NCBI GenBank assembly: GCA_965243395.1
Contig: CBDEUS010000002.1
Coordinates: forward strand, 128,001-192,000
DNA: 64,000 bases
Origin: Gammaproteobacteria bacterium
Lineage (GTDB): Bacteria; Pseudomonadota; Gammaproteobacteria; UBA4575
Direction of reading: 5' to 3'
Shown: positions 1 to 64,000 of the stretch, one piece after another
How positions within the stretch are numbered: position 1 is the first letter of the stretch
Layout of the letters: each line of letters begins with the position of its first letter
Notes under the pieces: model-generated
Told to the model about the DNA's origin: nothing
Databases searched by the model: none
The model's input: the letters and a program-made list of their open reading frames with translations, nothing else
Translations under genes and position numbers: made by a program

Positions 1-132
1 ATCAGATTTTCGTTTCTCTTTTATTATCGCTCGAATTTTGTCACTTGGTGTTTTAGCACCTTCGATATCCAAATTAGCAATAAACTCAGCGTCTTCATGC
101 GAAATTCGCACGCTTAGTGGAATAGTCTTCAT
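1..132 (-). CDS. 5' part of a ribbon-helix-helix-like DNA-binding protein, truncated by the window edge
   Basis: Not in the ORF track. Hand translation MKTIPLSVRISHEDAEFIANL... shows an RHH-like beta-strand/helix pattern. Confidence 0.55.
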   Translation of the reverse strand, partial: MKTIPLSVRISHEDAEFIANLDIEGAKTPSDKIRAIIKEKRKSD

Positions 133-165
133 TTACAGTAAACATGTGTATTCAAATAAATACCT

Positions 166-193
166 ATTGTATACATATGTATACATTTGTCAA
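166..193 (-). promoter_or_regulatory. sigma70 promoter overlapped by two TGTATACA palindromes (likely autoregulatory operator)
   Basis: TTGACA-16 bp-TACAAT on the minus strand; TGTATACA at 168-175 and 178-185. Confidence 0.65.
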
Positions 194-436
194 CAAATAT
201 CATATGGGTACAACAAACCACAATAATACAAATAGTTACAAATTATCTAAATAGCTAAAAATGACGCTCGACTGGAATTATTAAGTCTCTATCAGTTTTT
301 GATCACACTGCAAAGACGGATATTGAGAAATAAACATTAAAAATTTGAGTAGATTAAGGGAGATGTACTCCTCTAATCACCTCAGAATTGGCGTATTGAT
401 AACGACTAGTTAGTGAATACCACTTATCTGGATAAG

Positions 437-460
437 AATATCCACCTAATTTCCACCAAA
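437..460 (+). repeat. CCACC-N6-CCACCAAA repeat (putative integrase arm-type site), copy 1
   Basis: AATATCCACCTAATTTCCACCAAA; related copies at 7777, 27014, 34259, 41492 and, inverted, 56218. Confidence 0.6.
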
Positions 461-462
461 TT

Positions 463-903
463 CTAAGCTTTGCTAATGCTCGGCGTATCTGCATGAATCA
501 ACGATTGAGCGCTATATAGTAAGAATAATACTATTGCCGCCATCGTTAGATTTAAGCCAACCCCAAGATAAACTTCGTAATAAACACATAGTGCAGTATC
601 AAAAACCACCCACATAAGTATCGAAACAAGTAACACATTCCATGTCCTTTGACTTGGGTTTTCAAAATATTGATTTACAACAAATGTAAATAAAACACCC
701 CAACTGGCTAAAGTTGGACCAAATACACTTAATAAGAATATAGTGGGGTATGTAGTAGTTCCCGCACCAAATATTAATTCAATACCTTGTTGATGTACTT
801 GTGAAAAAAACGGAAATAGCGTAAGTGCTAAACCAGCAAGCACATGAATTGGTCCTATTATTTTTAGTAGTCGATAAATTTTCATATGTAATAATCTCTG
901 CAA
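463..903 (-). CDS. hypothetical membrane protein
   Basis: 146 aa, about 4 hydrophobic segments, last gene of a tightly coupled operon. Confidence 0.7.
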   Translation of the reverse strand: MQRLLHMKIYRLLKIIGPIHVLAGLALTLFPFFSQVHQQGIELIFGAGTTTYPTIFLLSVFGPTLASWGVLFTFVVNQYFENPSQRTWNVLLVSILMWVVFDTALCVYYEVYLGVGLNLTMAAIVLFLLYSAQSLIHADTPSISKA

Positions 904-1368
904 TTATAAAAAAGGTTTGGATACCATCAACCAATACAAAACTAGAACGGAGAAAAATGCGGGAAATCCAAGGCTAAACCAAGTTTTGTAAATCCTATGG
1001 TATGAGTCTGGTAACGATTCCCAATTAGCTGTCGCGTATGCAATATCTCTCAACCTTGTTTGCATAACTACTACCGGTATCCAGCAAACACCAATCAAAA
1101 TATACAACCCTATTACAAGATAAAACCATATTGAGTCGAAAGGATAATTCAATAAATGCATTAAATGGAATCCAGTAACAGGTTGTATGATTACTGCAGG
1201 TGTCGTGAAAATCCAATCTGCAAATACGACAGAGCTAGAAGTGCTTCTTAATGTATTAATGTCATTGCTTAAATTTGCTCTTACCATGAAGAACGCTGTT
1301 CCAAGTCCAGTGCCAAACAATATTGTCGAACTTACTATATGTAAAAGTTTAAGTATTAAATATTCCAT
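904..1368 (-). CDS. DUF2269-family integral membrane protein
   Basis: LKLLHIVSSTILFGTGLGTAF, ADWIFTTPAVIIQPVTG and LMVSKP motifs. Confidence 0.8.
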   Translation of the reverse strand: MEYLILKLLHIVSSTILFGTGLGTAFFMVRANLSNDINTLRSTSSSVVFADWIFTTPAVIIQPVTGFHLMHLLNYPFDSIWFYLVIGLYILIGVCWIPVVVMQTRLRDIAYATANWESLPDSYHRIYKTWFSLGFPAFFSVLVLYWLMVSKPFL

Positions 1369-1369
1369 T

Positions 1370-2479
1370 TTAATGCCTCACAATTTCCCAACTGATATCA
1401 AGATGTGCCACTGCATCATCAAATTCATTTAAACTAATCAGCTCAAAACAAGGCATTGCACCTGTGTGTGCAATATCTTTATTTGCTAATTTTTTTGCGA
1501 GAATAATGGCTGGTATTATAGGTATTTCAGGGCCATGTCCATTTAATGCAGTTAAATACCATGTTAGTTCCTTCAACTTATTATCCTGATCTTTTCCAAT
1601 TAGATTTATAAACATTCCACCATCCGGTGTTCCCATAAAATTGAGCACATCGCCAATCTTCTTTATAAGTTTTGCATGTCTATCAGGATTTTTAATTATT
1701 CCTAGACGTGATAAGGAAGCTATCAACCAAAATCCGAATTGGGACGTTTTCGTTTCAAGAGCAGCATGAAATAAAACCGTCTTTGTATTTGTATACCGCT
1801 CAGGGAAAAGACTTAAGTCCGGCACATCGCAAATGCCTAGCCATCTTTTTCCTAATTTTGGAAAATCATGTGCATGGATATCTTGCCAACCAAACAACGT
1901 TTTCCATTCACCATTAACCCAACATAAAATTGGTTTGCCGCAATACGAAAGTACTGCTGCTATCGTTGACTCACCTCTTGGCGCTTTATTCCCGGGAGTG
2001 ATACAAGTTTTTATTGATTCAATTGAATTAAACTCATGTTTGAAATGCTTTATAACGGCTGATGACAAACCAGGCAACGTACTGGCGCCCGTAACAAGCA
2101 GTACATCTTTATCTTTAGCTTCGTTATTAAAATTCGTAAATCCTTCTACGAATGATCTTCCATCTGCAAGGTCAATATAGTGGGTTTTAGTTTGGATGCA
2201 TGCCTCAGCTACTGAATAATCTTGTCCTTGATACGGCCCACTCGTATGGATCAAACAATCAACATTTAATGACTCAAGCCTTTTAATAAATTCACTGGAA
2301 TTTTGATCTATGCTTATTGCGACATGGTTGTCTCTATTTTCCAGCCTTCTTAATAAGGTATTCGCTCTATCTAGACTTCTACCAGCTACGAATAGTTGTA
2401 TATTCGGATCTCCCGACAAAGCATTACAAATGCGTGTGCCGAAATTTCCATATCCACCAAGGACCAAAATCCTATACAT
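1370..2479 (-). CDS. saccharopine dehydrogenase-like NADP-binding oxidoreductase
   Basis: N-terminal VLGGYGNFG Rossmann motif, HTSGPY, HYIDLAD, GASTLPGLS. Confidence 0.85.
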   Translation of the reverse strand: MYRILVLGGYGNFGTRICNALSGDPNIQLFVAGRSLDRANTLLRRLENRDNHVAISIDQNSSEFIKRLESLNVDCLIHTSGPYQGQDYSVAEACIQTKTHYIDLADGRSFVEGFTNFNNEAKDKDVLLVTGASTLPGLSSAVIKHFKHEFNSIESIKTCITPGNKAPRGESTIAAVLSYCGKPILCWVNGEWKTLFGWQDIHAHDFPKLGKRWLGICDVPDLSLFPERYTNTKTVLFHAALETKTSQFGFWLIASLSRLGIIKNPDRHAKLIKKIGDVLNFMGTPDGGMFINLIGKDQDNKLKELTWYLTALNGHGPEIPIIPAIILAKKLANKDIAHTGAMPCFELISLNEFDDAVAHLDISWEIVRH

Positions 2480-2499
2480 ATCTCAGTGTCACTTCTTTA

Positions 2500-2919
2500 T
2501 TAAAATCGATCATTACCTTTAATCTCTAGGTTGTTTATTTTTGTTTTACCTAAAATTTTTAGTAATAAGTTTCGACAAGAACGTAATACTGGATATAAAA
2601 AATATGATCGAGCTTTGGATTTGAATATCCAATAATTTAATCTATTGAAAATGCCGGACTTGCTGCTAATTAAAGCCAGCGCATGTATTGCATCTGAGCC
2701 ATAGAAAATTTTATCATTCATCTTCAGTACCATCCCTTGGTCAATGTCTAACCCCATCTTGGTAATTTCCTCACGCACATCACTTTCCTCGCGTGCATCA
2801 ACTATTTTTAGATTTCCAATATCTTCACGAATGCGAACAACTTGGCAGTAGTTATTACACGCCGGGCATTCCTTGTCGTACACAAGTAAAATTTCTTCTT
2901 TATCCATGATCATTAACAA
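2500..2919 (-). CDS. DCC1-like (DUF393) thiol-disulfide oxidoreductase
   Basis: VYDKECPAC motif and GSDA. Confidence 0.8.
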   Translation of the reverse strand: MLMIMDKEEILLVYDKECPACNNYCQVVRIREDIGNLKIVDAREESDVREEITKMGLDIDQGMVLKMNDKIFYGSDAIHALALISSKSGIFNRLNYWIFKSKARSYFLYPVLRSCRNLLLKILGKTKINNLEIKGNDRF

Positions 2920-3829
2920 TTATTTCTGACACGAGAAACTCTGCCATCTTTTTAACACCATATCTTTCCAAAGGCTCGAAGTACCACGAAGGATCTAATT
3001 TTCGGTCAAACATAATATTCAGCCTGACACGTGTCTCATTTTCTGAAATTTTTTCAAGTTCAACATGCGTGCCTTTAAAATCAATATAGTTTGATATGTA
3101 ACTCGTGTCTTTCAAAATTTCTGTCTTTAGGTAGTCATCTCCCACATCTGCAATTTTTAATTCTGTATGACCTTCATGAATATTTGTGAAAAACCATTTC
3201 TTGTATCGATAGTAAATTTTGTGAACTGCACCTTTGTCTATATTTCCGGCCTCTACTTTGTACGGCATTGGGAACATTCTTAGAAACCAATGCCTCTCTT
3301 TTTGCAAGTCAATTGGTCTAACCATCCTTTCTTTTATTGTTTCAATATCAAATGAAACTACTGTTTCAAAACTTACTGTATTATCCCTATCAAAGCTTAA
3401 ATCTTCATGTGTACCTTCAAACGCAGAAATAAGAACTATTAAGGGAAGCAAATGCACATATAAACTTCCTTTTCCTTTACCTTTTACTTTTCTCCAAATA
3501 AGTTCATAAATAAACCCTAATGTCATCACACCAAAATAAATTGGCATAAACATCACTACACATAAAAATCCTTCAAATAAAAGGACTGAGCTTCCCAGCA
3601 TCACAATCAATGAACCTCTTGCAACATTCCAATAACCAGTCCACCAATTTTTCTTAGGCTCTTGTCTACTTGTCATCACAGCAAGTATCACTGCAATTAA
3701 GAAAGGAGCAGCAACATATAACAATGCAGAGTTATGAAAGTTGTACCCAATTAATAAACGTACCGCTAGCGATCCAATTGCAGCTAGAAATAATAAAAAT
3801 AAAATTGTTTTAGTATTCATTTTTCTCAA
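2900..3829 (-). CDS. hypothetical membrane protein with soluble (possibly SRPBCC-like) C-terminus
   Basis: About 5 N-terminal TM segments including EGFLCVVMFMP; hydrophilic C-terminal half. Confidence 0.6.
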   Translation of the reverse strand: MRKMNTKTILFLLFLAAIGSLAVRLLIGYNFHNSALLYVAAPFLIAVILAVMTSRQEPKKNWWTGYWNVARGSLIVMLGSSVLLFEGFLCVVMFMPIYFGVMTLGFIYELIWRKVKGKGKGSLYVHLLPLIVLISAFEGTHEDLSFDRDNTVSFETVVSFDIETIKERMVRPIDLQKERHWFLRMFPMPYKVEAGNIDKGAVHKIYYRYKKWFFTNIHEGHTELKIADVGDDYLKTEILKDTSYISNYIDFKGTHVELEKISENETRVRLNIMFDRKLDPSWYFEPLERYGVKKMAEFLVSEIIVNDHG

Positions 3830-4719
3830 CCTATTAGTTGCAAATCATCTCTTAGCACTTCAGCTCTCGGGATTCCGATATTGCTTGCGAGATTTAAATG
3901 CTTAAGAATTTGGATAACTCTCCATCCTGGATCACATTGACCTTTTTCAATGCCAATTTGGGCAGATTCTGGAAATGCATGATGATTGTTGTGCCAACAT
4001 TCCCCATAGGTGGCAACGCCCAGTCCAGGAATATTAGATGCTTGAACATATGCATCTTTAACCCGCCAATTACCAGGCCCGGGATTGTGACAAAAGTACG
4101 TGATTGTCCAGTGACCAACTACGCTGACGGACACTCTTACAAATACACCCCATACAACCCAAGACCAACCTCCAAATAAATATAAAGGAACCGCTAAAAG
4201 TAGTTGGTGGAATCTCCAGGTTTTCTCCATAAATACAAACCATGGATCCTCAGCAATCTCTTTTTCAATGATTATTTTTGGAGGCTTTGCATAGTTAAAT
4301 TTAGATGTTAACTGCCACCAAATATCTAAAAAGAAATTTCTTCGATGGGAGAAAAAGTCATGACACTCATTTTGTCGTTGCGCCCAATCCCTTTGATCAT
4401 GAATACGAATAACGCCAAACGGACCTGCCATGCCAACCAAAACCCCAACATATACAAGTAGTCTTGATGCCCACTTAGGAGATTCAAACGTTCTATGAAT
4501 AAGTAAGCGATGCATTCCAACACTATGCCCAATTAGAAGAGAAAAGTAAGTTGTCACAACAAATAGTGTAAAAGCACTCCAAGTGAAAGTGATGGGGGCT
4601 AATATCACTGCTAGCAATATCATTGATAAATTCCAAGCAGCTTTTTTAGAATCGATACTAATAGTTCCCTCATTAGCTGAAGCATGTGTAGCCTTAATTC
4701 TTAAAACTGGTTTCATCAT
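3826..4719 (-). CDS. acyl-CoA (delta9-like) membrane desaturase
   Basis: His boxes GHSVGMHRLLIH and GECWHNNHHAFP. Confidence 0.85.
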   Translation of the reverse strand: MMKPVLRIKATHASANEGTISIDSKKAAWNLSMILLAVILAPITFTWSAFTLFVVTTYFSLLIGHSVGMHRLLIHRTFESPKWASRLLVYVGVLVGMAGPFGVIRIHDQRDWAQRQNECHDFFSHRRNFFLDIWWQLTSKFNYAKPPKIIIEKEIAEDPWFVFMEKTWRFHQLLLAVPLYLFGGWSWVVWGVFVRVSVSVVGHWTITYFCHNPGPGNWRVKDAYVQASNIPGLGVATYGECWHNNHHAFPESAQIGIEKGQCDPGWRVIQILKHLNLASNIGIPRAEVLRDDLQLIG

Positions 4720-4729
4720 AATCAGTACC

Positions 4730-5710
4730 TCAATTATTTGTAGCTAATGTTGTCTTGGTGTTATCCAAATCATATTGCCCAGGAAGTTTTCTTTTAGTTA
4801 TGGATTTAAGTTCTTTTCTTAATGGCATGTCTTCTGGAAGTTTTATATCCCATACAAGACCAATCTCAGATAAAAACATTAACACCCACCATCCCGGATC
4901 AACTTGATCTTCATAAATACCTAATAACGCAGAGCCGGGATAAGCATGATGATTATTGTGCCAACACTCTCCCATAGTGATCCAACCTGTATATTTAATG
5001 TTATATCCTTGAACGGCGGCACCTTCAACTTCCCAATCACGATGACCTTCGTTATGTGCAAAGTAACCAATTAACCAATGCCCAGTAACAGAAACACTAA
5101 CGCGGCAGCAGATGCCCCAAATAACCCAAGAAATACCTCCAAAATAGAAAAGTAATATTGCCCACGGTAATTGTTGCAACATCCATGTGTTCTCCATGAA
5201 TTTATAAACTTTGTCATTTGAAATTCGTGTTTCTGGCTCAAATAAAGGTGGGTTATCAAGATTCAAATCACAATGTATTTGCCACCATCCATCTTTAAGA
5301 AAACTATTTCCATGACAGAAATAATCATGGCACTCACTTTGTCGCTGTGCCCAATCTCGTATATCGTGTGTTTTAACCATTCCGATTGGCCCAGCCATTC
5401 CTACTAATGTTCCCAAGTGAACAAAAAAATATTCAATCCACTTAGGACATTCATAACTGTTATGTATTAATCTACGATGCATCCCTAATGAATGCCCTAA
5501 ACAAAGCGTTGTTGCAGTGAAAATAATAAATACGAAAAAAGCACTGAGTGAGAACGTTAAATAGCCACCAACTAATGACGAAACATACATACTTGTAATC
5601 CAAATTGATTTTTTGGGTGACCATCTCACTGTTCCATTTATTGGATTCGCGCCATTCGTATCATTAATTCTTGGCACTCCATTATTTGTATTCATCGTTA
5701 CACCCCCCAT
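4730..5710 (-). CDS. acyl-CoA (delta9-like) membrane desaturase, paralogue of the neighbouring gene
   Basis: GHSLGMHRRLIH and GECWHNNHHAYP. Confidence 0.85.
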   Translation of the reverse strand: MGGVTMNTNNGVPRINDTNGANPINGTVRWSPKKSIWITSMYVSSLVGGYLTFSLSAFFVFIIFTATTLCLGHSLGMHRRLIHNSYECPKWIEYFFVHLGTLVGMAGPIGMVKTHDIRDWAQRQSECHDYFCHGNSFLKDGWWQIHCDLNLDNPPLFEPETRISNDKVYKFMENTWMLQQLPWAILLFYFGGISWVIWGICCRVSVSVTGHWLIGYFAHNEGHRDWEVEGAAVQGYNIKYTGWITMGECWHNNHHAYPGSALLGIYEDQVDPGWWVLMFLSEIGLVWDIKLPEDMPLRKELKSITKRKLPGQYDLDNTKTTLATNN

Positions 5711-6459
5711 TCATTTGTATTAAATTCACGTTTTTTTAAAGGAAGAATCCACATTTGATAAATAGATGTGAACCACATAAAAGTCGAAGCAGCTGTGTAA
5801 CCAAAACCACCGATTAAAGTGAACCATGCAAATATTGGAATCCATTTAGTAAGCCACCATGACATGACATCTACAATTAAAAACAAGAAAGGTAGAGCGA
5901 TTGCTGATGCCTTAAGCCAATTAGGAATTCCAACCGCAAAGCTAAAAATCAATCCTACAAAGAAGAAAATAAATGAAATACCAAACAAATGAATATGTGA
6001 AACTCTTGTTAGCGAACCAATAGAAGCACCTTCATCTATTTCGCTCACAGATTTAACGTTTTCAAACTTAGTAAAGTCTGGTAGTCCAGGTTCTTCATCA
6101 TGGCAAAAGACACAATTCTTTTGAAAAATAATGTTTATGTTTTCATTCCAACCTTTTTCTGATGCACCTTCTCTTACCCATTTAATAATTTGTGCGCGAT
6201 CATGCGATGATGCTTTGTCTTTCATCGAGCCATTTAATTTATTCTCTAATTTGCTATTTTCACGATTGCCGTAGTAGCTATAGACGATGTCATCTACTGA
6301 GACACCAAGCTTTCCATCCGCCATGCCGTGAGTAAGTAAAATTTGCATTCCTGCCATCAATAACCCCAAACCTATCGCTAATAAATAACCAGTAAATAGC
6401 ACACGAACGGATAGTGCTAATGATGGTAGATTCATATACTCGCCATATTTGGTCTTCAT
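5698..6459 (-). CDS. membrane protein with a single CxxCH (putative c-type cytochrome)
   Basis: CVFCH in a soluble loop; TM segments with SHIHLFG. Confidence 0.6.
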   Translation of the reverse strand: MKTKYGEYMNLPSLALSVRVLFTGYLLAIGLGLLMAGMQILLTHGMADGKLGVSVDDIVYSYYGNRENSKLENKLNGSMKDKASSHDRAQIIKWVREGASEKGWNENINIIFQKNCVFCHDEEPGLPDFTKFENVKSVSEIDEGASIGSLTRVSHIHLFGISFIFFFVGLIFSFAVGIPNWLKASAIALPFLFLIVDVMSWWLTKWIPIFAWFTLIGGFGYTAASTFMWFTSIYQMWILPLKKREFNTNEWGV

Positions 6460-6629
6460 ATTCTTCCCTTAAAAAATGAGATCTATTAGTTAATAAACTG
6501 TGTTCAGCAGGAAGATTAGGGGGCAAACAAGGAAATAACTTCCCGCTTTATAGAGAAGGAATAGAAATAAAATTTACTGTTGAAAACCAGTAAGTTAGAT
6601 AATTACTGGTTTATAAAATAGGAATGTAA

Positions 6630-7643
6630 TTAGTCAGATTCTAGGTTTTTTCTGTAGTTTCCTGGGGACATCCCAGTAATTTCACGAAATGCCGAGTAGA
6701 AGTTGGACTGGGACTTAAACCCGTTTGCTAAGCCTACAGAAAGTACTGATGCATTAGGCTCATTGGTTAGCATATTTTTAGCCTCAGTAACGCGTCTTTC
6801 TCTTATGAATCGAGGAAATCCACAGTCATATTGTGTATTGATTAATTCAGATAATTGATGACTATTAATATCGAGCATTTCTGCAAGCATGCTTAAACTT
6901 AGGTTCTCATTTTGATAAACCTTGTCATCATTCATAAGTTTTTCTAAAGAAGCACGCACAGATTCAACATTGATGCCTCCTAAAGTAGATTTTGCGTAGG
7001 CAGCTTCCGTAATTTCAACAATGTCACTTAGCAATTCAGGAAAGATAATTACCGATGCTGTAACTAATAACATTGCAATCCCTATTGAAGAGGCATATGC
7101 GCCAAAAAAGATTGTGTGGTTTATATAAGGCACAGATAAACCGAGTATCAAAGCTAACAAAGCCATCAACGCAAACAACAAACCAAAGAATATTTCAAAT
7201 TTGAAACGACTACTCTGAGGGCGTAATTGGAAAATAATTCTTGCAATCCAAAATGTATATCCTGTTCCAATTAAAAAAGCGATTACCGGAATTATTTTTA
7301 CAGGAAGAAATAAACCTATAGCGACTGGCACAAAGTGAAGAATATGATAGATGCTTAGCTTCGATTCCGGGAATAAAACTACTCGACTGAAAAAATAAAA
7401 CGTCATTGGAACAAAAAGCAATAAATATAAATATCCACGATTATTGAGTAAATCAGTATCGTTGGAAAAATATAGATAATGCCAAAATTGCAAACCAGAA
7501 AGAGAAATCAGCAATGCAACACAAGACAACTTGCTGATGAAGTTCTTCCTAATATTTGGGAGAAAAAATAAATATGAAAAAAGAAGAATAACTGCGCTGA
7601 ATATAGAAAACCCAGCTATCAATTGTACAAATGTAGATACCAT
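6630..7643 (-). CDS. membrane-anchored AraC-family regulator
   Basis: Several N-terminal TMs; C-terminal LSMLAEML...GFKSQSNFYSAFREITGMSP AraC HTH. Confidence 0.9.
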   Translation of the reverse strand: MVSTFVQLIAGFSIFSAVILLFSYLFFLPNIRKNFISKLSCVALLISLSGLQFWHYLYFSNDTDLLNNRGYLYLLLFVPMTFYFFSRVVLFPESKLSIYHILHFVPVAIGLFLPVKIIPVIAFLIGTGYTFWIARIIFQLRPQSSRFKFEIFFGLLFALMALLALILGLSVPYINHTIFFGAYASSIGIAMLLVTASVIIFPELLSDIVEITEAAYAKSTLGGINVESVRASLEKLMNDDKVYQNENLSLSMLAEMLDINSHQLSELINTQYDCGFPRFIRERRVTEAKNMLTNEPNASVLSVGLANGFKSQSNFYSAFREITGMSPGNYRKNLESD

Positions 7644-7776
7644 CTTATTGTTCTTGTGCCCCAGCTAAATATACATCTACATTCTATATGTGATTAGCCG
7701 ACATGTATTCATCGGATCAATAAATTTAAGCCAAATAAAAACAGTAGATTACGATTTATATGACTCTTGTTTGAAT

Positions 7777-7800
7777 AATATCCACCGTACTTCCACCAAA
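7777..7800 (+). repeat. putative integrase arm-type repeat, copy 2
   Basis: AATATCCACCGTACTTCCACCAAA. Confidence 0.6.
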
Positions 7801-7811
7801 GTATTGATTAT

Positions 7812-8594
7812 CTATACCCAAGTGCTATTCAAGGTATCCCTAAAATAGTTATTTAAACCCTCAGCTTCAGCCTCAGAGCTTTTTTGAGCAAATTTTGTGT
7901 CCTCTAATCGATTTAATTCAGATTCAATAAACTCATTTAGTACTGTAATCTTTTCTGAAGTATCTTTCTCAAATCCAGATTTTTTTCGCTCTAGCAAGTT
8001 ATTTATGGCACTAAGAAGCTTATTGTCATCAACTAACTTTTCTATTAGTTTGGAAAATTCAGTGGGCACCACGCCATAATCATTTTCTATCCATTGCACT
8101 GCTAATAATGGGCGAAGAACATAAAAATATTTTTTTAAACGAACTTGTTCTTTCTGCAAATGCTCTTTATATGTTCTTTTAGCCATACTTAAATAATGAT
8201 AGGCGCATGAAACTGGTGAAAAACTTTTTGGGAGTAAGTTTTGAAACCCATCAGAAAATTTTTCCTTATCTTTATAGACAATAGGAGACCCTATCCACTC
8301 AATCAAAGGTGGATTAGATTTTCGTAACAATCCGAGTGCCTTTCTCAGATCCCAACCATTTATATCAAGCAAATCATCTATAGGTAATTCGATCACATCT
8401 CTTTTGTGTTCAAGATCAATAGATAGATACCACTCAGGTGGATGTATATAAATAAAACGTACGTCAAAATCACTATCTTTAGATGCAAACCCCCACGCTC
8501 GACTACCCGATTCACAGGCATACAAAACTTGAACATTATATTCATCTTCAATTTCATCAAGCTTTTGAAGGATCTCTTCTTTTCTTTCTATCAT
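7812..8594 (-). CDS. RlaP/YcgL-type DNA polymerase beta superfamily nucleotidyltransferase (RNA-repair associated)
   Basis: YACESGSRAWGFASKDSDFDVRFIY, GWDLRKAL, KKYFYVLRP. Confidence 0.9.
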   Translation of the reverse strand: MIERKEEILQKLDEIEDEYNVQVLYACESGSRAWGFASKDSDFDVRFIYIHPPEWYLSIDLEHKRDVIELPIDDLLDINGWDLRKALGLLRKSNPPLIEWIGSPIVYKDKEKFSDGFQNLLPKSFSPVSCAYHYLSMAKRTYKEHLQKEQVRLKKYFYVLRPLLAVQWIENDYGVVPTEFSKLIEKLVDDNKLLSAINNLLERKKSGFEKDTSEKITVLNEFIESELNRLEDTKFAQKSSEAEAEGLNNYFRDTLNSTWV

Positions 8595-8602
8595 AGGTAT
8601 AT

Positions 8603-8902
8603 CTAGAAAAAAGTTTTAACAGTTAAAACTATTCCTAAGATTGGTAGCAATAAAAGCCAAATAATAAATATAGTGGCAATTAATATATTAGCTAAATACG
8701 AAGACTCCACTCCTTCGTCTTCCCAATCTTCATCTGCACAAATTACAGATACAAAATCTGAATTAAACTCAACATTAGAATGTTTATTATCAATTGCGAT
8801 ATCAATCGCATCTTTTAGTAACATTAAACCATCCTTATTGCCTGCAATATTATCTTCATATCTTTCACTGTAAATTTTTACCCAAGCTGTTTCATTATAC
8901 AT
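8603..8902 (-). CDS. small hypothetical protein with C-terminal TM helix
   Basis: 99-aa ORF tightly packed between rtcB and the nucleotidyltransferase. Confidence 0.6.
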   Translation of the reverse strand: MYNETAWVKIYSERYEDNIAGNKDGLMLLKDAIDIAIDNKHSNVEFNSDFVSVICADEDWEDEGVESSYLANILIATIFIIWLLLLPILGIVLTVKTFF

Positions 8903-8916
8903 TCAACTACTCCTAA

Positions 8917-10113
8917 CTATCCTTTTACACATACAACTTGACGCAAAGTGTGTTCAACGCTTACTAAATCATTTTGGTTTTCCATCACCACATCAATATC
9001 TTTATATGCGCCAGGAATTTCATCTAACACACCTTTGTCTTTACGACATTCAACACCAGCCGTTTGCGCTTCAATATCTTCTTCATTGAAATGGCGTTTT
9101 GCTTTACCACGACTCATACGTCGACCTGCACCATGCGAACATGAACTAAATGATTCAGGGTTACCTTTGCCACGAACAATGTAAGATTTAGCGCCCATAC
9201 TACCCGGAATAATTCCAAGCTCATCCACACCAGCACGAATCGCACCTTTGCGTGTAATGTAAACATTTTCACCAAAATGGTTTTCCATAGACACATAATT
9301 ATGATGACAATTGATGGCTTCTTTAGTGATACCAAATTTCGGTAACACTTTTTTTAATGCATCAATTATCAAGCGCATCATTTCTTTGCGATTTTCCATT
9401 GCGTAATCTTGAGCCCAGTTCACTGCATTTACATAGTCATCAAAGTGCTCTGCCCCTTCAGTAAAATATGCTAAATCTTTATCTGGCAAATTATGAATAT
9501 GCTTTTGCATATCTTTTTGTGCTAATCGAATAAAGAATTGGCCAATAATATTCCCTACTCCACGGCTACCCGAATGAAGCATAATCCATACATCATTATT
9601 TTCATCTAAACAGATTTCAATAAAATGATTCCCACCACCAAGTGTGCCTAGTTGACGCACCCAAGTTTGATAAGGCTTTTTCTGCATCTTTAAAAGTTTG
9701 GGGTGTTTTTCTAGTAAGCGATCTAAACCGTCAGATAAAGGTCGTATAGTTGAATTGCGAGCTTTATCTGACTTATGCATATCAAAACCAACAGGTATTG
9801 CAACTTCAATAGCAGTACGCACTTTGCGTAAGTTATCTGGAAGATCATTAGCATTCATTGAAAGACGCAAAGCATTCATTCCACAACCAATGTCTACACC
9901 AACCGCAGCAGGAATAATTGCACCTTTACATGGAATTACCGAACCCACAGTCGCACCTTTACCAAAGTGCACATCCGGCATCGCCGCAATATGACTATGG
10001 ATAAAAGGCAACTGTGATAGGTTGCATAGTTGCTGGTAGGCTTCGTGCTCTATGTCATCAGTATAGATTTTTACTCGCACATTACCTTTGGTAATGACTT
10101 TTTTAATTGGCAT
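8917..10113 (-). CDS. rtcB: RtcB RNA ligase
   Basis: MPDVHFGKGATVG, VGVDIGCG, GTLGGGNHFIE, HSGSRG, PGSMG, SHGAGR. Confidence 0.97.
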   Translation of the reverse strand: MPIKKVITKGNVRVKIYTDDIEHEAYQQLCNLSQLPFIHSHIAAMPDVHFGKGATVGSVIPCKGAIIPAAVGVDIGCGMNALRLSMNANDLPDNLRKVRTAIEVAIPVGFDMHKSDKARNSTIRPLSDGLDRLLEKHPKLLKMQKKPYQTWVRQLGTLGGGNHFIEICLDENNDVWIMLHSGSRGVGNIIGQFFIRLAQKDMQKHIHNLPDKDLAYFTEGAEHFDDYVNAVNWAQDYAMENRKEMMRLIIDALKKVLPKFGITKEAINCHHNYVSMENHFGENVYITRKGAIRAGVDELGIIPGSMGAKSYIVRGKGNPESFSSCSHGAGRRMSRGKAKRHFNEEDIEAQTAGVECRKDKGVLDEIPGAYKDIDVVMENQNDLVSVEHTLRQVVCVKG

Positions 10114-10125
10114 ATGTCACCCTAA

Positions 10126-10367
10126 TTAATCTCTAAAATATTCATTTCTATTAGAACCATCATGTCGCTTTTTCTTCAAGCAACAATTCTTGAAATCTAC
10201 GCCCTGATCCACATACACATGGATCATTCCGGCCGAACTTCTCGCTAAGTTCTTTATTGCCATGAACGATTCTATTTCCTCGTTTAACGTTTGTTTCTGA
10301 TGGGAATCCTTTACGACGTTTACTCATACGCTCAAAAGGATTGATCCTTATTTTTAAATTTACACAT
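10126..10367 (-). CDS. small SEC-C (Zn-knuckle) protein split over three frames by two apparent +1 frameshifts
   Basis: Not in the ORF track. SD GAGGTG precedes ATG 10367. [11 protein letters not shown] ends at TTT-TGA; the +1 frame reads [14 protein letters not shown]...[14 protein letters not shown]; a second +1 at TTT-C gives [21 protein letters not shown]. Confidence 0.75.
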
Positions 10368-10393
10368 GTTGCACCTCACATTACTAAACTAAA

Positions 10394-10780
10394 TCAGTTG
10401 TATTTTTTGCGATAGTTACTGGTAAAAGGTTGCGCAACAATTTGATAATCATCTTGATAGCGTATCCTTCCAATTTCCTCACATTTAATCATATCTACAG
10501 CAATACCTTTATTTTGTATTACAGAAAAGAGCTTCCACATAACGCGTATATGCTCTTGTGCACTAGGTTTAAACCAACACAGGCAGCGATAGTTACCGGG
10601 TATCTTCAAAATAGGAGGCACAATTAAATTTCTATCAATCCATCTAAACACATATTGAACTTCTTCATATTCATAATCAGTGAATGAATTGTTGTATTTT
10701 AGCTTGTACGCAAGATGTATTAGGCCTTGTTCATAACGTGACCTCCTGTCTTGGCACAGCCCAATAAATCGTAAGTACAT
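10394..10780 (-). CDS. hypothetical protein
   Basis: 128-aa ORF co-oriented within the RNA-repair module. Confidence 0.65.
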   Translation of the reverse strand: MYLRFIGLCQDRRSRYEQGLIHLAYKLKYNNSFTDYEYEEVQYVFRWIDRNLIVPPILKIPGNYRCLCWFKPSAQEHIRVMWKLFSVIQNKGIAVDMIKCEEIGRIRYQDDYQIVAQPFTSNYRKKYN

Positions 10781-10826
10781 TTTTAATATCCATTTATATT
10801 ATTTCTCAAATTTAATTAAATGACGC

Positions 10827-10850
10827 AGGCCCTCAAATAATAGAGGGCCT
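10827..10850. terminator. GC-rich hairpin downstream of the SPFH gene
   Basis: AGGCCCTC-N8-GAGGGCCT. No clear U tract on the minus strand, so it may be a stabilising stem. Confidence 0.45.
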
Positions 10851-10869
10851 TTGTCAGTTTATACTCACG

Positions 10870-12018
10870 CTACCCATCAACTTTGATTTGTACCGTGTCT
10901 TTTAGGATGCCATCCAAACCTCCGAAGACAGTTAGTTTGTCTACTTTGTCAGTGACTTTTTCCAACGTCTCCAACTCTTTCAAGCGCATCAAGGTTGGGT
11001 TGTCATCCATCAATTTCGCAGTGTTCAACAATGAACGTGTAGCTGCAGTTTCTTCACGTCTTTTAATGACATTTGCTTGCGCCACTTTTTCTGCTTGAAC
11101 TACTTGGTTCAAGATATCTTTCATGTCGCCTGGCAAAATGACATCTTTCACGCCAACGCTGCGAATTTCGATACCGTATTCAGATACGTTTGCTTTAACA
11201 GATTCGTAGACGTATTTGTCTAGTTCATCTTTAGTTACAAGCAATGCATCCAAAGTGCGTGTACCAATTACCTGACGAAGTGCAAATTGCATTTCGCGGT
11301 AAATGTATCCAGCAAGGTCTACCAATTCATGACGCGCTTTAATTGGGTCACGAATTTGATATTGAGCTGACAAGTTTGCACGTAGGCTAACTTTGTCTTT
11401 TGTCAAAACCTCTTGACCTTGCACTTCCATGCTTTGCATTCGCAAATCAACTTGTTCAACTATTACGTTGCGGTTGTATTTCCAGTATGCGTACAAGCCT
11501 GGTTGCAATGATTCTTTTAATTCACCATCCACAACCAATAGGCCAACATAGTTGTCTGCAACTTCTGCGATGTAAATTGAATTAATCAATTCACTTGGTA
11601 CTTGTTTCGCACGTGTGTGCACAAACTGACCCACTTTATTTGCAGGCAATGCAAAATCTTCTGCAATATTTTGCACTTCAACTGTCATTTCAACTGGACC
11701 TTTCCAAAATAATTGGCGTGTACCAGGTGCTACAACAGTGCTCAATTGGCCACGTTGATAAACCAATCCAACTTCATATGCGTCGGTTTCAACAACTTGG
11801 AAGTATTTTGTTACTATCTCAGGTTGTTCTTTTACCAAGACATCCACATATTTGTGGTTGAATTGCGCTTCCGTTACATCATAAATCTCGACTTGAATTC
11901 GGCCGAAAATATCGAAATATCGATATACGCCTGGTTCAAGCACTTTTACAATGCTTCGGTTTTTCAAGTAAATTCCTCGCTCATGCTGCGCAATAACAAT
12001 TCTTTTAAATCCGAACAT
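10870..12018 (-). CDS. SPFH/band-7 (slipin) family protein
   Basis: VDLRMQSMEVQGQEVLTKDKVSLRAN, GVKDVILPG, RREETAATRSLLNTAKLM; SD AAGGAG. Confidence 0.9.
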   Translation of the reverse strand: MFGFKRIVIAQHERGIYLKNRSIVKVLEPGVYRYFDIFGRIQVEIYDVTEAQFNHKYVDVLVKEQPEIVTKYFQVVETDAYEVGLVYQRGQLSTVVAPGTRQLFWKGPVEMTVEVQNIAEDFALPANKVGQFVHTRAKQVPSELINSIYIAEVADNYVGLLVVDGELKESLQPGLYAYWKYNRNVIVEQVDLRMQSMEVQGQEVLTKDKVSLRANLSAQYQIRDPIKARHELVDLAGYIYREMQFALRQVIGTRTLDALLVTKDELDKYVYESVKANVSEYGIEIRSVGVKDVILPGDMKDILNQVVQAEKVAQANVIKRREETAATRSLLNTAKLMDDNPTLMRLKELETLEKVTDKVDKLTVFGGLDGILKDTVQIKVDG

Positions 12019-12044
12019 AATTACTCCTTATTAAATAAAGTTTC

Positions 12045-12610
12045 GGGAAATGCTCCACATATAAATTGCGGGTAAACTCCTGTTGTAGTAACGGGTCTAA
12101 AATCTTTCGCATGTCATTGCGATACCCCAACTATCGCTTTGAACATGTTTCAGTCTCTAGACTGGTTATCACAAGCTTGTGATCACGCAGGCAATCTACA
12201 TGTTGCGACATAAAAAACTCTCAACCGTAGTTGAGCTATTTGAAATGTCGCGGGAACATTTCCCTGGTTAGTGTTTTCACACAAAATGCGGATTCGAACC
12301 GCAGGCTTTCGCCATTACCAATGAACAACGTTTAAAGTTGTCGAAAGAACAGGAATCGAACCTGCAACATTTCCGTTATCAGCGGAATGCTCTCCCTTTG
12401 AGCTATCTTTCACTGGTGTATCGGACCACTTACAACTTTGTATACACATTGCAATCACCTTTCGGCTTAGCTTTTGTGCACAGGTCTGAATTCAAGAATC
12501 AGATCCGCTAAGTAAATAAATGTCTCTCAATACTCATGAACTCAATGTTTATAAAACATCGAATTACAATTCTTTAAATACAGGTGACCTGCCCCATTGC
12601 AGGCCACCAT
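12045..12610 (-). ncRNA. unassigned large structured RNA (~570 nt) with tRNA-like domains
   Basis: ORF-free on the sense strand. 12-bp long-range helix 12253-12264/12045-12056, GNRA hairpins, two TTCGA T-arms. Ends approximate. Confidence 0.7.
12338..12412 (-). tRNA. tRNA-Ile(GAU)-like domain embedded in the structured RNA; ends in ACAA, not NCCA
   Basis: TGAAAGA TA GCTC AAAGGGA GAGC A TTCCG CTGATAA CGGAA ATGTT GCAGG TTCGATT CCTGT TCTTTCG A CAA. Confidence 0.7.
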
Positions 12611-12636
12611 TTTTCACGCCCCCTTTCTCCTAAAAT

Positions 12637-13203
12637 TTAACGTCGCTCTTTAGGACATTGTGTTTTCAAGAACGCCATTTGGTCTGCCAAAATTTTGCGG
12701 TTAGATAAAATCAATCCTTCTGCATAATTTGGCTCATATGGAATTCCTAATAATGAAATTCCTATTCTTTCTGCCTCACTAGGCATTAAGCTATCTTTAC
12801 GTGCATTACATGCACGGCATGCTGTAACCACATTCATCCATGTGTTTTTCCCACCACGTGATAGTGGAATCACATGATCGCGCGTTAAGCGATTTCGAGA
12901 ATATTGATCACCGCAATACATGCACATGTAATCATCACGTCGAAACAATCTTGCATTTGTCAGTGCAGGCACTTCACGAATGTGGTCGTCTGATCGCATC
13001 ACACCATGTGTTGCAACAATACTGTTCACATCAATAAATGAACGAGTTCTTGTTCTGCGATTTACACCACCATGAATACGAAAAGAATTTGAACCCATTT
13101 CGTAAACAACTTGTTCTCGTGCATACACTAATGCTGCATATTCCCAGTTCATCCATTCAACTGGACGCCCAGCTACGTCTAAACGCAAAATTAAATTTTC
13201 CAT
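12637..13203 (-). CDS. HNH endonuclease (McrA/HNH_5-like)
   Basis: LFRRDDYMCMYCG...TRDHVIPLSRGG...NVVTACRACNARK. Confidence 0.92.
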   Translation of the reverse strand: MENLILRLDVAGRPVEWMNWEYAALVYAREQVVYEMGSNSFRIHGGVNRRTRTRSFIDVNSIVATHGVMRSDDHIREVPALTNARLFRRDDYMCMYCGDQYSRNRLTRDHVIPLSRGGKNTWMNVVTACRACNARKDSLMPSEAERIGISLLGIPYEPNYAEGLILSNRKILADQMAFLKTQCPKERR

Positions 13204-13231
13204 TTAACTTTTCTCTTTTATAAAGTTACTG

Positions 13232-13254
13232 TTTAACAATTTGGATGATTGAAG
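13232..13254. repeat. trailer arm of a 23-bp perfect inverted repeat bracketing the tRNA array
   Basis: TTTAACAATTTGGATGATTGAAG is the exact reverse complement of 16565-16587. Confidence 0.92.
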
Positions 13255-13263
13255 AGTTTAATT

Positions 13264-13340
13264 TGGTACGCAGCCCCAGATTTGAACTGGGAATCAAGTA
13301 GGTTTGAGCTACTCAGGTCTTCCAATTGCCTCAGCTGCGC
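13264..13340 (-). tRNA. tRNA-Leu(CAA), short variable loop
   Basis: Hand-folded cloverleaf, loop CT CAA AC, 5-nt V loop, A73, encoded CCA. Confidence 0.88.
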
Positions 13341-13352
13341 AAAAATTTAATT

Positions 13353-13429
13353 TGGTATCCCTGGCAAGATTCGAACTTGCAACATTCTGGTTTTAAGTCA
13401 GATGCGTCTTCCGGTTGCGCCACAGGGAC
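13353..13429 (-). tRNA. tRNA-Leu(UAA), short variable loop
   Basis: Loop CT TAA AA, V loop ATGTT, CCA. Confidence 0.88.
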
Positions 13430-13440
13430 GTAATGTAATT

Positions 13441-13518
13441 TGGTAGCCACCCTCGGATTTGAACCGAGATGCACCATGTTCTAAGCATGGTAGGTATGCC
13501 AATTCCCGTCAGATGGCC
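13441..13518 (-). tRNA. tRNA-Leu(UAG), short variable loop
   Basis: Loop CT TAG AA, V loop TGCAT, CCA. Confidence 0.88.
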
Positions 13519-13561
13519 AAAATTTTTATTTTTATAATTTAGTTATACATAAATTATGATT

Positions 13562-13637
13562 TGGTACCCCTAGTAAGATTCGAACTCACATCAACTGATT
13601 TAGAAGATCAGTGCTTTTCCAATTAAGCTATAGAGGT
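13562..13637 (-). tRNA. tRNA-Arg(UCU)
   Basis: Loop CT TCT AA, CCA. Confidence 0.92.
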
Positions 13638-13659
13638 AAAAAACTAATTGAATTATTTT

Positions 13660-13756
13660 TGGTACCCCAACCAAGATTCGAACTTGGATCTACCACTAAT
13701 CTGGTGCGTGAATCACGGGATATAAATCCGCTGCTTTACCGTTAAGCTATTGGGGC
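13660..13756 (-). tRNA. tRNA-Ile(UAU) with a 27-nt variable region
   Basis: Loop TT TAT AT; V region GATTCACGCACCAGATTAGTGGTAGAT; CCA. Confidence 0.85.
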
Positions 13757-13765
13757 AAAATTTTT

Positions 13766-13839
13766 TGGACACTCCGCTCAGAATTGAACTGAGTCCTCAA
13801 GGGTTGCAACCTTGCGTCTTGCCGATCGACCACGGAGTG
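13766..13839 (-). tRNA. tRNA-Cys(GCA)
   Basis: Loop TT GCA AC, U73, CCA. Confidence 0.9.
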
Positions 13840-13840
13840 T

Positions 13841-13915
13841 TGGCACATCCGGAAAGATTTGAACTTTCATCTTTGGGTTTGGAGGCCAATGTTCTGCCAA
13901 TTGAACTACAGATGC
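13841..13915 (-). tRNA. tRNA-Trp(CCA)
   Basis: Loop CT CCA AA, G73, CCA. Confidence 0.9.
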
Positions 13916-13917
13916 TC

Positions 13918-13993
13918 TGGCTGGGAGTCCTGGACTCGAACCAAGATCTCAAGAGTCAAAGTCTTGCGTCTTAACCAGTTAGACGAATTCCCA
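13918..13993 (-). tRNA. tRNA-Gln(UUG)
   Basis: Loop CT TTG AC, U1-A72, G73, CCA. Confidence 0.92.
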
Positions 13994-14002
13994 TTTTTGT
14001 TT

Positions 14003-14079
14003 TGGCGCGGTTGGAAAGACTCAAACTTTCATCTTCGACTTTCGTAGAGTCGTGCTTTATCCGATTAAGCTACAACCGC
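14003..14079 (-). tRNA. tRNA-Arg(ACG)
   Basis: Loop CT ACG AA; T loop TTTGAGT; CCA. Confidence 0.9.
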
Positions 14080-14087
14080 AAAAACTT

Positions 14088-14163
14088 TGGTAGCCCGAAT
14101 CCGATTCGAACGGATAACTTTCGCTTTGTAAGAACGACACTCTGCCAATTGAGTTATCGGGCT
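14088..14163 (-). tRNA. tRNA-Val(UAC)
   Basis: Loop CT TAC AA, CCA. Confidence 0.92.
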
Positions 14164-14171
14164 AAAATTTT

Positions 14172-14243
14172 TGGTAGTTACGGTTAGAATCGAACTAACA
14201 AGTCCAGGGTTATGAGCCCTAGCCGAAGACCACTTCCGTAACT
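14172..14243 (-). tRNA. tRNA-Met(CAU), initiator-like, with a minimal D arm
   Basis: AGTTACG GAAG TGGT CTTC GG CTAGGG CTCATAA CCCTGG ACTT GTTAG TTCGATT CTAAC CGTAACT A CCA. Confidence 0.8.
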
Positions 14244-14251
14244 AAAGTATT

Positions 14252-14325
14252 TGGTGGATCCAGTAGGAGTCGAACCTACCTCTGCGGGTTAAAAGCCCGC
14301 TGCACAACCGCTATGCCATAGATCC
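14252..14325 (-). tRNA. tRNA-Lys(UUU)
   Basis: Loop CT TTT AA, CCA. Confidence 0.9.
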
Positions 14326-14326
14326 T

Positions 14327-14402
14327 TGGCACGCCTGAAAGGAGTTGAACCTTTATCTCACTGGTTCGAAGCCAGTGGCTCTTCCAATTAAGCTACAGAC
14401 GT
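14327..14402 (-). tRNA. tRNA-Arg(UCG)
   Basis: Loop CT TCG AA, CCA. Confidence 0.9.
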
Positions 14403-14404
14403 AT

Positions 14405-14495
14405 TGGCGGAGAAGAACAGATTCGAACTGTTGAATGAAAAATTTCCATCCCTCCTTTAGCAAAGGAGTGCTTTAAACCACTCAGCCACTTCTCC
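14405..14495 (-). tRNA. tRNA-Ser(GCU)
   Basis: Loop TT GCT AA, long V arm, G73, CCA. Confidence 0.92.
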
Positions 14496-14555
14496 AATTT
14501 ATAATTTGCAGCGCTTCGCGATATTTAATTTGCGAGTAATACCCACTCGCAAGCG

Positions 14556-14631
14556 TGGGGTGAACTACCGGACTCGAACCGGTATCTACCAGATTCACGT
14601 TCTGGGGCTTTGCCATTAAGCTAAGCTCACC
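14556..14631 (-). tRNA. tRNA-His(GUG), with A32/C33
   Basis: G-1:C73 pair; loop AC GTG AA; CCA. Confidence 0.9.
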
Positions 14632-14642
14632 ATAATTATTTT

Positions 14643-14734
14643 TGGCGGAAGGCGGAGGGCACGATCCCCACCAACTAAAAAGCCAGCCACCAGTTTTCAA
14701 GACTGGGACACCCCCACTGGGTGAATCACCTTCC
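14643..14734 (-). tRNA. tRNA-Ser(UGA) with a non-canonical 8/4 fold
   Basis: Acceptor GGAAGGTG/CGCCTTCC (8 bp), T stem GGGG/CCTC (4 bp), D stem CACCC/GGGTG, loop CT TGA AA, long V arm, G73. Confidence 0.8.
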
Positions 14735-14749
14735 TTATATATGTAAATT

Positions 14750-14824
14750 TGGAGCGGATAATCGGATTCGAACCGATATTTATGGTTTGGAAGACCATCA
14801 CTCTGCCAATTGAGTTATACCCGC
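14750..14824 (-). tRNA. tRNA-Gly(UCC)
   Basis: Loop CT TCC AA, U73, CCA. Confidence 0.92.
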
Positions 14825-14829
14825 AGATT

Positions 14830-14907
14830 TGGTCTGAGTGGCTGGATTCGAACCAACGACCTCTCGCTTCCAAGGCGAGTACTCTGCCCAGGCTGAGCTA
14901 CACTCAG
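14830..14907 (-). tRNA. tRNA-Pro(UGG)
   Basis: Loop CT TGG AA, C1-G72, CCA. Confidence 0.92.
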
Positions 14908-14934
14908 AGAATTAATTAAATATAAAAAATTATT

Positions 14935-15010
14935 TGGTGCATCGAGTTGGACTTGAACCAACGACCACACGATTATCGGTCGTGCGCTCTACCAACTGAG
15001 CTATCGATGC
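14935..15010 (-). tRNA. tRNA-Ile(GAU), with C33
   Basis: Loop CC GAT AA, CCA. Confidence 0.9.
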
Positions 15011-15011
15011 T

Positions 15012-15086
15012 TGGTGTTCCTGACCAGAATTGAACTGGCATCTCGAGTTTGAAAGACTCGTGACCTCACCATTAGTCGACAGGAAC
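15012..15086 (-). tRNA. tRNA-Glu(UUC)
   Basis: Loop CT TTC AA, CCA. Confidence 0.9.
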
Positions 15087-15100
15087 TAATAAAATATTTT

Positions 15101-15176
15101 TGGCGGACCCGATCGGACTCAAACCGACATCCCCTTTATCGACAGTAAAGTGCTTTATCAATTAAGCTACGAATCC
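15101..15176 (-). tRNA. tRNA-Asp(GUC)
   Basis: Loop CT GTC GA, G73; D-loop GA with T-loop TTTGA (A19-U56 compensation). Confidence 0.88.
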
Positions 15177-15185
15177 AACTTTTGT

Positions 15186-16047
15186 TTAAAGGTTGAGACT
15201 ATGCCTTTAAAAATCACTCTTTTGTTGAAGTACCTAACGCATTGCTGTGCGATAGTTGCCAACGTGTCCACATTACCCTGGTTGCTCCAGCGATTATGTT
15301 AGTGATCATGACTGCTTTTTTTAAAGTGTAGCGATTCACTTGTCGCGTTAATCTATTCAGCTATTCACTTACCGAGAACCTTGCCAGGCTCTAAACGGAG
15401 GCTATCCGAACGTGCAATGAAGTAACTAAAGTTCTTTGGCTTGCGACCGCAGAATCTTCCATGTTCCCAAGTGGGCATGGACTTAAGTCATTTTCAATTA
15501 ACACCGAGACGCGTCTTTGCGTTTCACCGTATGGTGATCTATGTGGGAGTCGAACCCACGACCTATTGATTCTAAGTCAATCGCTCTACCAATCTGAGCT
15601 AAAAGATCAGGTACTACTAAGACGTGCACGTCTCAGTTGCTTCATTATTTTTTGAATAACGAAATACAACACGCCTTTTGTCTTTCCTCTGCCGAGTACT
15701 TAACCGAATATTCGGATCATGGCTTCCACCCATTTCCCTAATAATCTGCACAACCGCACTTGTCTGCAAAACTCGTACTATGTTGTACTACCTGTTATCT
15801 CTCGTAGTACGCAATCTAGTATCACGGGTTACAGCACTACCTGTATCTTTCTCACGACCCGTATTCCCAAGTAAACCTGGTACGTCAATCGTGGTACTTC
15901 CGCGTATTGCTTGGCTACTATTGCCGATTGAATTACGACAACATGGAGACCAGGCTTGCTTGGTTTGACCTACTTTGAAAAGTGGGCGAAATACCGTAGT
16001 CGTATTCCTTTCCTATCGTTGCCGATAGTTATCGTGCCAAGCCACAT
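15186..16047 (-). ncRNA. large structured RNA, probably GOLLD
   Basis: About 860 nt inside a tRNA array with no sense ORF and many hairpins (CTATCG GCAA CGATAG; CCGAATATTCGG; GTACTAC...GTAGTAC). Size and context match GOLLD. Family call from memory; ends approximate. Confidence 0.65.
15532..15608 (-). tRNA. tRNA with Leu(UAG) anticodon on a class-I body, nested in the GOLLD-like RNA
   Basis: GATCTTT TA GCTC AGATTGGTA GAGC G ATTGA CTTAGAA TCAAT AGGTC GTGGG TTCGACT CCCAC ATAGATC A CCA. Confidence 0.85.
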
Positions 16048-16050
16048 ATT

Positions 16051-16126
16051 TGGTGGAGGATCACGGATTTGAACCGTGCGCCTTCTGTTTGCAATACAGA
16101 CGCTCTGCCAACTGAGCTAATCCCCC
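16051..16126 (-). tRNA. tRNA-Ala(UGC)
   Basis: G3:U70, loop AT TGC AA, CCA. Confidence 0.93.
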
Positions 16127-16135
16127 AAACTTATT

Positions 16136-16210
16136 TGGCTGCGACGGTTGGACTCGAACCAACATTGCTTCGCTTAACAGACGAATGTTCTACCATTGAA
16201 CTACATCGCA
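16136..16210 (-). tRNA. tRNA-Asn(GUU)
   Basis: Loop CT GTT AA, G73, CCA. Confidence 0.92.
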
Positions 16211-16218
16211 ATTATATT

Positions 16219-16295
16219 TGGTGCATCAGGATGGATTCGAACCACCATCGCGTCGGGCTTCAACCGACCGCTCTACCCATTGGAGCTACCGATGC
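16219..16295 (-). tRNA. tRNA-Phe(GAA)
   Basis: Loop TT GAA GC, CCA. Confidence 0.92.
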
Positions 16296-16304
16296 AAAAA
16301 TAAT

Positions 16305-16389
16305 TGGTGGAGAGAGATGGATTCGAACCACCACGCTAATAATTAGCACTGGGTTACAGCCAGCGTGTCTCACCAATGACTGTCTCTCC
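16305..16389 (-). tRNA. tRNA-Tyr(GUA)
   Basis: Loop CT GTA AC, V arm GCTAATTATTAGC, CCA. Confidence 0.88.
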
Positions 16390-16401
16390 TAAAGTTAAAA
16401 C

Positions 16402-16477
16402 TGGAGCTGGTGATAGGCGTCGAACCTACAACCTACTGCTTACAAAGCAGTTGCTCTGCCATTTGAGCTACACCAGC
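16402..16477 (-). tRNA. tRNA-Thr(UGU), first tRNA of the array
   Basis: Loop TT TGT AA, CCA. Confidence 0.93.
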
Positions 16478-16564
16478 AAAAAATATGGGACAGTCGCACA
16501 TGCGCACAACTCAACTTAGGAGTTGGGCATAATTTAAAAATTAAATTACGCACTGCCCCGCCTA

Positions 16565-16592
16565 CTTCAATCATCCAAATTGTTAAAGAGCT
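16565..16592 (-). promoter_or_regulatory. boxA antitermination element overlapping the leader arm of the 23-bp inverted repeat
   Basis: AGCTCTTTAACA at 16592-16581 versus rrn boxA TGCTCTTTAACA; IR arm at 16565-16587. Confidence 0.85.
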
Positions 16593-16604
16593 ACTGCCAG
16601 GACT

Positions 16605-16639
16605 AAAAAACCCCGGAAGGCGAACCTAACCGGGGTTTT
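16605..16639 (-). terminator. intrinsic terminator (attenuator) between the promoter and the tRNA array
   Basis: AAAACCCCGG TT AGG TTCG CCT T CCGGGGTTTT TT. Confidence 0.88.
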
Positions 16640-16693
16640 ATTTTGATTCCGGAAGGCTCGCAACGCGCACCCTCCGAATTAATTTGGAAGGTA

Positions 16694-16849
16694 CTACGTA
16701 ATTGGGTCCTCTAAGGTGGCCCCAATAAAATTATTTGTGCCGAGATTCGATATCTCATGCACAGCAACACACCACAAAAAACACGACGGCTTTAATAACC
16801 GCTGCATTAGTTGCGCTGAAAAACTAGTTGTATATGTACTTCTATTCAT
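16694..16849 (-). CDS. putative leader peptide (51 aa, near-leaderless)
   Basis: Below the ORF-track cut-off. MNRSTYTTSFSAQLMQRLLKPSCFLWCVAVHEISNLGTNNFIGATLEDPIT*. ATG is 10 nt after the -10 box and the stop abuts attenuator segment 1. Confidence 0.65.
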   Translation of the reverse strand: MNRSTYTTSFSAQLMQRLLKPSCFLWCVAVHEISNLGTNNFIGATLEDPIT

Positions 16850-16887
16850 AGTGCGCGAAAGTCTAATGATATGGATTTTAAAGTCAA
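16850..16887 (-). promoter_or_regulatory. stable-RNA-type sigma70 promoter of the tRNA array
   Basis: TTGACT (16887-16882), 16 bp, TAGACT (16865-16860), then GC-rich discriminator TTCGCGCAC. Confidence 0.75.
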
Positions 16888-16937
16888 GTAATATTTTACT
16901 AAGTAAAGTGTGAATTTACGCCCAATTATCGGCCAAA

Positions 16938-17591
16938 TTAATCCTCAAGGGCTGACAAAAAAGAAATCATTGCTTTACGTTGTTTTTCATTTAAAGAGAG
17001 TGATGCAGAAATTATTTCTTGAATGTCCGTTAATTGTTTTTGAAATTCTTTATTGTTCAATTCTTTAGGTGCTTCATCCAACCAACCTACTGGTTTTTTT
17101 GCTGCAACTTCAATTCCTCTTGCAAACTCATCACTCATGCTTGGAATAAATGGTGTTTTGTAATGTTGTTGAAATAATTCCCATGATACTCCTGCTGATT
17201 CACATTCTTTTTTAGAACAAACCTTATTACCAGACTTTCCACATAGGGTCTTAAAGTTTGTAAATCTAACGATTTGAAGAAATGGGTCTAAGTTTTTTAC
17301 AGGAGCAGTGCCAAATAATAACCAATTGGTGGAATATCCAGTAACTTTGCTAATACCTTCAATGATTTTTAAATTTGGGTTTTGTGGAGCCGACGTTTCG
17401 TAAAGAGAAAGAAGTTGTTTTGACACCTTTAGTCTTCTTTTTTTCAATAATTGCATCATCTCACTTGGATCAATGCCATTAACTACACGTGCAAAACGCA
17501 CCCTTGATGAAACTGTAGCTAATTCATTTTTTCGTTTTGAACTACTAGTTGATTTTTTGGAGACACGACGTTTAGATTTATTTTTTACCAT
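16938..17591 (-). CDS. XRE/Cro-CI-type HTH protein with a basic N-terminal tail
   Basis: SRVRFAR...VSKQLLSLYET...NPNLKIIEGISKVTGYSTNWLLFG. Confidence 0.7.
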   Translation of the reverse strand: MVKNKSKRRVSKKSTSSSKRKNELATVSSRVRFARVVNGIDPSEMMQLLKKRRLKVSKQLLSLYETSAPQNPNLKIIEGISKVTGYSTNWLLFGTAPVKNLDPFLQIVRFTNFKTLCGKSGNKVCSKKECESAGVSWELFQQHYKTPFIPSMSDEFARGIEVAAKKPVGWLDEAPKELNNKEFQKQLTDIQEIISASLSLNEKQRKAMISFLSALED

Positions 17592-17642
17592 TCGTTTTTC
17601 ACTTCATGTTTTCAAGCAATAATTTTAAATTCTTATTATTTT

Positions 17643-19358
17643 CTATGGTATGACGGGTACTCGCATATGCGTAGGCGTTTCTCCTCCGAAACAAATTTTT
17701 TGCATAGCACTTATTGCCTCAGTCTCATAAGGAATGGAATCTCCAGTGTTTGGGTTTCGATCAAATCTTGGGAAACTGCTGCTTGTGATATGGACCCTAA
17801 TTTGATGTCCCTTTTTGAAAACATAACTTGTAGGCCACAGTTCAATCTCAATCTTTTTCGCATTTTTACAGCTTTGTCCTTCTAATTGATACTCCGCTCT
17901 TTTTATGCCATCAGTAACGTTATAGGAACTTCCATCTTCAAATACATCCGTAATTCTAACTACAAAATCTGTATTACTTACATTTGTTTGCACATAAAGA
18001 AATGCAGATACAGGACCAGTTATTTCAGTATCTTCATTCAGCACTTCGCTTGTATAAACAAGTACATCTTTTCTCGATTCGATTTCATTTTGCAGTGCGA
18101 TCCCAGCCCGTGGACCTAAAACTACTCCACCATTTGATGGAACTGGAATATTTGGATCATAGACATAATGATCAAACCCAAATTTTTCAGGATTAGCCCA
18201 AGTTAATTTTCCCGAATGTGCTGAAGTACCCGCAGTTCCATCACTGGAAATGTATAAATTCTTAAATTGAGTCCTCGCTAATGGCCATTCGTTTTCATAT
18301 CTCCATTCATTCTTACCAAGTACAAATAATTTAATTTTTCCCAAGCCATTTTTCTCATTGTTTTGTTCTAATAATTTTTTGTCAAACCAATTTAAGGCTT
18401 CTTTGATACTTGTCTCTCTATATGTTGGTACTTTATTTAAACTAGGTATTTTTACTTCTCTTGCATGTGACCACGGACCGACTATTATTTCTCCCTGTTT
18501 TAATTGCACGAAATCATTAATTTGAGAGGGTAAAAATGGGTCAAACCAGCCAGCAAGCATTTGCACGGGGGCACTTATTGTTTTTGCTCTATCGACACCA
18601 TCAATATTAATCCAGTAGTTATTTTTAGTATTGTTTAGTACCCAGTCGTTAAAAAACTGTATGTCTTTATCAGCGCGCTCGTCTGCTTCAATTAATGGGA
18701 ACCCATCAAATCCTTTTTCCATATCCTTAATTTTAGGTTCGATGTCTTTTTTGCCACCACTTTGAAGTGACCATCTAAGTGCGCTCTCAAGAGAGAAAGC
18801 ACCGCCTGGGTAAAACATGTCATAGAAGCTAGTACTAACAATATGCAAGTGGTAAGCACTGATACTTGGATTAATTTGATCAGAGATGGCTAGCTGTGTG
18901 TATCCAAAAGCAGAACCACCCCACATGCCAAGTTGTCCATTGAACCATGGTTGCTCGTTCAACCATTGCAATGTTTCGATTCCATCACTTCTTTCATTTA
19001 TTAATGGATAGTAATCACCTTGAGATTTATAACGCCCACGTGTTCCTTGAATAACAACATTGTATCCACGAGATGCCCAGTATCTTGCGACTGATTCTGA
19101 TTTCAAACGATTCGAGAATGTATTTGTAAAAGGTATTCTTACTAAAATCGTAGGTACCGGTTTATTAACAATTGGCCTATAGACATCAGAGACAAGAGTT
19201 ATATTGTCTGATGTAATTAAACTTTTATCTTCATGTTTTACTACTTTATATTCTCTTGATCGAACTCCTTCATTCGGAAGAAATAATTCTTGTGTAATGG
19301 TTTGACAACCATATAACAGAAAAAATAACAAAAAAGAAAGATATCTAAAAAGTTTCAT
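17643..19358 (-). CDS. CocE/NonD family hydrolase (lipoprotein)
   Basis: Lipobox LYGC, QGTRGRYKSQG, GMWGGSAFG, SSSFPRFDRNPNTG. Confidence 0.9.
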   Translation of the reverse strand: MKLFRYLSFLLFFLLYGCQTITQELFLPNEGVRSREYKVVKHEDKSLITSDNITLVSDVYRPIVNKPVPTILVRIPFTNTFSNRLKSESVARYWASRGYNVVIQGTRGRYKSQGDYYPLINERSDGIETLQWLNEQPWFNGQLGMWGGSAFGYTQLAISDQINPSISAYHLHIVSTSFYDMFYPGGAFSLESALRWSLQSGGKKDIEPKIKDMEKGFDGFPLIEADERADKDIQFFNDWVLNNTKNNYWINIDGVDRAKTISAPVQMLAGWFDPFLPSQINDFVQLKQGEIIVGPWSHAREVKIPSLNKVPTYRETSIKEALNWFDKKLLEQNNEKNGLGKIKLFVLGKNEWRYENEWPLARTQFKNLYISSDGTAGTSAHSGKLTWANPEKFGFDHYVYDPNIPVPSNGGVVLGPRAGIALQNEIESRKDVLVYTSEVLNEDTEITGPVSAFLYVQTNVSNTDFVVRITDVFEDGSSYNVTDGIKRAEYQLEGQSCKNAKKIEIELWPTSYVFKKGHQIRVHITSSSFPRFDRNPNTGDSIPYETEAISAMQKICFGGETPTHMRVPVIP

Positions 19359-20101
19359 CTTGGTTTTTTTCGCTTCACACCTAGCAATTTAGCAAACCCC
19401 CATTTTCTGAAACCGAGCATCATTGCAACACCATTACGCTTATTAGCAGGTATTTTCAAATCTTCGCTAATTAACTGGTCAAAGTATCTTGCAACTTCAT
19501 CAAGCTTCTCATGCATTTTATGGATTGCCCCGTCGGTAAGCATTCCGCCAACGAAATGGAGTTTTTCATCTTGATGCAAAAATTTAGTTTTTAGAAACTC
19601 TGTTAACACTTCTTGATTGAAAAACTTTTGTACAGGCCCATTGTCAGACCATTTAAAATTTCGAGCCGTTAATACTCGAATTCGATTGAATGGTTGTAGC
19701 TCTATAAGTCCAATTTTTTCTAATTTTATAAAATGCTTGTTAAGCTCGGCTTCAGATATATCAAACGTATCTTTTATTTCATATTCTTTCCAATGATTGA
19801 GAACAAGGTAAGTGACGAGTAGTAAACGATGATTATTCACAAACTCTTTTTCTTGCTCTAGCGTAAGTTGTGTCACCAAAGGTTGTTGTTGCTCAGAATC
19901 TAAAACAATTTCTTTGATATCGATTCCAAGCCAACTGCACAAAGTTTCAAGTCGATTTAAAGATAGTCCTCCCGTGGAAAAGAGTCTTCTGATACTGGGC
20001 TCACTGAGCTGTAATACTTTTGCTGCATCGCTGTATGTTTTCCCCTGCTCCCTTATCCGTTTCTTTAGAGCAACATGAATTGATTTGCTTTGAATTGCCA
20101 T
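19355..20101 (-). CDS. XRE-family HTH transcriptional regulator
   Basis: LKKRIREQGKTYSDAAKVLQLSEPSIRRLFS; divergent from the desaturase/GH3 operon. Confidence 0.85.
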   Translation of the reverse strand: MAIQSKSIHVALKKRIREQGKTYSDAAKVLQLSEPSIRRLFSTGGLSLNRLETLCSWLGIDIKEIVLDSEQQQPLVTQLTLEQEKEFVNNHRLLLVTYLVLNHWKEYEIKDTFDISEAELNKHFIKLEKIGLIELQPFNRIRVLTARNFKWSDNGPVQKFFNQEVLTEFLKTKFLHQDEKLHFVGGMLTDGAIHKMHEKLDEVARYFDQLISEDLKIPANKRNGVAMMLGFRKWGFAKLLGVKRKKPR

Positions 20102-20211
20102 AATGTATTATATATTGATACATATTGACTATATTTTGCAATTATTTAGATAAATATTGCAAATATTGAGACAAAACGGAAATATACTCTCAAATACAAG
20201 GGAGTATCAGC

Positions 20212-20943
20212 GTGAGTCCATTTGTCATAATTGTCGCTATAGGGATCAGCATGATCATAATTGAAAGATTGTGGCCAAACGCTGTGTTACCCAATACTCC
20301 ACGTTGGTGGGCAAGAGCTTTTACATTTAATTTTGCCCAAGCGTTAATCAGTTTTATTGCGGCGGTTACTTGGGACAAGTGGTTTCCATACTTCAATTTA
20401 TTTGATATCGACACACTTCCTAACGCTGTTCAAATATTTATTGGCTACATCACAATTACATTTATCTATTATTGGTGGCATCGTGCACGACATGAAATTC
20501 CTTTGCTGTGGAATGTGTTTCACCAAATTCATCATAGTCCAGCAAGACTAGAGGTAATCACAAGCTTTTATAAACATCCGCTAGAAATATTCGTAAACGG
20601 AGTACTATCAAGTTGGTTGTTACATAGCTTATTAGGTGTAACACCCACCGTTGCTGCCTCTGTTGTGATGATCACCGGTCTTGCTGAATTCTTTTATCAC
20701 TGGAATATACGCACACCTTACTGGTTAGGATACTTGTTTCAGCGCCCAGAAAGTCATCGCGTGCATCATCAGCATGGGCTTCATCATTTTAATTATTCGG
20801 ATTTACCGGTTTGGGACATGTTATTTGGAACATTCAATAATCCTAAATCAACACCCATGCAAACAGGATTTGAAATTAAAGATGAATTACAGCTTAAAAC
20901 CATGTTGCTTGGAAAGCCTGTTGTTAATAGGAAAACATCATGA
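20212..20943 (+). CDS. sterol desaturase/fatty acid hydroxylase family protein
   Basis: YWWHRARH, HQIHHS, HRVHH, WDMLFGT. Confidence 0.9.
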   Translation: MSPFVIIVAIGISMIIIERLWPNAVLPNTPRWWARAFTFNFAQALISFIAAVTWDKWFPYFNLFDIDTLPNAVQIFIGYITITFIYYWWHRARHEIPLLWNVFHQIHHSPARLEVITSFYKHPLEIFVNGVLSSWLLHSLLGVTPTVAASVVMITGLAEFFYHWNIRTPYWLGYLFQRPESHRVHHQHGLHHFNYSDLPVWDMLFGTFNNPKSTPMQTGFEIKDELQLKTMLLGKPVVNRKTS

Positions 20944-21437
20944 AGCATAAAATAATTTTTTTATTCTTAATATTCATAGGCAGTGTACGCGCAGTTGCAG
21001 ATATTGGTGGATATTCAAACGTATCTTCGTTTTTCTCATTATTTAATGCATCACCCGCTATGAAAGTTTTCACGGCACACAAAAATTATGAGACATTTTC
21101 ACCAATTTTTATGCTTGATTTTCATGGAAACAATGGTGCTTCCACATCTGTTGAATTAACACCTGAACTCTATAGAAAATTAGAAGGCCCTTACAATCGA
21201 AGAAACATATTTGGCGCTGCTATTTCCTATGGTCCTGTTCTCGTAAGCAATCAAAATACAGCAGATTTATTTTACAGTGTTGCTAGGTATAGTTTTTGTA
21301 ATCCAGGTAAGCTGATTAAAGAATTAGAAATTGATGTGCCGGATGATGTAAACAAAGTGACGGTTCGTTATCTTCATCAAGAAAATGTAAATACTGATTA
21401 TCCTGTTCAATTGGAGGTGGACTGTGAAAAATTCTAA
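20940..21437 (+). CDS. hypothetical exported protein
   Basis: Signal-like N-terminus, GPYNRRN motif, overlaps both neighbours. Confidence 0.7.
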   Translation: MKHKIIFLFLIFIGSVRAVADIGGYSNVSSFFSLFNASPAMKVFTAHKNYETFSPIFMLDFHGNNGASTSVELTPELYRKLEGPYNRRNIFGAAISYGPVLVSNQNTADLFYSVARYSFCNPGKLIKELEIDVPDDVNKVTVRYLHQENVNTDYPVQLEVDCEKF

Positions 21438-22662
21438 CTGGACTGCTGGTATGTTCGCAATCTTCAGAATTTTACTAGGATCGTATTTAGTAGTGCACTT
21501 TCTACATCTTGTACCATGGGGCGCAGAAGTTTTTGGTAACAATGGAACGCTACATAGTTCTTCAGTCAGTCCACTCATGGGTATCATACCGAACCCACTA
21601 AACACATTAGGTGATAGTTATTTTATAAGTGTATTACTTGTGATCGGTGCAATAAGTGGAATACTACTTGTATTAGGCAAGTGGGACCGCATAGGTGCTG
21701 CTATTTCATTGGTTGTATTAGCATGGCTCTATCAACGAAATCCTCTGATTGCGAATCCTTCGTTACCATTACTTGGTTGGATGTTGCTTGCTTATTGCTT
21801 TATACCTTTAGGAGGAATAGGCCGGGCATTTATAAATAACCGAGATACGACAAATTTTAACTGGCGATTACCAGGATCTGTATGGTGGGCAGCATGGATC
21901 GTATTAGGTGTAGCTTATACATATAGTGGCTATACAAAGTTATTAAGTCCATCATGGGTGGACGGCTCTGCAATAAGTATTGTTCTAGAAAATCCTCTAG
22001 CAAGAGACTATTTTTTAAATAGTTTCCTTTTATCTATAGATCCATGGTTTTTAAAAGGCCTTACGTGGGCAATTACATGGATTGAATTATTATTTCTACC
22101 ACTAATTGCATTTAAGTCAACGCGATTTATTGTGTGGGCGTTGATGTTGATTGTGCAGTTTGGCTTTCTTTTCTTGCTTAACTTTGCAGATTTAACGTTT
22201 CCAATGTTGCTTATCCATTTATTGCTATTCGACCCTCAATGGATCAAACCAAAGCCAAATAAAAAAGAAACGATTTTCTATGATGGAAATTGTGCATTGT
22301 GTCATTCTGTTATACGCCTTGCATTATCTGAAATGCCAAGAGGACGATACACATTTTCACCACTTCAAGGTAAATTGTTTGAAAATGCAATTCCAGAAAG
22401 TGCACGTTCACAATTACCCGATTCCTTTCTCGTTCTTACAAGTGACAATAAAGTGAAAGTCGAAGGTGATGCAGTTTTGCATGTGCTTCGTAGCTTTGGA
22501 GGACTGTGGTACTTATTAGGAACAGCTTTGAGTATTTTACCCAAAGTGATAATAAATTTCGGATATCGGGTTGTAGCAATAGTAAGATACCGATTATTTG
22601 GAACAAAAAGTAATTTGTGCCCGATAGTACCAACTGAATTCCAAAAATTATTCGTTAGTTAA
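21424..22662 (+). CDS. HTTM-like membrane domain fused to a DCC1/DUF393 domain
   Basis: FRILLG...YSGYTKL..W.DG (HTTM-like), then FYDGNCALC and RYRLFG..C (DUF393). Confidence 0.75.
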   Translation: MKNSNWTAGMFAIFRILLGSYLVVHFLHLVPWGAEVFGNNGTLHSSSVSPLMGIIPNPLNTLGDSYFISVLLVIGAISGILLVLGKWDRIGAAISLVVLAWLYQRNPLIANPSLPLLGWMLLAYCFIPLGGIGRAFINNRDTTNFNWRLPGSVWWAAWIVLGVAYTYSGYTKLLSPSWVDGSAISIVLENPLARDYFLNSFLLSIDPWFLKGLTWAITWIELLFLPLIAFKSTRFIVWALMLIVQFGFLFLLNFADLTFPMLLIHLLLFDPQWIKPKPNKKETIFYDGNCALCHSVIRLALSEMPRGRYTFSPLQGKLFENAIPESARSQLPDSFLVLTSDNKVKVEGDAVLHVLRSFGGLWYLLGTALSILPKVIINFGYRVVAIVRYRLFGTKSNLCPIVPTEFQKLFVS

Positions 22663-22666
22663 AACT

Positions 22667-23101
22667 ATGAGCAAGAGTAGTAAATATGCAATTGTTCTTT
22701 GGGTATTGCTTGGACTTTTCTGTTTTCGAGTACTTGCACAACTATTTCAATTTATTTTTGATAGCCCATTTTTGCCACCGTTTGATGCTTGGTACAGCGG
22801 AGCGTTGGCCTATCCTTATTTGCTGATTTCTCAGGTGCTGATTATCAGTATTTATTCATTTATCTGCATTCAATTTACCAAAGGTGTCTTTACGCCATCT
22901 AATCGGGTAGGAGTATTTTTCTTAGCAATTGGGGGCGTTTATGTGTGCTTTATGCTAGGAAGATTGCTTATTGGTCAGCTATTTACTTCTTCTGCTTGGT
23001 TTCACGCTTACATTCCCATTTTCTTTCATTTTATTCTTGCGCTATTCCTAATTGTAGTTGGAATATTTCATATCAGAAATAAGAATATAGATGACTACTG
23101 A
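22667..23101 (+). CDS. hypothetical membrane protein
   Basis: 4 TM segments, within the operon. Confidence 0.7.
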   Translation: MSKSSKYAIVLWVLLGLFCFRVLAQLFQFIFDSPFLPPFDAWYSGALAYPYLLISQVLIISIYSFICIQFTKGVFTPSNRVGVFFLAIGGVYVCFMLGRLLIGQLFTSSAWFHAYIPIFFHFILALFLIVVGIFHIRNKNIDDY

Positions 23102-25679
23102 AGCAGTAAATAGATGGTTACCATGGGTTGCATACCCGCTTGGTATTGGAATAGGGATCTATCTGCATTTAACTATGCTGTCTTGGGGTATTGATATTCA
23201 AATTAGTACTTATGTACCAGTATTCCTTGCAGCTGGAATAATTACATTGCTTGAGATTTATTTTCCATATTTACAACAATGGAAACCCAATACTCAAGAT
23301 ATAAAAAATGATGCAATGTACATGCTTGTGGTACAAACGATCTTGCCAAAAGTATTGGCATTTCTTACTGCATTAGTACTGTTACGTTATTCAAACGAAA
23401 GTGGATTATTTAATTTAAACCTTTGGCCTCATCACTTACCGGTTTGGCTTCAGGCAGTGCTAATGATTTTAGTGGCTGATTTTCTCCGTTACTGGCTTCA
23501 TGTTGCTTCTCATAAAAATCGTTTCTTATGGAGATTTCATGCAGTTCATCATTCTCCTAAAAAATTGTATTGGATAAACACCGGAAGATTTCATCCCATT
23601 GAAGAAGTTGCTCAGTTTTTACTCGATGCTTTACCTTTCATTCTATTGGGTGTCAGTGAATATGTTTTGGCATTTTATTTCGTTTTCTATGCTATCAATG
23701 GTTTTTTTCAGCACTCCAATATAAGACTTAAGTTTGGTGTATTGAATTACGTAATTAGCACAGCAGAACTACATCGTTGGCATCATTCACGTCTTGAGAA
23801 TGAATCTAATTCTAACTATGGAAATAACACAATTATCTGGGATCTAGTCTTTTGTACAAGATACCTGCCTAGTGATAGAAGCATTGAAAAAATAGGGCTC
23901 ATTAATTCTAAATATCCCATAACGTTTTTAGATCAACTTAAAACACCATTTGTTGGAGGACTGGATAAAAAGTATTTGCCATTGCCTAGCATTAAACAGC
24001 TAATTGTGAACGGTTTAATTAAGCTTCAAATGAACATTACCAAACATACTATTTGGAAACCTATGCTAAAAGCTGCCATAGACCCTATGCATACGCAATT
24101 TAGTTTCCTAAAAAAACTCATTGAAGAAAATGCTGATACTGAATTCGGCAAAGAACATCATTTTAAAAAAATTAACTCTTATGAAGATTACTGCAGGCTT
24201 GTTCCTATTCAGTCATACGAAAGCTTAAGTCCATATTTTACAAAACAAGATAAGTTAAAAGAATTTTCGATAAACAGCCAACAACCGTTTATGTATGCCG
24301 TTACAAGCGGTACTACGGGTGCATCTAAACTTATACCGATTCTTGATAAGACAGTTAAACAAAATAAAAAACACCAGAAGCTTTTTACCTATATTCAATA
24401 CAGAGACAATCCGGGAACATTCAGCGGTAAAATGCTTGGAATTGTAAGCCCTGCGATTGAAGGATATACAGAGCCAGGTACGCCATTTGGCTCAGTATCT
24501 GGTGTTCTATATAAAAACATGCCTTCGATCATGAAATCGAAATATGTGCTTCCATTTGAAATTTTTTCAATTGAAAACTATGACCTTAAATATCAGCTAA
24601 TTCTTAGGATTGCTCTATCACACAAAGATATCACCTACTTTGTTACAGCAAATCCATCAACTTTACTATTACTCAACAAAATACTAAACGAGGATATTTC
24701 TGTATTAGCAAATGAAATTGAGCAAGGAGATTTTAGAGAATACGAAACTTTACCAAAGAGCATCCAAACATTTATTACAAAGAATTTGAAGCCAAATCCT
24801 GATCGGGCAAATGAACTACGTCAGCTGATATTGAATAAAAAAGAAATTACTTTTGCGGATGTGTGGCCACAATTACAAACTGTTGTTACTTGGACGGGTG
24901 GTAGTTGTGGTATCGCAATAGATGCGGTTAAGCAAAAACTTCCAGCCATTACAAAAGTAATCGAGCTAGGTTATATGGCTACTGAAGTCAGAGGGACTAT
25001 AACAATTGATGCAGAAAAAAATCTTGGTTTACCTACAATTCAAGATAATTTCTTTGAATTTGTTGAAAGAGATGATTGGGAGAATGAAAAACATAACTTC
25101 ATAACAATTGATCAACTATCTAAAAACAAAGAATACTATATTTTCATAACAACAAACTCTGGTCTTTATCGATATTTCATCAACGACATAGTAAGAGTAA
25201 ATGGAAAAATTGAAAATACACCTACTATTCAATTCATACAAAAAGGAAAAGGTGTAACTAGTATTACTGGCGAAAAATTATATGAATGTCAGGTTATTGA
25301 ATCGATGAAACTAACGGAAAAAGAATTTAATTTCTCAAACATTTTTTACATGATGCTTGCTGATAATGTACATTCAAACTACGAATTATTCATTGAGACA
25401 CCTGAGAATTATGACCCTCCTTTGGAAGCAATAAGAGACTATATTGAGACTTGTCTATGCAAATTAAATATTGAATACCAAAGTAAGCTTGCAAGCGGGA
25501 GATTAAAACCACTTTCTTTGCATCATATAAAAAGTGGGACAAGAGAAAGTTTTAAGAAATTTTATATTGAAAAAGGTCAAAAAGAGAGTCAATTTAAAAT
25601 CGTGGCACTTCAATATAAGGATGAACTAGAGTTTGATTTTGAGAATTATATTATAGAATTATTTGAAAAGGCGAGTTAA
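23091..25679 (+). CDS. sterol desaturase - GH3 (acyl-adenylate/amido synthetase) fusion protein
   Basis: N-terminal YWLHVASH, HAVHHS, HRWHHS; C-terminal TSGTTGASKLIP, GYMATE, GLYRYFINDIV. Confidence 0.85.
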   Translation: MTTEAVNRWLPWVAYPLGIGIGIYLHLTMLSWGIDIQISTYVPVFLAAGIITLLEIYFPYLQQWKPNTQDIKNDAMYMLVVQTILPKVLAFLTALVLLRYSNESGLFNLNLWPHHLPVWLQAVLMILVADFLRYWLHVASHKNRFLWRFHAVHHSPKKLYWINTGRFHPIEEVAQFLLDALPFILLGVSEYVLAFYFVFYAINGFFQHSNIRLKFGVLNYVISTAELHRWHHSRLENESNSNYGNNTIIWDLVFCTRYLPSDRSIEKIGLINSKYPITFLDQLKTPFVGGLDKKYLPLPSIKQLIVNGLIKLQMNITKHTIWKPMLKAAIDPMHTQFSFLKKLIEENADTEFGKEHHFKKINSYEDYCRLVPIQSYESLSPYFTKQDKLKEFSINSQQPFMYAVTSGTTGASKLIPILDKTVKQNKKHQKLFTYIQYRDNPGTFSGKMLGIVSPAIEGYTEPGTPFGSVSGVLYKNMPSIMKSKYVLPFEIFSIENYDLKYQLILRIALSHKDITYFVTANPSTLLLLNKILNEDISVLANEIEQGDFREYETLPKSIQTFITKNLKPNPDRANELRQLILNKKEITFADVWPQLQTVVTWTGGSCGIAIDAVKQKLPAITKVIELGYMATEVRGTITIDAEKNLGLPTIQDNFFEFVERDDWENEKHNFITIDQLSKNKEYYIFITTNSGLYRYFINDIVRVNGKIENTPTIQFIQKGKGVTSITGEKLYECQVIESMKLTEKEFNFSNIFYMMLADNVHSNYELFIETPENYDPPLEAIRDYIETCLCKLNIEYQSKLASGRLKPLSLHHIKSGTRESFKKFYIEKGQKESQFKIVALQYKDELEFDFENYIIELFEKAS

Positions 25680-25687
25680 CCGCAGTC

Positions 25688-26812
25688 ATGCTGATTGAAA
25701 ACGCCAATCTAAAAAAAATAGATATCCCCTTTGTAGTCTCTTTTAAACACTCCTCTGCCGAACGATCTAAAACGGAGAGTGTTCTCGTAGAGATGATTTC
25801 CAAAAGCAGTATATCTGGTTATGGGGAATCATGTCCAAGAGAATATGTAACATCAGAAAATATTGAGAGTGTAAAAGTATTTTTTAATAAAAATATTCTC
25901 TCTTTCAAAGATTATGTAAATGACATAGATAGCCTAAAAATTTGGTTGGGAAACAATATTGAAAGTATTGATCTTAATCCTGCAGCAATGTGTGCTATTG
26001 AAATGGCCTTTTTAGATATGTTTTCAAAAAATAAGGGTATATCAATTGAGAATTCAATAGGCATTCCTGAACTGCAAGGTCAATTTAAATATACAGCAGT
26101 AATTGGAGATAGTAGTTCAGAAATATTTTATAGCATTCTTAAAAAGTATATTGATATGGGTTTTGATGATTACAAAATTAAGCTCTCTGGTATCTTAGAG
26201 AAGGATCAAGAAAAATGTCATATATTAAATACTAAACTAACATTCCCTTTTCGCTTACGCTTCGATGCTAATAATTTATGGAATAATCATGAAACTGCGA
26301 TCAGTTACTTATCTAAACTAGATATCGATTATTTTGCAATTGAAGAACCCCTTACACCAAATGATTATCTAGGTTTAGCCAAACTCTCAAGTGAGCTAAA
26401 TAAACAAATCATATTAGATGAGAGTTTTTTGAACCTTGGTCAATTCGATAACCTCTTTGAAAATCCTGAAATGTGGATAATTAATCTTCGAGTATCAAAA
26501 ATGGGCGGTTTATTAAGATCAATGAAGATTATTGATATAGCAAAAAATCATGGGATTAAAATAATTATCGGTGCTCAGGTCGGTGAAACAAGCCTTCTTA
26601 CAAGAGCAGCTCTAACTATTGCAAATTATGCAAGAGATATTCTTATTGCCCAAGAAGGTGCGTTTGGAAATTTATTACTGAAATCAGATTTATGTGATTC
26701 ACCCATTATGTTTGGTAAATCAGGCATCCTTGATTCTTCCAAATTACAAACAACCAGCTCTGGCTTTGGGTTTGAACTTAAAAACTACGAACACTTCGAG
26801 CAGCTAAGTTAG
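25688..26812 (+). CDS. enolase-superfamily dipeptide epimerase/MLE-like enzyme
   Basis: FKHSSAER, GYGESCPREYVT, KIK, DAN, EEP, DES, KMGG. Confidence 0.85.
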   Translation: MLIENANLKKIDIPFVVSFKHSSAERSKTESVLVEMISKSSISGYGESCPREYVTSENIESVKVFFNKNILSFKDYVNDIDSLKIWLGNNIESIDLNPAAMCAIEMAFLDMFSKNKGISIENSIGIPELQGQFKYTAVIGDSSSEIFYSILKKYIDMGFDDYKIKLSGILEKDQEKCHILNTKLTFPFRLRFDANNLWNNHETAISYLSKLDIDYFAIEEPLTPNDYLGLAKLSSELNKQIILDESFLNLGQFDNLFENPEMWIINLRVSKMGGLLRSMKIIDIAKNHGIKIIIGAQVGETSLLTRAALTIANYARDILIAQEGAFGNLLLKSDLCDSPIMFGKSGILDSSKLQTTSSGFGFELKNYEHFEQLS

Positions 26813-26857
26813 TTTGCTACTTAAAGAAATACTATCAAGTTTGTAAAAAACTGACTC

Positions 26858-26904
26858 AATGGTGGCCAGGGGCAGAATCGAACTGCCGACACGAGGATTT
26901 TCAG
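26858..26904 (-). repeat. att site: 47-bp direct repeat of the tRNA-Phe 3' half
   Basis: AATGGTGGCCAGGGGCAGAATCGAACTGCCGACACGAGGATTTTCAG is identical to 56292-56338. Confidence 0.95.
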
Positions 26905-27088
26905 CCTGCTTCATAACTGTAGATACTCGTGCACGTTTCGTGTTTAATAGTAATTAAATCTTACACTTAAAACGTTTAATTAATTTTAAACGTGTCTAAT
27001 CGTAGCACGAAATCTTCCACCAAATGGTATGAAAAAAGTGCAAGGGTGGTGCAAAGTTCGCTACGAGGATTTTTTGGAGGATGACCAT

Positions 27089-28324
27089 ATGAGTAAACAT
27101 CAAATCCACTTAACCAAACACGATGTACAAAACTATCCACGACCCGAACAAGGAATGCTTCGATTGTGGGACAGCGAGATTGAAGGTTTGTATGTTTTAA
27201 TTCCAGCTGCAGGAAAACGAACCGCATACTTTCGTTATCGCATTCAAGGACGCCAACGTGATTTTCGCATTGGTCGCATCGATCGTCTGAGCTTGAAGGC
27301 AATACGTGATGAAGCCAAAAAGTGCGCCGCGAGAGTCGAGCTTGGCCAAGACATACAAGAAGCCAGAAATGCAGCTAAGCTTGCGCTACGTGAAGCCAAA
27401 AATAATCAAGGTGCGCCCAATCTCCAATTGTTTGGAGACTTCTATCAACACTATTACATCGATTATGCAAAAGCGACACTGAAAGATTATCGAAAACGTC
27501 TACGAGCCATCGAATTTAACTTTTCACAATGGTTTGATAAACGTTTAGATGAAATCAATGTGCCGTTAGTGGCTAGTTGGCGTAATCACAAACTGGCAAC
27601 ACCTGTTACAGTAGGCAAAGGCGACAATCAAAAACAACGTGAACGTACTACCGGCGCGATCAATCGACCGGTTGGCTATTTGAAAGCGCTACTCTCCGTT
27701 GCTTATGAAGAAGCGGAGCTTTTGGATCATCACCCTCTTGATCGACTCAAACCTTTGAAAGAACCTCGACACAAGCGTGATCGGTTCTTAACCAATGAAG
27801 AATTTAAACGTTTACGTAATAGTTTGCGCGGACGTGATGATTATCTACCGGTTTTAATAGAACTGGGTATTAACACAGGTTTGCGTTTGAATGAGATGCT
27901 CACCTTAGAATGGGGATCAGTTGATTTACGTAATCAGACGCTGACGGTGGAAAGTCATTACGCCAAAAGCAAACGCAAGCGAACCGTTCCACTCAATAAT
28001 TCGATTACCGCAGTCATACGTGATTGGAAACTTCGTACTCAACGCTTTGGTCCATGGGTATTCACCAATCCGAATACCGATAATCACTACGTCTCCATTT
28101 ACCGCGCATGGAATACAGCGATGCAAGAAGCCGGCATTGAAAACTTCGTGCGTCATGATTTACGCCGTACCTTTGGCAGTTGGCTCGCCGAACGCGGTGA
28201 GAGCATTTATGTGATTAAGAATTTACTCGGACACTCCAGTGTGAAAGTCACCGAAGAAAGTTATGCGTATCTACAAGACAAATCTCAACGCGATGCGGTA
28301 GAACGCCTTGAAGCGATCGCATAG
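27089..28324 (+). CDS. tyrosine integrase with N-terminal arm-binding domain
   Basis: LWDSEIEGL arm domain; TGLR, HDLRR, LGH, catalytic Y. Start chosen after SD GGAGG. Confidence 0.93.
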   Translation: MSKHQIHLTKHDVQNYPRPEQGMLRLWDSEIEGLYVLIPAAGKRTAYFRYRIQGRQRDFRIGRIDRLSLKAIRDEAKKCAARVELGQDIQEARNAAKLALREAKNNQGAPNLQLFGDFYQHYYIDYAKATLKDYRKRLRAIEFNFSQWFDKRLDEINVPLVASWRNHKLATPVTVGKGDNQKQRERTTGAINRPVGYLKALLSVAYEEAELLDHHPLDRLKPLKEPRHKRDRFLTNEEFKRLRNSLRGRDDYLPVLIELGINTGLRLNEMLTLEWGSVDLRNQTLTVESHYAKSKRKRTVPLNNSITAVIRDWKLRTQRFGPWVFTNPNTDNHYVSIYRAWNTAMQEAGIENFVRHDLRRTFGSWLAERGESIYVIKNLLGHSSVKVTEESYAYLQDKSQRDAVERLEAIA

Positions 28325-28637
28325 TACTGCATGGAATAGTGTCATTCATGACATTAAAAACCTCGTTGTACCCGATGCGAAAGAGCTCGCCCATTTGCTC
28401 GTATCCGAAAAAGAAATCCCTGGCATCGTACGCCTGTGGCTTGGGATGTATATTCTTAGCCATCTTAAACCGGATGGAAAACTGCTTAGAAGACACCAAC
28501 GAAATCTCGTTCGCGATATTTATCAAGAGGCAATTAAAAATAATATGAAACGTAAAGATGCAATCGAGTTTATCAGTAAACAAATCCACAAAAGCCCAAA
28601 AACCATCGAGGGTTACATCGATTCTCCACGTGAGTGA
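28308..28637 (+). CDS. hypothetical protein (possible C-terminal HTH)
   Basis: 109-aa ORF overlapping the integrase stop. Confidence 0.5.
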   Translation: MKRSHSTAWNSVIHDIKNLVVPDAKELAHLLVSEKEIPGIVRLWLGMYILSHLKPDGKLLRRHQRNLVRDIYQEAIKNNMKRKDAIEFISKQIHKSPKTIEGYIDSPRE

Positions 28638-28836
28638 GGTGCAGAGCCCAAATCCTCGCCTCATATAAAACAATCCACTCGGTTTCTGACAGTTACGACA
28701 AAGATTTAACGAACAGTTATTTTTTCCACTGTTGTTCCACCTAAAACACCTGAGTTTTTTCAAAAAATTCCGGTTTTAACCATTATTAACCGTCGCTATG
28801 GTGCATGCTTCATAGATCGAACACGAAGGTATCAAC

Positions 28837-29103
28837 ATGGAACAAATGAGTAAAATAATTGGTTCAATACAAAATGGTGAAATCTTCACTTCAGGAGAAG
28901 CCGCAAAGTATTTAGGCGTATCGTACGAAACTCTAAAACGTGCCCGCTATACCAGCAAACTCAATGGGCAACCTGCTCCCAAACACATGCGTCTCAACTA
29001 TCGAACTGTGGTCTATCGTAAAACCAGTTTGGATGAATGGCTGAACTCACTAGAAGAATTTGAAACTGGCGCAGAGGCCAATACGGCTCTGTATGAGAAA
29101 TAG
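28837..29103 (+). CDS. AlpA/excisionase-like HTH protein
   Basis: FTSGEAAKYLGVSYETLKRAR...RTVVYRKTSLDEWL. Confidence 0.85.
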   Translation: MEQMSKIIGSIQNGEIFTSGEAAKYLGVSYETLKRARYTSKLNGQPAPKHMRLNYRTVVYRKTSLDEWLNSLEEFETGAEANTALYEK

Positions 29104-29566
29104 AGAAAAACCATTTCGATTTAAATGGGCAGATGCAGTACGAAATTCAGACTTACCCGCTACAACAAAACACGTGTTATTAGCGCTATCGACTTATATG
29201 AAGAATACAGGAACAGACTGTTGGCCTTCTTATCAAAGGATTGCCAAAGATACGAGTCGCAACCGAACCACAGTAATTAAGCATATACAAAATGCGGTGA
29301 ATTTAGGTTGGATAGTCAAAAAAGTCAGGCACGATGTTCATGGTGATCATACAAGTAATGTGTATCTACCCAGAATTCCTAACAGTAGTCTTACTAAACA
29401 ACTACCTGGTTGCAAACAACAACAACCTTGGTCAAAACTAAATGGGACAGTAGTAGCAGCAGCCGACTCTAACAATACAATTAACCATATAACTAACAAG
29501 ACGAATACGGTTATTAATGTAGAAGAATCAAGAAAACAAGTGCGTGAACTCGTAGGCTTAAAGTAA
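29060..29566 (+). CDS. phage replication-initiator-like wHTH (HTH_36-like) protein
   Basis: KHVLLALSTYM...CWPSYQRIAKDT...SNVY. Confidence 0.75.
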   Translation: MKLAQRPIRLCMRNREKPFRFKWADAVRNSDLPATTKHVLLALSTYMKNTGTDCWPSYQRIAKDTSRNRTTVIKHIQNAVNLGWIVKKVRHDVHGDHTSNVYLPRIPNSSLTKQLPGCKQQQPWSKLNGTVVAAADSNNTINHITNKTNTVINVEESRKQVRELVGLK

Positions 29567-29580
29567 CAGGAATTTCAAAG

Positions 29581-29808
29581 ATGGATGATGGTTATGTACA
29601 TATTTCAGTAGTTGAACATTTAGTATCGTTAGGCTTCGATGATGTGACAATGTGCAGCTTAAATGAGAAGCAGCTAAAAGCGATGGAAACATTAGCAAAA
29701 GAAGCAGGTATCAAGATACTCGATGAAAATCCAGAAGAGTATTTAAAAATTAATAATTATTCCCCACATTTCAAATTGATTAAGGGCGGCGGGAAAGGGA
29801 GACAATGA
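29581..29808 (+). CDS. hypothetical protein
   Basis: 75 aa ending FKLIKGG, follows the rep-like gene. Confidence 0.5.
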   Translation: MDDGYVHISVVEHLVSLGFDDVTMCSLNEKQLKAMETLAKEAGIKILDENPEEYLKINNYSPHFKLIKGGGKGRQ

Positions 29809-29839
29809 CTTAAATTAATTACTAAATTAGAAAGCCAAA

Positions 29840-30598
29840 TTATTCAGAAAAAAATTCTTTTATAATATATTCACTACCTGAAATTATATTTTCATATAAA
29901 GCAAATGAAAAACTTAATAAACTTAATAATAATAATATCAAAATCACTATCCTAACTGGCTTTCGTATAGTCGAGTACCTCCCAAATACCTCCCAAAATA
30001 ATTCACGCTCAACCTCTTTAGTCTGTTCTATATCAAGCTCATTATCTGAATTTAATATAGGCATGCCTAAAGAATAAATTTTACTTTTGTACTCAAAATA
30101 TAGTACTGATTGATTTTCTTGAACATTAACTAATGGTATATCAGAAGCCTTAATGCCAAAATTTGATAATTCAGACTTACTTAGCTCTTTTATATATCCT
30201 TTTGTTTTTATTCTTTCAAAAAATTTTGGGAGCTCACTTTTTGCTTTCACAATATCTAATGAAATCCATGCAATCCAGCGTGGAGCATGTTTGTGAGACT
30301 TATAATCTGAAAATGATGAGTATGTCTTGATAAATTTTGGGCAAAATATCATATAAAGTATATATGCAATGACAAAAAACAAGGATGCAGCCCAAAGATA
30401 TTGCCATGTAAATGGAAGTTGAAAATTTATAGTTAACGAAGAATTTTCATTAACTTTGAATATAACTTGCTCGGGAACATTTTCTAATATTTTTGCAATT
30501 GCAGGTACAATTGCAAACCAAGCCACAAGATAGCGAAATACAGTTATATTAAATTTTTCGTTATACCATTGCCAATGAGAATATACATTATTCAACAT
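29840..30598 (-). CDS. hypothetical membrane protein
   Basis: 3 TM segments, overlaps the radical SAM stop, very AT-rich. Confidence 0.65.
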   Translation of the reverse strand: MLNNVYSHWQWYNEKFNITVFRYLVAWFAIVPAIAKILENVPEQVIFKVNENSSLTINFQLPFTWQYLWAASLFFVIAYILYMIFCPKFIKTYSSFSDYKSHKHAPRWIAWISLDIVKAKSELPKFFERIKTKGYIKELSKSELSNFGIKASDIPLVNVQENQSVLYFEYKSKIYSLGMPILNSDNELDIEQTKEVERELFWEVFGRYSTIRKPVRIVILILLLLSLLSFSFALYENIISGSEYIIKEFFSE

Positions 30599-31818
30599 TT
30601 CACTTTATCCCACTTATAAATTTTCCTTCCGGATTTATCTTTATCACCATTAAAGTATACTCCATAAAAAGTTGTTGGGTTAAATGGTGAATCCAGATTT
30701 TGCCAACGATGAAGCAAATAATCCTCAACAGTATTATGTGCATTATTTCTTTTTGGTAATCGAGAATTTGAATTTAAGTGTTTATCAATTGATCCAGCTG
30801 GTTTCCAATATTTTTGGATTCGATCGTATGTAATATTTTCAAATCCAGATTTTTTAACCGCATGACTTATTTGATACTTATTCCAATTTTCAAATCCATC
30901 AAATTGATCTACTCCACTACAACAACAGTTTGTGTCTGACATATATTGAAGCTCATTATCAGCAGCACCAAATGTTATCCCAAATTTATTAGAAGCTGAT
31001 TTAACTTCTTTTAGTCGTTCAATCTTATATTCAGGAGGTAGCACATATTCTCTACCATCACGATTGGCTTTAGATAATTTATAATGATTATTTATATCAA
31101 AATCTAACTTAAGCGATAGGCGTCGCCATAACTCATTATTTTTTTCAATTGGTAGTTTCAAGTGTTCTAAACCGAGATGCTTTATCCCACTTGCAGCAAT
31201 TGCGCTTACAAACTTGCTTGGATCTTCACTTACATTTGGTATATATGGTTGCCATCTAACAGTTGTATTAATACCATTTCGCGATAGCTTACTTATTGCT
31301 TTTAATTTTTCTGAGGATGTAGGCGCATGTGGTTCAGAATAATTAGAAATCTCATTTATTGCACTAGAGAAAGAATACTGAACAACTAAATGTGGATTAG
31401 ATTTTAGAACATCTAAATATTCTTTTTCAGCAACTAGCGGTGATTTTGTACTTATTACTACAGGATAATTTATCTCACATAAATATTTTAAAATCGCTAA
31501 TGACACCCCACTTTTTTTCTCTGCAGGTTGAAATGGATCACTCATACCTCCGAAATGTAGCGGAAGTCGATGTCTTATAGCTTCTGAAACAATACCTGTG
31601 GCCGTATCCGGATGTTTTATCGCAAATTTAAATCTTTTAATAATTTTTTCAGGATCTGCAATTTTTAATTTTTTAGATGAAGTATTTCCCCCTCGAAGTC
31701 TGGCAAAACAGTAGCTACAGTTAAAATTACATCCCGAATATGTATCAAGCCTAAAAGGTAAACCACAAAAACTGAATTGGCTAGTGATTCCAATTGGCGT
31801 CGTATATTCTATTGTCAT
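30592..31818 (-). CDS. radical SAM protein (spore photoproduct lyase-like)
   Basis: LDTYSGCNFNCSYCFAR (CxxxCxxC), GGMSDPFQP, ISTKS. Confidence 0.85.
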   Translation of the reverse strand: MTIEYTTPIGITSQFSFCGLPFRLDTYSGCNFNCSYCFARLRGGNTSSKKLKIADPEKIIKRFKFAIKHPDTATGIVSEAIRHRLPLHFGGMSDPFQPAEKKSGVSLAILKYLCEINYPVVISTKSPLVAEKEYLDVLKSNPHLVVQYSFSSAINEISNYSEPHAPTSSEKLKAISKLSRNGINTTVRWQPYIPNVSEDPSKFVSAIAASGIKHLGLEHLKLPIEKNNELWRRLSLKLDFDINNHYKLSKANRDGREYVLPPEYKIERLKEVKSASNKFGITFGAADNELQYMSDTNCCCSGVDQFDGFENWNKYQISHAVKKSGFENITYDRIQKYWKPAGSIDKHLNSNSRLPKRNNAHNTVEDYLLHRWQNLDSPFNPTTFYGVYFNGDKDKSGRKIYKWDKVKC

Positions 31819-32035
31819 TCCTGTGGCTATAAATTAAGAATAAATACAGGGTTGTCACATAGTATATTCCGATCAATATCGAAAAAACTCTGGATAGTAT
31901 CTGCCTAATTCAATTTGTTAAAATTCAGAGTCGTGAATATGAGAAATCTCCCTGAGTGCAGTGAACCGCTTATCTGCCTAACTTGAAAAATTGTGAAATC
32001 TTGGCATAAAAAAGAGGTTTATTTGATATAATTAA

Positions 32036-32110
32036 TGGAGGCCAGGGTCGGAGTTGAACCGACGTATTACACCTTGCTGGGGGTATGCATCACCACTCTG
32101 CCACCTGGCC
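32036..32110 (-). pseudogene. tRNA-Cys-like element with an aberrant anticodon arm
   Basis: GGCCAGG TG GCA GAGTGGTGA TGC ATACC CCCAGCAA GGTGT AATAC GTCGG TTCAACT CCGAC CCTGGCC T CCA. Confidence 0.75.
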
Positions 32111-32713
32111 TTTTAAGCTCACTCTTTGCAAATTTGCTAAAATCTTCATTGCTTCGATTAAGGAGCAATCGTAAATTCTCATAATTTTTTCTTTATCTCT
32201 TTCGTCTCCAAGTAATCTTGAATCTAATAAAAACGCATCTCTAAATAAATCTGCTTGGCACTCGGAATCAGTATGTCTATCTACTGATTGAAATTCATCA
32301 GTTAAGTTTAGGTACTTGGATTTGTGATTACAGAAATAATGTCCAAGTTCGTGTGTAATTACTTGGAGAGCATCAAAAGAATATGATTCAGCAGCTGCCC
32401 AGATGCTTTCTCTAAACTGAAAAAAATTGGATGGATTATCTGTATTATCTTTAGGACAAAATCTAGCTGGCCCGAAGTCCAATAAATCATCCTCAAGCAA
32501 TTCAAAGTATGGATAATTGTTATCTGGGCTATGCTTAATACTAAAATATGTAATTAATTTTGTTGGATCTGCAAGATTTTTATTATTATTTCTAACAAAT
32601 CCATATTCCAAACAGTAGTCTATAGCCTGATGTGCGATAGAAACAATCTCATCATCTGATTTATACGGTACTTTGCAACCATAATTTCTTGTATCACGTA
32701 GAGTACTCATCAA
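32090..32713 (-). CDS. ImmA/IrrE-family metallopeptidase
   Basis: THELGH (HExxH) and ECQADLF; paired with an XRE gene. Confidence 0.8.
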   Translation of the reverse strand: MMSTLRDTRNYGCKVPYKSDDEIVSIAHQAIDYCLEYGFVRNNNKNLADPTKLITYFSIKHSPDNNYPYFELLEDDLLDFGPARFCPKDNTDNPSNFFQFRESIWAAAESYSFDALQVITHELGHYFCNHKSKYLNLTDEFQSVDRHTDSECQADLFRDAFLLDSRLLGDERDKEKIMRIYDCSLIEAMKILANLQRVSLKGQVAEW

Positions 32714-33053
32714 GAATAGCCTTTATTCTTTTTTTGTCCTCAACAGAAAGTTTTTTAAATCTTTGATGAAATGAATGAGTTAAAGCCCTCTCATCCAAAC
32801 TATAATCATCAAGGTTAAGTTTTAATTGATTAATTGATAATTCCGCCCACTCATTCCATTGTTTTTTTGTAATCCCAAGGTTTTTAAAGAATTTGTAAGT
32901 CTTATTAATTATGTCTGTAGAAATTGGTTTCTTGCCATTCTCAACCGCTGATAAATAACTAAGTTTGATACCCAAATACTCAGCCATTTCTGTCATGGTT
33001 ACACCTTTATCTGTTCTGGCAATTCTGGCTTCTCTACCAAATTTTGTAATCAT
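32694..33053 (-). CDS. XRE-family HTH regulator
   Basis: TMTEMAEYLGIKLSYLSAVENGKK. Confidence 0.88.
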   Translation of the reverse strand: MITKFGREARIARTDKGVTMTEMAEYLGIKLSYLSAVENGKKPISTDIINKTYKFFKNLGITKKQWNEWAELSINQLKLNLDDYSLDERALTHSFHQRFKKLSVEDKKRIKAILDEYST

Positions 33054-33092
33054 ATTAAAATCACTCCAATATAATCTATTCGGGTTAAAATA

Positions 33093-33110
33093 TTAACCTA
33101 TATAGGTTAA
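33093..33110. promoter_or_regulatory. perfect 18-bp palindrome (likely operator of the XRE-IrrE pair)
   Basis: TTAACCTATATAGGTTAA, 40 bp upstream of the XRE start. Confidence 0.6.
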
Positions 33111-33265
33111 CTTTTCAAGACTAGGCAGAAGTAATTTAATGACCATGTAATTGCTTGTTTTTGAAGGTGGAACCGGTAGAACTCGAATCTACGGTCAAAG
33201 GATTGTGTGGTTTCTTATTTTGTAAGAATTGAGGATATTTGAATCAAGTTGGATCCTGATGATCA

Positions 33266-33856
33266 TTAATCATTAAATCCGACTATAAATGAGATGCTAT
33301 ACATATCATTCCCTTCCGCATCGGTAATGATAGTGATGTTTTCTTGGGTAAGTATTTGATGCTCTTTTGGAATGTATTCTTGTTCAAGTACGGGACGCAC
33401 TAATTTTAACAAAGACCGAGGTGATAACGACTCAATATCAATTACTGAGAAAAATAAGGTAATGGCTGTCATCCCATCTTGCCACCATAATTCCAACCGG
33501 TAAGGTCTCTGGTTTTCTAACATACCGGATTTAGCACCAAGATCCCCTTCACGTAATTGAGAATCATTACAATATTGATTAGGTATAAATTTAGATCGAT
33601 TAGGTACTGGATACTTTGAAGTAGATTCAGAGTAACTACAATTATGTGCAAAAGATCTAGAACCAATTTTCATGCGCTCTTTTTGTTGATCTTCTTGCCA
33701 CCAAAAATATCCTATTATTCCACCCAGCATGAGGACAAGTGCGTTACCAGTGGTCAGTCCATGATCTAACACATAAACGGTTCCTAATATCAGAGCTGAA
33801 AGCCCGATAAGGTAAACGATCGTTTTGCCTGTATTTTTAATGGCCTTTAATTGCAT
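33266..33856 (-). CDS. hypothetical protein with two N-terminal TMs
   Basis: 196-aa ORF. Confidence 0.6.
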   Translation of the reverse strand: MQLKAIKNTGKTIVYLIGLSALILGTVYVLDHGLTTGNALVLMLGGIIGYFWWQEDQQKERMKIGSRSFAHNCSYSESTSKYPVPNRSKFIPNQYCNDSQLREGDLGAKSGMLENQRPYRLELWWQDGMTAITLFFSVIDIESLSPRSLLKLVRPVLEQEYIPKEHQILTQENITIITDAEGNDMYSISFIVGFND

Positions 33857-33912
33857 TCTTGTTTCATGAGTATATAGGTTTTACTTACTGTAGACTATAG
33901 TCCGTAGACTAT

Positions 33913-34176
33913 ATGTCACATCTGGATAAGGTCTATCACATGATAGACCAACGGATTCTGCAAGATTGTTTTGGAGATGTGCTCCGAGAAGCTAGATTGC
34001 GTGCATCCTTATCACAAGAAGCCTTAGCGATGGAATGCGAGCTAGATCGTACTTTTATTTCAATGTTAGAGCGAGGTCAAAGACAGCCTTCACTCTCAAC
34101 AATTTTTGCTCTATCTGATGCCCTTGGTATTAGACCCTCTACTCTATTGAAAAAAGTAGAAACTGCAACTGAGTAG
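33913..34176 (+). CDS. XRE-family (C-protein-like) regulator
   Basis: LSQEALAMECELDRTFISMLERGQRQPSL; GACTATAGTC boxes at the start. Confidence 0.88.
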   Translation: MSHLDKVYHMIDQRILQDCFGDVLREARLRASLSQEALAMECELDRTFISMLERGQRQPSLSTIFALSDALGIRPSTLLKKVETATE

Positions 34177-34258
34177 AGGATATGTATACTGAATGTCGCT
34201 CTAAAAATTGGAGCAACTATCAAATAGTTAATTAATAGTTGATATATACATAATTGAT

Positions 34259-34279
34259 TTCCACCTAATTTCCATCAAA
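34259..34279 (+). repeat. putative integrase arm-type repeat, copy
   Basis: TTCCACCTAATTTCCATCAAA. Confidence 0.55.
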
Positions 34280-34470
34280 TAAACTTCAATAATTCAGTTT
34301 ATTTTAAACCCTTCTTCAGTATGCTTTCAGCTAGTCTTCAGCACGAAAAACTAGTCAAAAACCTCCCCGCAGTAACCTATTTATTTAATATAGAAATGCG
34401 GACAATCAAACCTCAATGCTTCAATATCCGCTTTCAGCCAATAGCGGATAAAAATATAATTACCTGGCGA

Positions 34471-35145
34471 TTAATCCCAATTAACAAACTTTTTATGAGA
34501 AAAAAACAAAATATTAATAATCCAATACAAAATAACTATCAGTACCAACATTGTCGGAATACCAACAATGTAAAATACTTGCTCTATTGGCATTTCTTTA
34601 ACGTTAGAACCTTGCATTTTTATAATCTTATCCGTGAATGCTAATAGGGCCCAAATCAGAGAAAATCCGATTCGCCATACATGTCTAATTATGCGTTGAT
34701 TTCCTGATAAGCCTGATAGATATAAATTTCGGATATCTCCAATTGCACAAAGAAAGGCAAAGCCTGCCCAAAAAAGATAAACACTTGGAACATTTACATC
34801 ACGCCAACCAGCACTTACAAAAAGTGCAGCTATAGCAAAGATAACAATCCATGCTAGAGCCACATATTCCATGAAGCCAGTTTCATATTTTTTATGCTTC
34901 GCTGTTAGCCATGCAGTGAATACTGTATAGATCACAACAGCACTTAAAAACATGTCATCTGTGGATTCTTTTAAATGTGCGGCTACGAATCCTGAAACTA
35001 GCATGATGGTCATTGAAACAGTGAACCAATTACCAGCTTTCCGATGACTAATGCCTCCTTTGATTACGAACAAGGCAACAACAGCAGTAATGAGTCCAAT
35101 GGCTCCTGTAGGAGTATGAATCATCCAAACTACTATTTCTTTCAT
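34471..35145 (-). CDS. DUF2306-like membrane protein
   Basis: IHTPTG...KGGISHRKAG; multiple TMs. Confidence 0.65.
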   Translation of the reverse strand: MKEIVVWMIHTPTGAIGLITAVVALFVIKGGISHRKAGNWFTVSMTIMLVSGFVAAHLKESTDDMFLSAVVIYTVFTAWLTAKHKKYETGFMEYVALAWIVIFAIAALFVSAGWRDVNVPSVYLFWAGFAFLCAIGDIRNLYLSGLSGNQRIIRHVWRIGFSLIWALLAFTDKIIKMQGSNVKEMPIEQVFYIVGIPTMLVLIVILYWIINILFFSHKKFVNWD

Positions 35146-35302
35146 TTAATTATTCTCTATCTGTTGAACTATTAAATAAAATGAATGACCGCTTTGGCTC
35201 GTTAGCAGTCATTTTGAACGTTTGTTTTCAAGCTTCCAACCAAACTTCCCTTAAATTAATCTAAATTATGTCCGCTTTCGGCCAATAGCGGACATTCATG
35301 AA

Positions 35303-35872
35303 CTAACCTTTTTCAAATAAATATTCATAGTTATTTCCATCATCTTCTGATTCATGGATTAGTTCCCAGCCTGCATTATTAGCTAGTTCATTATATGCAG
35401 CCGAACCTAGGGAATAATATTTAAAAGAAATACCATTCATCTCACCTATTGTTGTGTTTTTTTCCTTCGCAGACGTAAACAGAAATCGTCCACCACTAGC
35501 TACTGAATTAAAAACATTGTTTAGAACTTCTATCTGATCATCAGGATTGAGATGAAATAGTGCACCCCAACAAAGAACACCATCAATTGTAGTCTTAGGA
35601 AAAACATAATCTTGTAGACGTGAGTGGATTACAGCTGAGTTAGTAAAGTTTGATTTAAAAGATTCAACCATTAACCTTGAACTATCAACACCAAGTATAT
35701 TCATCCCCATCTGTTTTATTGTATTGGCAAGCGGTAATCCTGTACCGCAACCTAAATCAACAATAGTTGAACCTGGCTTTAAATTTTTGAATGCTAACTT
35801 AACAGAATCAACTCCCACGTCGTCATTCCTAGATTTAAGATACCAGTCAAATATTTGATCGTATTCTTTCAA
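35303..35872 (-). CDS. class I SAM-dependent methyltransferase
   Basis: VDLGCGTG, GVDSS, LFHL. Confidence 0.9.
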   Translation of the reverse strand: MKEYDQIFDWYLKSRNDDVGVDSVKLAFKNLKPGSTIVDLGCGTGLPLANTIKQMGMNILGVDSSRLMVESFKSNFTNSAVIHSRLQDYVFPKTTIDGVLCWGALFHLNPDDQIEVLNNVFNSVASGGRFLFTSAKEKNTTIGEMNGISFKYYSLGSAAYNELANNAGWELIHESEDDGNNYEYLFEKG

Positions 35873-35913
35873 GATTGTTAAATTGGTTTTTATCTGTTTT
35901 GGATCGTTTCAGT

Positions 35914-36375
35914 CTAATTTATCTTGTATTCTTTTTCCCAGTTATCTAACTCAGCAAGTGTTAGTTCAATCATACGATCAGGGTTATTTCTCAGCAGCTT
36001 TAGTTTTTCTTTCGGTATATACACCAAATCATCTAAGTGCCTGCTAGACCATCGAACAAGATGAGTAAGGGTATGAACCAAGTCCTTACCGCTTTGAGTT
36101 AAATAATAAAGTTTACGGGTTCCATATTCAGGATGCGGTATCACATCAATCAACTCATACTCAAGCAATCGATCTAGTCGGTTGCTCAGAATATTAGTGG
36201 AAATACCTTCCTCAGCGTCAAGTAGCTCTTTGTACTCATGTCGATTGAAAAACAGTAGATCACGGATGATAAGAAGCGTCCATTTATCGCCAAGGACATC
36301 TAAGGCACACGCCACTGGACATTTCGTACGTTCACAGTGCAGTTGCTTAGGTGATGCCATATATATTACTTGCAA
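35914..36375 (-). CDS. HxlR-family regulator
   Basis: CPVACALDVLGDKWTLLIIRDL. Confidence 0.9.
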   Translation of the reverse strand: MQVIYMASPKQLHCERTKCPVACALDVLGDKWTLLIIRDLLFFNRHEYKELLDAEEGISTNILSNRLDRLLEYELIDVIPHPEYGTRKLYYLTQSGKDLVHTLTHLVRWSSRHLDDLVYIPKEKLKLLRNNPDRMIELTLAELDNWEKEYKIN

Positions 36376-36416
36376 AATAAAAGTGATGTGTCTATAGTTT
36401 CATATCCACTTCCATT

Positions 36417-37139
36417 TTGCAAGTGGTATTTACTGAGGACATTATTATGCCAACACATAACGTCGTGACACATAGAGAATGGGTAGCCGCTCGCAAACAA
36501 CTGCTCGTAGAAGAAAAAGAATTTACTCGTCTTCGAGACCAGCTAAGCCAAAAACGTCGAGATTTACCTTGGGTAAAACTTGAAAAAGAATATGTATTTG
36601 ATGGACCCAGTGGTCAGCATACTCTTTCAGATTTATTTGAGGGACAAAGCCAGTTAATAGTGTATCACTTCATGTTAGGGCCTGATTGGGATGAAGGTTG
36701 TAAGAGCTGTTCGTTTTGGGCAGACAATTTTGAAGGTACAGATATTCATCTAAAGCATCGTGATATTACCTTTCTTGCCATATCAAGAGCTGAAATTGAA
36801 AAAATTGAAGCTTATAAAAAACGTATGGGCTGGACCTTTAAATGGTTTTCTTCATTCAATACAGATTTCAATTATGACTTCCAAGCCTCGTTTACTTCGG
36901 ATCAGAAAGAAAAGAATGAAGTGATCTATAACTACATTAAACAACCCTATTTTATAGATGAGATGGCAGGGGTAAGTGTATTTATCAAAGATGAGAATAA
37001 TAACATCTTTCACACCTACTCTACTTATGCTCGTGGTTTGGATATTTTAAATGGTGCCTACAACTATATTGATTTAACACCTATGGGACGTAATGAGGAA
37101 GACGGCATGTCATGGCTACGGCATCATGATCAATATTAG
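36417..37139 (+). CDS. DUF899 thioredoxin-like protein
   Basis: LLVEEKEFTR...RRDLPWV, GCKSCSF, HTYSTYARG. True start probably MPTHN. Confidence 0.9.
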   Translation: MQVVFTEDIIMPTHNVVTHREWVAARKQLLVEEKEFTRLRDQLSQKRRDLPWVKLEKEYVFDGPSGQHTLSDLFEGQSQLIVYHFMLGPDWDEGCKSCSFWADNFEGTDIHLKHRDITFLAISRAEIEKIEAYKKRMGWTFKWFSSFNTDFNYDFQASFTSDQKEKNEVIYNYIKQPYFIDEMAGVSVFIKDENNNIFHTYSTYARGLDILNGAYNYIDLTPMGRNEEDGMSWLRHHDQY

Positions 37140-37166
37140 TTTCAAATATAAATCTATCAATACCAT

Positions 37167-37562
37167 ATGAAAGCTTTAACTAGTGGCAGGTGCATGTGCG
37201 GTGCAATACGTTATGAATTTAACGACAAACCTTTATATTCACTCATCTGCCAATGTACACAGTGTCAAAAAATTACTGGCGCTGGTAATGCGCCTTCCAT
37301 AGCAATTGCAAATGAAACATTCAAGCTTGAAGGAAAACTAAGTTATTTTAAACAGTTAGCAGAAGATGGAAATACGGTCAGCAATGGGTTTTGTTCAAAA
37401 TGTGGAAATCCCATTCTCAAAACAACCACCGCATTTCAAGACCGAGTTTACCTGCATGTAGGTAGTTTAGATGATCCAGGAAAGTTTGAACCAGAATTCG
37501 TTGTATTTAGTAGAAGTGGGTATTCATGGGACACCGTTGATCCTAAATTAAAGCGGCTCTAA
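37167..37562 (+). CDS. GFA family protein
   Basis: GRCMCGAIRY, CQCTQCQK, FCSKCG. Confidence 0.9.
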   Translation: MKALTSGRCMCGAIRYEFNDKPLYSLICQCTQCQKITGAGNAPSIAIANETFKLEGKLSYFKQLAEDGNTVSNGFCSKCGNPILKTTTAFQDRVYLHVGSLDDPGKFEPEFVVFSRSGYSWDTVDPKLKRL

Positions 37563-37604
37563 TTAAAGCTAATTAATCTTAATCAATAGAAGAAAAGAAT
37601 TACC

Positions 37605-38015
37605 ATGAAAAAATTTATTCTCGCTACACTTTCATTTTTCATTTTAACTATGCCCTGGGCATATTCGTGGCATGTGATTTGGTTTCATGAGCTTTATGGA
37701 CAACTAGGAGCATTTACGCGCACATCGCCCATTATGCCTCTTGGTATTGCGGCGGTATTAATACAAGGTGCTGTTATATCTTATCTCTATCCATTTTATT
37801 ACCGAGGTGGGCATCCAATATTTCAAGGAATTAAGTTCAGCTTAATTATCGGTTTAATGGTGTATACAGTGATGGGTTTTGCTAATGCTGCAAAGCTTGC
37901 GATTGAGCCTATTTCAACCTACTTGGCGTACCATACAATTTTTCAGCTCATTCAGTTCGTTGTTACCGGTGCAGCACTAGGATTAATTTATGGTAGAACA
38001 CTGAACTCAGCATAA
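37605..38015 (+). CDS. hypothetical membrane protein
   Basis: 4 TM segments. Confidence 0.7.
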   Translation: MKKFILATLSFFILTMPWAYSWHVIWFHELYGQLGAFTRTSPIMPLGIAAVLIQGAVISYLYPFYYRGGHPIFQGIKFSLIIGLMVYTVMGFANAAKLAIEPISTYLAYHTIFQLIQFVVTGAALGLIYGRTLNSA

Positions 38016-38055
38016 ATAATTTATGTCAGATTTCGACCATTAGCGGTCATTCCTT

Positions 38056-38418
38056 TTACAAATCAACCAAGACATTAAACCCACCCATAATCATTCTATT
38101 GATTTCAAATGGCATATTATTTTCATCACAGCTTTCTTTCATGCGTGGATCTTGAAATACCTTTTGATTGACTTCATCACGATGTTCTCTTGATTTATAT
38201 ACGACAAATGCAAATATTACGGTCTCACCATCGGATGAATTGGCCGCTTTGCGGAATGCGCCATTAGACATTTCTGAATCAATATCATCAGCGATGCATT
38301 CTTTATAAGCTAAAGCACCATGCTCCATCCAGACTGCACCCATTTTCTTTGCCAAATCTTTATATGCATCAATATTAGATTCAGGTAGTGGGATTACATA
38401 ACCATCGACATAACTCAT
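38056..38418 (-). CDS. DUF1428 family protein
   Basis: MSYVDGYVIP, WMEHGAL, SREHRDEVN, RMIMGGF. Confidence 0.9.
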   Translation of the reverse strand: MSYVDGYVIPLPESNIDAYKDLAKKMGAVWMEHGALAYKECIADDIDSEMSNGAFRKAANSSDGETVIFAFVVYKSREHRDEVNQKVFQDPRMKESCDENNMPFEINRMIMGGFNVLVDL

Positions 38419-38620
38419 TTTTTAATTCCTAATATAATTACTTTTATAAGACTAAATGTCCGCTTTGGGCCGTAAGTAGTCATCTTAAACCATGACCTGG
38501 TGAGATGTATTCCTTGTTTCAGATACTTGAAAGGCGATATGCGGACCACCAATCCCCTGTTCTTAATAAGTATAGCTAATTTTTATAATCACTTTTGTAG
38601 CAAAGGAAGAAAATAATATG

Positions 38621-39025
38621 TTAATCATGTTTGGGTAAGTCGTCTACAATATCAATTATGCGCCTACCATAGAAAAAATGACTATCAGAATGTAATTCTT
38701 CAGGTAGTTCATTGTTATTACATTTTCTGATTAAAAGCTGAGAGAAAACACGCCAGTCCATCGCATTTGTGTTGAAAAGTGTTTCGCCACAACTCGAACA
38801 AAATACTCGTTTCATCTCTAAGGTTGGATGTTGATGACTTGATAATTTCTCCTCTCCCTGCACGATATTAACTTGATCTTTATTCCAAGCAGTTACGGAG
38901 TGAAAAGGAATGCATAGTAAGTCACGACAATCCTCACAATGGCAAAACCCTTTTACTCTTGGCTTACCAGATAGGGATATTTTAACTTCACCACATTCAC
39001 ATTTTATTTGATATTGTTTATCCAT
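38621..39025 (-). CDS. GFA family protein
   Basis: CECG, CHCEDCR, FCSSCG. Confidence 0.88.
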   Translation of the reverse strand: MDKQYQIKCECGEVKISLSGKPRVKGFCHCEDCRDLLCIPFHSVTAWNKDQVNIVQGEEKLSSHQHPTLEMKRVFCSSCGETLFNTNAMDWRVFSQLLIRKCNNNELPEELHSDSHFFYGRRIIDIVDDLPKHD

Positions 39026-39054
39026 TATTAAAATCTCAATTACTTTATACTGTA

Positions 39055-39639
39055 TTAAAATATTTTATTTAGATGTCCTGAAAATCGTTTAAGGTCGCTA
39101 TCAATCTGCGGGTTTTTCATTACATCGAAACATGCAAATGTTTCTAGCGCTGTCATGCCAAAAAAACGAAAGTTCATGTGCATCGGGAAAAACAAATCAT
39201 CTACTTTTTTTCCTTGAAATAGATATTCACTCTGATTTTCAAATGATTCTTCAGGTGCATTGAAAGTTAATGAAAGCATATACTTAGTATTAGTTAGTGT
39301 GCCACCTCCCCCATAGTTTAATTTTGGGTTCTCGGTTGTTCTGCCATCTCCATTGCATAAGTCACCACCCATACCGGCTGAATATACTTCATCCATATAC
39401 TTCTTAAAACTCCATGGTACTCCCATCCAATTAACGGGACTTTGCAAAATGATGTAGTTCGCCCATTTATGTTTTTCTAATTCATCCTTTACATCATATT
39501 CCTCTGCACTAACCGTCCTTTGTACTTGGTAACCTTTTTCTTTTAAATAAGAGATAGCGCTATCCGTTAACGTTTGATTAAGTTTGCCTTCTGAAAATGG
39601 ATATGGCTGATGCGCTTTAATATGTAGAATATTTTTCAT
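39055..39639 (-). CDS. MdaB-like NAD(P)H:quinone oxidoreductase (flavodoxin fold)
   Basis: [35 protein letters not shown]. Confidence 0.88.
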
Positions 39640-39724
39640 ATAAGCTAGTCTCTAATAATTTTACGGTTAACTGCGAGTTGAAACATTCATTTGATATTCC
39701 AACTCGCATCTGGATTAAATGCCA

Positions 39725-40558
39725 TTACGCTACTTTTGCTTTATTTAAGTCTGGCCCAACTTGTAGATCCCAAAGACTGTCTTGGTACTTTTTACAATCT
39801 TCAATAAAACGCTCAGGATAAACATTGCGAAAGTTATGATTGTCCTTTGGTATAACATCAACCATAAACTCAATCATACTTTGTGGATCAAGTTGTAACT
39901 CATCACCAGAAAACAAACCTTGAATTTCACGAATGGGTGCTTCGGCACTAAAATTATTGCTAGGCTCATACCACTGATCTAAGGTGTCATACATACGATC
40001 ATTAAACCCTGTACGGAAAGGCCCTGGGTTAATCGTTGCGATAGTGACGCCTGTATCTTGCATTTCTTCACGCATCAATTGAACAATTGCTTCAAGTGCA
40101 TGTTTTGAAGCAACATAAGGCGCAAGATATGGAAAGGTTGAAAATCCGACGATAGAAGAAGTAAATATAATTTTGCCTTTCCCTTTTTCAACAAAAGCTT
40201 TTGCAAATGCTTGAGCTAATTCAAGTGTATTAAATACATTGACTTCAAAAACTTGTCGAATCCGATCTACAGGGATTTCTGCCACAGGTCCTGTTTGTCC
40301 AGTCGCTGCATTTGGTACAAATATATCTACTTTATCTGAATATTTTCGGATAATGGTTTCATGGTCATCCTTGTTTAAGTAATCTAACTTAGTCACTTCT
40401 AACTCAACACCCTCTGTATTAGCTGCTTCCATTAATGCCGAAACCTGTGGCCAATTTTCACAAGTGGCAATTACATTGTGACCATTTTTCGCAAGCCCAA
40501 TTGCCGTACCTTTACCAAGTCCTGAGCCTGCACCTGTAATTAAAATTGTTTTACTCAT
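39725..40558 (-). CDS. short-chain dehydrogenase/reductase
   Basis: TGAGSGLG, YVASK. Confidence 0.92.
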   Translation of the reverse strand: MSKTILITGAGSGLGKGTAIGLAKNGHNVIATCENWPQVSALMEAANTEGVELEVTKLDYLNKDDHETIIRKYSDKVDIFVPNAATGQTGPVAEIPVDRIRQVFEVNVFNTLELAQAFAKAFVEKGKGKIIFTSSIVGFSTFPYLAPYVASKHALEAIVQLMREEMQDTGVTIATINPGPFRTGFNDRMYDTLDQWYEPSNNFSAEAPIREIQGLFSGDELQLDPQSMIEFMVDVIPKDNHNFRNVYPERFIEDCKKYQDSLWDLQVGPDLNKAKVA

Positions 40559-40587
40559 TTTTCATACCTCATATATTAAAATGTGAA

Positions 40588-40908
40588 TTAAATGATTTGA
40601 TGTCCTTTATGAATGACTGGATTTCTCTCCAGTACATTAGTTAATTTCTCAATGGCTGAATTCAGATGAGGTGTTTCCCAATGAGCACTCTCATCATCTA
40701 CAGTCCTCCATTTTTCATACGATAAAATAGTGTTAGCTTTCTCTTTATCGTGGATAAAGAAATATTCGATTGCCCCAGCTTCCTTTCGAGTATTTGTTGC
40801 TAGGTCATTTAGAATCGCTTTCAACTCATCATATTTGCCATCTTTGGCAGTGAGTTCTGCAATGGTGTACATGTATTCACTCATAGTATTTTCTCCTTTC
40901 AATCTCAT
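40588..40908 (-). CDS. antibiotic biosynthesis monooxygenase (quinol monooxygenase-like)
   Basis: TRKEAG, YEKW, HWETPH. Start probably MSEYM. Confidence 0.85.
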   Translation of the reverse strand: MRLKGENTMSEYMYTIAELTAKDGKYDELKAILNDLATNTRKEAGAIEYFFIHDKEKANTILSYEKWRTVDDESAHWETPHLNSAIEKLTNVLERNPVIHKGHQII

Positions 40909-40940
40909 GAATTTTTCAATGTTGAAAAATATATCGATTC

Positions 40941-40977
40941 AGGTTACTATAATCAACCAGTATACTTTTAGTAACCT
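40941..40977. promoter_or_regulatory. HxlR-type operator
   Basis: AGGTTACTA...TAGTAACCT inverted repeat between divergent genes. Confidence 0.55.
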
Positions 40978-40988
40978 AATAAGTTTTC

Positions 40989-41345
40989 ATGGAAAGTAGA
41001 GTAAAAACAGATAGTAAAGGCCGTAAAAGTGTCATTGAGCCATGTTTAGAACCATGTCCAATTGAACGTGGTATGCGAATACTTGGAGGCAAATGGAAAG
41101 GATCTATTTTGTGGCATTTGAAAGATGAGCCAGTTCGATTTAATGACCTAACACGAATGTTGGGTGGTGCTAGTAAGAAGATGGTTGATCAGCGGTTGAA
41201 AGAAATGGAAAAGGAAGGATTAATTGTTCGTAAAGTTCTAAGTGAACGCCCGATTGCTGTTACCTACCAAGCGACAGAATTTGGCAAAAGTGCTTTAAGC
41301 ATTCTTGATGGCTTAAAAACTTGGACTGAAGCAAATAATCTCTAA
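40989..41345 (+). CDS. HxlR-family regulator
   Basis: CPIERGMRILGGKWKGSILWHL. Confidence 0.9.
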   Translation: MESRVKTDSKGRKSVIEPCLEPCPIERGMRILGGKWKGSILWHLKDEPVRFNDLTRMLGGASKKMVDQRLKEMEKEGLIVRKVLSERPIAVTYQATEFGKSALSILDGLKTWTEANNL

Positions 41346-41491
41346 AAGACCAAACTTTTCTAGTAAATGTCCGCTTTAGATCGTTAGCGGTCAATTTAAA
41401 CTATGCTCTGCAGAGATGTATTCATCCAATCAGCTAAATTTAATTAAAGTAAAACAGTGTATTACGCACTGCATGACACCGAATAGACTTC

Positions 41492-41512
41492 TATCCACCA
41501 TACTTCCACCAA
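41492..41512 (+). repeat. putative integrase arm-type repeat, copy
   Basis: TATCCACCATACTTCCACCAA. Confidence 0.6.
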
Positions 41513-41596
41513 CTCTCAGCTTTTTTAGCATCAATAATTCTCTTATCTATGAGCTCATGATGCCTAAAACCTGTCATTTCCTGTATTTTAGTCTTT

Positions 41597-42052
41597 ATGA
41601 AAATCTGTTCCAAAAACTTAAAACGAGATCTGTTTGTCCGTCATTATCTAAACCATCTCAACATTAATGAGGCATATAAACGAGCGGGGTTTTCGCCAGA
41701 TGATGCCAATGCAAATCGATATTTCCATCGCAAAGATGTCCAATTAGCATTGGAAGCACATGCTGCTAAGACATTACAGAAACTTGATATCAGTATTGAC
41801 AAAACGATCAAGCATCTTGCTGCTATAGCTTATGGAAACGCTCTAGACGTAATGGAATATGAGACTGGGAAATGGAAGTTTAAAGAACTTCATGAACTCC
41901 CGCCTTGGGTCGCAGTATCGTTAAGAAAGTTTGATAAACAAGATAATAGAATATCTTATTCTTTTGAACCAAAAATTCCAGCTCTTAAACTTTTACTTAA
42001 GTACCTTGAACTAAGAAAATTACTAAACAGACAGTCACAAGTCGGAAATTGA
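41597..42052 (+). CDS. terminase small subunit
   Basis: FVRHYL..LNINEAYKRAGFS...LAAIAYG...KIPALKLL. Confidence 0.75.
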   Translation: MKICSKNLKRDLFVRHYLNHLNINEAYKRAGFSPDDANANRYFHRKDVQLALEAHAAKTLQKLDISIDKTIKHLAAIAYGNALDVMEYETGKWKFKELHELPPWVAVSLRKFDKQDNRISYSFEPKIPALKLLLKYLELRKLLNRQSQVGN

Positions 42053-42088
42053 AATTTAGCTATGTTCTTATTAAACAACCAAATCTTT

Positions 42089-42706
42089 CTAGTTTGAAAT
42101 TTCATTTATCGCATCTGCAATTTCTTGACTTAACTCTGCAAGGGCTTCACTTTCAGCAACAACTATTGCGTCATAATTATCCGCAGCTGGTATTTTTGAA
42201 ATCTTTGACCTCTTTCTCATTATTTCCTTTCTTCCACGATCAGTTAATAGTGACCAACGAGCCTCAATTGTTGCCTCTTCACCAATTACGCTATCAAATC
42301 TGGTGACATCAATTGCGACTTGATAATCAATAGGTACAAATCGATTCCATGGGTATGTATTTATTTTTTCTGTACCTAGTAAAGTTGCGAAATTGTCGCT
42401 AAGCACTCTAGATACATTGTTATTCAATGACTCTGCCCAACGATGGAACTCATCAATGACGAGTTCATTCCCACCGTTTTTTGTGACAATCTGGGGTCGA
42501 TTAACATAGTCAGGTAATTTAATTGGACCGATACCAATCGAAAGTGTATCCCCGCTAAGACTATTTGGAATGTTATCAACCTCTGCAAGTGAAGTAAGTA
42601 CATAAAATTTTGTTGGCTTACTTGAGCATCCACTAACACTTAACGCAATTAAAGTTAGTGTGACACATGCAATCTTTGTTAATTTAAAAATATTTTTAGT
42701 ATTCAC
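42089..42706 (-). CDS. pqiC: PqiC-family lipoprotein
   Basis: Lipobox VSGC, GPIKLPDYVNRPQIV, HRWAESL. Confidence 0.88.
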   Translation of the reverse strand: MNTKNIFKLTKIACVTLTLIALSVSGCSSKPTKFYVLTSLAEVDNIPNSLSGDTLSIGIGPIKLPDYVNRPQIVTKNGGNELVIDEFHRWAESLNNNVSRVLSDNFATLLGTEKINTYPWNRFVPIDYQVAIDVTRFDSVIGEEATIEARWSLLTDRGRKEIMRKRSKISKIPAADNYDAIVVAESEALAELSQEIADAINEISN

Positions 42707-42717
42707 ATTGTCCTCTC

Positions 42718-44313
42718 TTATTTTTTACCAGCTATAAGTGCTTCTGGATGTCGTTCTAAATAGTTTGTTAATACACGGATTGACTGAGCCATCTCTTTAA
42801 ATTCAACCATCATGTTGGCTAAGTCATATTGAAGAGCTGAATCAGGTGCGACTATTCCATCTACCGATTCAAGTGTTTGTGTAGCTTGCACTAATGTTTC
42901 GTTGGTAGAGTGAATAATATTTTTCATATCCGGGTCATTAATCAAATGATTCATGCCTTGGGTTGTTTCAAGTAAATTTTGCCCAATTTCATCAAGTGGT
43001 AGATTTTGGAAGTTTCTAGCCACTTTCGTAATCATTTCTTCAATTTCTGCTATTGTAGTTGGTATTGTTGGTAACTCTGGATGGGCATGTTCGATTCTTG
43101 CCAGCTTCATCTCTGCATTTGGGTGAAACTCCAAATCAACAAACAATTGACCTGTTAGCATACTGCCTGTTTGCAATTGTGCCTTCAGACCGCGCTCAAC
43201 AAGAGCACCAATAACATCTTCATCACTTCTTTCTACAAGTTGTTTGCCGTTGATGTATGGGATTCGCTCTGGTTCTAACTCTACTGTTACAGGAATGTAT
43301 ATTTCTAGTGATTCCGGATCCTCCATGATATGAATATCTGTTACCTCACCTAACTTAATACCACGAAATTCAACTGGAGCACCAACACTCAAACCACGAA
43401 CTGAGCCACTAAAAAACATTACATAAGGAATTTTTTCATCGTATTGGATTTCATTTGTTTCTCCATAACGGTCATACAATCTAAATGTTGAATTTGCTTC
43501 TGCTAGCTTTACTTGTTGAGTTGTACCGCTGAGCGTATCAAACGCAATTCCCCCAGCTAGGATGGATTGCAATGAACCTGTTTTCACGTCAATGCCATTG
43601 GCATCCACTTGCATTTCAAAACCACTGACATTCCAAAATCTTGAGTTTGTTCTTACTAAATTATGAAATGGAGCTTCAATAAAAGCATGCAGCTTTATTT
43701 GTTCTGTATCAGGCAAAAAGTCGTAACCAAGAATTTCTCCAGCATGTATCCCTCGATAATAAATTGGTGCACCTGGATGAAGTGAACCAAGCTCATCAGC
43801 TATGACGATAAATTCTCGACCATCAACATCGGCTTTTACAATGGGTGGTTCTTTTAGACCAACAAAATTTTCGACTGCTGCACCATCACCAGGCTCAACC
43901 TCGATATAAGCTCCCGAGAATAATGTACCTAAACCAGATACTCCTGAGGCACCCACTCTTGGGCGCACTACCCAAAATCGTGTATTTTCATTTAAATGTT
44001 GTTTGGCCTCTTTGCGAAATTTTGCAGTGATTAAAACTTTACTTAAATCGTTATCGAGAACCACATCACTGACAAGTCCAACTTCGACATCTTTATATTT
44101 AATTTTGGTTTTCCCAGCTTCAATACCTGTTGCCTCTTTGAAACTTATCGTTACTGTAGGGCCTTTTTCAGAATAAGCCTTGTAGCCTAGCCATCCAGCA
44201 ATTAGTACTGCAACAATTGGTAACATCCAAACTAATGAAACACCTTTACGTTCTTTCATTTCAACTTCATCAATATCAGAAATTGATTGATCAATTTTAT
44301 TTTTAGATTCCAT
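42718..44313 (-). CDS. pqiB: PqiB MCE-domain intermembrane transport protein
   Basis: TKIKYKDVEVG, FWVVRPR, three MCE repeats. Confidence 0.92.
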   Translation of the reverse strand: MESKNKIDQSISDIDEVEMKERKGVSLVWMLPIVAVLIAGWLGYKAYSEKGPTVTISFKEATGIEAGKTKIKYKDVEVGLVSDVVLDNDLSKVLITAKFRKEAKQHLNENTRFWVVRPRVGASGVSGLGTLFSGAYIEVEPGDGAAVENFVGLKEPPIVKADVDGREFIVIADELGSLHPGAPIYYRGIHAGEILGYDFLPDTEQIKLHAFIEAPFHNLVRTNSRFWNVSGFEMQVDANGIDVKTGSLQSILAGGIAFDTLSGTTQQVKLAEANSTFRLYDRYGETNEIQYDEKIPYVMFFSGSVRGLSVGAPVEFRGIKLGEVTDIHIMEDPESLEIYIPVTVELEPERIPYINGKQLVERSDEDVIGALVERGLKAQLQTGSMLTGQLFVDLEFHPNAEMKLARIEHAHPELPTIPTTIAEIEEMITKVARNFQNLPLDEIGQNLLETTQGMNHLINDPDMKNIIHSTNETLVQATQTLESVDGIVAPDSALQYDLANMMVEFKEMAQSIRVLTNYLERHPEALIAGKK

Positions 44314-44319
44314 ATTGGG

Positions 44320-44970
44320 TTACCTCACTTTGTCCCAGATTAAACGTGAATCAAAACTTATTGCTGCCAACATCGTCAGCACCACTACTGCTGCAAACGC
44401 TGTTGCACCTGCACCTGCATATACTTTTGCTACACCTCCTAAATCCACCATTGCTACCAGTATTGAAATCATAAAAACATCAAGCATCGACCAACGACCG
44501 ACAAATTCAATAATGCGATATATTTTAGTTCGATGATGCGGTGTTGCTTGCCAATTGTGTTGTACTGAAATAAGCAGCAATGCAATTCCTAACATTTTCA
44601 AAAAGGGTACTAATAAACTTGCGATGAATACGACTAAAGCTATGGGAAACATCCCGCCATGAAGCAGTGCCACAATGCCACCGACTATAGTATGTGCATC
44701 ACCTTCACCTAATTTTTGCACCTGCATGATTGGCAAGGTGTTTGCAGGTATATACAGAACAATACTGGCAATTAAAAAAGCCCAAGTACGACTGATACTT
44801 TTTGGTAAACGCATATGCAAGGCAGCACCACAACGTGGACATACTAAATGATGTGTATTTTTCACTTGCGACAGTTCAACAAGATTATTACAAATATGGC
44901 AATGCATTAGACCAGCTTGCTTTGCTGTAACAGGAGCACTTTGAGTGTTAGTCATTTTGTTGCTCCTCAA
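44320..44970 (-). CDS. pqiA: paraquat-inducible protein A (C-terminal half)
   Basis: CHIC/CPRCG, GRWSMLDVF. Confidence 0.88.
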   Translation of the reverse strand: MRSNKMTNTQSAPVTAKQAGLMHCHICNNLVELSQVKNTHHLVCPRCGAALHMRLPKSISRTWAFLIASIVLYIPANTLPIMQVQKLGEGDAHTIVGGIVALLHGGMFPIALVVFIASLLVPFLKMLGIALLLISVQHNWQATPHHRTKIYRIIEFVGRWSMLDVFMISILVAMVDLGGVAKVYAGAGATAFAAVVVLTMLAAISFDSRLIWDKVR

Positions 44971-45592
44971 TCATCTCCCAATACAACTTTTCATCCATGG
45001 TGGTTGAGATAAATCCTGCAATGAGTAACACACCAATAAAACAATATAGACCCAACTCAGGTATGACATGCGCTAAACCGATTAATTTGGTATAAGCCAC
45101 AATGATGCCTAAGGTATAAACTTCTAGCATGCCCCATTCATCAAGGTGCTGATACCAACGCATACAATTTGCAAGTTTAGGAAAATTTTGTGAAAACTTT
45201 AATCCGGCCGTTATATAAATAACTAATAATAATTTTGTAAGTGGAAAAATTATACTGGCGAGTAAAACTACAAATGATAGTGTCCACATACCATTATTAA
45301 ATAGTCCAATGACACCTGTTAACATGGTCGCACCATGTTCAATACCTAATACTTGCAATCGAAGAATAGGTAATGCATTTGCTGGAATAAATAAAATAAG
45401 TCCAGATAATGCTAATGCTAAACTGCGATCAATGCTGTTCTTTTTAGGCTGATAAAGAACATGACTACAACGAGGACAGAGAGCTTTTTGACCGTATGGG
45501 GCATCTATTTTTCTTAAAAGTAGATCACACTCTCCACATGCAGTTATTGAACGAAGCAATTTAGGATTGTTTATAGAAATTGGCATATTCAT
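44948..45592 (-). CDS. pqiA: paraquat-inducible protein A (N-terminal half)
   Basis: CGECD/CPRC, WGMLEVY. Confidence 0.88.
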   Translation of the reverse strand: MNMPISINNPKLLRSITACGECDLLLRKIDAPYGQKALCPRCSHVLYQPKKNSIDRSLALALSGLILFIPANALPILRLQVLGIEHGATMLTGVIGLFNNGMWTLSFVVLLASIIFPLTKLLLVIYITAGLKFSQNFPKLANCMRWYQHLDEWGMLEVYTLGIIVAYTKLIGLAHVIPELGLYCFIGVLLIAGFISTTMDEKLYWEMIEEQQND

Positions 45593-45629
45593 TTTAAGAT
45601 TCTATTACTTATTATTTTCAATAGCGTGT

Positions 45630-48600
45630 TTATGATGATTCTCGTATTAATGAATAGCGAAAGTTTTCAACGAACAATGACATCAATGCAGGTAATACAA
45701 ATAGCGTGATGACACTTCCGACTATCAATCCTGTGGCAAATACGGTGGCTAAACCTTTAAATAGCGGTCCTCCGCCAAACATAAGCGAAGCTAGCCCAGC
45801 TACAGTAGTAGCAGTGGTCATAAAGATCGGCATCATGCGTGTTTGACTAGCAGTGGTTAAACAATTTCTAAAACCCTCACGCGTTAATCCACAAAACGAT
45901 TGTTCACCTGCAGGCGCTAAGTCTTGTTTGTTTTCCAATTTTTCTTTAATAAGTTGTTCGGTGTAGTCAATCAATAAGATCGCTGCATTTAATACCGTGC
46001 CAAACAGTGCGAGAAAACCTAGTGTCTCCATAAAGCCGAGAGAAATGTCTCGCATCCATAATCCAAGCAATCCCCCTATAATGGAGAGAGGTACGGTAAG
46101 TAAGATGAGCATTGGTTTAACAGATGAGTTGTATTGCAGTACTAAACACAAAATCACTAACAAAATCCCAATCCCTAAAGACGTTGCATTTTGTCGGTTT
46201 CCATCATCCGCTGCTTCTTGTATGCCTCCATCTTGAATGTGATACCCAATCGGCAACTCCGCTTTAACAGCATCGACTTTTGTTTTCACTTTTTCTAAAA
46301 CTTCACTTGCCAATACACCTGGCTCAGGACGACCTTGCGCCCAAAAAGAACGTTCACGCTGAAAGCGTGTTAATACAGTAGGTGTTTGTTGGATTGAGAA
46401 TTCTGCAACAGAATTCAACGGTACTTTTTGATCGTAGCCTTCAACGAATGCTGCATTTACCGTATGTATGGATTGACGTTGTTCCTCAGGTAAGCGTAGC
46501 TTCACAGGAATTTCACGATCGCCCTCTCGAAATCGCGTCAATTCAAGGCCGCTGTAATAAGTATTTAACGTACTTGCAACCGTTTCGTTGGTTACACCTG
46601 CTAAATTTGCATGTATGGGATTAACATCTACATCGAGCTGCACACCATATGCACCCCAGCTATCATGCACGTCCCATGCTAATCCACTTTCGCGCATAAT
46701 ATCCTTAACTTCCTCGCCATAGTGGCGCAAAATTTCTTCGTCTGCTAATCGAGGCCCATTTATTCGATATTGAATAGGTGAAGTAACAGGTGTACCAAGG
46801 ACTAATCGATGTGGAATAACTCGAGCACCCACTACAGGTGCGATGTATCTTTCATCTTCAACATTTCCAATGCCTGTCCAAGTAGCACGACGTATATCTG
46901 CAACAAATTGTTTGACGTTATTTGCATCCGTCGTATTAATTACAATATTGGCATAGTGTGGTGCATCATTGAGTGGATTAAGACTGGCATAAAATCTTGG
47001 CCCACCGCTACCCACATAACTCGCCATGTTGCTTAACCTAGGTTGTGAGTTTCCATCTTTATCAATAAGAGGTTTCCATTGCCCATCTTCCCAAGAAACG
47101 GTACTTAACTTTTGTACTATTTCTTCAACTTGTTTTGTTGTTTCATTTGTTAAATGAATTGATGCAGTTTCGGGTAACCAGACATCAACTATAAATTGAT
47201 TGCGTGCAGAATAAGGAAAGAAAGAAGACTTTATTGGCAACATAAATGAACCAAAAAGTAATGCAAATGCAGTCCCTATAGTTATTACACGCAAGCTGAT
47301 TGTTTTATTACTAAGTGGTGCAAACCATCCTTGTTTCGTAGATTTTGTTTGTGTTGCAATTTGAGATGGAGAAATTCCGAGCTTTTCACGTATCGATTTG
47401 AATAGTTCTACAACTGGCATTCCACCTTTAGTGGGTTTTAGAATGTAATAATTCAAAATTGGAGCAATCGTCATTGCACAAAGCCAGCTCACTAACAGAG
47501 TAATAGTTACTACAACCGGCAAACTAAATACATATTCTCGTGTGCTTCCGGTTAAGGCAAAGGTCATTGGTATGAATACGCTGATTGTAGTAAGCGTTGA
47601 CCATAACAATGATGTACCTACAGAATTACAGCCTTCAATTACTGCATCTTTACGCTTAAGGCCTTTATTTAAAAAACTAGTGGTATTCTCACAAGTGACG
47701 ATAGCGTTATCGACGAGTAATCCTAAGGCAACTATCAAAGCAGCCAATGAAATTTGTTCGATCTCTACATTCCAAATTCTCATTAATGCAACAGAAGTAA
47801 GCATAATAAGCGGAATGGTTGCGGCCGTTACAAGTGCAACACGTAACCCCGCCATAAAACCTAGTATTAATAATACAAGTACAATTGCTTGTATTAAATT
47901 ACTCAATACGCCTTGGACTTTCTCTGCAACATAAAGTGGAGGATTGGATACCTTTTCAACATGAATATCGGGAGGTAAGAAAGTTTGATTTGCCGTGGCA
48001 AGAATTTCATCAACAGCATCACCAAATACCGAAATATTTTGGCCCGGTTTCATAGTGAATGAAAGAACAATAGCTGACGTAGTTATATCTGTATCACCAT
48101 ATCGAACTATCGATGGAGGTGGATCTTGATATTCACGCTCTACTCGTAGCTTGAGGTTATCCAACTTAACCGGTACATCAAATGATGTAAGAGCATCTGA
48201 GTCCGACGCAAGAGATGGATAATTACTAGCGGATTCATTTGATAATGAAACCGCGCCCGAATCCGTTGATACTCTACCAACAACTACATTATTAATTTCT
48301 TTTTCAGCATCAAAATTTCCAGTTAGATGTGTATTGATTCGATAACGATCTGTATTAAGTACACCTCCGGGAGCAACAATATTTCGCTCACTTAAAACTT
48401 TTTGTAATTCATCACTCGTAATTTGTAATTGACTCCATGTCCCCGCATCCGTTTCCAAATATATAACTTCAGGTTGAACACCAAATAAATTTAGCTTCGC
48501 AAGCAATGATGGTTTATCAGAGATTGGCACTGTGCGTCCGTCAGCATCTTTAACTGTTGGACGAATATCCATTAAACGATCTCGTAGACGTTTGGCAAAG

Positions 48601-49085
48601 TCCTCTAGTTGTCGCGGTGAGTAAGACTGTTCTTCTGCAGTTTTAGGATCTTGATACAGCGCAAGAATTAAAGCAGCTGTATCACCAAAATTATCATCAA
48701 CTGCAGGTGGATATGCTCCATTTGGTAACTCAGGAATGAGAAGCTCAAGATCTGCACGGAGTTTAGTCCATACTTTTTGAATATCGGTCACATCATCCGT
48801 TGCAGTAACTTGAACGACTGAACGCCCTGCGTAACTCCAAGATTGGACTCGTCTTGTAAATTTTATATCTGCTGCAACTTTCTCAACCTTATCTGTAATT
48901 AGATTTTCAACCTGCGCAGCAGTAGCACCCGGCCAATCTGTTATCACGAGTGCATCTCGAATAATAAATGTAGGATTTTCTGCACGTGGCGCTGTGAAGA
49001 AAGTATTAACACCCCATAACAACAATAGAAGTGCCAGCCCCAAAACTATTGGCTTATGTTCAAGTGCGTACTTAGGTAAATTCAT
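45630..49085 (-). CDS. RND efflux permease subunit
   Basis: WPGATAAQVE, GLLVDNAIV, RMMPIFMT. Confidence 0.93.
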   Translation of the reverse strand: MNLPKYALEHKPIVLGLALLLLLWGVNTFFTAPRAENPTFIIRDALVITDWPGATAAQVENLITDKVEKVAADIKFTRRVQSWSYAGRSVVQVTATDDVTDIQKVWTKLRADLELLIPELPNGAYPPAVDDNFGDTAALILALYQDPKTAEEQSYSPRQLEDFAKRLRDRLMDIRPTVKDADGRTVPISDKPSLLAKLNLFGVQPEVIYLETDAGTWSQLQITSDELQKVLSERNIVAPGGVLNTDRYRINTHLTGNFDAEKEINNVVVGRVSTDSGAVSLSNESASNYPSLASDSDALTSFDVPVKLDNLKLRVEREYQDPPPSIVRYGDTDITTSAIVLSFTMKPGQNISVFGDAVDEILATANQTFLPPDIHVEKVSNPPLYVAEKVQGVLSNLIQAIVLVLLILGFMAGLRVALVTAATIPLIMLTSVALMRIWNVEIEQISLAALIVALGLLVDNAIVTCENTTSFLNKGLKRKDAVIEGCNSVGTSLLWSTLTTISVFIPMTFALTGSTREYVFSLPVVVTITLLVSWLCAMTIAPILNYYILKPTKGGMPVVELFKSIREKLGISPSQIATQTKSTKQGWFAPLSNKTISLRVITIGTAFALLFGSFMLPIKSSFFPYSARNQFIVDVWLPETASIHLTNETTKQVEEIVQKLSTVSWEDGQWKPLIDKDGNSQPRLSNMASYVGSGGPRFYASLNPLNDAPHYANIVINTTDANNVKQFVADIRRATWTGIGNVEDERYIAPVVGARVIPHRLVLGTPVTSPIQYRINGPRLADEEILRHYGEEVKDIMRESGLAWDVHDSWGAYGVQLDVDVNPIHANLAGVTNETVASTLNTYYSGLELTRFREGDREIPVKLRLPEEQRQSIHTVNAAFVEGYDQKVPLNSVAEFSIQQTPTVLTRFQRERSFWAQGRPEPGVLASEVLEKVKTKVDAVKAELPIGYHIQDGGIQEAADDGNRQNATSLGIGILLVILCLVLQYNSSVKPMLILLTVPLSIIGGLLGLWMRDISLGFMETLGFLALFGTVLNAAILLIDYTEQLIKEKLENKQDLAPAGEQSFCGLTREGFRNCLTTASQTRMMPIFMTTATTVAGLASLMFGGGPLFKGLATVFATGLIVGSVITLFVLPALMSLFVENFRYSLIRESS

Positions 49086-50629
49086 AATGTCACCTCTGCA
49101 CTTTTAAATGCATTCACTAGATCGCCGTTTTGCACATATTGTGCTCCATCAACGATTAGTTTCATTCCTTCCTTTATTGCCTGCTTTTGTGAAGGAATGA
49201 CTTCAATGAGTGTGCCGAAATTTTTCCCCGCTTTTACATCTATTACTTGTGCGTGTTGCCCTTTCTCCTGTACGTCTTCAACAACAAAAATCCGATGATT
49301 ATTAGCTTGTTTAATAAGCGATTGAGCAGGAACATAAAATCCTTCATTTAATTTTTGGTGGGATAAATCGACGTTGGCAATTTGGCCAGGTCGCAACAAC
49401 CAGCGTTCTCTAGACAAAGCTACACTTTGCTCATTTACTATATCTCGAGATAACTTTCCGACTAATAAATCCTCTTTTGGATTTAGTTTGCCAAAATCTG
49501 CCACTTCACGATAAGTAAATATTTGCATGAATGGGTAACTTTTCTCACCAAGAACTATCCTAACTTTGCTCACTTTAAATACTGGGTTAAAGCTCCCTGA
49601 CAAGTCTGAAATTTTGAGACCTTCAGCCTTCCATACATAATGACCAGACTCATCTTCATGAATACTTTCTTCATTAATGTAATACGACGCTTTGCCGTTC
49701 CCGTTTATTGACTCAAGATTTTGTAGTGAATAAGTTCTTGCAATATCTTGTTTAGCGATCTCTTCAGGTATTCCCACCTCAAGTCGACGATTCCGGACTA
49801 AAAGTGTCACGACAAATGTCCGCGTTACTGAATCGGCAACAGGTGCCTTATTCCATACCCATCCCTGTAATGGATGCTCTTCTCCATCAATATAAACTTT
49901 AGCTAAGTCGTTATAGTTCAGCTGACTTTCAACTTCCGGTGATACTGCAACTGCTACTTTAATAGGGTCCATCATTTGTACGGTCACTACTGGCTCACCA
50001 CGTTCCACATACCCGCCCGGGATGACATGCGCTTTCGCTATCTCGCCACTAAATGGAGCACGCAATGCCGTATCAGACGAATTAAGTTCAGCCTCTCTTA
50101 ATTGATCTTCTGCAGAACGAAGTTGTGCTTGAGAAGTACGAAGAGCTGCTAAAGCGTCATCGACATACTGTTGCGCACCCGCCCCCTTACTTAAGAGATT
50201 TTTTTGTCGCTTATACGATTGCAGTGACTGCCTATATGAAGCTCTAATTTCTTGGATATTCGCTTTAGATTCATCAACACGAATTTGATAACGTTTATCT
50301 TGCAAACTTGCAATTAGTGTCCCTGCCTTTATTACTTGCCCATCTTTATCAAACATACTTCCTTGCACAATGGTTCCTGGTTCTTGCACAAACTGAACTC
50401 GCCCATTGACATCAAATCCTACAGGCTCTTTTTTCCATGCGACTACGGAACCTGCAATAAGCGTTTCATATGTTGGATTGACTTTTTTAAGTTCTACATA
50501 GGATACAGGCCTTGGAATAGGTGCCTTTGCTTGTTTTTTATCAGATTGACAACCGATTAAGATGAAACTTAGTGCAACACTAATTATTATGATTACTAAA
50601 AAAGCATTTTTAATATTTAATATGTTCAT
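49082..50629 (-). CDS. RND periplasmic adaptor subunit
   Basis: Lipoprotein signal, LRAPFSG, ADSVTRTF. Confidence 0.9.
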   Translation of the reverse strand: MNILNIKNAFLVIIIISVALSFILIGCQSDKKQAKAPIPRPVSYVELKKVNPTYETLIAGSVVAWKKEPVGFDVNGRVQFVQEPGTIVQGSMFDKDGQVIKAGTLIASLQDKRYQIRVDESKANIQEIRASYRQSLQSYKRQKNLLSKGAGAQQYVDDALAALRTSQAQLRSAEDQLREAELNSSDTALRAPFSGEIAKAHVIPGGYVERGEPVVTVQMMDPIKVAVAVSPEVESQLNYNDLAKVYIDGEEHPLQGWVWNKAPVADSVTRTFVVTLLVRNRRLEVGIPEEIAKQDIARTYSLQNLESINGNGKASYYINEESIHEDESGHYVWKAEGLKISDLSGSFNPVFKVSKVRIVLGEKSYPFMQIFTYREVADFGKLNPKEDLLVGKLSRDIVNEQSVALSRERWLLRPGQIANVDLSHQKLNEGFYVPAQSLIKQANNHRIFVVEDVQEKGQHAQVIDVKAGKNFGTLIEVIPSQKQAIKEGMKLIVDGAQYVQNGDLVNAFKSAEVTL

Positions 50630-50693
50630 ATAATTATCTCTTTATCATTCAATCAATTTAATTATTTAACTCTATTGATAAATCTATCTATGT

Positions 50694-52289
50694 TTACCAG
50701 TCTGGCCTGCGCAATTTATTCTTAGCCTCTTCTGGTGACGATGCTTTTATTGCTTCAGTGTCAAGCAATCTTCCCCAATCTGTACGTTGCTGCATCTGCT
50801 GTTGTATTTCTGCAGGTACTAATGGCTTTCCTTCTCGAATTTCCCAACCACCACCTAGTGCTTTATATGTAGCAATTAGATTTCTAGCAATCTCACTGCG
50901 TGACTGAGTCCATAGATCCTGTTGAGTCAATAATGAATCATCCGAATCTAGTACTCGTTGATAATCAACAACACCTTCTTGATATTGAATAAGCGCAAGT
51001 TCAGCGGAACGGCTTGCTGCTGAGAAACTACTGTGTAAATGTTTTTCAGCTTCTTGCGATTTAAGGAAACCAACTATCGAATCTTCAACTTCTGCTGCAG
51101 CGCGTAATACAGTTTCCTGATAATCTGCAACAGATTGTTGGAATCGCGCATCTTGAGAGCGAACATCATTTTTAATTCTTCCAAAGTTAAAAATATTCCA
51201 GCGGAAACCAGGGCCCCCAACAAATTCTAGGCTGCTACCATTGAAAAGTTCGTCTGCTCCATCTTTACCACTTCTTGTGGTATTGGTACCAGCACTTGCC
51301 CTAACTCCAATAGTTCCGAAGATTGAAAAATTTGGATATAACTCAGCTTCAGCCACTCCAATAAGCGCACTTTGTGCAGCAGCTTCAAACTCAGCTCGAC
51401 GTATATCGGGACGTCGACGCAATAATTCTGCAGGTATATCTACAACAACTTCAGTTGGTGCAATAGGAATTCCATTTGCGCCTTTTAACTCACTAAGTAA
51501 CTCACCAGGTGGTCTATCTATCAAAATACTTAATGCATGCTGCGCTTTGCGCAATCCAATCTGTAGTTGCGGAATTGACGCTCGTGTATTAAATAAGAGG
51601 GTTTTGGCTTGTTGAACATCAAGTTCTGTAGTAACACCACTTTGATGACGGGTCTCTGCAATATTAAGACTACGCTGTTGAATTGCAGCATTTTCTTCTG
51701 CCAGCTTAATTCGTTCTTCAAACGTGCGAATAATTACATAAGTGTTTGCAACCTCTGCAATTAAACTTACGAGTACATCGTCATAACTTGCGAGACTTGC
51801 TAGTAATTCTGCATCTGCTGCTTCAATCCCTCTTCTAAACTTTCCCCAAAAATCTAATTCCCATGCAGCATCAAATCCAGTATCAAAGTCCCAGAAATTT
51901 AAATCACCTTCTGCACTATCCACGCCTGCTTCACTTAATGTGTTGTATGTAGCTCCACCACGCGCCTGTTGTTCTTGTGGATAAAGATTACCAACTGCAA
52001 TTCCTAATTCTGTACGAGCCTCTAGCACTCGCAATCCTGCAATCTGTAGGGTTAAATTTTCTTCATAGGCAGATTCAATAAAAGAATTAAGAACGGGATC
52101 ATCAAATACCTTCCACCATTCATGAAATTTCTGGTCTGAAATTTTAAGGTTAGAGTTATCCTTATCGATCCATTCCGCATTAACTTTTGAAGATGGTGTT
52201 TCAAAATCAGGACCAACTGTGGCACAACCGATCATTAGAAATGTAAGAAAGCAAATGAATGCCATTTGGAATTTTTGTGTAACTAACAT
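50694..52289 (-). CDS. efflux outer-membrane lipoprotein (NodT/TolC family)
   Basis: GCATVGPDF, WELDFWG, LLRRRPDIRRAE, YKALGGGW. Confidence 0.93.
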   Translation of the reverse strand: MLVTQKFQMAFICFLTFLMIGCATVGPDFETPSSKVNAEWIDKDNSNLKISDQKFHEWWKVFDDPVLNSFIESAYEENLTLQIAGLRVLEARTELGIAVGNLYPQEQQARGGATYNTLSEAGVDSAEGDLNFWDFDTGFDAAWELDFWGKFRRGIEAADAELLASLASYDDVLVSLIAEVANTYVIIRTFEERIKLAEENAAIQQRSLNIAETRHQSGVTTELDVQQAKTLLFNTRASIPQLQIGLRKAQHALSILIDRPPGELLSELKGANGIPIAPTEVVVDIPAELLRRRPDIRRAEFEAAAQSALIGVAEAELYPNFSIFGTIGVRASAGTNTTRSGKDGADELFNGSSLEFVGGPGFRWNIFNFGRIKNDVRSQDARFQQSVADYQETVLRAAAEVEDSIVGFLKSQEAEKHLHSSFSAASRSAELALIQYQEGVVDYQRVLDSDDSLLTQQDLWTQSRSEIARNLIATYKALGGGWEIREGKPLVPAEIQQQMQQRTDWGRLLDTEAIKASSPEEAKNKLRRPDW

Positions 52290-52300
52290 TTCCTCTCCTA

Positions 52301-52990
52301 TTAAACCTCTACCGATTTGACTGACGAACTCCCTGCCTGAGAAATTTGCAAACCCACCAATCGTGCAACTAATATCGTCAAATATAGTTGACCGATAATG
52401 GCTTCGATATATACAAATGCAGAAATTTGAATTGTATTAGGAGAAATATCTCCATAACCCAATGTTGATAACGTCACAAAGCTGAAATAAATAAAGCCAT
52501 AAAGTTGTGCTTGTGGATCATCAGACATAAATGCAGGTTCCGAGAACGAACCAGGAACAAGAATGCTAAATGCTAAATAGAAGAACGCAAAAGCGAGCCC
52601 AATCAACAGATAGATACTAACAGCAGAGTAAATCATGCTCATGGAGATACGTTCTCCTTGCCTAAATATTTCTTGCAAGAGAATTACTGCTACATAGGAA
52701 AAGAATGTAGCTCCCGAAAATGAGCTGATCAATTCAACAGTTTGGTTTGATTCTGCTTGAGCAAACCAACCACAAATAAGGAAAATTAAGGCTAATGCTA
52801 AAGATATTAAAAAGTGTGTTTTAGTTCGACTCGCAATAATTACGCCATAGATAAGAATTGCAATAACGAATATATCAATCAAAATTTCCCATGTTAATTG
52901 GGCGCTTATGATCGGATAAATAACAAGTAACGCAAATAATGAAATAGTTAAGACTAAGTGTGTGTGTTTTTCTTCTAATAGTTTTTTCAT
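52301..52990 (-). CDS. ion channel family protein
   Basis: YFSFVTLSTLGYGDISP. Confidence 0.88.
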   Translation of the reverse strand: MKKLLEEKHTHLVLTISLFALLVIYPIISAQLTWEILIDIFVIAILIYGVIIASRTKTHFLISLALALIFLICGWFAQAESNQTVELISSFSGATFFSYVAVILLQEIFRQGERISMSMIYSAVSIYLLIGLAFAFFYLAFSILVPGSFSEPAFMSDDPQAQLYGFIYFSFVTLSTLGYGDISPNTIQISAFVYIEAIIGQLYLTILVARLVGLQISQAGSSSVKSVEV

Positions 52991-53019
52991 GAGTATGTAG
53001 ACCTATTAACTAAATCACT

Positions 53020-53460
53020 TTATTTGCTTACCATCCATATATGGTCAAATTTAACTTTCAGTAAATTGCCTCTAGCTACTTCAAATTCATCAAGCTCTTG
53101 AAGAGAGTTGTTATGCACTGATGATGAATAATTTTTCTTTATGATTTCCAAGTTTGTATAGGCTTTATTTGGATCAACCAGATAAGCACCCATATGTAAA
53201 TCTTGTCTTTCTTTAAATCCAGGAAGGAGATCAATCTCTATATCTAAAATTAAATTGAAATCAGAAGAAGCGACATCCTTATCGATATATCCATCTGCGA
53301 AAATTTGTGAGGAACTTAATAACAAAGTTATGAGCAAGATAAATAGAAACGAGTATTTGTTCATGAAAGTCACTACTAGCTCTATTAAATTAATTCGATA
53401 TAACATTTTCAGATCTCTTTTTGCTATTCTTTGGAAATGGGATAATTTTCTTTTCCTCAT
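53020..53460 (-). CDS. hypothetical exported protein
   Basis: Likely starts at MNKYSFLF (signal peptide). Confidence 0.5.
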   Translation of the reverse strand: MRKRKLSHFQRIAKRDLKMLYRINLIELVVTFMNKYSFLFILLITLLLSSSQIFADGYIDKDVASSDFNLILDIEIDLLPGFKERQDLHMGAYLVDPNKAYTNLEIIKKNYSSSVHNNSLQELDEFEVARGNLLKVKFDHIWMVSK

Positions 53461-54418
53461 AAAGTTTTATGAACTTACCGAGTTCATTTAGTGCTTCATT
53501 AGCTTGCGGTAAGAATGGAGTAAATCTTTGAAACCCATGTGGAACATCAGCCCAAGTCTGAAGCTGAACTTTCACATTTGATTTTTTTGCTTTGTCGACA
53601 AATGCAAGTACGTCATCAAAAATAGTTTCTAATTCACTAACTTGAATTAACATATCTGGGAAACCATTAAGATCACCATTAACAGGTGAAGTTAATGATT
53701 TGGCTTTATCACTAGGCTGTAATAGATATTTGGAAAAGCATTCCTGCAAAACAGGATGCCTATAGAAAGCATGTGAATTTGAACTTTTATCAATAAAGTC
53801 ACAATTGGTAATTGGAGAGAGTAAAACTACTGCACTAGGCAACAATATCTGTCTTTCTCTTAATAAGAATAAAAGCGCAAGTGCCATATTGGCACCAGTT
53901 GAATCTCCCGCGATAAATGTCTTTGTGGCTTCTCCCGCACCTTTAGGTCCTGCAACTAACATTTTTGTATAACTTGCTAAGCAATCAGATAATCCGGCAG
54001 GAAATGGATGTTCAGGTGCAACACGATAATTTACAAGTAATACACAACTGCCACTTGCCTTAGAAACTCTTGCTGCAAAAGGACGATATGACTCAATTTC
54101 AGAGTTACACCAACTACCGCCATGTATATAAAGTATTCTGTGATCTACTTGAGCATCAGGTGAATAAATCCATTCACATTCGACGTCATCAAAAATCGTT
54201 TCAGACTTGATAATGGTATTTTTAGGAATTTCTTGAATGGAAGAATCTACCTTTATAAATTCCTGGTTATAGCTCCCAATTACTGTTTTTAGATCCGAAG
54301 ATCCCAAAGACATCTGGTGCTTGACGTCCTTGTCAAGCTGGTCCAGATGGTCCTTAACTACTTGTAATTTTTGAGTATTTTTCACTGTATTACACTTGAG
54401 GAGTATTTCGTTTACCAA
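53390..54418 (-). CDS. alpha/beta hydrolase (HSL-type esterase)
   Basis: HGGS, YRVAPEHPFPA, GDSTG, HGF. Confidence 0.9.
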   Translation of the reverse strand: MVNEILLKCNTVKNTQKLQVVKDHLDQLDKDVKHQMSLGSSDLKTVIGSYNQEFIKVDSSIQEIPKNTIIKSETIFDDVECEWIYSPDAQVDHRILYIHGGSWCNSEIESYRPFAARVSKASGSCVLLVNYRVAPEHPFPAGLSDCLASYTKMLVAGPKGAGEATKTFIAGDSTGANMALALLFLLRERQILLPSAVVLLSPITNCDFIDKSSNSHAFYRHPVLQECFSKYLLQPSDKAKSLTSPVNGDLNGFPDMLIQVSELETIFDDVLAFVDKAKKSNVKVQLQTWADVPHGFQRFTPFLPQANEALNELGKFIKLYEEKKIIPFPKNSKKRSENVISN

Positions 54419-54584
54419 GTGCCGTCATCCTGCAATAATTACTTTTTATAATTAAGTAACGATTCGAGTAACGTGTTACATGACAGGTTACTTCTGCCAG
54501 ATTGAGAATTGATAATTGGGCACAGGTTGCGCCGAACCTAAAAGACCAGGCATTTCGAATGCGAACTGGCGATAAAGGTGACAT

Positions 54585-56198
54585 ATGCAGAACACAAATG
54601 TAGAAACTTTATCTACGGTGAAATCACCTAAGATAGAGGAGTCTAGAGATCAACTTGCCCGTATTTTACGTAATCCTGAGTTTGTACGTTCACCTAAAAG
54701 TTCAAAATTTCTTAAGTATGTAGTTGAAGAAACAATTGCGGGAAGACAAACATATTTAAAAGCCTACACCATAGCTCTAGCAGTATTTGGAAAAGACCAA
54801 GCTTTTGATCCACAAACAGACCCTATCGTACGCGTGCAAGCAGTACGTCTTCGTAAATTACTAGAACAATACTATTTATACGAAGGAAAAAATGATCAGG
54901 TTATTATTAATTTATTCAAAGGAAGTTACATACCAAAAATCTACTATAGCGATGAACATGAAGTTGATCTAAATATTCCTGCTGAACAAATAGAAACTGT
55001 TATACCAAGCATTGCAGTGATGCCTTTTAAATTTTTAGGCGATGATGATAGTCAAGAGTTTTTTGCTGATGGAATTACCGAAGAAATTATTGTCAAGCTT
55101 TCACATTTCAAAGAAATTTTAGTCATAGCAAGGCACACTACCCATCAATATAAAGAGAAAATTATTGATCCAAAAGTTATTGGAAATGAACTTGATGTAC
55201 GTTTTATTTTAGTTGGAAGCATAAGAAAAGCAGGTAGCCATATAAGAATCACAGTGGAATTAATTGAAACAAGAAACAGTGCTGCAATTTGGTCACAATC
55301 CTACGATAAAGAATTAAGCGTTGAGAACCTGATTACAATACAAGACGAAATAGCAAATACTGTTTCAGCAACAATAGCCCAACCTTATGGGATCATCCTT
55401 GGCAAAGATCTTCGCAACTTATCTCGCTCTTCTACTAAAAATCTAACGGCTTACGAATATGTTCTTCGTTACTATCAATTTTTAAGTACATTTTCTCTTG
55501 AAGACTATGAATGGGCACGCGAAGGTGCTGAAAAAGCTATAAAGATCGACCCTAGTTACTCAGATGCTTGGGCGGCTTTAGCTATTCTCACCGCAGATGA
55601 ATACCAAATGGCATACCGTAATGCAGGACAAAATTATGAAGTTGTAAATCAAGGGTTTGAAATGGCACAAACTGCTGTAAAAACTGGCCCCGACAATGCA
55701 TTTGCTCACTATTCGCTTTTCTACCTAAATGTTGTGAAACATGACATCGAAGCCTTTAAAAATGCTGCACAACGTGCATTAGAATTAAATCCGAGAAATG
55801 CATTCATCCATGGTGAATACGGTGTACAACTTTCATGGACTGGAGAATGGGAAAAGGCATTTGACCATATTGAACATGCCATGACACTAAATCCCTCGCA
55901 TCCTGATTTTTATCATCTCCCTTACATAGCTTATTACTATTGCAACAATGATATTGAAAATGCTGCTCGAGAAATGAAAAAAGTAAATCTACCTGAAATG
56001 TTTTGGACGCATTTTTTTCAAGCTGTCGTACATCATGAACTAGGTGACAAAACCGAAGCATCAAATGCAGTCGATAGGCTAAATGGTTTATATCCTGGCT
56101 TTGATCAAGTTGCACAATCCGAATTGGAAAAATGGATTCACGAAAAAGAAATTGCTTCTAAATTGTTAGATGGCTATAAACAAGCTTGTCGACACTAA
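54585..56198 (+). CDS. wHTH - TolB-like - TPR regulatory protein
   Basis: FLKYVVEE..DPIVRVQAVRLR, PSIAVMPF..FADGITEE, TPR repeats. Confidence 0.85.
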   Translation: MQNTNVETLSTVKSPKIEESRDQLARILRNPEFVRSPKSSKFLKYVVEETIAGRQTYLKAYTIALAVFGKDQAFDPQTDPIVRVQAVRLRKLLEQYYLYEGKNDQVIINLFKGSYIPKIYYSDEHEVDLNIPAEQIETVIPSIAVMPFKFLGDDDSQEFFADGITEEIIVKLSHFKEILVIARHTTHQYKEKIIDPKVIGNELDVRFILVGSIRKAGSHIRITVELIETRNSAAIWSQSYDKELSVENLITIQDEIANTVSATIAQPYGIILGKDLRNLSRSSTKNLTAYEYVLRYYQFLSTFSLEDYEWAREGAEKAIKIDPSYSDAWAALAILTADEYQMAYRNAGQNYEVVNQGFEMAQTAVKTGPDNAFAHYSLFYLNVVKHDIEAFKNAAQRALELNPRNAFIHGEYGVQLSWTGEWEKAFDHIEHAMTLNPSHPDFYHLPYIAYYYCNNDIENAAREMKKVNLPEMFWTHFFQAVVHHELGDKTEASNAVDRLNGLYPGFDQVAQSELEKWIHEKEIASKLLDGYKQACRH

Positions 56199-56217
56199 AT
56201 TGTAATGTCTAAAATAA

Positions 56218-56238
56218 TTTGGTGGATGAATGGTGGAA
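56218..56238 (-). repeat. putative integrase arm-type repeat, inverted copy beside tRNA-Phe
   Basis: Reverse complement TTCCACCATTCATCCACCAAA; IHF-like AATCAGTAAGTTA lies between it and the tRNA. Confidence 0.6.
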
Positions 56239-56293
56239 AATAACATTCCCTCAGTAATCACACCTAATCAATTTTTATAACTTACTGATTTAA

Positions 56294-56369
56294 TGGTGGC
56301 CAGGGGCAGAATCGAACTGCCGACACGAGGATTTTCAGTCCACTGCTCTACCAACTGAGCTACCTGGCC
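56294..56369 (-). tRNA. tRNA-Phe(GAA), chromosomal; island integration target
   Basis: Canonical cloverleaf, loop CT GAA AA, CCA. Confidence 0.97.
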
Positions 56370-56447
56370 ATAGATGTTTTTGAATTTGAAGCGGGCTATT
56401 AAACGTACCTATATATAAGGAGTCAATACGTTTATGACTATCAAGCG

Positions 56448-56723
56448 CTATTTGGCGTTTGGATCTACGAATTCTTTAGGAACTTCAGAGCCTTCGCCGA
56501 AAAAGAATTTTTCCATTTCCTCTTCTAGGAACTTACGAGCTTTTGGGTCAACCGGTGTAAGACGATACTCATTCATCAACATGGTTTGATGACCGACCCA
56601 CATTTGCCAACCCTCTTGAGAGACATTGTCATAAATCTTTTGACCAAGGTCGCCAGGGTAAGGGAGATACTCTAGGCCTTCGGCTTCTTTATTAAGCTTC
56701 ACACATTGCACCATGCGCGTCAT
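56448..56723 (-). CDS. yggX: Fe(II)-trafficking/oxidative damage protection protein
   Basis: [35 protein letters not shown]; follows mutY. Confidence 0.93.
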
Positions 56724-57783
56724 GGGATTTTTCCTTCTGTTGTTGCAGGACTTGTTCAAGCACCTTTTTGACCGGCGCCGCCAAGCCTATTTTTTGATCT
56801 GCCATTTTATACCAAACCCCAAGTGCGTCTTCCATTACACTTTTGGGCTTATTCTCTATTTGAATGACGATAGGATGCATGAATAGACGATAATGCGAGA
56901 AAGTATGGGTAATGGTAGGGAGTTTATAATGATCACAAGCGTTTTTGTGGTGTTGACGTGACCACCGTAACAGGGACGTTTCATCCTTAAATTCTGGAAA
57001 ACTATATAAACCTCCCCATATTCCACTCGCTGGACGTTTTTCTAACCAAATGGATCCTTCTTGTTCACTGCGAACAATCGCGACCATCACTTCACGCTCA
57101 GGGATTTTTTTTGTCGGTTTAGGTGTTGGTAGTTCATGCTGACGCTGTTGCGCGAATGCTGCGCAACTTTTTTGGACCGGACAAAGATCACACATGGGTT
57201 TACTACGTGTGCATATGGTTGCTCCCAAGTCCATCATCGCTTGTGTGTAATGCGCAAATTGTTTTTCAGGTAACAAGTCCTCGGCGTGTTGCCAAAGTTG
57301 TTGTTCAACTTCACGCTTGCCCGGCCAACCTTCTAAAGCAAAATACCGCGCCAGCACGCGTTTTACATTGCCATCTAAAATTGCATGGGCTTGATCAAAG
57401 CTTAATGCGAGAATTGCGGCAGCCGTAGAACGACCAATACCGGGCAATGCAACGACTTGTTCGATGTGTTTAGGAAACTGTCCACCATGTAATTCACAAA
57501 TATATTGTGCAGCTTTATGTAAATTACGTGCGCGTGCGTAGTAACCCAAACCTGTCCAGAGATGCAATACATCATCGACATCTGCCGCGGCTAATTTATT
57601 AACAGAAGGAAAACGTTGCATAAACTTTTCATAGTAAGGGATGACAGTATCGACACGTGTTTGCTGCAACATAATTTCTGACACCCAGATACGATAGGGA
57701 TCTTTTATGGTTTGCCAAGGTAAGTCTTTACGCCCATGCTGTGCAAACCAACTCAACACATGCTGACTAAAAGACGGATTCAT
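56692..57783 (-). CDS. mutY: A/G-specific adenine glycosylase
   Basis: [21 protein letters not shown], 4Fe-4[13 protein letters not shown]. Confidence 0.97.
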
Positions 57784-57788
57784 TCTAT

Positions 57789-58331
57789 TTATTGTTGGGC
57801 TTTGTTTTGAAGTAGCTGAACACTTTCTTTAACACGTTTCTTGAATTTTTTAGTGAGCACATAAGAACGCACAATGGGGGGTATCCAAAACTTGGGTTGC
57901 ATGTCGGCCTCATACGTTACTGATGTCCCTGTAGCACTTGGTTGTAATTCCCACACGGCATAACCTGAACGCAAATCACTTAGCATCGGCACAATAAACG
58001 CTTCCAATTTTTCATTTTGGATTTGAGTGATATCTTCTACACGGGTAATGGTTTTACAAAAAAATAAAACACAGTCTTTAATAACCGTTTTAACACGTAA
58101 ACCATCGCCAACCGGAGAGCTCTCTTGTTCACTTTCAATAATTGCAGGATTCAGATCCGCAATGTTGTCGAAATCCGTAAGCACTGTCATTACGCGCGCA
58201 GGGGGAGCGCTCACTTCAAATGTTGCACTTAAATAATACTTCTTGTCCTCATAGCGAACACCAATATCTTCAGCCATTGCGCCCGCACACAAACCCAACC
58301 AAAGAGTGAACCCTAATAGTAGGGGCTTCAT
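57789..58331 (-). CDS. SRPBCC/polyketide-cyclase family exported protein
   Basis: Signal peptide, VLTDFD..LNP, PKFWIPP. Confidence 0.7.
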
Positions 58332-60301
58332 TAGAATAATTTTAGTTTATCTTTAAGCGATTCCCCTAAACCTTCCCCTAATTTATCTGAAATCTCTTCT
58401 TCTATTTTTTTATCAATCTTTTCCTGAAGCTCTTCTTTCTTTTCGGCAATTTTTTCAGCTTGGGCACATTTGAGCGCAGCGCCTGCATCTACACCGTAAC
58501 TTAATTTTTCAAAAGGTCCTTTTACTGAAACCGGTACGCCACATTTATCGGGTTCTTCAGATAAACCAATCGCAATTTCATAGTCCGTAGTTGATTTTGC
58601 TATATCTACTTGCCCTATTCCTTTTGCATGGATCAATGGTGTGTTGAGTGTGAAGTCTTTGTTATCCGACAATCCTTTGGTGATGTTGAAGGTGCCAAAT
58701 AATTTATCAAATACGAGTTCTTCTCCTGTTGGCTTGGGTTCTCGACCCTTCAAGAATGCGGCTGCTTTTTCTACATTGGATGCCAGTTTTGCATCGCGTA
58801 ATGCGCCTTCGGCAGCATTTAATTTTACCTGGCCATCCAAGGCACGCTTCAATTCCGCAACACTATTGCCGGTCGTGTTGATATCCAGAGAAAGATTACT
58901 TACACCACGAACATACGCTTGTTCTTCACCTAAGAAATCAACGCTTAGTTTATCAATCGCTACATCGGCAATGTTGGTAGCCAGTGCGTACTTGGGAGTA
59001 TCACCACGCACATCGACACTCGCCTTACCTTGCATGGAACCGTCATAAAGATTCATCGACATCGGTGTGACTTGCAGTAAGCCACCTTTTGACGTGACCG
59101 TTGCTTTCACATTCGTCATGGTCATTCCGGAAACAATTAATTTCCCCACGGCGATATCACCATTCACGCGCATGTCCCGAAGGGTCTGAGTAGGTAATTC
59201 AATCGGTTCGTTTTCATCCGCGGGTGTACTTTCGGCTTTTTCTTCTGCACTGGAAGTCGGTAACAATTTATCTAAATCCAACAACTCAGAGGCTAATGAA
59301 AATTTAACATTAGGCTTACTAAAGGATTGCACAGAGGCATCCCCTGTGAGTTGCGTATCCACCATGGATAAAACAAGAGAACTTAGACTTAATGCTTCAT
59401 TTGCAAGGTCGGCGTTGATATTCGTTTGCATGGAAACATCGAGTTTGCCTTCCGGGAACGCATCACCCGTGCCCTCTATATTGATTTTTGTGTCTTGCAT
59501 GGCATATTTTTGCGTTGCAAAGTTGCCGCTTACATTCGAGGTCAACTCTAAATCCATTGCGCCATTTGGAAAAGACTCGCCCGTTGAATGTAGGTCTACA
59601 TTCAGCCCATTCAGTTTTAATGTTTGTGCTTTGGAATCGAAAATGGCTTCAGCAAAAATTTTGAGTGTTGCATCCATCACAGGATTTGTATTTTTTAAGT
59701 TCAAATCCATATTTACATCTGTAAGTTTACCGTCGCCTAATGCACCCGTGGTGAGATTAAAAGGTGCGACTTGAATTTTGCTATCGGCCTGATCATCTTG
59801 CCAAAGTAATTCAGCATCCGTAATTTCAATTCCATTGATGGCGAATTCCACATCGGATGATTGCGAACTTTTCTCTTCATTTGTTTTCTCAGACGTTTCC
59901 TCTGGAATCAGGTCATCCCAATTCGTTACGCCCTGAGCATTTTTGTGCAGGTTCATTTTTAAACCATGCAACTTTAATTTTGAAGCATCAATTTTGCCTT
60001 TAAGTAAAGATATCAGGTCAACATTTATATCCACTTCTTCTATGCTGGCCATAGGTTCCTGTCCAAAGCCTTCTGCATTTCCAAAAGTAGTATTCCCTAA
60101 TGAAAGTCCCAGACGTGGAAAAAGTTGAAGACCAACATCTCCCGCAATGGTGAGTTCTCTTCCTGTAGCCTCTTTGGTTTTTTCTACAATGAGAGATTTG
60201 TAGGCATTCTGATCCAGCGTCGATAAAAAGAATGCTCCTGCACCAATTACTAAAATAAGGAGTAATGGGATGGCAATGAGGATGTATTTGATAATTTTCA
60301 C
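58331..60301 (-). CDS. asmA: AsmA family protein
   Basis: TGRELTIAGD..LFPRLG, GVTNWDDL; upstream of mutY. Confidence 0.85.
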   Translation of the reverse strand: MKIIKYILIAIPLLLILVIGAGAFFLSTLDQNAYKSLIVEKTKEATGRELTIAGDVGLQLFPRLGLSLGNTTFGNAEGFGQEPMASIEEVDINVDLISLLKGKIDASKLKLHGLKMNLHKNAQGVTNWDDLIPEETSEKTNEEKSSQSSDVEFAINGIEITDAELLWQDDQADSKIQVAPFNLTTGALGDGKLTDVNMDLNLKNTNPVMDATLKIFAEAIFDSKAQTLKLNGLNVDLHSTGESFPNGAMDLELTSNVSGNFATQKYAMQDTKINIEGTGDAFPEGKLDVSMQTNINADLANEALSLSSLVLSMVDTQLTGDASVQSFSKPNVKFSLASELLDLDKLLPTSSAEEKAESTPADENEPIELPTQTLRDMRVNGDIAVGKLIVSGMTMTNVKATVTSKGGLLQVTPMSMNLYDGSMQGKASVDVRGDTPKYALATNIADVAIDKLSVDFLGEEQAYVRGVSNLSLDINTTGNSVAELKRALDGQVKLNAAEGALRDAKLASNVEKAAAFLKGREPKPTGEELVFDKLFGTFNITKGLSDNKDFTLNTPLIHAKGIGQVDIAKSTTDYEIAIGLSEEPDKCGVPVSVKGPFEKLSYGVDAGAALKCAQAEKIAEKKEELQEKIDKKIEEEISDKLGEGLGESLKDKLKLF

Positions 60302-60364
60302 AGTTGCACTCCTGGCCTAATTATTTTTCTTATCGCTTATTTGACCTTGCTAACGAGAGTAAGT

Positions 60365-60844
60365 TTATGCTTCGCGCATCCATGTCCCCGATTTTCCGCC
60401 CTCTTTGCTCAGCAGTGCAATGTCTTGCAACACCATGCCTCGATCCACAGATTTGCACATGTCATAGATGGTTAACAATGCAATTTGTACGGCGGTTAGG
60501 GCTTCCATCTCCACCCCGGTTTGCCCGCGTGTTTCAGCGGTAGCCTTGCAATACACTGCAGCCGGAGCTTCTTCAATGCTAAATTCTACTTCGACGGATG
60601 TGAGGGCTAGAGGATGGCATAACGGTACAAGCTCTGAGGTTTTCTTGGCGCCCATAATGCCCGCGATGCGTGCGATACCCAACACATCCCCTTTTTTGTG
60701 CCCGCCACTTTGTATGAGCTGTAAGGTTTCGGTTTGCATACGAATGCGTCCATCCGCCACCGCGATTCGATGACTAACAGGTTTCTCGCCCACATCCACC
60801 ATGTGTGCTTCACCTTGCTGATTAAAGTGTGTCAACTTGCTCAT
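60365..60844 (-). CDS. moaC: cyclic pyranopterin monophosphate synthase
   Basis: [25 protein letters not shown]. Confidence 0.97.
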
Positions 60845-60909
60845 TACCTTTAAATGGTATCATTTCATAATCGATTGTAGGTGAAGAATTCGAGGATTCA
60901 ATTTGCAGA

Positions 60910-61143
60910 ATGACGGTAAACGTTAAATATTTTGCCAGCTTGCGCGAAACGATGGGGCGTAGTAGCGACAGTCTGCCCATCGCTGAATCAATCACGGTTG
61001 AGGATGTTTGGAATCAAGCGACCTCCAATATGACGCGTCCCGATAATTTATTAGTTGCGGTCAATCAAGAATATGCAAGCTTTTCCAAACAAGTGGCCGA
61101 TGGAGATGAAGTTGCGTTTTTCCCACCCGTAACGGGCGGATAG
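60910..61143 (+). CDS. moaD: molybdopterin synthase sulfur carrier
   Basis: YFASLRE, AVNQEY, FFPPVTGG. Confidence 0.96.
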   Translation: MTVNVKYFASLRETMGRSSDSLPIAESITVEDVWNQATSNMTRPDNLLVAVNQEYASFSKQVADGDEVAFFPPVTGG

Positions 61144-61183
61144 CCCACCTTCATCTTTTTCAAAACTGCTTCATACATAAAAC

Positions 61184-61510
61184 ATGAATTTTATTAAAAA
61201 TGACCATGTCATTTACGTTGGTCATGGCTTTAGTTTTTTAGCCTTTATCTTTTCATGGGGCTGGTTGCTTGCTAAAGGCCTCTGGGGATATGGCATTGTG
61301 TTCATGCTGATTCAAATCCCCTTGTATCTATATTCTTTTGCAGGAAATGCTTTTCTCCCATCAATTTCAGAAAAATTGATTAACTTAACCCAAGCCTATC
61401 TTTTATTACCGAATGCGCTAATTTTATTTACACACTTACTGATTGGCTTTAAAGGAAACCAATGGAAACAAGCCATGCTAAAACGCAAGGGTTACAAACT
61501 TATTAAATAA
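61184..61510 (+). CDS. DUF2628-like membrane protein
   Basis: GFSFLAFIF..WLL.KGLW, GFKGNQW. Confidence 0.7.
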   Translation: MNFIKNDHVIYVGHGFSFLAFIFSWGWLLAKGLWGYGIVFMLIQIPLYLYSFAGNAFLPSISEKLINLTQAYLLLPNALILFTHLLIGFKGNQWKQAMLKRKGYKLIK

Positions 61511-61513
61511 AGT

Positions 61514-62878
61514 TTACTGAATCAGTAAAAACAAACCGCGTGAATCGCGTTGTATATTTAATAACACCGCTTCCTTATTTTTCTTCAGTGCATCTTGCAT
61601 ATCGCGAATCGTTTTCACGCGTTTTTTATTGACACTTAAAATTAAGTCGCCTTTACGCAGACCTGAACTTGCTGCTCTGCCATTTACATCGATCACTTCA
61701 ATTCCAGAAATTGATCCGCGTGCTGTATCTTCGCTCACTTCACTAAATTCTGCGCCGGTTAAAAATGGGCTTAGTTTTTTTCCTTGCACGCTTTTCATAA
61801 CTTTATCTTCAAGCGTTGCCTTGAGTGTGCGCGCTTTTCCATTGCGCAAAACATCTATTTTTACCCGATCACCAATTCTAAGTAACCCTATTTCATTACG
61901 CACTTGTGCAGAGCTTGTTACTTCTCCACCATTTACCGCAACAATCACATCACCCACTTGCATATCGGCTTTATCTGCTGGCGAATCCTTTTCAACACGC
62001 GCGACCACTACACCTTTTTTGCGCGAAATACCAAATGCTTGTGCAAGTTCGGGAGTTAAATCCTGTGCACTGAATCCAAGGCGGCCACGTTTAACTTCAC
62101 CATGTTCAATTAATTGTGCTGTGATTTGTTGGGCCATGTTAATGGGTATCGCAAACCCAATTCCCACGTTACCGCCACTAGGGCCATAAATTGCAGTATT
62201 AATACCAATGAGTTCGCCACGCAAATTAACTAACGCCCCACCCGAATTACCGGGATTAATTGATGCATCGGTCTGAATAAAATCTTCATATGATTCGATG
62301 CCCAATCCACTGCGCCCCAGTGCGCTAACAATTCCAGAAGTTACGGTTTGCCCTAGTCCAAACGGATTACCAATTGCCACCACAAAATCACCTTGTCGTA
62401 AGTTATCGGAATCGCCAAATGAAATCTCATTGAGATTAGTGGCTTCAATTTGAATCACCGCAATGTCTGCGCCAGGATCCTTACCTATAACTTTTGCATC
62501 AAAACGTTGGCCATCTTCCAAGGTCACTACAATGTCTTGAGCTTTATCGATAACATGTGAATTGGTAATGACATAACCGTTTTTCGCATCAATAATCACA
62601 CCGGATCCCAAACCCGTTGTCTTTCGCTCTCGCTGTTGTTGCGGAAGATCAAAAAAACGTCGAAAAAACGGATCATCAAAAAAAGGATCCCGCACGATAA
62701 CTTTGCCCGTCGTGGAAATATTGACCACGGAAGGTGTCGTGCGCTCTAACATAGGCGCTAATGAGGGTAAAGGCTCACCGTCTACACTATTTGGCAAACC
62801 TGCATGCACGTTTATATGGCTTACACTGAGTATCACTACCAGACACAGAGCGCAAAGATGTAGCGATTTATTAATCAT
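61514..62878 (-). CDS. degQ: DegQ/DegP-family serine endoprotease
   Basis: TNSHV, QTDASINPGNSGG, two PDZ domains. Confidence 0.9.
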   Translation of the reverse strand: MINKSLHLCALCLVVILSVSHINVHAGLPNSVDGEPLPSLAPMLERTTPSVVNISTTGKVIVRDPFFDDPFFRRFFDLPQQQRERKTTGLGSGVIIDAKNGYVITNSHVIDKAQDIVVTLEDGQRFDAKVIGKDPGADIAVIQIEATNLNEISFGDSDNLRQGDFVVAIGNPFGLGQTVTSGIVSALGRSGLGIESYEDFIQTDASINPGNSGGALVNLRGELIGINTAIYGPSGGNVGIGFAIPINMAQQITAQLIEHGEVKRGRLGFSAQDLTPELAQAFGISRKKGVVVARVEKDSPADKADMQVGDVIVAVNGGEVTSSAQVRNEIGLLRIGDRVKIDVLRNGKARTLKATLEDKVMKSVQGKKLSPFLTGAEFSEVSEDTARGSISGIEVIDVNGRAASSGLRKGDLILSVNKKRVKTIRDMQDALKKNKEAVLLNIQRDSRGLFLLIQ

Positions 62879-62961
62879 AGGCTATGTATTCTTTTTTATA
62901 AGTCCTTTTTGAATCAGACTGAATTATAAGGTCAAAGATCCTTTGTGAATAATCCCTATTT

Positions 62962-63885
62962 TTAAAACTTCTCCCGAGGATTAAACGAAAAACGTTGCGC
63001 CATGTCCTCAAAGTAGCTTTTATCTTGGTCAGATGTAGCTTCAGGCATCATGATTTGGAGTGTGACAATTTGATCACCCTCAGGATTGCCACTCAAACCA
63101 CGTTTTTTTAAACGTAATTTTTTACCTGATTGCGAACCGGCAGGAATTTTAGTCTCTACACGACCACCTAAGGTTGGCACTTCAACACGTGCACCTAATG
63201 TAGCCTCCCAAGGGGTAATGGGAAGATCCAATAGAATATCTTTACCTTCTAACTTAAATAAGCGGTGTGGTGTAATGGAAACTTCTAAATACAAATCACC
63301 ATTCGGCCCTCCACCTGTACCCGCACCTCCCTGACCGGAAAGACGTATGCGCTTACCCGAAGTAATGCCTTTGGGAATTTTTACATCTAAGTTTCGTCCA
63401 CTACCTAAACGAATATTTTTCTTTACACCATTAAAGGCATCTTCGAGTGACACAGAAATACTCGCATGTTGATCGGCACCTTGAGTTCGCACATTTGAAC
63501 GACTAAATCCTGGCCTTGCACTTTGTGCGAATCCACCACCAAACATGGATTCAAAAAAATCGCTAAAGCCACTGGCACCAAAACCACCAGCAGTTGATCC
63601 TGCTGAAAATCCTGCATTCGTAAAAATATCTTCCCAACCAGGAGGAGGATTAAAATTTTGTCCCGCTTTCCAGTTTGCGCCAAGTTGATCATAAGCTTGT
63701 CGTTTTTGTGGGTCTTTTAATACCTCATAGGCTTCACCCACTTCTTTAAACTTTTCTTCGGAATTCGATTCTTTGCTCACATCAGGGTGATACTTGCGCG
63801 CAAGACGACGATAAGCTGTTTTGATATCAGCCTCTTTCGCATCACGTTCTACGCCGAGTATTTTGTAATAATCTTTATATTCCAT
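62962..63885 (-). CDS. cbpA: class II DnaJ / curved DNA-binding protein
   Basis: MEYKDYY..HPD, G/F region, no Zn finger, FNPR end. Confidence 0.88.
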
Positions 63886-63917
63886 ACCACCCTACATTTT
63901 AATCAAGCTAACATGAA

Positions 63918-63941
63918 AGCGCCGCGTAATTTCGCGGCGCT
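63918..63941. terminator. GC-rich hairpin upstream of cbpA
   Basis: AGCGCCGCG-N6-CGCGGCGCT. Confidence 0.5.
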
Positions 63942-64000
63942 CATCAACATCCATGTAAAACTTCCGTTTTAATAACTTTCCATAAATTAGCAATCTATCC

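Follow-up and report, generated by a model that had tools for sequence, protein, structure and literature searches.

We consider it fairly probable that the locus analysed here, called W and situated in a 64,000-nt stretch of DNA (the window), is a horizontally mobile cassette in which two described modules are fused under one control region, and that it works in the way proposed below. In the first module, a supernumerary long tRNA array (L-array) is combined with a GOLLD RNA and an HNH gene; the second is an RtcB/Band-7/tRNA-like-RNA repair module. Every element listed in the original prediction is present on the minus strand in the order claimed (Table 1). What we document of the cassette is its anatomy and mobility, its conservation and covariation, and its recurrence in related loci elsewhere, which bear the labels L and G. 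The prediction had read the locus as a rescue kit for failing translation, and recurrence, mobility and leader anatomy speak for this, but two of the proposed members lie outside the shared core and much was already in print. The design as a whole, with spare tRNAs, structured RNAs, a repair kit and a leader, has been described earlier only in part.

Table 1. Features of locus W in order of transcription, with positions in the window
Feature	Position	Strand	Evidence or remark
HTH protein, 217 aa	16938..17591	-	weak HTH_3 match; PHROG transcription-regulator match 7e-5
Promoter-like TTGACT-16-TAGACT	16860..16887	-	9/12 consensus positions
Leader ORF, 51 codons	16694..16849	-	all 20 amino acids; end DPIT-stop
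Attenuator	16605..16693	-	hairpins; GC stem and T6 terminator; RNAfold, shuffle test
Switch segment 1	16691-16686	-	
Switch segment 2	16678-16670	-	
Switch segment 3	16657-16649	-	
Terminator hairpin and T-run	16639-16605	-	
boxA-like 12-mer GCTCTTTAACAA	16580..16591	-	once in genome
Long-range helix, 5' arm	16565..16595	-	overlaps boxA; 31 nt, 90% complementary to 13224-13254
Array of 27 tRNA genes	13264..16477	-	complete minimal decoding set; ARAGORN and Rfam
GOLLD RNA	15190..16045	-	variable 5' domain, conserved 3' domain; Rfam RF02032
Long-range helix, 3' arm	13224..13254	-	ends 19 nt before HNH start codon
HNH endonuclease, 188 aa	12637..13203	-	PF14279 1.7e-16; PHROG 16726, full-length, 1.5e-23
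Structured RNA, ~600 nt	12020..12636	-	5' of SPFH; alignment A3: 164 predicted pairs, 51 compensatory
SPFH/Band-7 protein, 382 aa	10870..12018	-	PF01145 8e-28
128-aa ORF in variable slot	10394..10780	-	no family
Small SEC-C gene	10129..10327	-	+1 frameshift at TTT-C (10195-10192); Pfam SEC-C motif
RtcB RNA ligase	8917..10113	-	PF01139 6e-131; PHROG 1075 2.5e-151
99-aa ORF	8603..8902	-	hydrophobic C-terminal stretch (read from sequence); outside shared cassette
RlaP nucleotidyltransferase	7812..8594	-	PF10127 2.9e-96; outside shared cassette

The array is foreign, complete and supernumerary: the host has 35 other tRNAs and one tmRNA, and each array gene shares 54-72% identity with its host counterpart of equal anticodon. 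ARAGORN found 24 tRNAs within 13264-16477, to which Rfam added those at 13663-13756 (55.3 bits; anticodon ambiguous because of an 18-nt insert), 14175-14243 (30.8 bits, anticodon CAU) and 14647-14734 (Ser-UGA by ARAGORN at a relaxed threshold). Of the predicted set of 27 CCA-encoded tRNAs for all 20 amino acids, the count stands, but the encoded CCA is not distinctive, because 37 of 37 other host tRNA/tmRNA genes encode it too, and Met coverage depends on one atypical 69-nt gene. The four 'Leu' genes, at 77-78 nt, are all too short for a long variable arm. Gene order is kept in L001 and L004. The GOLLD match to RF02032 (15190-15677, 153.5 bits, cut-off 150) has a tRNA-Leu(UAG) embedded at 15532-15608, and GOLLD recurs at the equivalent array position in L001 (155.8 bits), L007 (133.7) and L004 (126). 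Its expression is seen in RNA contigs at least 99% identical over 15204-16033, from three metatranscriptome runs of one study, which carry GOLLD alone. GOLLD is known from phage and Mycobacterium tRNA arrays (Kretsch et al. 2025, PMC12286853; Morgado et al. 2020). The copy in W is like these in scoring above the family cut-off, in the tRNA embedded in its linker and in lying within a tRNA island; its host is the chromosome of an uncultured gammaproteobacterium and not a phage, and unlike known copies it has a fixed position in a conserved array order, within a boxA-led, helix-bracketed transcription unit.

The closest relative of the first module is the L-array of Anabaena PCC 7120, which is co-induced with its HNH gene and rtcB by ribosome-targeting antibiotics (Santamaria-Gomez et al. 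2021, PMC8421152, here cited from the part of the article available). Both arrays are long, non-periodic, horizontally acquired and supernumerary, with an adjacent HNH gene, rtcB near related arrays and a link to translational stress, which in W is a predicted one. However, control of the Anabaena trn operon is described in that part as residing in 9-nt direct repeats over the -10 and transcription start site, i.e. in the promoter and not in a leader, and the text does not contain the terms leader, attenuation, boxA, antitermination or RNase III, whereas W has a leader ORF, a terminator switch, a boxA, a bracketing helix, a GOLLD RNA inside and repair genes attached.

That the cassette is mobile, as had been proposed, follows from its 8.6-kb core (W 17558-8921, HTH regulator to RtcB), which is 92-93% identical to L001 with one slot swapped, whereas the flanks of L001 match this genome at only 72-73% identity and at other places. 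The parts of the cassette were found again in about 12 further loci with the order reshuffled (L002, L202, L204, L211, L208, L020 and L050 among them). The expected synteny with arrays was likewise borne out: in L001, L002, L004, L202, L204, L211, L208, L020, L050, G346 and G238, a related array or an HNH gene has RtcB, SPFH, SEC-C or the HTH regulator as a neighbour. RlaP and the small membrane protein, on the other hand, lie outside the shared core, and their predicted membership is not supported. Tblastn with the W query found no RlaP in the near-identical L001 or in the other fetched loci; for the 99-aa ORF, no relative was found in any fetched locus, and searches of Pfam, NCBIfam, PADLOC and PHROGs gave no family. 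According to the accessible part of a preprint (bioRxiv 10.64898/2025.12.29.696909), RlaP extends the 3' ends of damaged RNA by 1-2 nucleotides.

It is conceivable, albeit rather unlikely, that the cassette is anti-defence cargo for mobile elements, which during transfer or infection would both replace and repair the tRNAs cleaved by anticodon nucleases of the host, and whose leader would sense this attack and not general stress. RtcB, RlaP and HNH have close phage relatives in PHROGs (2.5e-151, 4e-83 and 1.5e-23), and phage contig L165 carries a short ORF, a hairpin, a boxA and then 10 tRNAs; moreover, in the sources as far as available, tRNA arrays have been termed putative anti-defence systems (PMC12803027) and GOLLD has been reported from phages and prophages (PMC12286853). 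However, neither the cassette nor its immediate surroundings contain an integrase, capsid or conjugation gene (the closest integrase, at 27029-28324, is part of the neighbouring island), and two or more genomes that are only distantly related carry the cassette in their chromosomes; the mechanism would also overlap with that of our main reading, with which it is compatible.

Relatives of the HNH protein number 481 among genome contigs and 400 among metagenome contigs, and of 160 kept, 9 adjoin arrays. Downstream of its gene, the predicted second structured RNA proved to be real, with compensatory changes in 51 of its 164 predicted pairs (Table 1). It contains a tRNA-like element (12340-12412), which we equate with the 'band-7-associated tRNA', and a second T-arm-like hairpin; apart from tRNA, no Rfam family was found in it. 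By nhmmer the RNA is present in L001, L201, L202, L204 and L236 and partially in L002 and G346, with the SPFH gene 3' of it wherever downstream sequence exists (that of L236 ends before). SPFH homologs of 45-98% identity occur in L001, L002, L202, L204, L208 and G346. The next position is variable: the 128-aa ORF of W, which neither Pfam and NCBIfam nor PADLOC and PHROGs assign to a family, is replaced in L001 by a 480-aa protein, a relative of which follows HNH in L003, and in L202 and G346 by a 316-aa family with a member after RtcB in L211. RtcB is single-copy and the sole RtcB of the genome. Burroughs and Aravind 2016 predicted an RtcB/Band-7/b7a-tRNA repair system (via the portion available of bioRxiv 10.1101/312249), and W agrees with it in that RtcB adjoins a Band-7 gene with a tRNA-like non-coding RNA upstream. 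Unlike in that system as it is described there, the tRNA-like element of W is one domain of a ~600-nt conserved structured RNA, and the module, which includes a frameshift-dependent SEC-C, forms one unit with a tRNA array and its leader.

Whether the two modules act together bears on another alternative, which we hold to be unlikely, namely that they are independent, lie side by side, are separately transcribed and are uncoupled from translation status. Directly 3' of HNH there is a terminator-like hairpin (W 12608-12583; in L204 and L201 it has a T-run), and therefore the repair genes may form a second transcription unit. Each module is also found alone, as an array in L007 with no repair genes within 10 kb on each side, and as repair genes without an array in G346 and, with SEC-C alone, in G336; gene order varies between loci, and the RNA contigs contain only GOLLD. 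Yet linkage is found in at least eight loci despite the reshuffling, and no promoter-like site above chance was seen in 13203-12020. In Anabaena, moreover, rtcB is co-regulated with the L-array though unlinked, according to the part of PMC8421152 at hand. The same HTH/leader/terminator/boxA region stands before the array in W and before the repair genes in G346, where the order is a divergent HTH gene, leader, terminator, boxA, one tRNA, SEC-C, tRNA-like RNA, SPFH, a 315-aa protein and RtcB; in G346 this leader would drive the repair module with a single tRNA.

The control region begins with the HTH protein, homologs of which (27-96% identity) adjoin the array or repair promoter, co-oriented or divergent, in L001, L004, L204, L211, G346 and G238, and which probably represses the cassette promoter. 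The promoter-like site of W is by itself not above chance, because it matches the consensus only in part (22 equally good sites were found versus 30 expected), and good -35/-10 pairs were read from the sequence at the equivalent place in L004, L007, L204, L211, G346 and G238. It lies 10 nt upstream of the leader ATG, so that the mRNA would be nearly leaderless. Leader ORFs of 49-60 codons occupy the equivalent place in eight loci of widely differing G+C, with conserved peptide ends (N-terminal MN, MK or MQ; C-terminal [E/G]P[I/M][T/R] or GMT/AVT) and a stop 0-3 nt upstream of switch segment 1; relative to W, the L001 ORF has an in-frame 21-nt insertion. The use of all 20 amino acids is weakly unusual in W, L001 and L004 (P 0.025-0.05), and coverage is unremarkable in L007, L204 and L211. 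Segment 2 has two complements, segments 1 and 3, which are direct repeats of each other and covary between loci, and the terminators downstream have GC stems with 5-9 T. Leader ORF, three segments, terminator and boxA occur together in eight loci, the boxA of L211 being degenerate.

The proposed ribosome-sensing anatomy of a terminator switch was seen in several divergent loci. Transcript prefixes were folded with RNAfold, with the first 15 nt masked or unmasked; we counted the pairs of the terminator 5' arm with upstream RNA in the ribosome-free/stop-masked states and, of 400 shuffles, those reaching the switch. A switch appeared in W (11/0 pairs, 16 shuffles), L004 (14/0, 0), L007 (10/0, 7), L211 (8/0, 3) and G238 (13/3, 25), but was not clean in L204 (13/11, 90) and G346 (10/5, 63), and an earlier, cruder metric gave no difference from shuffles. 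The minimum-energy fold of the full-length leader includes the terminator in all seven loci folded, and read-through would therefore depend on kinetic trapping. Like leader-peptide attenuators of the trp/his type and the ribosome-stalling leaders of antibiotic-resistance genes, the W leader combines a short ORF with hairpins that exclude each other and with an intrinsic terminator. W-type leaders differ from these attenuators in having no run of a single regulatory codon and in sampling 18-20 amino acids, the five-segment topology predicts read-through without translation where trp super-attenuates, and the cargo is tRNAs. From the folding, the leader looks built for switching on when ribosomes fail, which would make the cassette inducible by translation failure.

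The terminator is followed by boxA, whose 12-mer GCTCTTTAACAA has one occurrence in the 2.58-Mb genome versus 0.57 expected; a boxA precedes the array or repair module also in L001, L004, L007, L204, G346 and G238. The helix that it overlaps (RNAduplex dG -46.9) was matched by none of 500 random windows and is present in six of six loci (W, L001, L004, L007, L204, L211) with differing sequences and a dG of -34 to -53. It covaries and brackets the whole array in the style of an rRNA operon, and in these six loci its end and the HNH start are 1-27 nt apart, which leaves no space for a promoter of HNH itself. As in rRNA operon leaders, going by the parts of PMC10250234 and PMC4807359 available, boxA lies immediately 5' of the first strand of the helix and overlaps it, and the 3' strand follows the mature RNAs; the rRNA helix brackets 16S rRNA, however, whereas that of W brackets 27 tRNAs and GOLLD and has a translated leader and an intrinsic terminator upstream. 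It is quite improbable that the leader is merely a processing and antitermination leader of rRNA-operon type, with a boxB-like hairpin, boxA, constitutive read-through and an incidental ORF, since, although the single rrn leader of the host also has a hairpin and then a T-run into a boxA-like TTTTTTAACAA, phage contigs commonly carry hairpin-boxA pairs and equilibrium folds favour the terminator whatever the ribosome state, the ORF is kept in eight loci with an abutting stop, conserved ends and an in-frame L001 indel, segments 1 and 3 are duplicate, covarying complements of segment 2, and the terminators are canonical.

Under the favoured reading of a fused, translation-sensing cassette, a strong promoter, probably kept down by the adjacent HTH protein, would start a nearly leaderless transcript for the 51-codon peptide. 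A ribosome reaching the stop in step with RNA polymerase would cover segment 1, so that segments 2 and 3 pair, the terminator forms and transcription ends. With ribosomes late or absent, segments 1 and 2 would pair, segment 3 would hold the terminator 5' arm and polymerase would continue, a polarity that we infer. The trigger could be tRNAs that are uncharged or cleaved, inhibitors of the ribosome or a shortage of ribosomes. BoxA may then load an antitermination complex of the Nus type for transcription of the array, 3.3 kb of untranslated RNA, and boxA-proximal RNA would pair with the array 3' flank to give the rRNA-operon-like helix, whose processing, presumably by RNase III, would free 27 tRNAs and GOLLD and leave an HNH mRNA, perhaps with the co-transcribed repair genes downstream. 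Going beyond family membership, one can presume that cleaved RNAs are religated by RtcB and that its cofactors are the Band-7 protein and the 600-nt tRNA-like RNA that belongs to it.

The original prediction had also taken the ribosome-sensing control layers to be apparently undescribed. Our literature search found no published description of a leader ORF ending on a three-segment switch with intrinsic terminator and boxA, of a covarying long-range helix around a whole tRNA array, of a Band-7-associated tRNA-like element within a ~600-nt conserved structured RNA, or of a SEC-C gene with a +1 frameshift at one conserved site. The combinations of L-array, HNH and rtcB and of RtcB, Band-7 and tRNA-like RNA, however, are already published in the available portions of PMC8421152 and bioRxiv 10.1101/312249, and part of the novelty of the repair module may already stand in Burroughs and Aravind 2016.

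The SEC-C gene does require a +1 shift, as predicted, and unshifted full-length homologs exist. The shifted product has 66 aa with a complete CxC...CC motif, and the site is common to all seven lineages in which DNA was read (W, L001, L202, G336, G346, G299, G016). The gene is like prfB, as described in the part of PMC12421855 available, in its slippery codon, the in-frame stop next to it (in three lineages) and the conserved protein in the +1 frame; it differs in gene family, in the slippery UUU followed in the 0 frame by UAA or CAA, and in that no conserved Shine-Dalgarno-like stimulator was seen at the site, with G016 as a possible exception. For full-length SEC-C to be made, the ribosome would have to slip by +1 at UUU, and this slip would become more frequent with slow decoding of, or termination at, the next codon. 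By manual count, 9 of 16 codons changed between W and L202 are synonymous in the +1 frame, which is thus conserved.

The window (C2:128001-192000 of the two-contig host genome G000, 2.58 Mb with 38-39% G+C) carries every feature listed by the original prediction, all on the minus strand from 17591 to 7812, as confirmed with ARAGORN, Rfam and Pfam; the HNH, SPFH, SEC-C motif, RtcB and RlaP genes each gave a Pfam match. The array comprises 27 co-oriented, closely spaced and non-periodic tRNA genes within 3.2 kb, three of them added by Rfam: a Ser-UGA gene (found by ARAGORN at a relaxed threshold), a 69-nt CAU species and a gene that carries an 18-nt insert and whose anticodon is uncertain. According to ARAGORN and Rfam together, the anticodons make up a complete minimal decoding set in which four-codon boxes are read mostly by U34 species. 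The claim that all 20 amino acids are covered holds in this sense, with Met depending on the atypical 69-nt CAU gene. The encoded CCA ends, also pointed out earlier, are present and are not distinctive, since all 37 other host tRNA and tmRNA genes carry them. All four putative Leu genes of the array are only 77-78 nt long, and hence without a long variable arm, whereas host Leu genes measure 82-87 nt; Leu tRNAs with a short variable arm were also seen in the related loci L002-L004. Outside the array the host possesses a full single-copy set of 35 tRNAs plus tmRNA, and identity between array and host genes of the same anticodon is no higher than 54-72%. Judged from these comparisons, the array is supernumerary to the complete host set and of foreign origin.

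Locations of features in the window and in related loci (window positions unless a locus or contig is named)
Feature	Location	Strand	Remarks
tRNA array	13264-16477	minus	24 genes by ARAGORN, 27 with those added by Rfam
Leu tRNAs with short variable arm	13264-13518; 15532-15608	minus	
tRNA gene with 18-nt insert	13663-13756	minus	insert at or adjoining anticodon loop; L211 counterpart Ile(UAU), 96 nt (ARAGORN)
GOLLD RNA	15190-15677	minus	RF02032; 153.5 bits against Rfam gathering cut-off of 150; model positions 1-416; tRNA-Leu embedded
Stretch matched by RNA contigs	15204-16033		whole GOLLD
boxA-like 12-mer	16591-16580		
Bracketing helix, 3' strand	13224-13254		after last tRNA
Core shared with L001	17558-8921		inside HTH gene to rtcB end; 92-93% identity
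Swapped slot	10816-10377		excepted from shared core
Slot protein, window	10394-10780		128 aa; found only in the window
Slot protein, L001	12409-13851		480 aa; relative after HNH in L003
Slot protein, L202	4742-5692		316-aa family
Slot protein, G346	L315 6695-7642		316-aa family
Small ORF downstream of RtcB, G346	L315 5245-5499		84 aa
Relatives of the small ORF	L201 177-335; L204 8816-8944		between tRNA genes of two arrays
tRNA-Phe, intact	56294-56369		
tRNA-Phe 3'-end copy	26858-26904		47 nt, 100%
tRNA-Phe 3'-end copy	G000:C2:121442-121492		51 nt, 94%; 6.5 kb left of window
Integrase	27029-28324		
tRNA-like gene	32036-32110	minus	four-base anticodon (cagc) by ARAGORN; Rfam tRNA 45.9 bits
Second SPFH locus	L311 8482-11623 (G000:C2:124482-127623)		left of window
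Host rrn leader	G000:C2:1157070-1157400		single operon
L165 leader (viral contig)	around 2148-2500	minus	

The mobility that had been proposed for the cassette is borne out by its near-identical counterpart in another genome, L001, in which the shared core is flanked by sequences matching this genome at only 72-73%, and at other places. A DNA sequencing run (X5) carries the L001-type variant with the same borders. The order Thr-Tyr-Phe-Asn-Ala-[GOLLD]-Asp...Gln-Trp-Cys-Arg-Leu-Leu-HNH is common to the window, L001 and the more distant L004 (58% HNH identity). The cassette region is flanked by copies of the tRNA-Phe 3' end: together with the two shorter copies, the intact gene delimits two neighbouring stretches, each about 30 kb long, of which only the right-hand one contains an integrase. 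No integrase was found to the left of the window either, within 12 kb next to the third tRNA-Phe fragment. The sole integrase is part of the neighbouring island, and the HNH protein is the only candidate for moving the cassette. A tRNA-Phe fragment is also present in L001, 2 kb upstream of its cassette.

Relatives of the HNH protein are numerous (481 on genome contigs and a further 400 on metagenome contigs), and nine of the 160 that were kept adjoin arrays (L001-L004, L007, L201, L202, L204 and L211); the others, mostly from Lysobacterales at about 50% identity, have no adjoining array. Arrays are accompanied by repair genes, whose order varies. In L202 the order is array, HNH, structured RNA, SPFH (71%), a 316-aa protein, SEC-C (87%) and RtcB (85%); L204 has array, HNH, RNA and SPFH; L002 has RtcB, tRNAs, RNA, SPFH, tRNAs and HNH; and L211 has array, HNH, RtcB and a member of the 316-aa family. 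An HNH gene with a distant RtcB occurs in L004, SPFH with HNH in L208, and RtcB with HNH in L020 and L050. The predicted recurrence of HNH, SPFH, SEC-C, rtcB and RlaP beside arrays was observed for the first four, and RlaP was not found in the other fetched loci; both RlaP and the 99-aa ORF lie outside the shared 8.6 kb, and neither had a match in any other fetched locus. Between SPFH and SEC-C/RtcB, a variable slot is occupied by unrelated proteins of no known family. PADLOC and NCBIfam returned nothing for the 128-aa, 99-aa, 480-aa, 316-aa and HTH proteins, and as regards anti-phage defence, PADLOC gave no system-specific match for the cassette proteins, only generic HNH and SEC-C domain matches.

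The best evidence that the array half and the repair half form one regulated unit comes from the sequence of another genome of the class, G346, in which a control region of the cassette type stands ahead of the repair genes and hardly any array is present. There, a divergent HTH gene is followed by promoter, 49-codon leader, segments, terminator, boxA, a stretch similar by eye to the 5' domain of GOLLD and one tRNA-Leu(UAG), and then by SEC-C, tRNA-like RNA, SPFH (56%), a 315-aa protein (39% to that of L202) and RtcB (71%). A small ORF downstream of RtcB in this genome has relatives inside two arrays.

The same control series was found in eight loci (the window, L001, L004, L007, L204, L211, G346 and a further genome, G238), and starts with a good putative promoter, followed by an ORF 49-60 codons long, a trio of short segments, a terminator formed by a GC hairpin with 5-9 T, and boxA, which is degenerate in L211. 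The stop codon of the ORF abuts segment 1, and segments 1 and 3 are each complementary to segment 2, the sequences varying by locus with matching changes (CCTTCC/GGAGGG types versus CCTTTCGCG/CGCGAAAGG types). The leader peptides have similar ends, starting with MN, MK or MQ and stopping with EPMT, EPMR, DPIT, GMT or AVT, and that of L001 carries, relative to the window, a 21-nt insertion that is in frame. When the ribosome-free transcript was folded up to the terminator loop, segment 1 paired with 2 and segment 3 with the terminator arm; masking of the stop codon and 12 further bases led to pairing of 2 with 3 and freed the terminator arm. Expressed as pairs of the terminator arm with upstream RNA in the free/masked transcript, with the number of shuffles reaching an equal switch in brackets, the values were 11/0 (16/400) for the window, 14/0 (0/400) for L004, 10/0 (7/400) for L007, 8/0 (3/400) for L211, 13/3 (25/400) for G238, 13/11 (90/400) for L204 and 10/5 (63/400) for G346. 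The in silico switch exceeds shuffles in five of the seven independent leaders, L204 and G346 being the exceptions. By an earlier metric, based on how much of the terminator arm was paired, real and shuffled leaders could not be told apart, as 19-91 of 300 shuffles attained the value observed. A MAFFT alignment of the leaders was out of register with the segments and was not used for pair counting.

The terminator is present in every equilibrium fold of the complete leader, so the proposed read-through would have to be kinetic. The topology predicts that a leader translated to its end would cause termination, and that late or missing ribosomes would allow read-through; this modelled polarity would agree with the idea, put forward in the original prediction, of a response to translation failure. 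With its short ORF, its alternative hairpins and its intrinsic terminator, the region has the components of a leader-peptide transcription attenuator. All 20 amino acids are encoded in the leaders of the window, L001, L004 and G238, 19 in L204 and L211, and 18 in L007 and G346; with per-leader P values of 0.025-0.54 this property is only mildly unusual, and is suggestive at most. The HTH protein adjacent to the promoter, which recurs in six further loci in co-oriented or divergent position, is probably a repressor, and palindromes read by eye lie near the -35 box. A viral contig, L165, carries a 47-codon ORF starting with MNF, a T-run hairpin and boxA, followed by tRNA-Met and nine tRNAs, and its leader may be a simpler relative of the cassette design.

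The boxA-like 12-mer, which we take to match the E. coli rrn boxA consensus core, is a single-copy sequence in the genome that precedes a long untranslated RNA, and is conserved in seven loci. Overlapping with it is the 5' strand of a 31-nt helix, and this helix has an equivalent in all six loci with both ends present (dG -34 to -53 kcal/mol); the sequences differ, and the two strands are maintained by compensatory change. The helix ends 1-27 nt ahead of the HNH start, leaving no room for a separate HNH promoter. In rrn leaders, boxA and a leader-trailer helix surround the 16S rRNA, and in the cassette the same arrangement surrounds 27 tRNAs and GOLLD. The T-run/boxA pattern was found in eight of the 401 genomes of the class sample, namely three with this leader type (G000, G346 and G238), three in rrn spacers and two at other sites. 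In viral contigs the boxA motif occurs in at least 120 loci; among the matches listed, tRNA clusters accompany it only in L165 (10 tRNAs) and L128 (4 tRNAs), the remaining listed matches resembling phage hairpin-boxA sites. In the leader of the host's own rrn operon, two promoter-like sites accompany a hairpin, a T-run and a boxA variant, GTTTTTTAACAA, that is unlike the cassette 12-mer.

GOLLD occupies the matching position in the arrays of L001 (155.8 bits), L007 (133.7) and L004 (126). Contigs from three marine metatranscriptome runs of one study are at least 99% identical to the stretch that includes the whole RNA, a contig-level match in which DNA carry-over is possible. The remainder of 7500-17700 (10.2 kb) had no contig cover in these runs, and the contigs give no strand, ends or level. 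The tRNAs, HNH, second RNA and repair genes were uncovered in X10, X12 and X20, which does not imply that they are silent.

A structured RNA of 600 nt lies between HNH and SPFH and is conserved in the window, L001, L202, L204, L201 and L236, and partially in L002 and G346; SPFH follows it wherever downstream sequence exists, the L236 contig ending before. Of the 164 pairs predicted by RNAalifold, 51 show compensatory changes, and the RNA includes a cloverleaf-like element with a variable anticodon (GAU, UUU, AAU or UUA) and a second T-arm-like hairpin. An Rfam search found no family for it. According to the discussion in bioRxiv 10.1101/312249, Burroughs and Aravind predicted a "band-7-associated tRNA" beside RtcB and a Band-7 protein; we equate the tRNA-like element with it on this second-hand definition, and the larger RNA around the element may be new. 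The cassette likewise encodes a tRNA-like RNA alongside RtcB and a Band-7 protein. An E. coli-type RtcBA/RtcR operon is not indicated, as Pfam detected no RtcA or RtcR domain in the proteins from 6630 to 19358. An SPFH gene has been reported within a Pseudomonas rtc locus, and RlaP in Pseudomonas rtc operons (bioRxiv 10.64898/2025.12.29.696909).

The SEC-C gene, as read, is a 55-codon ORF whose zinc motif is interrupted after CxCGSGRRF. Taking TTT-C as a single step restores a 66-aa protein with the full motif, and this protein can be aligned over its whole length with unshifted homologs (64-73 aa). Among the window, L001 and L202 the +1 frame has been retained, with mostly synonymous changes, whereas the 0-frame tails differ, and the shift site is also found in four more genomes (UUU-UAA in G336, G346 and G299; UUU-CAA in G016), so that it is conserved in all seven lineages whose DNA was read; purifying selection acts on the +1 frame downstream of it. 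In two database proteins the last residues are exactly ...RRF, and none of the six strong SEC-C matches (E <=2e-19) in the 401 class genomes is continuous in frame past residue 54 (DNA read for five of the six). A conserved shift site is shared with the prfB-like +1 frameshift, but not a conserved Shine-Dalgarno-like stimulator: no purine-rich element was conserved upstream at a fixed distance, and only G016 has GGGAGG, 3 nt upstream. From its sequence, the SEC-C gene is a good candidate for programmed +1 frameshifting, on which our literature search found no paper.

Several components have precedents. Published sources already describe the association of long horizontally acquired tRNA arrays (L-arrays) with HNH and rtcB and their induction by translational stress (PMC8421152), GOLLD within tRNA islands (PMC12286853), and the module of RtcB, Band-7 protein and tRNA-like RNA (via bioRxiv 10.1101/312249). 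Our literature searches did not find the putative leader-peptide terminator switch, boxA with a bracketing helix around an array, the 600-nt RNA, or the fusion of array and repair modules under one leader; the SEC-C gene or leaders of other arrays may have been described before by Burroughs and Aravind 2016 or Morgado 2020. Taken as a whole, the cassette could conceivably be a transferable and self-contained "translation emergency unit" modelled on an rRNA operon, with two independent sensors of ribosome status, a reading that we put forward tentatively and hold to be rather unlikely. A leader peptide sampling nearly every amino acid would gate the terminator, and its unfinished translation would open transcription; boxA and the bracketing helix would then deliver a full minimal tRNA set and the GOLLD nanocage RNA. 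The attached RtcB/Band-7 module would bring its own tRNA-bearing RNA of 600 nt, and SEC-C protein would be made only via a +1 slip reporting slow decoding or termination.

The cassette has several sharply testable parts. L-arrays are widespread, and the one studied in depth, in Anabaena, left the sensing of translational stress open; the putative leader-peptide terminator switch offers a directly testable mechanism of stress sensing in another lineage. If true, boxA and a bracketing helix around tRNAs would carry Nus-dependent RNA chaperoning beyond rRNA, and a small zinc-motif protein made by a conserved +1 frameshift would join the rare cases of bacterial recoding. GOLLD and Band-7-associated RNAs, which are not known to have a function, gain an experimental context through their fixed positions in a putatively regulated mobile unit beside RtcB.

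Two further features of the region were noted. The integrase-bearing island harbors a tRNA-like gene with a four-base anticodon, and a second, unrelated SPFH locus combines a flotillin-type SPFH gene with genes for PspA/IM30 and a YqiJ-type membrane protein.

What the first reader, a model, noticed from the sequence alone, without database searches (positions are those of the whole stretch)
10126..10367. SEC-C gene needing two +1 frameshifts at UUU codons, ending 12 nt before rtcB
Seen: strong SD and ATG, 11 codons, then TCC TTT TGA G. This resembles prfB CTT TGA, and an AAGGA lies upstream. The +1 frame runs to [14 protein letters not shown], and at AGA TTT C AAG a second +1 shift restores the canonical SEC-C ending FKNCC; the 0 frame gives QELLL instead. 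Both shifts let tRNA-Phe re-pair (UUU to UUU/UUC). The final stop is at 10126 and rtcB starts at 10113. Inference: programmed recoding that reports slow termination or decoding, or tRNA damage, and may translationally couple rtcB. An in-frame ATG at 10327 could bypass the first shift.
Basis: partly seen in the sequence, partly recalled or inferred. Interest (0 to 1): 0.75.

Follow-up and report, generated by a model that had tools for sequence, protein, structure and literature searches.

The report
Zinc-knuckle gene read through programmed frameshifts
A tiny gene in front of the RNA-repair ligase gene rtcB can only be read in full if the ribosome skips one base at two UUU codons, and the same odd design is conserved in its relatives across many bacterial phyla, so it is a built-in feature and not a broken gene.

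Summary
On the minus strand a GAGGTG Shine-Dalgarno (SD) site and an ATG at 10367 open an 11-codon leader that ends TCC TTT TGA G. The +1 frame carries MSKRRKG...GSGRRF. A second +1 step at AGA TTT C AAG restores the SEC-C ending FKNCC and runs to a TAA 12 nt before rtcB.

It is not a pseudogene or an assembly error.
- In 152 related loci from genomes and metagenomes of many phyla, standard decoding almost never yields the whole conserved protein (4 of 80 and 0 of 70).
- One rule does: an in-frame UUU followed by C or U is read as four bases (69 of 80 and 58 of 70).
- Each decoded gene needs 2 to 5 such steps at four fixed Phe positions.
- The shifted segments show protein-level constraint, and in-frame variants of single sites exist.

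The family is tied to tRNA biology. It lies in or beside long tRNA arrays (25 tRNA genes lie 2 kb away here) and next to RtcB or Hen1. Array tRNA-Phe genes nearly always carry G37 instead of A37, but most genomes with the gene lack such a tRNA.

The best reading is programmed multi-site +1 frameshifting at UUU_Y, probably gating a ribosome- or RNA-binding zinc-knuckle protein to translational stress. I found no publication on it. Earlier notes of this scan (e1-5201118, e1-5264229) describe the same family on other DNA.

The parts
10372..10377 (-). Shine-Dalgarno-like GAGGTG, 4 nt before the leader ATG
   Evidence: By the rule, 147 of 152 related loci have an upstream start that reaches the core, and 144 of these have an SD-like motif.
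10335..10367 (-). Leader ORF of 11 codons, [11 protein letters not shown], ending in the slippery TTT
   Evidence: Leader length is 10-12 residues in 105 of 147 relatives.
10331..10340 (-). Shift site 1: TCC TTT T GAG. The 0-frame stop TGA is at 10334-10332 and the skipped base is T 10334.
   Evidence: The same site is found in G040, and TTT_Y GAR is the commonest leader-core junction in relatives.
10193..10333 (-). Middle frame: [47 protein letters not shown]. It holds a possible internal start ATG at 10327-10325.
   Evidence: Pfam SEC-C matches only profile positions 1-14 of 19.
10189..10198 (-). Shift site 2: AGA TTT C AAG. The skipped base is C 10192. Without a shift the frame ends at TGA 10162-10160.
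   Evidence: TTT_C AAG/AAA or TTT_T AAG occurs at this position in 51 of 124 decoded relatives.
10126..10191 (-). Third frame: [21 protein letters not shown], then TAA at 10128-10126. The positions homologous to family sites 3 (CAT GAT, 10164-10159) and 4 (TTT AGA GAT TAA, 10137-10126) are in frame here.
8917..10113 (-). rtcB (398 aa). Its start lies 12 nt after the SEC-C gene's stop.
   Evidence: Pfam RtcB 6.2e-131
7812..8594 (-). RlaP nucleotidyltransferase, downstream member of the RNA-repair cassette
   Evidence: PF10127, 2.9e-96
10870..12018 (-). SPFH/Band 7 protein gene upstream. A 128-aa ORF without a family (10394-10780) lies between it and the leader.
12340..16477 (-). Array of 25 tRNA genes on the same strand, directly upstream of the cassette
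16219..16295 (-). Array tRNA-Phe(GAA) with anticodon loop UU GAA GC (G37). The genome's other tRNA-Phe (56294-56369) has CU GAA AA (A37).

Best explanation
The region encodes one small basic SEC-C zinc-knuckle protein of 79 residues (P0122). Its synthesis requires two programmed +1 ribosomal frameshifts.

Proposed course of translation (inferred):
- Ribosomes start at the SD-ATG at 10367 and read 11 codons.
- With peptidyl-tRNA-Phe on UUU and UGA in the A site, they move one base forward, re-pairing on UUU, and continue with GAG.
- At UUU_C AAG they move forward once more, re-pairing on UUC. This completes the zinc knuckle (C-x-C...C-C) and the conserved tail ...DG..R..YFRD.

This is the local form of a family-wide design. 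Relatives in many phyla need 2 to 5 such steps, at up to four fixed Phe positions: leader|E, F|K.CC, F|DG and YF|R(D/E)stop. Nearly all are UUU followed by a pyrimidine, and a minority are CUU_Y.

What is shown: the frame structure, its conservation, protein-level constraint on every shifted segment, and the existence of in-frame variants of single sites.

What is inferred: that the event is ribosomal rather than at the RNA level. It is also inferred that the need for several low-probability slips makes the full-length protein appear only when +1 slippage at UUU_Y rises. Such a rise could come from empty A sites, slow termination, damaged or hypomodified tRNA, or take-over by the array's G37 tRNA-Phe. 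On this reading the gene is a translational-stress gate for a ribosome- or RNA-binding protein that works with tRNA arrays and RNA-repair enzymes (RtcB here).
For: Frame structure and restored SEC-C motif in the window.

G040, from another family, has SD-ATG, 11 codons, TCC TTT TGA G, no start codon in the core frame, TTT C AAG and a third TTT TGA T site.

Decoding test:
- Standard code gives the whole conserved protein in 4 of 80 genome loci and 0 of 70 metagenome loci.
- The UUU_Y four-base rule gives it in 69 of 80 and 58 of 70. Without the exception for the G-F-P codon the counts are 60 and 52.
- Control rules give 0-11: TTT_R 4 and 0, TTC_Y 6 and 2, AAA_R 11 and 2, GGG_N 6 and 3, CCC_N 2 and 0.

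Leaders: in 147 of 152 loci an upstream start reaches the core by the rule. Of these, 144 have an SD-like motif and 133 start with ATG. The leader is 10-12 residues in 105. Under standard decoding only 11 loci have an ATG with SD reaching the core. Five of them (L125, L139, L140, L145, L151) are true in-frame site-1 variants with TTC, TTT_G or CTC. Their leaders are homologous to those of the shifted relatives L138 and L162.

Shift counts: 124 of 152 are fully decoded from the leader. Shifts per gene are 2 in 37, 3 in 65, 4 in 21 and 5 in 1. None needs fewer than two. The endings converge on ..YF R(D/E) stop.

Skipped base: only C or T by construction of the rule, and the purine control fails.

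In-frame relatives use TTC_A (57) or TTT_A (13) at site 2, and mostly Tyr at site 3.

Constraint: third codon positions vary about twice as much as first and second in segments that are out of frame with the core. Entropies are 0.74/0.61/1.32 bits after site 2 (n=51) and 0.65/0.52/1.27 after site 3 (n=73). The anchors have identical spacing in all 124, and 123 of the 124 DNA sequences are distinct.

Sequence authenticity: L013, another assembly with 97% RtcB identity, keeps both sites. Rebuilt contigs show no indels.

UUU_Ynn is stated to be especially prone to +1 frameshifting in bacteria in the Atkins 2016 review (PMC5009743, passages read).

Context:
- 9 of 80 genome loci have at least 4 tRNA genes within 2.5 kb, and the window has 25.
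- RtcB is adjacent in 8 of 80 plus the window.
- Hen1 lies downstream in 3 loci.
- Long tRNA arrays and rtcB are induced together by translational stress in Anabaena (PMC8421152; abstract, section 22 and passages read).
Against: - There are no RNA or protein data. No RNA run holding the locus was listed, so loss of the extra base at the RNA level is not excluded.
- No conserved stimulator was found. SD-like pairing upstream differs only weakly between shifted and in-frame sites. The 0-frame A-site codons are mixed: stops, CGA, CAA, CAG and even UUU. It is therefore unclear how useful efficiency is reached at 2-5 sites in a row.
- 15 of the 124 decoded genes carry an in-frame TTT_C at the G-F-P codon that must not shift.
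- 28 of 152 loci are not decoded by UUU_Y alone. About 14 of them decode with CUU_Y added, three decode but fail my pattern, and two are cut by contig ends. The rest include CTG_C (L060, L080), AAG_G (L020), TTT_A (L009) and a +1/-1 pair (L014), where re-pairing is poor or impossible.
- The internal ATG at 10327 could give a shorter product without shift 1.
- The loci kept by the search tools are the best 80 of 588 and of 567 tblastn matches, not a random sample.
- The stress-gate function is inference only.
Confidence: 0.85

Rival explanations
1. A dedicated shifty tRNA does the job. The tRNA arrays that carry or accompany the gene encode a tRNA-Phe with G37. The bases 5'-GAAG-3' (34-37) can pair with 5'-YUUY-3', so this tRNA would read UUU_Y (and CUU_Y) as four bases or stabilise the +1 position. 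The protein would then be made only when array tRNAs are expressed.
For: - 15 array tRNA-Phe genes with G37 were found in 12 genomes or contigs of Pseudomonadota and Planctomycetota: window 16219-16295, L213, L191, L047, L187, L188, L210, L211, two in L196, L244, L245, L248, L249 and L255.
- Only 2 array tRNA-Phe genes have A37 (L212/L233, and one in L196).
- The highest-scoring tRNA-Phe in 27 of 30 genomes has A37, 26 of them solitary and one (G298) lying in an array. So does the window's second copy.
- The pairing scheme covers both observed site classes, UUU_Y and CUU_Y.
- Base 37 modification is a known guard of the reading frame (Atkins review passages; the rest recalled).
- Arrays are silent until translational stress in Anabaena (PMC8421152).
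Against: - In 30 genomes that hold the gene, a tRNA-Phe covariance model found a G37 copy in only 3 (G311, G312, G313).
- None was seen among hits of 73 bits or more in 26 others. These include four isolates (G304, G305, G301, G044) and one complete chromosome (G297).
- Three of the 30 showed no tRNA-Phe at all, and 688 weaker matches were not listed, so this check is not exhaustive.
- Many other array tRNAs also differ from housekeeping copies at positions 37/38. G37 may therefore serve another purpose, such as evading nucleases.
- Whether G37 stays unmethylated is recalled knowledge (TrmD needs G36-G37), not tested.
Confidence: 0.2
2. The extra bases are removed or bypassed at the RNA level, by transcriptional slippage or editing, so ribosomes read a contiguous message.
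For: Some relatives have runs of 6-8 T at site 1, where polymerase slippage is conceivable. No RNA data are available to exclude it.
Against: - Most sites are TTTC or TTTT followed by a purine. These runs are too short for known transcriptional slippage.
- The T6, T7 and T8 variants are all explained codon by codon by the UUU_Y rule, with one or two steps as required by the frame of the SD-ATG leader.
- The skipped base is restricted to pyrimidines that let tRNA-Phe re-pair (controls). That is a ribosomal signature.
Confidence: 0.05
3. A decaying pseudogene or an assembly error: the frame breaks are accidents in this genome.
For: Two frame breaks in about 240 nt would normally suggest this. 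Databases annotate only the 55-residue middle ORF.
Against: - The same breaks at the same codons occur in about 150 loci, including isolate and complete genomes (L020, L045, L052, L053, L072).
- There is protein-level constraint on every segment.
- No decoded gene has fewer than two shifts.
- Two rebuilt contigs and a close relative agree with the sequence.
Confidence: 0.02
4. Separate small products only: the leader is an upstream ORF ending at UGA, ribosomes re-initiate at ATG 10327 five bases later, and the 55-residue ORF is the final product.
For: The UGA-GCGU-AUG spacing suits termination-reinitiation. Met is present at this position in many relatives.
Against: - Many relatives have ACN, AGC or TCG at that position and no start codon in the core frame.
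- In TTT_C GAG types the leader frame does not stop at the site.
- This model leaves unexplained the conserved K.CC, DG..R..YF and R(D/E)-stop segments in the following frames.
- The 55-residue product lacks the last two zinc ligands.
Confidence: 0.05

Closest known systems
prfB (release factor 2) programmed +1 frameshift, CUU_UGA_C
   Same: A short first ORF ends at an in-frame UGA directly after a codon whose tRNA can re-pair one base forward. UUU_U occurs as the shift site in a minority of prfB genes (Atkins review passage). A few family members even use CUU_UGA (L018, L043, L052).
   Different: - There is no homology to RF2.
- No conserved SD-like stimulator sits 3 nt upstream.
- About a third of the sites have a sense codon (CGA, CAA, CAG) instead of a stop in the A site.
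- Two to five sites per gene are used instead of one.
- An autoregulatory logic through RF2 is not evident.
UUU_Ynn shift-prone sites in bacteria, and the influenza PA-X cassette UCC_UUU_CGU (Atkins et al. 2016, PMC5009743, passages read)
   Same: The tetranucleotide is the same. Window site 1 is UCC_UUU_U, and many relatives have UCC_UUU_CGA. No adjacent stop is needed.
   Different: In bacteria these are described mainly as error-prone sites. The review names Yersinia YopN-TyeA as an apparent used case. Here the motif is fixed at homologous codons of one gene family across phyla and is obligatory for the product.
Genes with many frameshifts (Euplotes nuclear genes, some mitochondrial genes; Atkins review passage)
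   Same: Several obligatory +1 events lie within one coding sequence.
   Different: Those occur in organisms or organelles with a globally altered termination or decoding system. This is a single small gene in ordinary bacteria of many phyla.
SecA / YecA / YchJ SEC-C metal-binding domain (PF02810; PDB 9l6b_C, 1sx0, 1ozb)
   Same: P0122 residues 43-62 align with these zinc knuckles at E 3e-6 to 2e-4. Pfam SEC-C scores 35 bits against a cutoff of 20.4.
   Different: Only the roughly 20-residue knuckle is shared. The basic N-terminal part [21 protein letters not shown] and the tail DG..R..YFRD match no Pfam or NCBIfam model. None of those proteins is known to need recoding.
[quoted passage not shown] 2021, PMC8421152)
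   Same: The window holds 25 supernumerary tRNA genes in 4.1 kb next to rtcB. L047 holds an array, HNH and RtcB. The window locus was not found in 14 genomes of the same genus, as expected for horizontally moving arrays.
   Different: The paper's main text contains neither 'frameshift' nor 'SEC-C'. Embedded hypothetical genes are mentioned but not this one. Its supplements could not be seen.
Antizyme +1 frameshift as a sensor (polyamines)
   Same: A +1 shift at a UUU-type or stop-adjacent site is used as a sensor that gates synthesis of the main product. This is a works-like analogy for the proposed stress gate.
   Different: Antizyme is eukaryotic, has a single site and has a known ligand. 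The sensing role here is only inferred.

Membership tests
SEC-C motif / SecA-type metal-binding domain (PF02810) | Full C-x-C-x-S-G ... C-[CH] zinc knuckle scoring above the Pfam gathering cutoff | tested here: met
   P0122 scores 35 bits (cutoff 20.4) over profile positions 1-18 of 19. The unshifted ORF reaches only positions 1-14. Gap-free alignments to YchJ-C and SecA cross the site-2 junction.
SEC-C motif / SecA-type metal-binding domain (PF02810) | Binds zinc or iron, and binds SecB or the ribosome | not testable with these tools
   Recalled property of the SecA, YecA and YchJ domains. The AlphaFold model had mean pLDDT 63.6 and was not used further.
Programmed +1 ribosomal frameshifting | Frame break conserved at homologous codons across distant relatives, with both frames under protein-level constraint | tested here: met
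Programmed +1 ribosomal frameshifting | Shift site lets the P-site tRNA re-pair in the +1 frame | tested here: met
   UUU_U and UUU_C in the window. All 358 shift events in the 124 genes that the rule decoded are UUU_Y; that follows from the rule's own definition, so it does not test the motif. CUU_Y resolves about 14 more loci. Exceptions without re-pairing are L020, L060, L080, L009 and L014.
Programmed +1 ribosomal frameshifting | Relatives exist in which the site is in frame (fused form) | tested here: met
   Site 1 is in frame in L125, L139, L140, L145 and L151. Site 2 is in frame in 73 and site 3 in 50 of 124.
Programmed +1 ribosomal frameshifting | Trans-frame protein detected, with RNA identical to DNA | not testable with these tools
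   No RNA holder was listed. No proteomic data are available.
prfB-type autoregulatory frameshift | SD-like element about 3 nt upstream of the shift codon | tested here: not met
   AAGGA in the window ends 7 nt before TTT. It is absent at site 1 of G040. The family-wide difference in anti-SD pairing is weak.
prfB-type autoregulatory frameshift | Product is RF2, which reads the in-frame UGA | tested here: not met
   The product is a SEC-C protein, and many sites have sense codons in the A site.
Long tRNA array (L-array) island | 20 or more tRNA genes at 2 or more per kb, supernumerary to a housekeeping set | tested here: met
   25 tRNA genes lie in 12340-16477, out of 61 in the genome. 24 of the 25 duplicate an anticodon found outside the array. 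The one exception, Leu(UAG), occurs twice within the array and also once outside it.
Long tRNA array (L-array) island | Induced by translational stress together with rtcB | not testable with these tools
   Shown for Anabaena in PMC8421152. There are no expression data for this organism.

The most novel reading that the evidence does not exclude
The gene is the built-in read-out of a mobile tRNA-array and RNA-repair module. Its message can be completed only when decoding of UUU passes from the housekeeping tRNA-Phe (A37, heavily modified) to the array's own tRNA-Phe with G37. Bases 34-37 of that tRNA (GAAG) can pair with YUUY and carry the ribosome one base forward. Two to five such steps in series would make a steep switch. 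It would turn on a ribosome-binding zinc-knuckle protein exactly when host tRNAs are damaged or the array is induced. This would be a natural frameshift-suppressor tRNA paired with a target gene.
Probability: 0.2. Interest if true: 0.95.

Novelty: new variant of a known kind. Interest (0 to 1): 0.85.

Why it matters
Programmed +1 frameshifting in bacteria is textbook for essentially one cellular gene, prfB. Here a second, widespread family uses it, and uses it two to five times within about 80 codons. It does so at the bare UUU_Y motif that has been regarded mainly as an error hotspot.

If the shifts are ribosomal, the family offers three things:
- A natural system to study how the reading frame is held at UUU.
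- A probable in-cell sensor of translational fidelity, or of tRNA state, tied to tRNA arrays and to RtcB and Hen1 RNA repair.
- A correction to databases, which now list only a 55-residue middle fragment lacking two zinc ligands.

It also flags a striking regularity: array-encoded tRNA-Phe genes carry G37. This makes the old question of what base 37 does for frame maintenance directly testable with natural parts.

Tried and rejected
- DNA search of 41 related genomes found the locus only in G000, with short matches in G040 and G025. None of the 24 same-family genomes matched.
- Sequencing runs: no RNA holder was listed. The only runs laid were Logan contigs, which cannot show rare variants or RNA ends. 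X15 (guessed to be RNA) laid nothing.
- SD-like stimulator test: weak and uncorrected for relatedness, treated as inconclusive.
- Rfam scan of 7000-12400 at E up to 1 found only a tRNA edge.
- The promoter and terminator scan gave no more promoter-like sites than shuffles. One terminator-like hairpin lies between the array and the Band 7 gene.
- The AlphaFold2 model of P0001 with 110 sequences had mean pLDDT 63.6, so no fold search was run.
- NCBIfam gave only sub-threshold SEC-C tails of YchJ- and YecA-type models.
- The pattern search for G37 tRNA-Phe in 251 Planctomycetota genomes was rejected. The reversed control pattern hit about as often as the pattern.
- BLAST with tRNA-Phe queries was too insensitive and was replaced by a covariance model.
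- Viral contigs held only 3 relatives in IMG/VR, so the gene is not mainly phage-borne.
- Literature searches for SEC-C, RtcB, frameshift, UUU, GeneTack and tRNA arrays found no description of this family. The Atkins review (first 300,000 characters) and the GeneTack paper have no SEC-C or RtcB hit; GeneTack lists a 'Preprotein translocase subunit SecA' cluster only among its translational-coupling clusters.
- Burroughs and Aravind 2016 (PMC5062991) is not held, and supplements are closed. A mention there cannot be excluded.
- Neighbour clustering showed no universal partner gene.
- No complex prediction was run, because binding to RtcB is not claimed.
Full report
**1. What is in the window**

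All features lie on the minus strand.
- A GAGGTG Shine-Dalgarno motif (10377-10372) precedes an ATG at 10367.
- Eleven codons ([11 protein letters not shown]) end in TCC TTT, followed by TGA at 10334-10332.
- One base forward, the frame reads [47 protein letters not shown].
- At AGA TTT C AAG (10198-10189) this frame runs on as [10 protein letters not shown] and stops at 10162-10160.
- One base forward again, it reads [21 protein letters not shown] and stops at TAA 10128-10126, 12 nt before the ATG of rtcB at 10113.

Reading an in-frame TTT followed by a pyrimidine as a four-base step gives one product of 79 residues, P0122. Three results show that the second step restores the motif:
- The unshifted 55-residue ORF matches only 14 of 19 positions of Pfam SEC-C, at 26.1 bits.
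- P0122 matches 18 of 19, at 35 bits.
- P0122 aligns without a gap across the junction to the zinc knuckles of YchJ and SecA.

**2. Is the sequence right?**

- Logan contigs of two runs of one sample match 10050-10450 with no difference. That sample is probably the source of the assembly, so this is weak independence.
- A marine metagenome contig matches 10332-10450.
- Stronger evidence comes from L013, a separate assembly whose RtcB is 97% identical. It keeps both sites while its protein differs at eight residues.
- G040, a genome of another family in the same class, matches at 72% DNA identity. It shows AGGAGG-ATG, again 11 codons with a different peptide (MKRHNHNPASF), and the same TCC TTT TGA G.
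- The next frame of G040 has no start codon at all. It then has TCG TTT C AAG CGG TGC TGC, and a third break, AGC TTT TGA T GGC, that leads into DGINRHDYFR.

**3. The family**

A protein search with the site-2-joined product found 449 relatives. Database entries are a mixture of fragments:
- 55-residue pieces starting MSKRRKG and ending ..GRF.
- Pieces ending ..GSGRRF or running on as ..RRFQE...
- Longer forms.

I collected DNA for the best 80 of 588 confirmed matches in species-representative genomes. As a replication set I collected the best 80 of 567 in metagenome contigs. According to the record titles, the genome set spans:
- Planctomycetota, Verrucomicrobiota, Acidobacteriota and Cyanobacteria.
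- Chloroflexota, Desulfobacterota, Deinococcota and Bdellovibrionota.
- Eremiobacterota-like lineages.
- Alpha-, Beta- and Gammaproteobacteria.

It includes isolates and complete chromosomes: L020 Lysobacter, L045 Acidobacteriaceae KBS 96, L052 Stieleria, L053 Pelomonas and L072 Massilia.

**4. One decoding rule**

A frameshift-aware alignment and three-frame prints showed four recurrent junctions, each after a Phe codon:
- leader|E.
- F|K.CC, inside the zinc knuckle.
- F|DG.
- YF|R(D/E)-stop, at the very end.

I then asked in how many loci a start codon within 200 nt upstream yields the whole conserved protein, from the core through C.C, K.CC and DG..R.

| Decoding rule | Genome loci (of 80) | Metagenome loci (of 70) |
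|---|---|---|
| Standard code | 4 | 0 |
| In-frame TTT followed by C or T is a four-base step | 69 | 58 |
| Same rule without the exception for the G-F-P codon | 60 | 52 |
| Control TTT_R | 4 | 0 |
| Control TTC_Y | 6 | 2 |
| Control AAA_R | 11 | 2 |
| Control GGG_N | 6 | 3 |
| Control CCC_N | 2 | 0 |

Twelve loci were left out of these counts because contig ends or a variant core motif gave too little flank.

Results starting from the leader:
- 147 of 152 loci have an upstream start that reaches the core by the rule. Of these, 144 have an SD-like motif and 133 start with ATG. Leaders of 10-12 residues occur in 105.
- Under standard decoding only 11 loci have an ATG with SD that reaches the core.
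- 124 of 152 are decoded completely. They need 2 (37 loci), 3 (65), 4 (21) or 5 (1) steps, never fewer than two. Their ends converge on ..HYF RE or RD stop.
- Runs of six, seven or eight T at site 1 are resolved correctly by the same rule as one or two consecutive steps. The number of steps matches the frame of each SD-ATG leader.

The 28 loci not decoded by the rule break down as follows:
- About 14 decode when CUU_Y is added. These are TGT CTT_C GGC in Acidobacteriota, and CTT_T GAT or GAA, the prfB tetranucleotide, in L018, L043 and L052.
- Three decode but failed my pattern.
- Two are cut by contig ends.
- The rest are genuine exceptions or unresolved: CTG_C GAT in L060 and L080, AAG_G in L020, TTT_A in L009, a +1/-1 pair in L014, and L105, L107, L123, L131 and L146.

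**5. Signs of selection**

- Five metagenome loci (L125, L139, L140, L145, L151) have GGAGG-ATG leaders joined to the core in frame, through TTC, TTT_G or CTC. Their leaders are homologous to those of the shifted relatives L138 and L162. This is the classic fused form.
- Where site 2 is in frame the codon is TTC_A (57) or TTT_A (13). Where site 3 is in frame the residue is mostly Tyr (35), with Phe 8 and His 7.
- In segments that lie out of frame with the core, third codon positions vary about twice as much as first and second. Entropies are 0.74/0.61/1.32 bits after site 2 in 51 shifted loci and 0.65/0.52/1.27 after site 3 in 73 shifted loci. This is as in the core (0.46/0.37/1.48).
- Anchor spacing is identical in all 124, and 123 of the 124 DNA sequences are distinct.

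A pseudogene, a sequencing error, or a set of unrelated small ORFs cannot produce this pattern.

**6. Mechanism**

The skipped base is a pyrimidine, so tRNA-Phe (anticodon GAA) can re-pair on UUU or UUC. The Atkins et al. 2016 review, of which I read passages, makes four relevant statements:
- It appears to serve YopN-TyeA in Yersinia.
- UCC_UUU_CGU is the influenza PA-X cassette.
- UUU_U replaces CUU_U in a minority of prfB genes.

Window site 1 (UCC_UUU_UGA) combines the shift-prone codon with a stop. Site 2 (UUU_CAA) has a sense codon.

Across the family the 0-frame A-site codons are UGA, UAG, UAA, CGA, CAA, CAG and others. No single hungry codon explains the shifts. I found no conserved stimulator: anti-SD pairing upstream of shifted sites is only slightly stronger than at in-frame sites. 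In addition, 15 genes tolerate a TTT_C at the G-F-P codon.

My inference is that each site has modest efficiency. Two to five sites in series would then keep the full-length protein very rare, unless +1 slippage at UUU_Y rises globally. That would make the gene a steep gate for a state of impaired decoding. This step is not shown.

**7. Context points to tRNA damage and translational stress**

In the window the gene sits in a same-strand cassette:
- Band 7 (10870-12018).
- An unknown 128-residue ORF (10394-10780).
- The SEC-C gene.
- rtcB.
- A 99-residue membrane ORF.
- RlaP (7812-8594).

Directly upstream is an array of 25 tRNA genes (12340-16477), out of 61 in the genome. The locus was not found in the 14 same-genus genomes searched.

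Among the 80 genome loci:
- RtcB is adjacent in 8.
- Hen1, of the Pnkp/Hen1 repair system, lies immediately downstream in 3.
- 18 have at least one tRNA gene within 2.5 kb, and 9 have at least four.
- In L052, L070 and L082 the gene lies inside an array, between tRNA-Arg(GCG) and tRNA-Cys.
- Otherwise the neighbours vary, and many loci stand alone.

Santamaria-Gomez et al. 2021 (PMC8421152) is relevant here. I read its abstract, section 22 and passages. Such long arrays spread horizontally. They are silent in Anabaena until translation is impaired. They are then induced together with rtcB and an HNH gene. The main text does not contain 'frameshift' or 'SEC-C'.

**8. A special tRNA-Phe?**

The array tRNA-Phe of the window has the anticodon loop UU GAA GC, with G at position 37. 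The second tRNA-Phe of the genome has the usual CU GAA AA.
- The same G37 holds for 15 array tRNA-Phe genes in 12 genomes or contigs of Pseudomonadota and Planctomycetota.
- Only two array copies have A37.
- In 27 of the 30 genomes searched with the tRNA-Phe model the highest-scoring tRNA-Phe has A37, 26 of them solitary and one (G298) lying in an array.
- Bases 34-37 (GAAG) could pair with YUUY. That covers both UUU_Y and CUU_Y, so such a tRNA might promote the steps.

A covariance model of tRNA-Phe was run over 30 genomes that hold the gene. It found a G37 copy in only three, and none in 26 others, including four isolates and a complete chromosome. Hits of 73 bits or more were inspected, and 688 weaker matches were not listed.

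A dedicated tRNA therefore cannot be the general mechanism. It may still boost the shifts in array-bearing genomes such as this one. I give that 0.2.

**9. Comparison with what is known, and novelty**

The element works like prfB and other +1 sites, but it is not a member of the prfB system: it lacks the SD-like element at the right spacing, and its product is not RF2.
- The protein carries a true SEC-C knuckle. The rest of it matches no curated family.
- Multiple obligatory frameshifts in one gene are reported for Euplotes and for mitochondria. I found no bacterial case.
- Seven literature searches found no description of this family. Neither did the Atkins review (first 300,000 characters) or the GeneTack survey.
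- Burroughs and Aravind 2016 and all supplements could not be read, so a passing mention cannot be excluded.
- Two earlier notes of this scan describe the same family on other genomes (e1-5201118, e1-5264229). I re-derived their main claims independently here.

**10. Verdict**

- The interpretation as programmed recoding is supported, with confidence 0.85.
- The prfB-like stimulator and rtcB coupling are not general.
- The sensor function is plausible but untested.
- This is a new variant of a known kind of recoding, of high interest.

Noticed in passing
window 12340-16477 (-): An array of 25 tRNA genes, a long supernumerary array, lies directly upstream of the RNA-repair cassette. Many of its tRNAs differ from the housekeeping copies at loop positions 37/38. 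Examples are Pro(UGG) and Leu(UAG) with A37 instead of G37, and Tyr, Cys and Leu(CAA) with C38.
   Followed up: partly
window 16219-16295 (-); also L047, L187, L188, L191, L196, L210, L211, L213, L244, L245, L248, L249, L255: Array-encoded tRNA-Phe(GAA) genes carry G37 in 15 of 17 cases seen. The highest-scoring tRNA-Phe in 27 of the 30 genomes searched with the model has A37, 26 of them solitary and one (G298) lying in an array. This looks like a hallmark of these arrays in two phyla.
   Followed up: partly
window 32036-32110 (-): ARAGORN calls a tRNA with an 8-base anticodon loop and four-base anticodon CAGC. Its acceptor stem is identical to that of the tRNA-Phe at 56294-56369. It could be a quadruplet reader, a decayed copy or an integration remnant.
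   Followed up: no
window 10394-10780 (-) and 8603-8902 (-): A 128-residue ORF between Band 7 and the leader, and a 99-residue ORF with a hydrophobic tail between rtcB and RlaP, match no Pfam or NCBIfam model. In the close relative L013 the upstream place is taken by a 480-residue PcfJ-like protein.
   Followed up: no
window 12220-12235 (-): A terminator-like hairpin followed by a T run lies between the last tRNA gene of the array and the Band 7 gene. The repair cassette may therefore be a separate transcript.
   Followed up: no
L060, L080 (site 3); L020 (site 2); L014; L009: These family members have a frame break where the tRNA cannot re-pair: CTG_C GAT twice independently, AAG_G AAT in a Lysobacter isolate, a +1 then -1 pair eight codons apart, and TTT_A. 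Either they are decaying copies or a second mechanism exists.
   Followed up: partly
G046 (L034, L061 and a third copy on C75); G042: Some genomes hold two or three copies of the gene. The L061 copy has Tyr in place of the second zinc-binding Cys.
   Followed up: no
L196 (IMG/VR contig, 6001-6162): One of only three viral-contig relatives lies inside 21 tRNA genes within 12 kb, including three tRNA-Phe genes, two with G37 and one with A37.
   Followed up: no

What the first reader, a model, noticed from the sequence alone, without database searches (positions are those of the whole stretch)
12045..12610. Unrecognised ~570-nt structured RNA with embedded tRNA mimics upstream of the SPFH gene
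Seen: a full tRNA-Ile(GAU)-like cloverleaf (12338-12412) ending ACAA, held inside an 8-bp helix AAAGTTGT/ACAACTTT (12432-12439/12334-12341). A second isolated T arm TGCGG TTCGAAT CCGCA (12287-12303) is flanked by GAAA-capped hairpins. A 12-bp helix 12253-12264/12045-12056 closes a ~220-nt domain with further hairpins (GCGACAT/ATGTCGC, CTCAAC/GTTGAG, ATCACAAGCTTGTGAT, CAGTCTAGAGACTG, GCGATA/TATCGC). A 10-bp hairpin follows the HNH stop. Inference: an ncRNA or cis-leader that may act as nuclease decoy/sensor, RtcB substrate or HNH partner RNA. I cannot assign it to a known family.
Basis: partly seen in the sequence, partly recalled or inferred. Interest (0 to 1): 0.85.

Follow-up and report, generated by a model that had tools for sequence, protein, structure and literature searches.

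The report
Large tRNA-mimic RNA of repair operon
This is a real, widely conserved folded RNA of about 500 bases that carries a tRNA look-alike and sits in front of a stomatin-like gene in an RNA-repair operon; the tRNA look-alike was predicted in 2016, but the big folded RNA around it seems not to have been described.

Summary
On the minus strand, 12045-12516 (plus a subclade-specific hairpin reaching ~12565) is a multi-domain structured RNA directly upstream of an SPFH/Band-7 gene, followed by RtcB and RlaP. A model of its 5' domain hits 88 of 100 sources at E<=0.01, always upstream of the SPFH gene.

It can be assigned. [quoted passage not shown] It is a mimic: it alone among 25 tRNA hits here lacks an encoded CCA, and the anticodon differs among near-identical relatives. 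The D and T arms are nearly invariant.

The ~500-nt scaffold has no Rfam 15 family, and none of my literature searches found it; the 2016 paper could not be read. Earlier notes of this scan report the same RNA in other genomes.

Most likely it is the cognate RNA partner or leader of a soluble, vault-like SPFH protein in RtcB repair. A role as HNH partner is unlikely.

The parts
12583..12608 (-). Terminator-like hairpin after the HNH stop codon; not part of the conserved RNA
   Evidence: 10-bp stem with 7 G-C pairs and a weak U tail. Relatives have unrelated hairpins or terminators at this place.
12539..12565 (-). Upstream hairpin found only in the window's subclade, after a conserved AAUUGYRAU block; 5' boundary of the transcript unknown
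   Evidence: Predicted in the single-sequence fold and in the RNAalifold consensus of 10 close relatives (3 of 13 rows dropped). Arms differ between relatives but stay complementary.
12435..12513 (-). 5' domain: closing helix 12513-12510/12438-12435, conserved AGCGG, hairpin 12506-12498/12490-12483 with a UUC-starting loop, helix 12482-12476/12447-12439 with a 2-nt bulge, inner hairpin
   Evidence: Covariance model R1 scores 66.3 bits at 12435-12514. Covariation on 58 and 89 sequences. Closing helix tested by own arms against arms of other sequences.
12340..12412 (-). tRNA-like module 1 (b7a-tRNA): complete cloverleaf, anticodon GAU, discriminator A, no encoded CCA
   Evidence: Acceptor, anticodon and T stems covary and the D stem is invariant. 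Anticodon is hypervariable among relatives.
12325..12341 (-).
   Evidence: helix 8: all 5 pairs change on both sides, 88% paired.
12304..12313 (-). GAAA-capped 3-bp hairpin
   Evidence: helix 9: 95% paired.
12287..12303 (-). Isolated second T arm; in 17 of 89 relatives ARAGORN calls a second, tandem tRNA-like cloverleaf after the first
   Evidence: helix 10: 99% paired, C-G 14 and U-A 10. for the tandem form.
12253..12264 (-). 5' strand of the 12-bp helix that closes the 3' domain
   Evidence: helix 12: 10 of 12 pairs changed on both sides, 89.3% paired.
12205..12251 (-). Hairpin domain closed by GCGACAU/AUGUCGC, branching off between the two long-range helices
   Evidence: helix 13: 95% paired. 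The inner hairpin 12235-12220 is flagged terminator-like but the interior varies among relatives.
12191..12203 (-). 5' strand of the second long-range helix
   Evidence: helix 14 (11 pairs counted, 12203-12193/12067-12057): 9 of 11 pairs changed on both sides, 83.8% paired. Two further G-C pairs (12192-12191/12069-12068) read from the sequence.
12070..12190 (-).
   Evidence: Sequence. The 15-sequence consensus has weak energy (-13.84) but 25 of 31 pairs carry a both-sides change.
12057..12069 (-). 3' strand of the second long-range helix
   Evidence: helix 14 (12067-12057); extension to 12069 read from the sequence.
12045..12056 (-). 3' strand of the closing helix; ends 15 nt before the ribosome-binding site
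   Evidence: helix 12.
10870..12018 (-). SPFH/Band-7 ('slipin') gene, 382 aa, with AAGGAG ribosome-binding site at 12029-12024
   Evidence: PF01145 E 7.9e-28. Model pLDDT 81.2. Fold matches stomatin, HflK/C and major vault protein.
8917..10113 (-). RtcB RNA ligase gene
   Evidence: PF01139 E 6.2e-131.
7812..8594 (-). RlaP nucleotidyltransferase gene
   Evidence: PF10127 E 2.9e-96.
12637..13203 (-). HNH endonuclease gene, 188 aa; a recurrent but non-core neighbour
   Evidence: PF14279 E 1.7e-16. Upstream on the same strand in 18 of 88 loci.

Best explanation
Identity (about 0.9). The region encodes the RNA component of a Band-7/SPFH-RtcB RNA-repair module. [quoted passage not shown] That tRNA-like element is one module of a conserved structured RNA of about 470-550 nt. 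The modules are a 5' junction domain, a tRNA-shaped module without CCA, a second T arm (a second tandem tRNA-like cloverleaf in 17 of 89 relatives), and a 3' domain closed by about 25 bp of long-range helix. The RNA ends 15 nt before the ribosome-binding site of the SPFH gene.

Transcription (inferred). It is made as the 5' part of the SPFH-RtcB-RlaP transcript. In relatives that have RtcR, a sigma-54 promoter is placed so that transcription should start at or a few nt before the first helix. This genome has no RtcR and no recognisable promoter. Here it probably reads through from the HNH gene and tRNA array and is processed.

Mechanism (inferred, about 0.4). The folded RNA is the cognate partner of the soluble, ring- or cage-forming SPFH protein, as Y RNA is for Ro60 and vault RNA is for the vault. 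Its nearly invariant tRNA elbow (D and T loops) would act as the handle that brings tRNA-directed enzymes such as RtcB and RlaP, or damaged tRNAs, to the particle. The freely changing anticodon loop would act as bait or decoy for anticodon nucleases.
For: Synteny and spread.
- SPFH homologues were collected in 44 genome loci, 80 metagenome loci and 1 viral locus.
- The 5' domain model R1 hits 88 of 100 sources at E<=0.01, all on the SPFH strand and upstream of the gene. About 31 of these were not in the seed.
- The distance from the 5' domain to the ATG is 431-920 nt, median about 527, in 89 RNAs. Of these, 86 have a cloverleaf, which begins about 20-25 nt after the 5' domain in most.

Structure.
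- 5' domain: 89.2% paired against 77.2% shuffled, 0 of 500. One pair is U-A in 31 and G-C in 27 sequences with none unpaired (on the model-fitted alignment).
- Whole RNA: 54 of 80 pairs changed on both sides.
- Closing helix of the 5' domain: own arms give a mean run of 5.6 bp against 3.1 for arms of other sequences.

A mimic, not a tRNA.
- The other 24 Rfam tRNA hits in the window are all followed by CCA; this one is followed by CAA. CCA follows in 5 of 86 relatives.
- There are 36 different anticodon calls, 11 of them with 2- or 4-nt 'anticodons'.
- Entropy is 0.23 bits in the D arm and 0.58 in the T arm, against about 1.4 in the anticodon arm.
- Ten near-identical relatives (96% outside the anticodon arm) carry 6 different anticodons.

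Repair context.
- RtcB and RlaP lie in the operon. RtcB is present in 22 of 32 loci with at least 2.5 kb downstream.
- RtcR, RtcA and a PrfH-like gene occur in relatives.
- TGGCAC-N5-TTG lies upstream of the 5' domain in 6 loci; RtcR was confirmed in the 3 of these scanned (L029, L031, L046).

Protein.
- The SPFH model has N-terminal beta repeats, an SPFH domain and a long helix. Foldseek matches stomatin (8.8e-16), HflK/C and major vault protein over 430-480 columns.

Literature.
- b7a-tRNA next to Band-7 and RtcB is described as predicted and not validated (passages of 10.1101/312249).
Against: - There is no expression data. No RNA run is listed as holding the stretch.
- No promoter was found on the minus strand, so the ends of the RNA are unknown.
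- Binding of the RNA to the SPFH protein is pure inference from gene order and analogy.
- There is no terminator between the RNA and the SPFH gene. A purely cis-acting leader is therefore equally compatible with the layout.
- Enterobacterial slipin-RlaP loci (43% identical protein) give no hit to R1 or to tRNA models. Only one T arm and a sigma-54-like site are visible there. The full RNA is therefore not obligatory for every SPFH of this type.
- A hypervariable anticodon may simply mean no constraint.
- The whole-RNA structure was derived from the alignment on which it was counted.
Confidence: 0.6

Rival explanations
1. A purely cis-acting sensor leader. The tRNA-like module in the 5' UTR is cut by an anticodon nuclease, or docks a damaged or uncharged tRNA through its T-loop motifs. 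That event changes stability or translation of the SPFH-RtcB message. No separate RNA-protein particle forms.
For: The RNA abuts the ribosome-binding site with no terminator in the window and in most relatives. In RtcR loci it shares a transcript start with the operon (read). The anticodon is hypervariable. A subclade carries a 3-4-codon mini-ORF between the RNA and the SPFH gene, which suggests translational control.
Against: No conserved expression platform was found. The consensus fold does not sequester the ribosome-binding site. The only terminator-like hairpin inside the RNA is not conserved. About 500 nt of conserved ornate structure is far more than known leaders of this kind need. No T-box or other leader family hit at E<=10.
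Confidence: 0.25
2. A self-assembling ornate RNA, like GOLLD or ROOL, that forms RNA-only multimers and merely travels with tRNA-rich mobile islands.
For: Its size is similar, it embeds a tRNA as some GOLLD RNAs do, and it lies next to a tRNA array. A GOLLD RNA lies 2.6 kb away in the same array. The distribution is sporadic: R1 found in 4 of 151 genomes of the class.
Against: No match to the GOLLD or ROOL models at E<=10. Strict linkage to one protein gene, SPFH, in 88 of 100 sources is not a known property of GOLLD or ROOL; that property is recalled, not tested here.
Confidence: 0.08
3. An ordinary tRNA-Ile gene that happens to lie in a long intergenic region, or decayed debris of the neighbouring tRNA array.
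For: A high tRNA score of 64.5 bits. The anticodon loop is identical to that of the host tRNA-Ile(GAU). A 24-tRNA array is adjacent.
Against: There is no encoded CCA, unlike the other 24 tRNA hits. The anticodon is not conserved among orthologous loci. Flanking domains are conserved with covariation across 27 to 89 sequences. The host and the array each already have a tRNA-Ile(GAU).
Confidence: 0.03
4. A guide or partner RNA of the upstream HNH nuclease, in the manner of HEARO/IscB RNAs.
For: The HNH gene lies directly upstream on the same strand here and in 18 of 88 loci, including distant ones at 38-43% identity. Its HNH domain matches IscB and Cas9 HNH models weakly and below cut-off.
Against: The HNH gene is absent from about 80% of loci that keep the RNA. 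The protein is 188 aa and matches only HNH domain models. No HEARO or other family hit. A terminator-like hairpin separates the gene from the RNA.
Confidence: 0.03

Closest known systems
[quoted passage not shown]
   Same: A tRNA-like non-coding RNA encoded next to a Band-7/SPFH gene and RtcB. All three are present here.
   Different: As relayed, the published object is a tRNA look-alike. Here it is one module of a covarying RNA of about 500 nt with a 5' junction domain, a second T arm and a long-range closed 3' domain. This copy also lacks RtcR and sits after an HNH gene and a 24-tRNA array. Whether the 2016 paper or its supplements already show the flanks could not be checked.
YrlA / bacterial Y RNAs with Ro60 (Rsr) in rsr-yrlBA-rtcBA operons (abstract of PMC4201824 in the listings; passages of PMC7790460)
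   Same: A non-coding RNA with a tRNA-like domain, encoded in an RtcB operon beside a ring-shaped scaffold protein. Both are proposed as cofactor or nuclease decoy.
   Different: There is no Ro60/TROVE gene in this genome and no Y RNA family hit. The partner is an SPFH protein. This RNA is several times longer than I recall YrlA to be (its length was not seen in any call) and holds a complete cloverleaf.
GOLLD (RF02032) and ROOL large ornate RNAs
   Same: Several hundred nt, highly structured, near or embedding tRNAs, on mobile DNA. A GOLLD copy lies in the same window.
   Different: No model match. This RNA is tied to a specific downstream protein gene.
Vault particle: major vault protein plus vault RNA
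   Same: The SPFH protein model aligns with major vault protein over its beta repeats, SPFH 'shoulder' and long helix. Both are paired with a small or medium non-coding RNA.
   Different: This is a fold-level resemblance only, TM about 0.4. No assembly or RNA binding has been shown, and the RNAs are unrelated.

Membership tests
b7a-tRNA (Burroughs and Aravind 2016) | [quoted passage not shown] | tested here: met
   ARAGORN tRNA-Ile(gat) at 12340-12412; Rfam tRNA 64.5 bits.
b7a-tRNA (Burroughs and Aravind 2016) | Encoded adjacent to a Band-7/SPFH domain protein | tested here: met
   PF01145 E 7.9e-28 for 10870-12018; the cloverleaf lies about 320 nt upstream on the same strand.
b7a-tRNA (Burroughs and Aravind 2016) | In an RtcB RNA-repair neighbourhood | tested here: met
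   RtcB 8917-10113 and RlaP 7812-8594 on the same strand.
b7a-tRNA (Burroughs and Aravind 2016) | The authors' own alignment or definition, including any flanking conservation | not testable with these tools
   The paper is not held. Supplements are closed.
Genuine tRNA (RF00005) | Cloverleaf above the Rfam gathering score | tested here: met
   64.5 bits against 29.
Genuine tRNA (RF00005) | Encoded 3' CCA, as in the other tRNA genes of this window | tested here: not met
   The other 24 tRNA hits in the window have CCA; this one has CAA.
Genuine tRNA (RF00005) | Anticodon conserved among orthologous loci, with a 7-nt loop | tested here: not met
   36 different anticodon calls in 86 relatives, 11 with 2- or 4-nt 'anticodons'. 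Six anticodons among 10 near-identical copies.
Genuine tRNA (RF00005) | Aminoacylation and use in translation | not testable with these tools
   Needs experiment.
Y RNA / YrlA | Match to a Y RNA family model | tested here: not met
   No such hit at E<=10 in 11900-12750 or at gathering score in 8 homologous loci.
Y RNA / YrlA | Ro60/TROVE partner gene | tested here: not met
   PF05731 has no match in the own genome, which is 100% complete.
GOLLD / ROOL | Match to the Rfam covariance models | tested here: not met
   No hit at E<=10. The GOLLD model does hit elsewhere in the window, 15190-15677 at 153.5 bits.
T-box or other tRNA-sensing leader | Family model match and a terminator/antiterminator or RBS-sequestering platform | tested here: not met
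   No hit. No conserved terminator before the SPFH gene.
HEARO / IscB guide RNA | Constant association with an IscB-type nuclease, and a family model match | tested here: not met
   HNH upstream in 18 of 88 loci. The 188-aa protein matches only HNH domain models. No RNA family hit.

The most novel reading that the evidence does not exclude
The b7a-tRNA is only the visible tip of a previously undescribed class of large ornate bacterial RNA of about 500 nt. Together with a soluble, vault-like SPFH cage protein it would form a bacterial ribonucleoprotein comparable to Ro-Y RNA or the vault. Its tRNA-shaped module, with an invariant elbow and a fast-changing anticodon, would serve as bait that detects or absorbs anticodon-nuclease attack and couples it to RtcB repair.
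Probability: 0.3. Interest if true: 0.8.

Novelty: new variant of a known kind. Interest (0 to 1): 0.6.

Why it matters
RtcB repair operons are widespread, but their accessory parts are largely unexplained. This analysis gives a testable anatomy for one of them. It is a covarying RNA of about 500 nt, found in at least 88 loci (isolate genomes, genome bins labelled Gamma- and Alphaproteobacteria, and unlabelled metagenome contigs). It has an invariant tRNA elbow and a hypervariable anticodon, and it is fused to the message of a vault-like SPFH protein.

If the RNA and the protein form a particle, this would be a third family of scaffold-plus-RNA machines beside Ro-Y RNA and vaults. It would also give a concrete handle on how bacteria sense or survive tRNA-cutting toxins.

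The family is missing from Rfam 15. Adding a model would correct many genome annotations that now call these cloverleafs odd tRNA genes or suppressor tRNAs.

Tried and rejected
- Rfam at gathering score and at E<=10 gave only tRNA for the region. The same held for 8 homologous loci.
- Phage DNA search found only a 45-nt tRNA match. Phage protein search found no SPFH homologue. One viral contig holds a 43% identical SPFH; R1 gave only a 13.9-bit match there, inside the SPFH gene.
- Twenty-three of 24 other genomes of the same family (14 of them same genus), plus own, lack the region by DNA search; one other-family genome has it.
- Sequencing runs: no RNA holder listed. I did not lay reads.
- Promoter scan: nothing on the minus strand. 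My hand-read sigma-70 candidates around 12520-12545 either fall below the tool's threshold or would start inside the first helix, so I dropped them.
- A short helix ACCA 12417-12414 with UGGU 12320-12317, enclosing the tRNA-like module, looks plausible by eye in many rows. Both sides are too conserved and the alignment too shifted to test, so it is left as 'possible'.
- A link between the window's anticodon arm and the host tRNA-Ile: only the 7-nt loop is shared. Not informative.
- PADLOC: no defence-system hit for SPFH, RtcB, RlaP or the two small ORFs. The 128-aa and 99-aa ORFs have no family and no homologue in 125 related loci.
- Literature searches found no description of a large RNA around b7a-tRNA. 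The term b7a-tRNA occurs in one held paper only.
- Burroughs and Aravind 2016 could not be opened by PMC id, DOI or PubMed id.

Full report
WHAT IS THERE

The finding lies in the 618-nt gap between an HNH gene (12637-13203) and an SPFH/Band-7 gene (10870-12018). Both are on the minus strand. Further downstream on the same strand lie a 128-aa ORF, RtcB (8917-10113), a 99-aa ORF and RlaP (7812-8594). The window belongs to a complete 2.58-Mb bacterial genome. The closest relatives of the SPFH gene are labelled Gammaproteobacteria.

ARAGORN and Rfam both call a tRNA-Ile(GAU) cloverleaf at 12340-12412 on the minus strand, at 64.5 bits. No other Rfam 15 family matches 11900-12750 at E<=10. The minus strand folds much better than shuffles, z -8.4 against -5.5 for the plus strand.

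IT IS CONSERVED, AND ALWAYS IN FRONT OF THE SPFH GENE

A DNA search of 41 genomes found one distant copy in another family. That copy lies in front of a 67% identical SPFH gene, shares long sequence blocks with the window, and carries a different anticodon, UGU.

I then collected SPFH homologues: 44 loci from genome contigs, 80 from metagenomes and 1 viral.
- Of 103 upstream regions of at least 500 nt, 96 contain a cloverleaf.
- A 72-position covariance model of the 5' domain, built from 58 sequences, hits 88 of 100 sources at E<=0.01. Every hit is on the SPFH strand and upstream of the gene. About 31 of these sources were not in the seed.
- The distance from the 5' domain to the start codon is 431-920 nt, median about 527.
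- In a sample of 151 genomes of the class, the 5' domain occurs in 4, so the distribution is sporadic.

STRUCTURE

The 5' domain (12513-12435) contains these parts:
- a closing helix;
- a conserved AGCGG;
- a hairpin whose loop begins UUC;
- a bulged helix enclosing a variable hairpin.

On 58 sequences, 89.2% of cells pair against 77.2% in shuffles (0 of 500 as high). One pair is U-A in 31 and G-C in 27 sequences with none unpaired. Another is C-G in 32 and U-A in 25. The model-fitted alignment of 89 distinct sequences agrees, but it leans towards the model.

The closing helix was tested by comparing each sequence's own two arms with arms from other sequences. The mean contiguous run is 5.6 bp against 3.1, with 41 different arm sequences. 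In the window this helix has only 4 bp.

A whole-RNA alignment of 27 relatives gave an RNAalifold structure of 80 pairs in 14 helices.
- 92.7% of cells pair against 81.1% in shuffles.
- 54 pairs change on both sides against 30.8 expected.
- No shuffle of 500 reaches these values, and all slid registers fall to 36-46%.
- The structure was derived from the same alignment, so the slid control is generous.

It continues, past a branch hairpin (GCGACAU/AUGUCGC, 95% paired), into a second long-range helix (12203-12191 with 12069-12057). Of the 11 pairs counted there, 9 change on both sides; the two outermost G-C pairs are read from the sequence.

The isolated T arm (12303-12287) and the GAAA-capped hairpin before it are conserved.

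A covarying local hairpin takes its 3' strand instead.

The interior (12190-12070) is variable. A 15-sequence consensus prefers a long irregular rod, with weak energy but 25 of 31 pairs carrying a both-sides change.

THE CLOVERLEAF IS A MIMIC
- Each of the other 24 Rfam tRNA hits in the window is followed by CCA. This one is followed by CAA.
- Among 86 relatives there are 36 different anticodon calls. They include A-starting ones, UUA, and 11 with 2- or 4-nt 'anticodons'.
- Per-position entropy is 0.23 bits in the D arm and 0.58 in the T arm. It is about 1.4 in the anticodon arm and 1.6 in the acceptor stem, and the stems covary.
- In a tight clade of 10 copies that are 96% identical outside the anticodon arm, 6 different anticodons occur.

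The elbow is therefore what selection keeps, and the anticodon is free or driven to change.

In 17 of 89 relatives a second, tandem tRNA-like module follows the first. The window's clade has only a T arm at that place.

CONTEXT
- RtcB is present in 22 of 32 loci with at least 2.5 kb downstream, and RlaP in 6 of them.
- Relatives add RtcR, RtcA or a PrfH-like gene.
- In 6 loci a TGGCAC-N5-TTG site lies upstream of the 5' domain. RtcR was confirmed in the 3 of these that one search scanned (L029, L031, L046). Counting from the -12 element in three loci I read (L029, L046, L030), the start falls at or 3-5 nt before the first helix strand (my reading).
- The window's genome has neither RtcR nor Ro60/TROVE. 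The scan found no minus-strand promoter here.
- A terminator-like hairpin follows the HNH gene. A subclade-specific hairpin (12565-12539) and a conserved AAUUGYRAU block precede the core. The true 5' end in this organism is therefore open.
- HNH homologues lie upstream on the same strand in 18 of 88 loci. That is recurrent but not core.

The SPFH protein matches no membrane-protein family, and I saw no hydrophobic N-terminal stretch in its sequence; no membrane-helix predictor was run. The model (pLDDT 81.2) has N-terminal beta repeats, the SPFH domain and a long helix. It matches stomatin, HflK/C and, over 430-480 columns, major vault protein.

WHAT IS KNOWN

The discussion of bioRxiv 10.1101/312249 (passages read) says that Burroughs and Aravind (2016) predicted a 'band 7-associated tRNA' encoded next to a Band-7 protein and RtcB. 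It adds that this RNA has not been validated, and proposes redundancy with the tRNA-like Y RNA YrlA.

I recall the 2016 abstract naming SPFH/Band-7 modules with 'a novel tRNA-like molecule'. The paper itself is not held, and supplements are closed.

PMC13086221 (one passage) places a Pseudomonas aeruginosa SPFH gene inside the rtc locus.

Six full-text searches found no description of a large structured RNA around the tRNA-like element.

Earlier notes of this scan report the same RNA in other genomes, including Pseudomonas and cut-down E. coli copies. They are not independent evidence. I checked the E. coli claim in part. There is no tRNA or R1 hit, but a sigma-54-like site and one T arm are visible.

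MECHANISM

Shown: a conserved, covarying multi-domain RNA fused to the SPFH-RtcB operon, with a tRNA-shaped module whose elbow is fixed and whose anticodon is not.

Inferred: co-transcription with the operon, binding to the SPFH oligomer, recruitment of tRNA-directed enzymes, and a bait or decoy role for the anticodon loop.

The main rival is a purely cis-acting damage-sensing leader. The layout cannot separate the two.

VERDICT

The RNA is assignable to the predicted b7a-tRNA class, of which it shows a much larger architecture than the literature I could read describes.

Noticed in passing
window 13264-16477 (minus strand): An array of 24 tRNA genes (ARAGORN), all with encoded CCA, directly upstream of the HNH gene. 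The genome has 61 tRNA calls in all, 27 of them in this window. The 34 outside carry 32 different anticodons, only CAU more than once. Similar arrays precede the RNA in about 10 related loci, for example L050, L059, L064, L068, L094, L104, L108, L119, L124 and L125.
   Followed up: partly
window 15190-15677 (minus strand): A GOLLD RNA (RF02032) at 153.5 bits, just above the gathering score of 150, inside the tRNA array. It embeds tRNA-Leu(tag) at 15532-15608.
   Followed up: no
window 13663-13756 (minus strand): A 94-nt Rfam tRNA hit at 55.3 bits that ARAGORN did not call. It may be a long-arm or interrupted tRNA in the array.
   Followed up: no
window 32036-32110 and 56294-56369 (minus strand): A tRNA-like gene with a 4-nt 'anticodon' (cagc) whose acceptor stem nearly equals that of tRNA-Phe(gaa) 24 kb away. 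Both have CCA. It could be a paralogue with an 8-nt anticodon loop.
   Followed up: no
L048, L052-L054, L056, L057, L059, L010, L015: between the closing helix and the SPFH start: An extra conserved element of about 110 nt. It has a ribosome-binding site, a 3-4-codon mini-ORF and a following stem, and is absent from the window. An earlier scan note describes a leader-peptide attenuator before such operons in Flavobacteriaceae.
   Followed up: no
L132 (Citrobacter) 4547-4994; L133 (E. coli) 4469-4997: Enterobacterial slipin-nucleotidyltransferase loci have an unannotated upstream gap of 448-529 nt. It holds a TGGCAC-N5-TCGCA / TGGCAC-N5-TGGCA site and one T arm, but gives no hit to tRNA models or R1. 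The gap is present at >=80% coverage in 1629 of 5426 complete E. coli genomes.
   Followed up: partly
window 10870-12018 (protein): No match to a membrane-protein family, and I saw no hydrophobic N-terminal stretch in the sequence; no membrane-helix predictor was run. The model shows two N-terminal beta-repeat units before the SPFH domain. Foldseek aligns it with major vault protein over 430-480 columns.
   Followed up: partly
window 10394-10780 and 8603-8902 (minus strand): Two small ORFs (128 and 99 aa) lie inside the operon. They have no family in Pfam, NCBIfam or PADLOC and no homologue in 125 related loci.
   Followed up: partly
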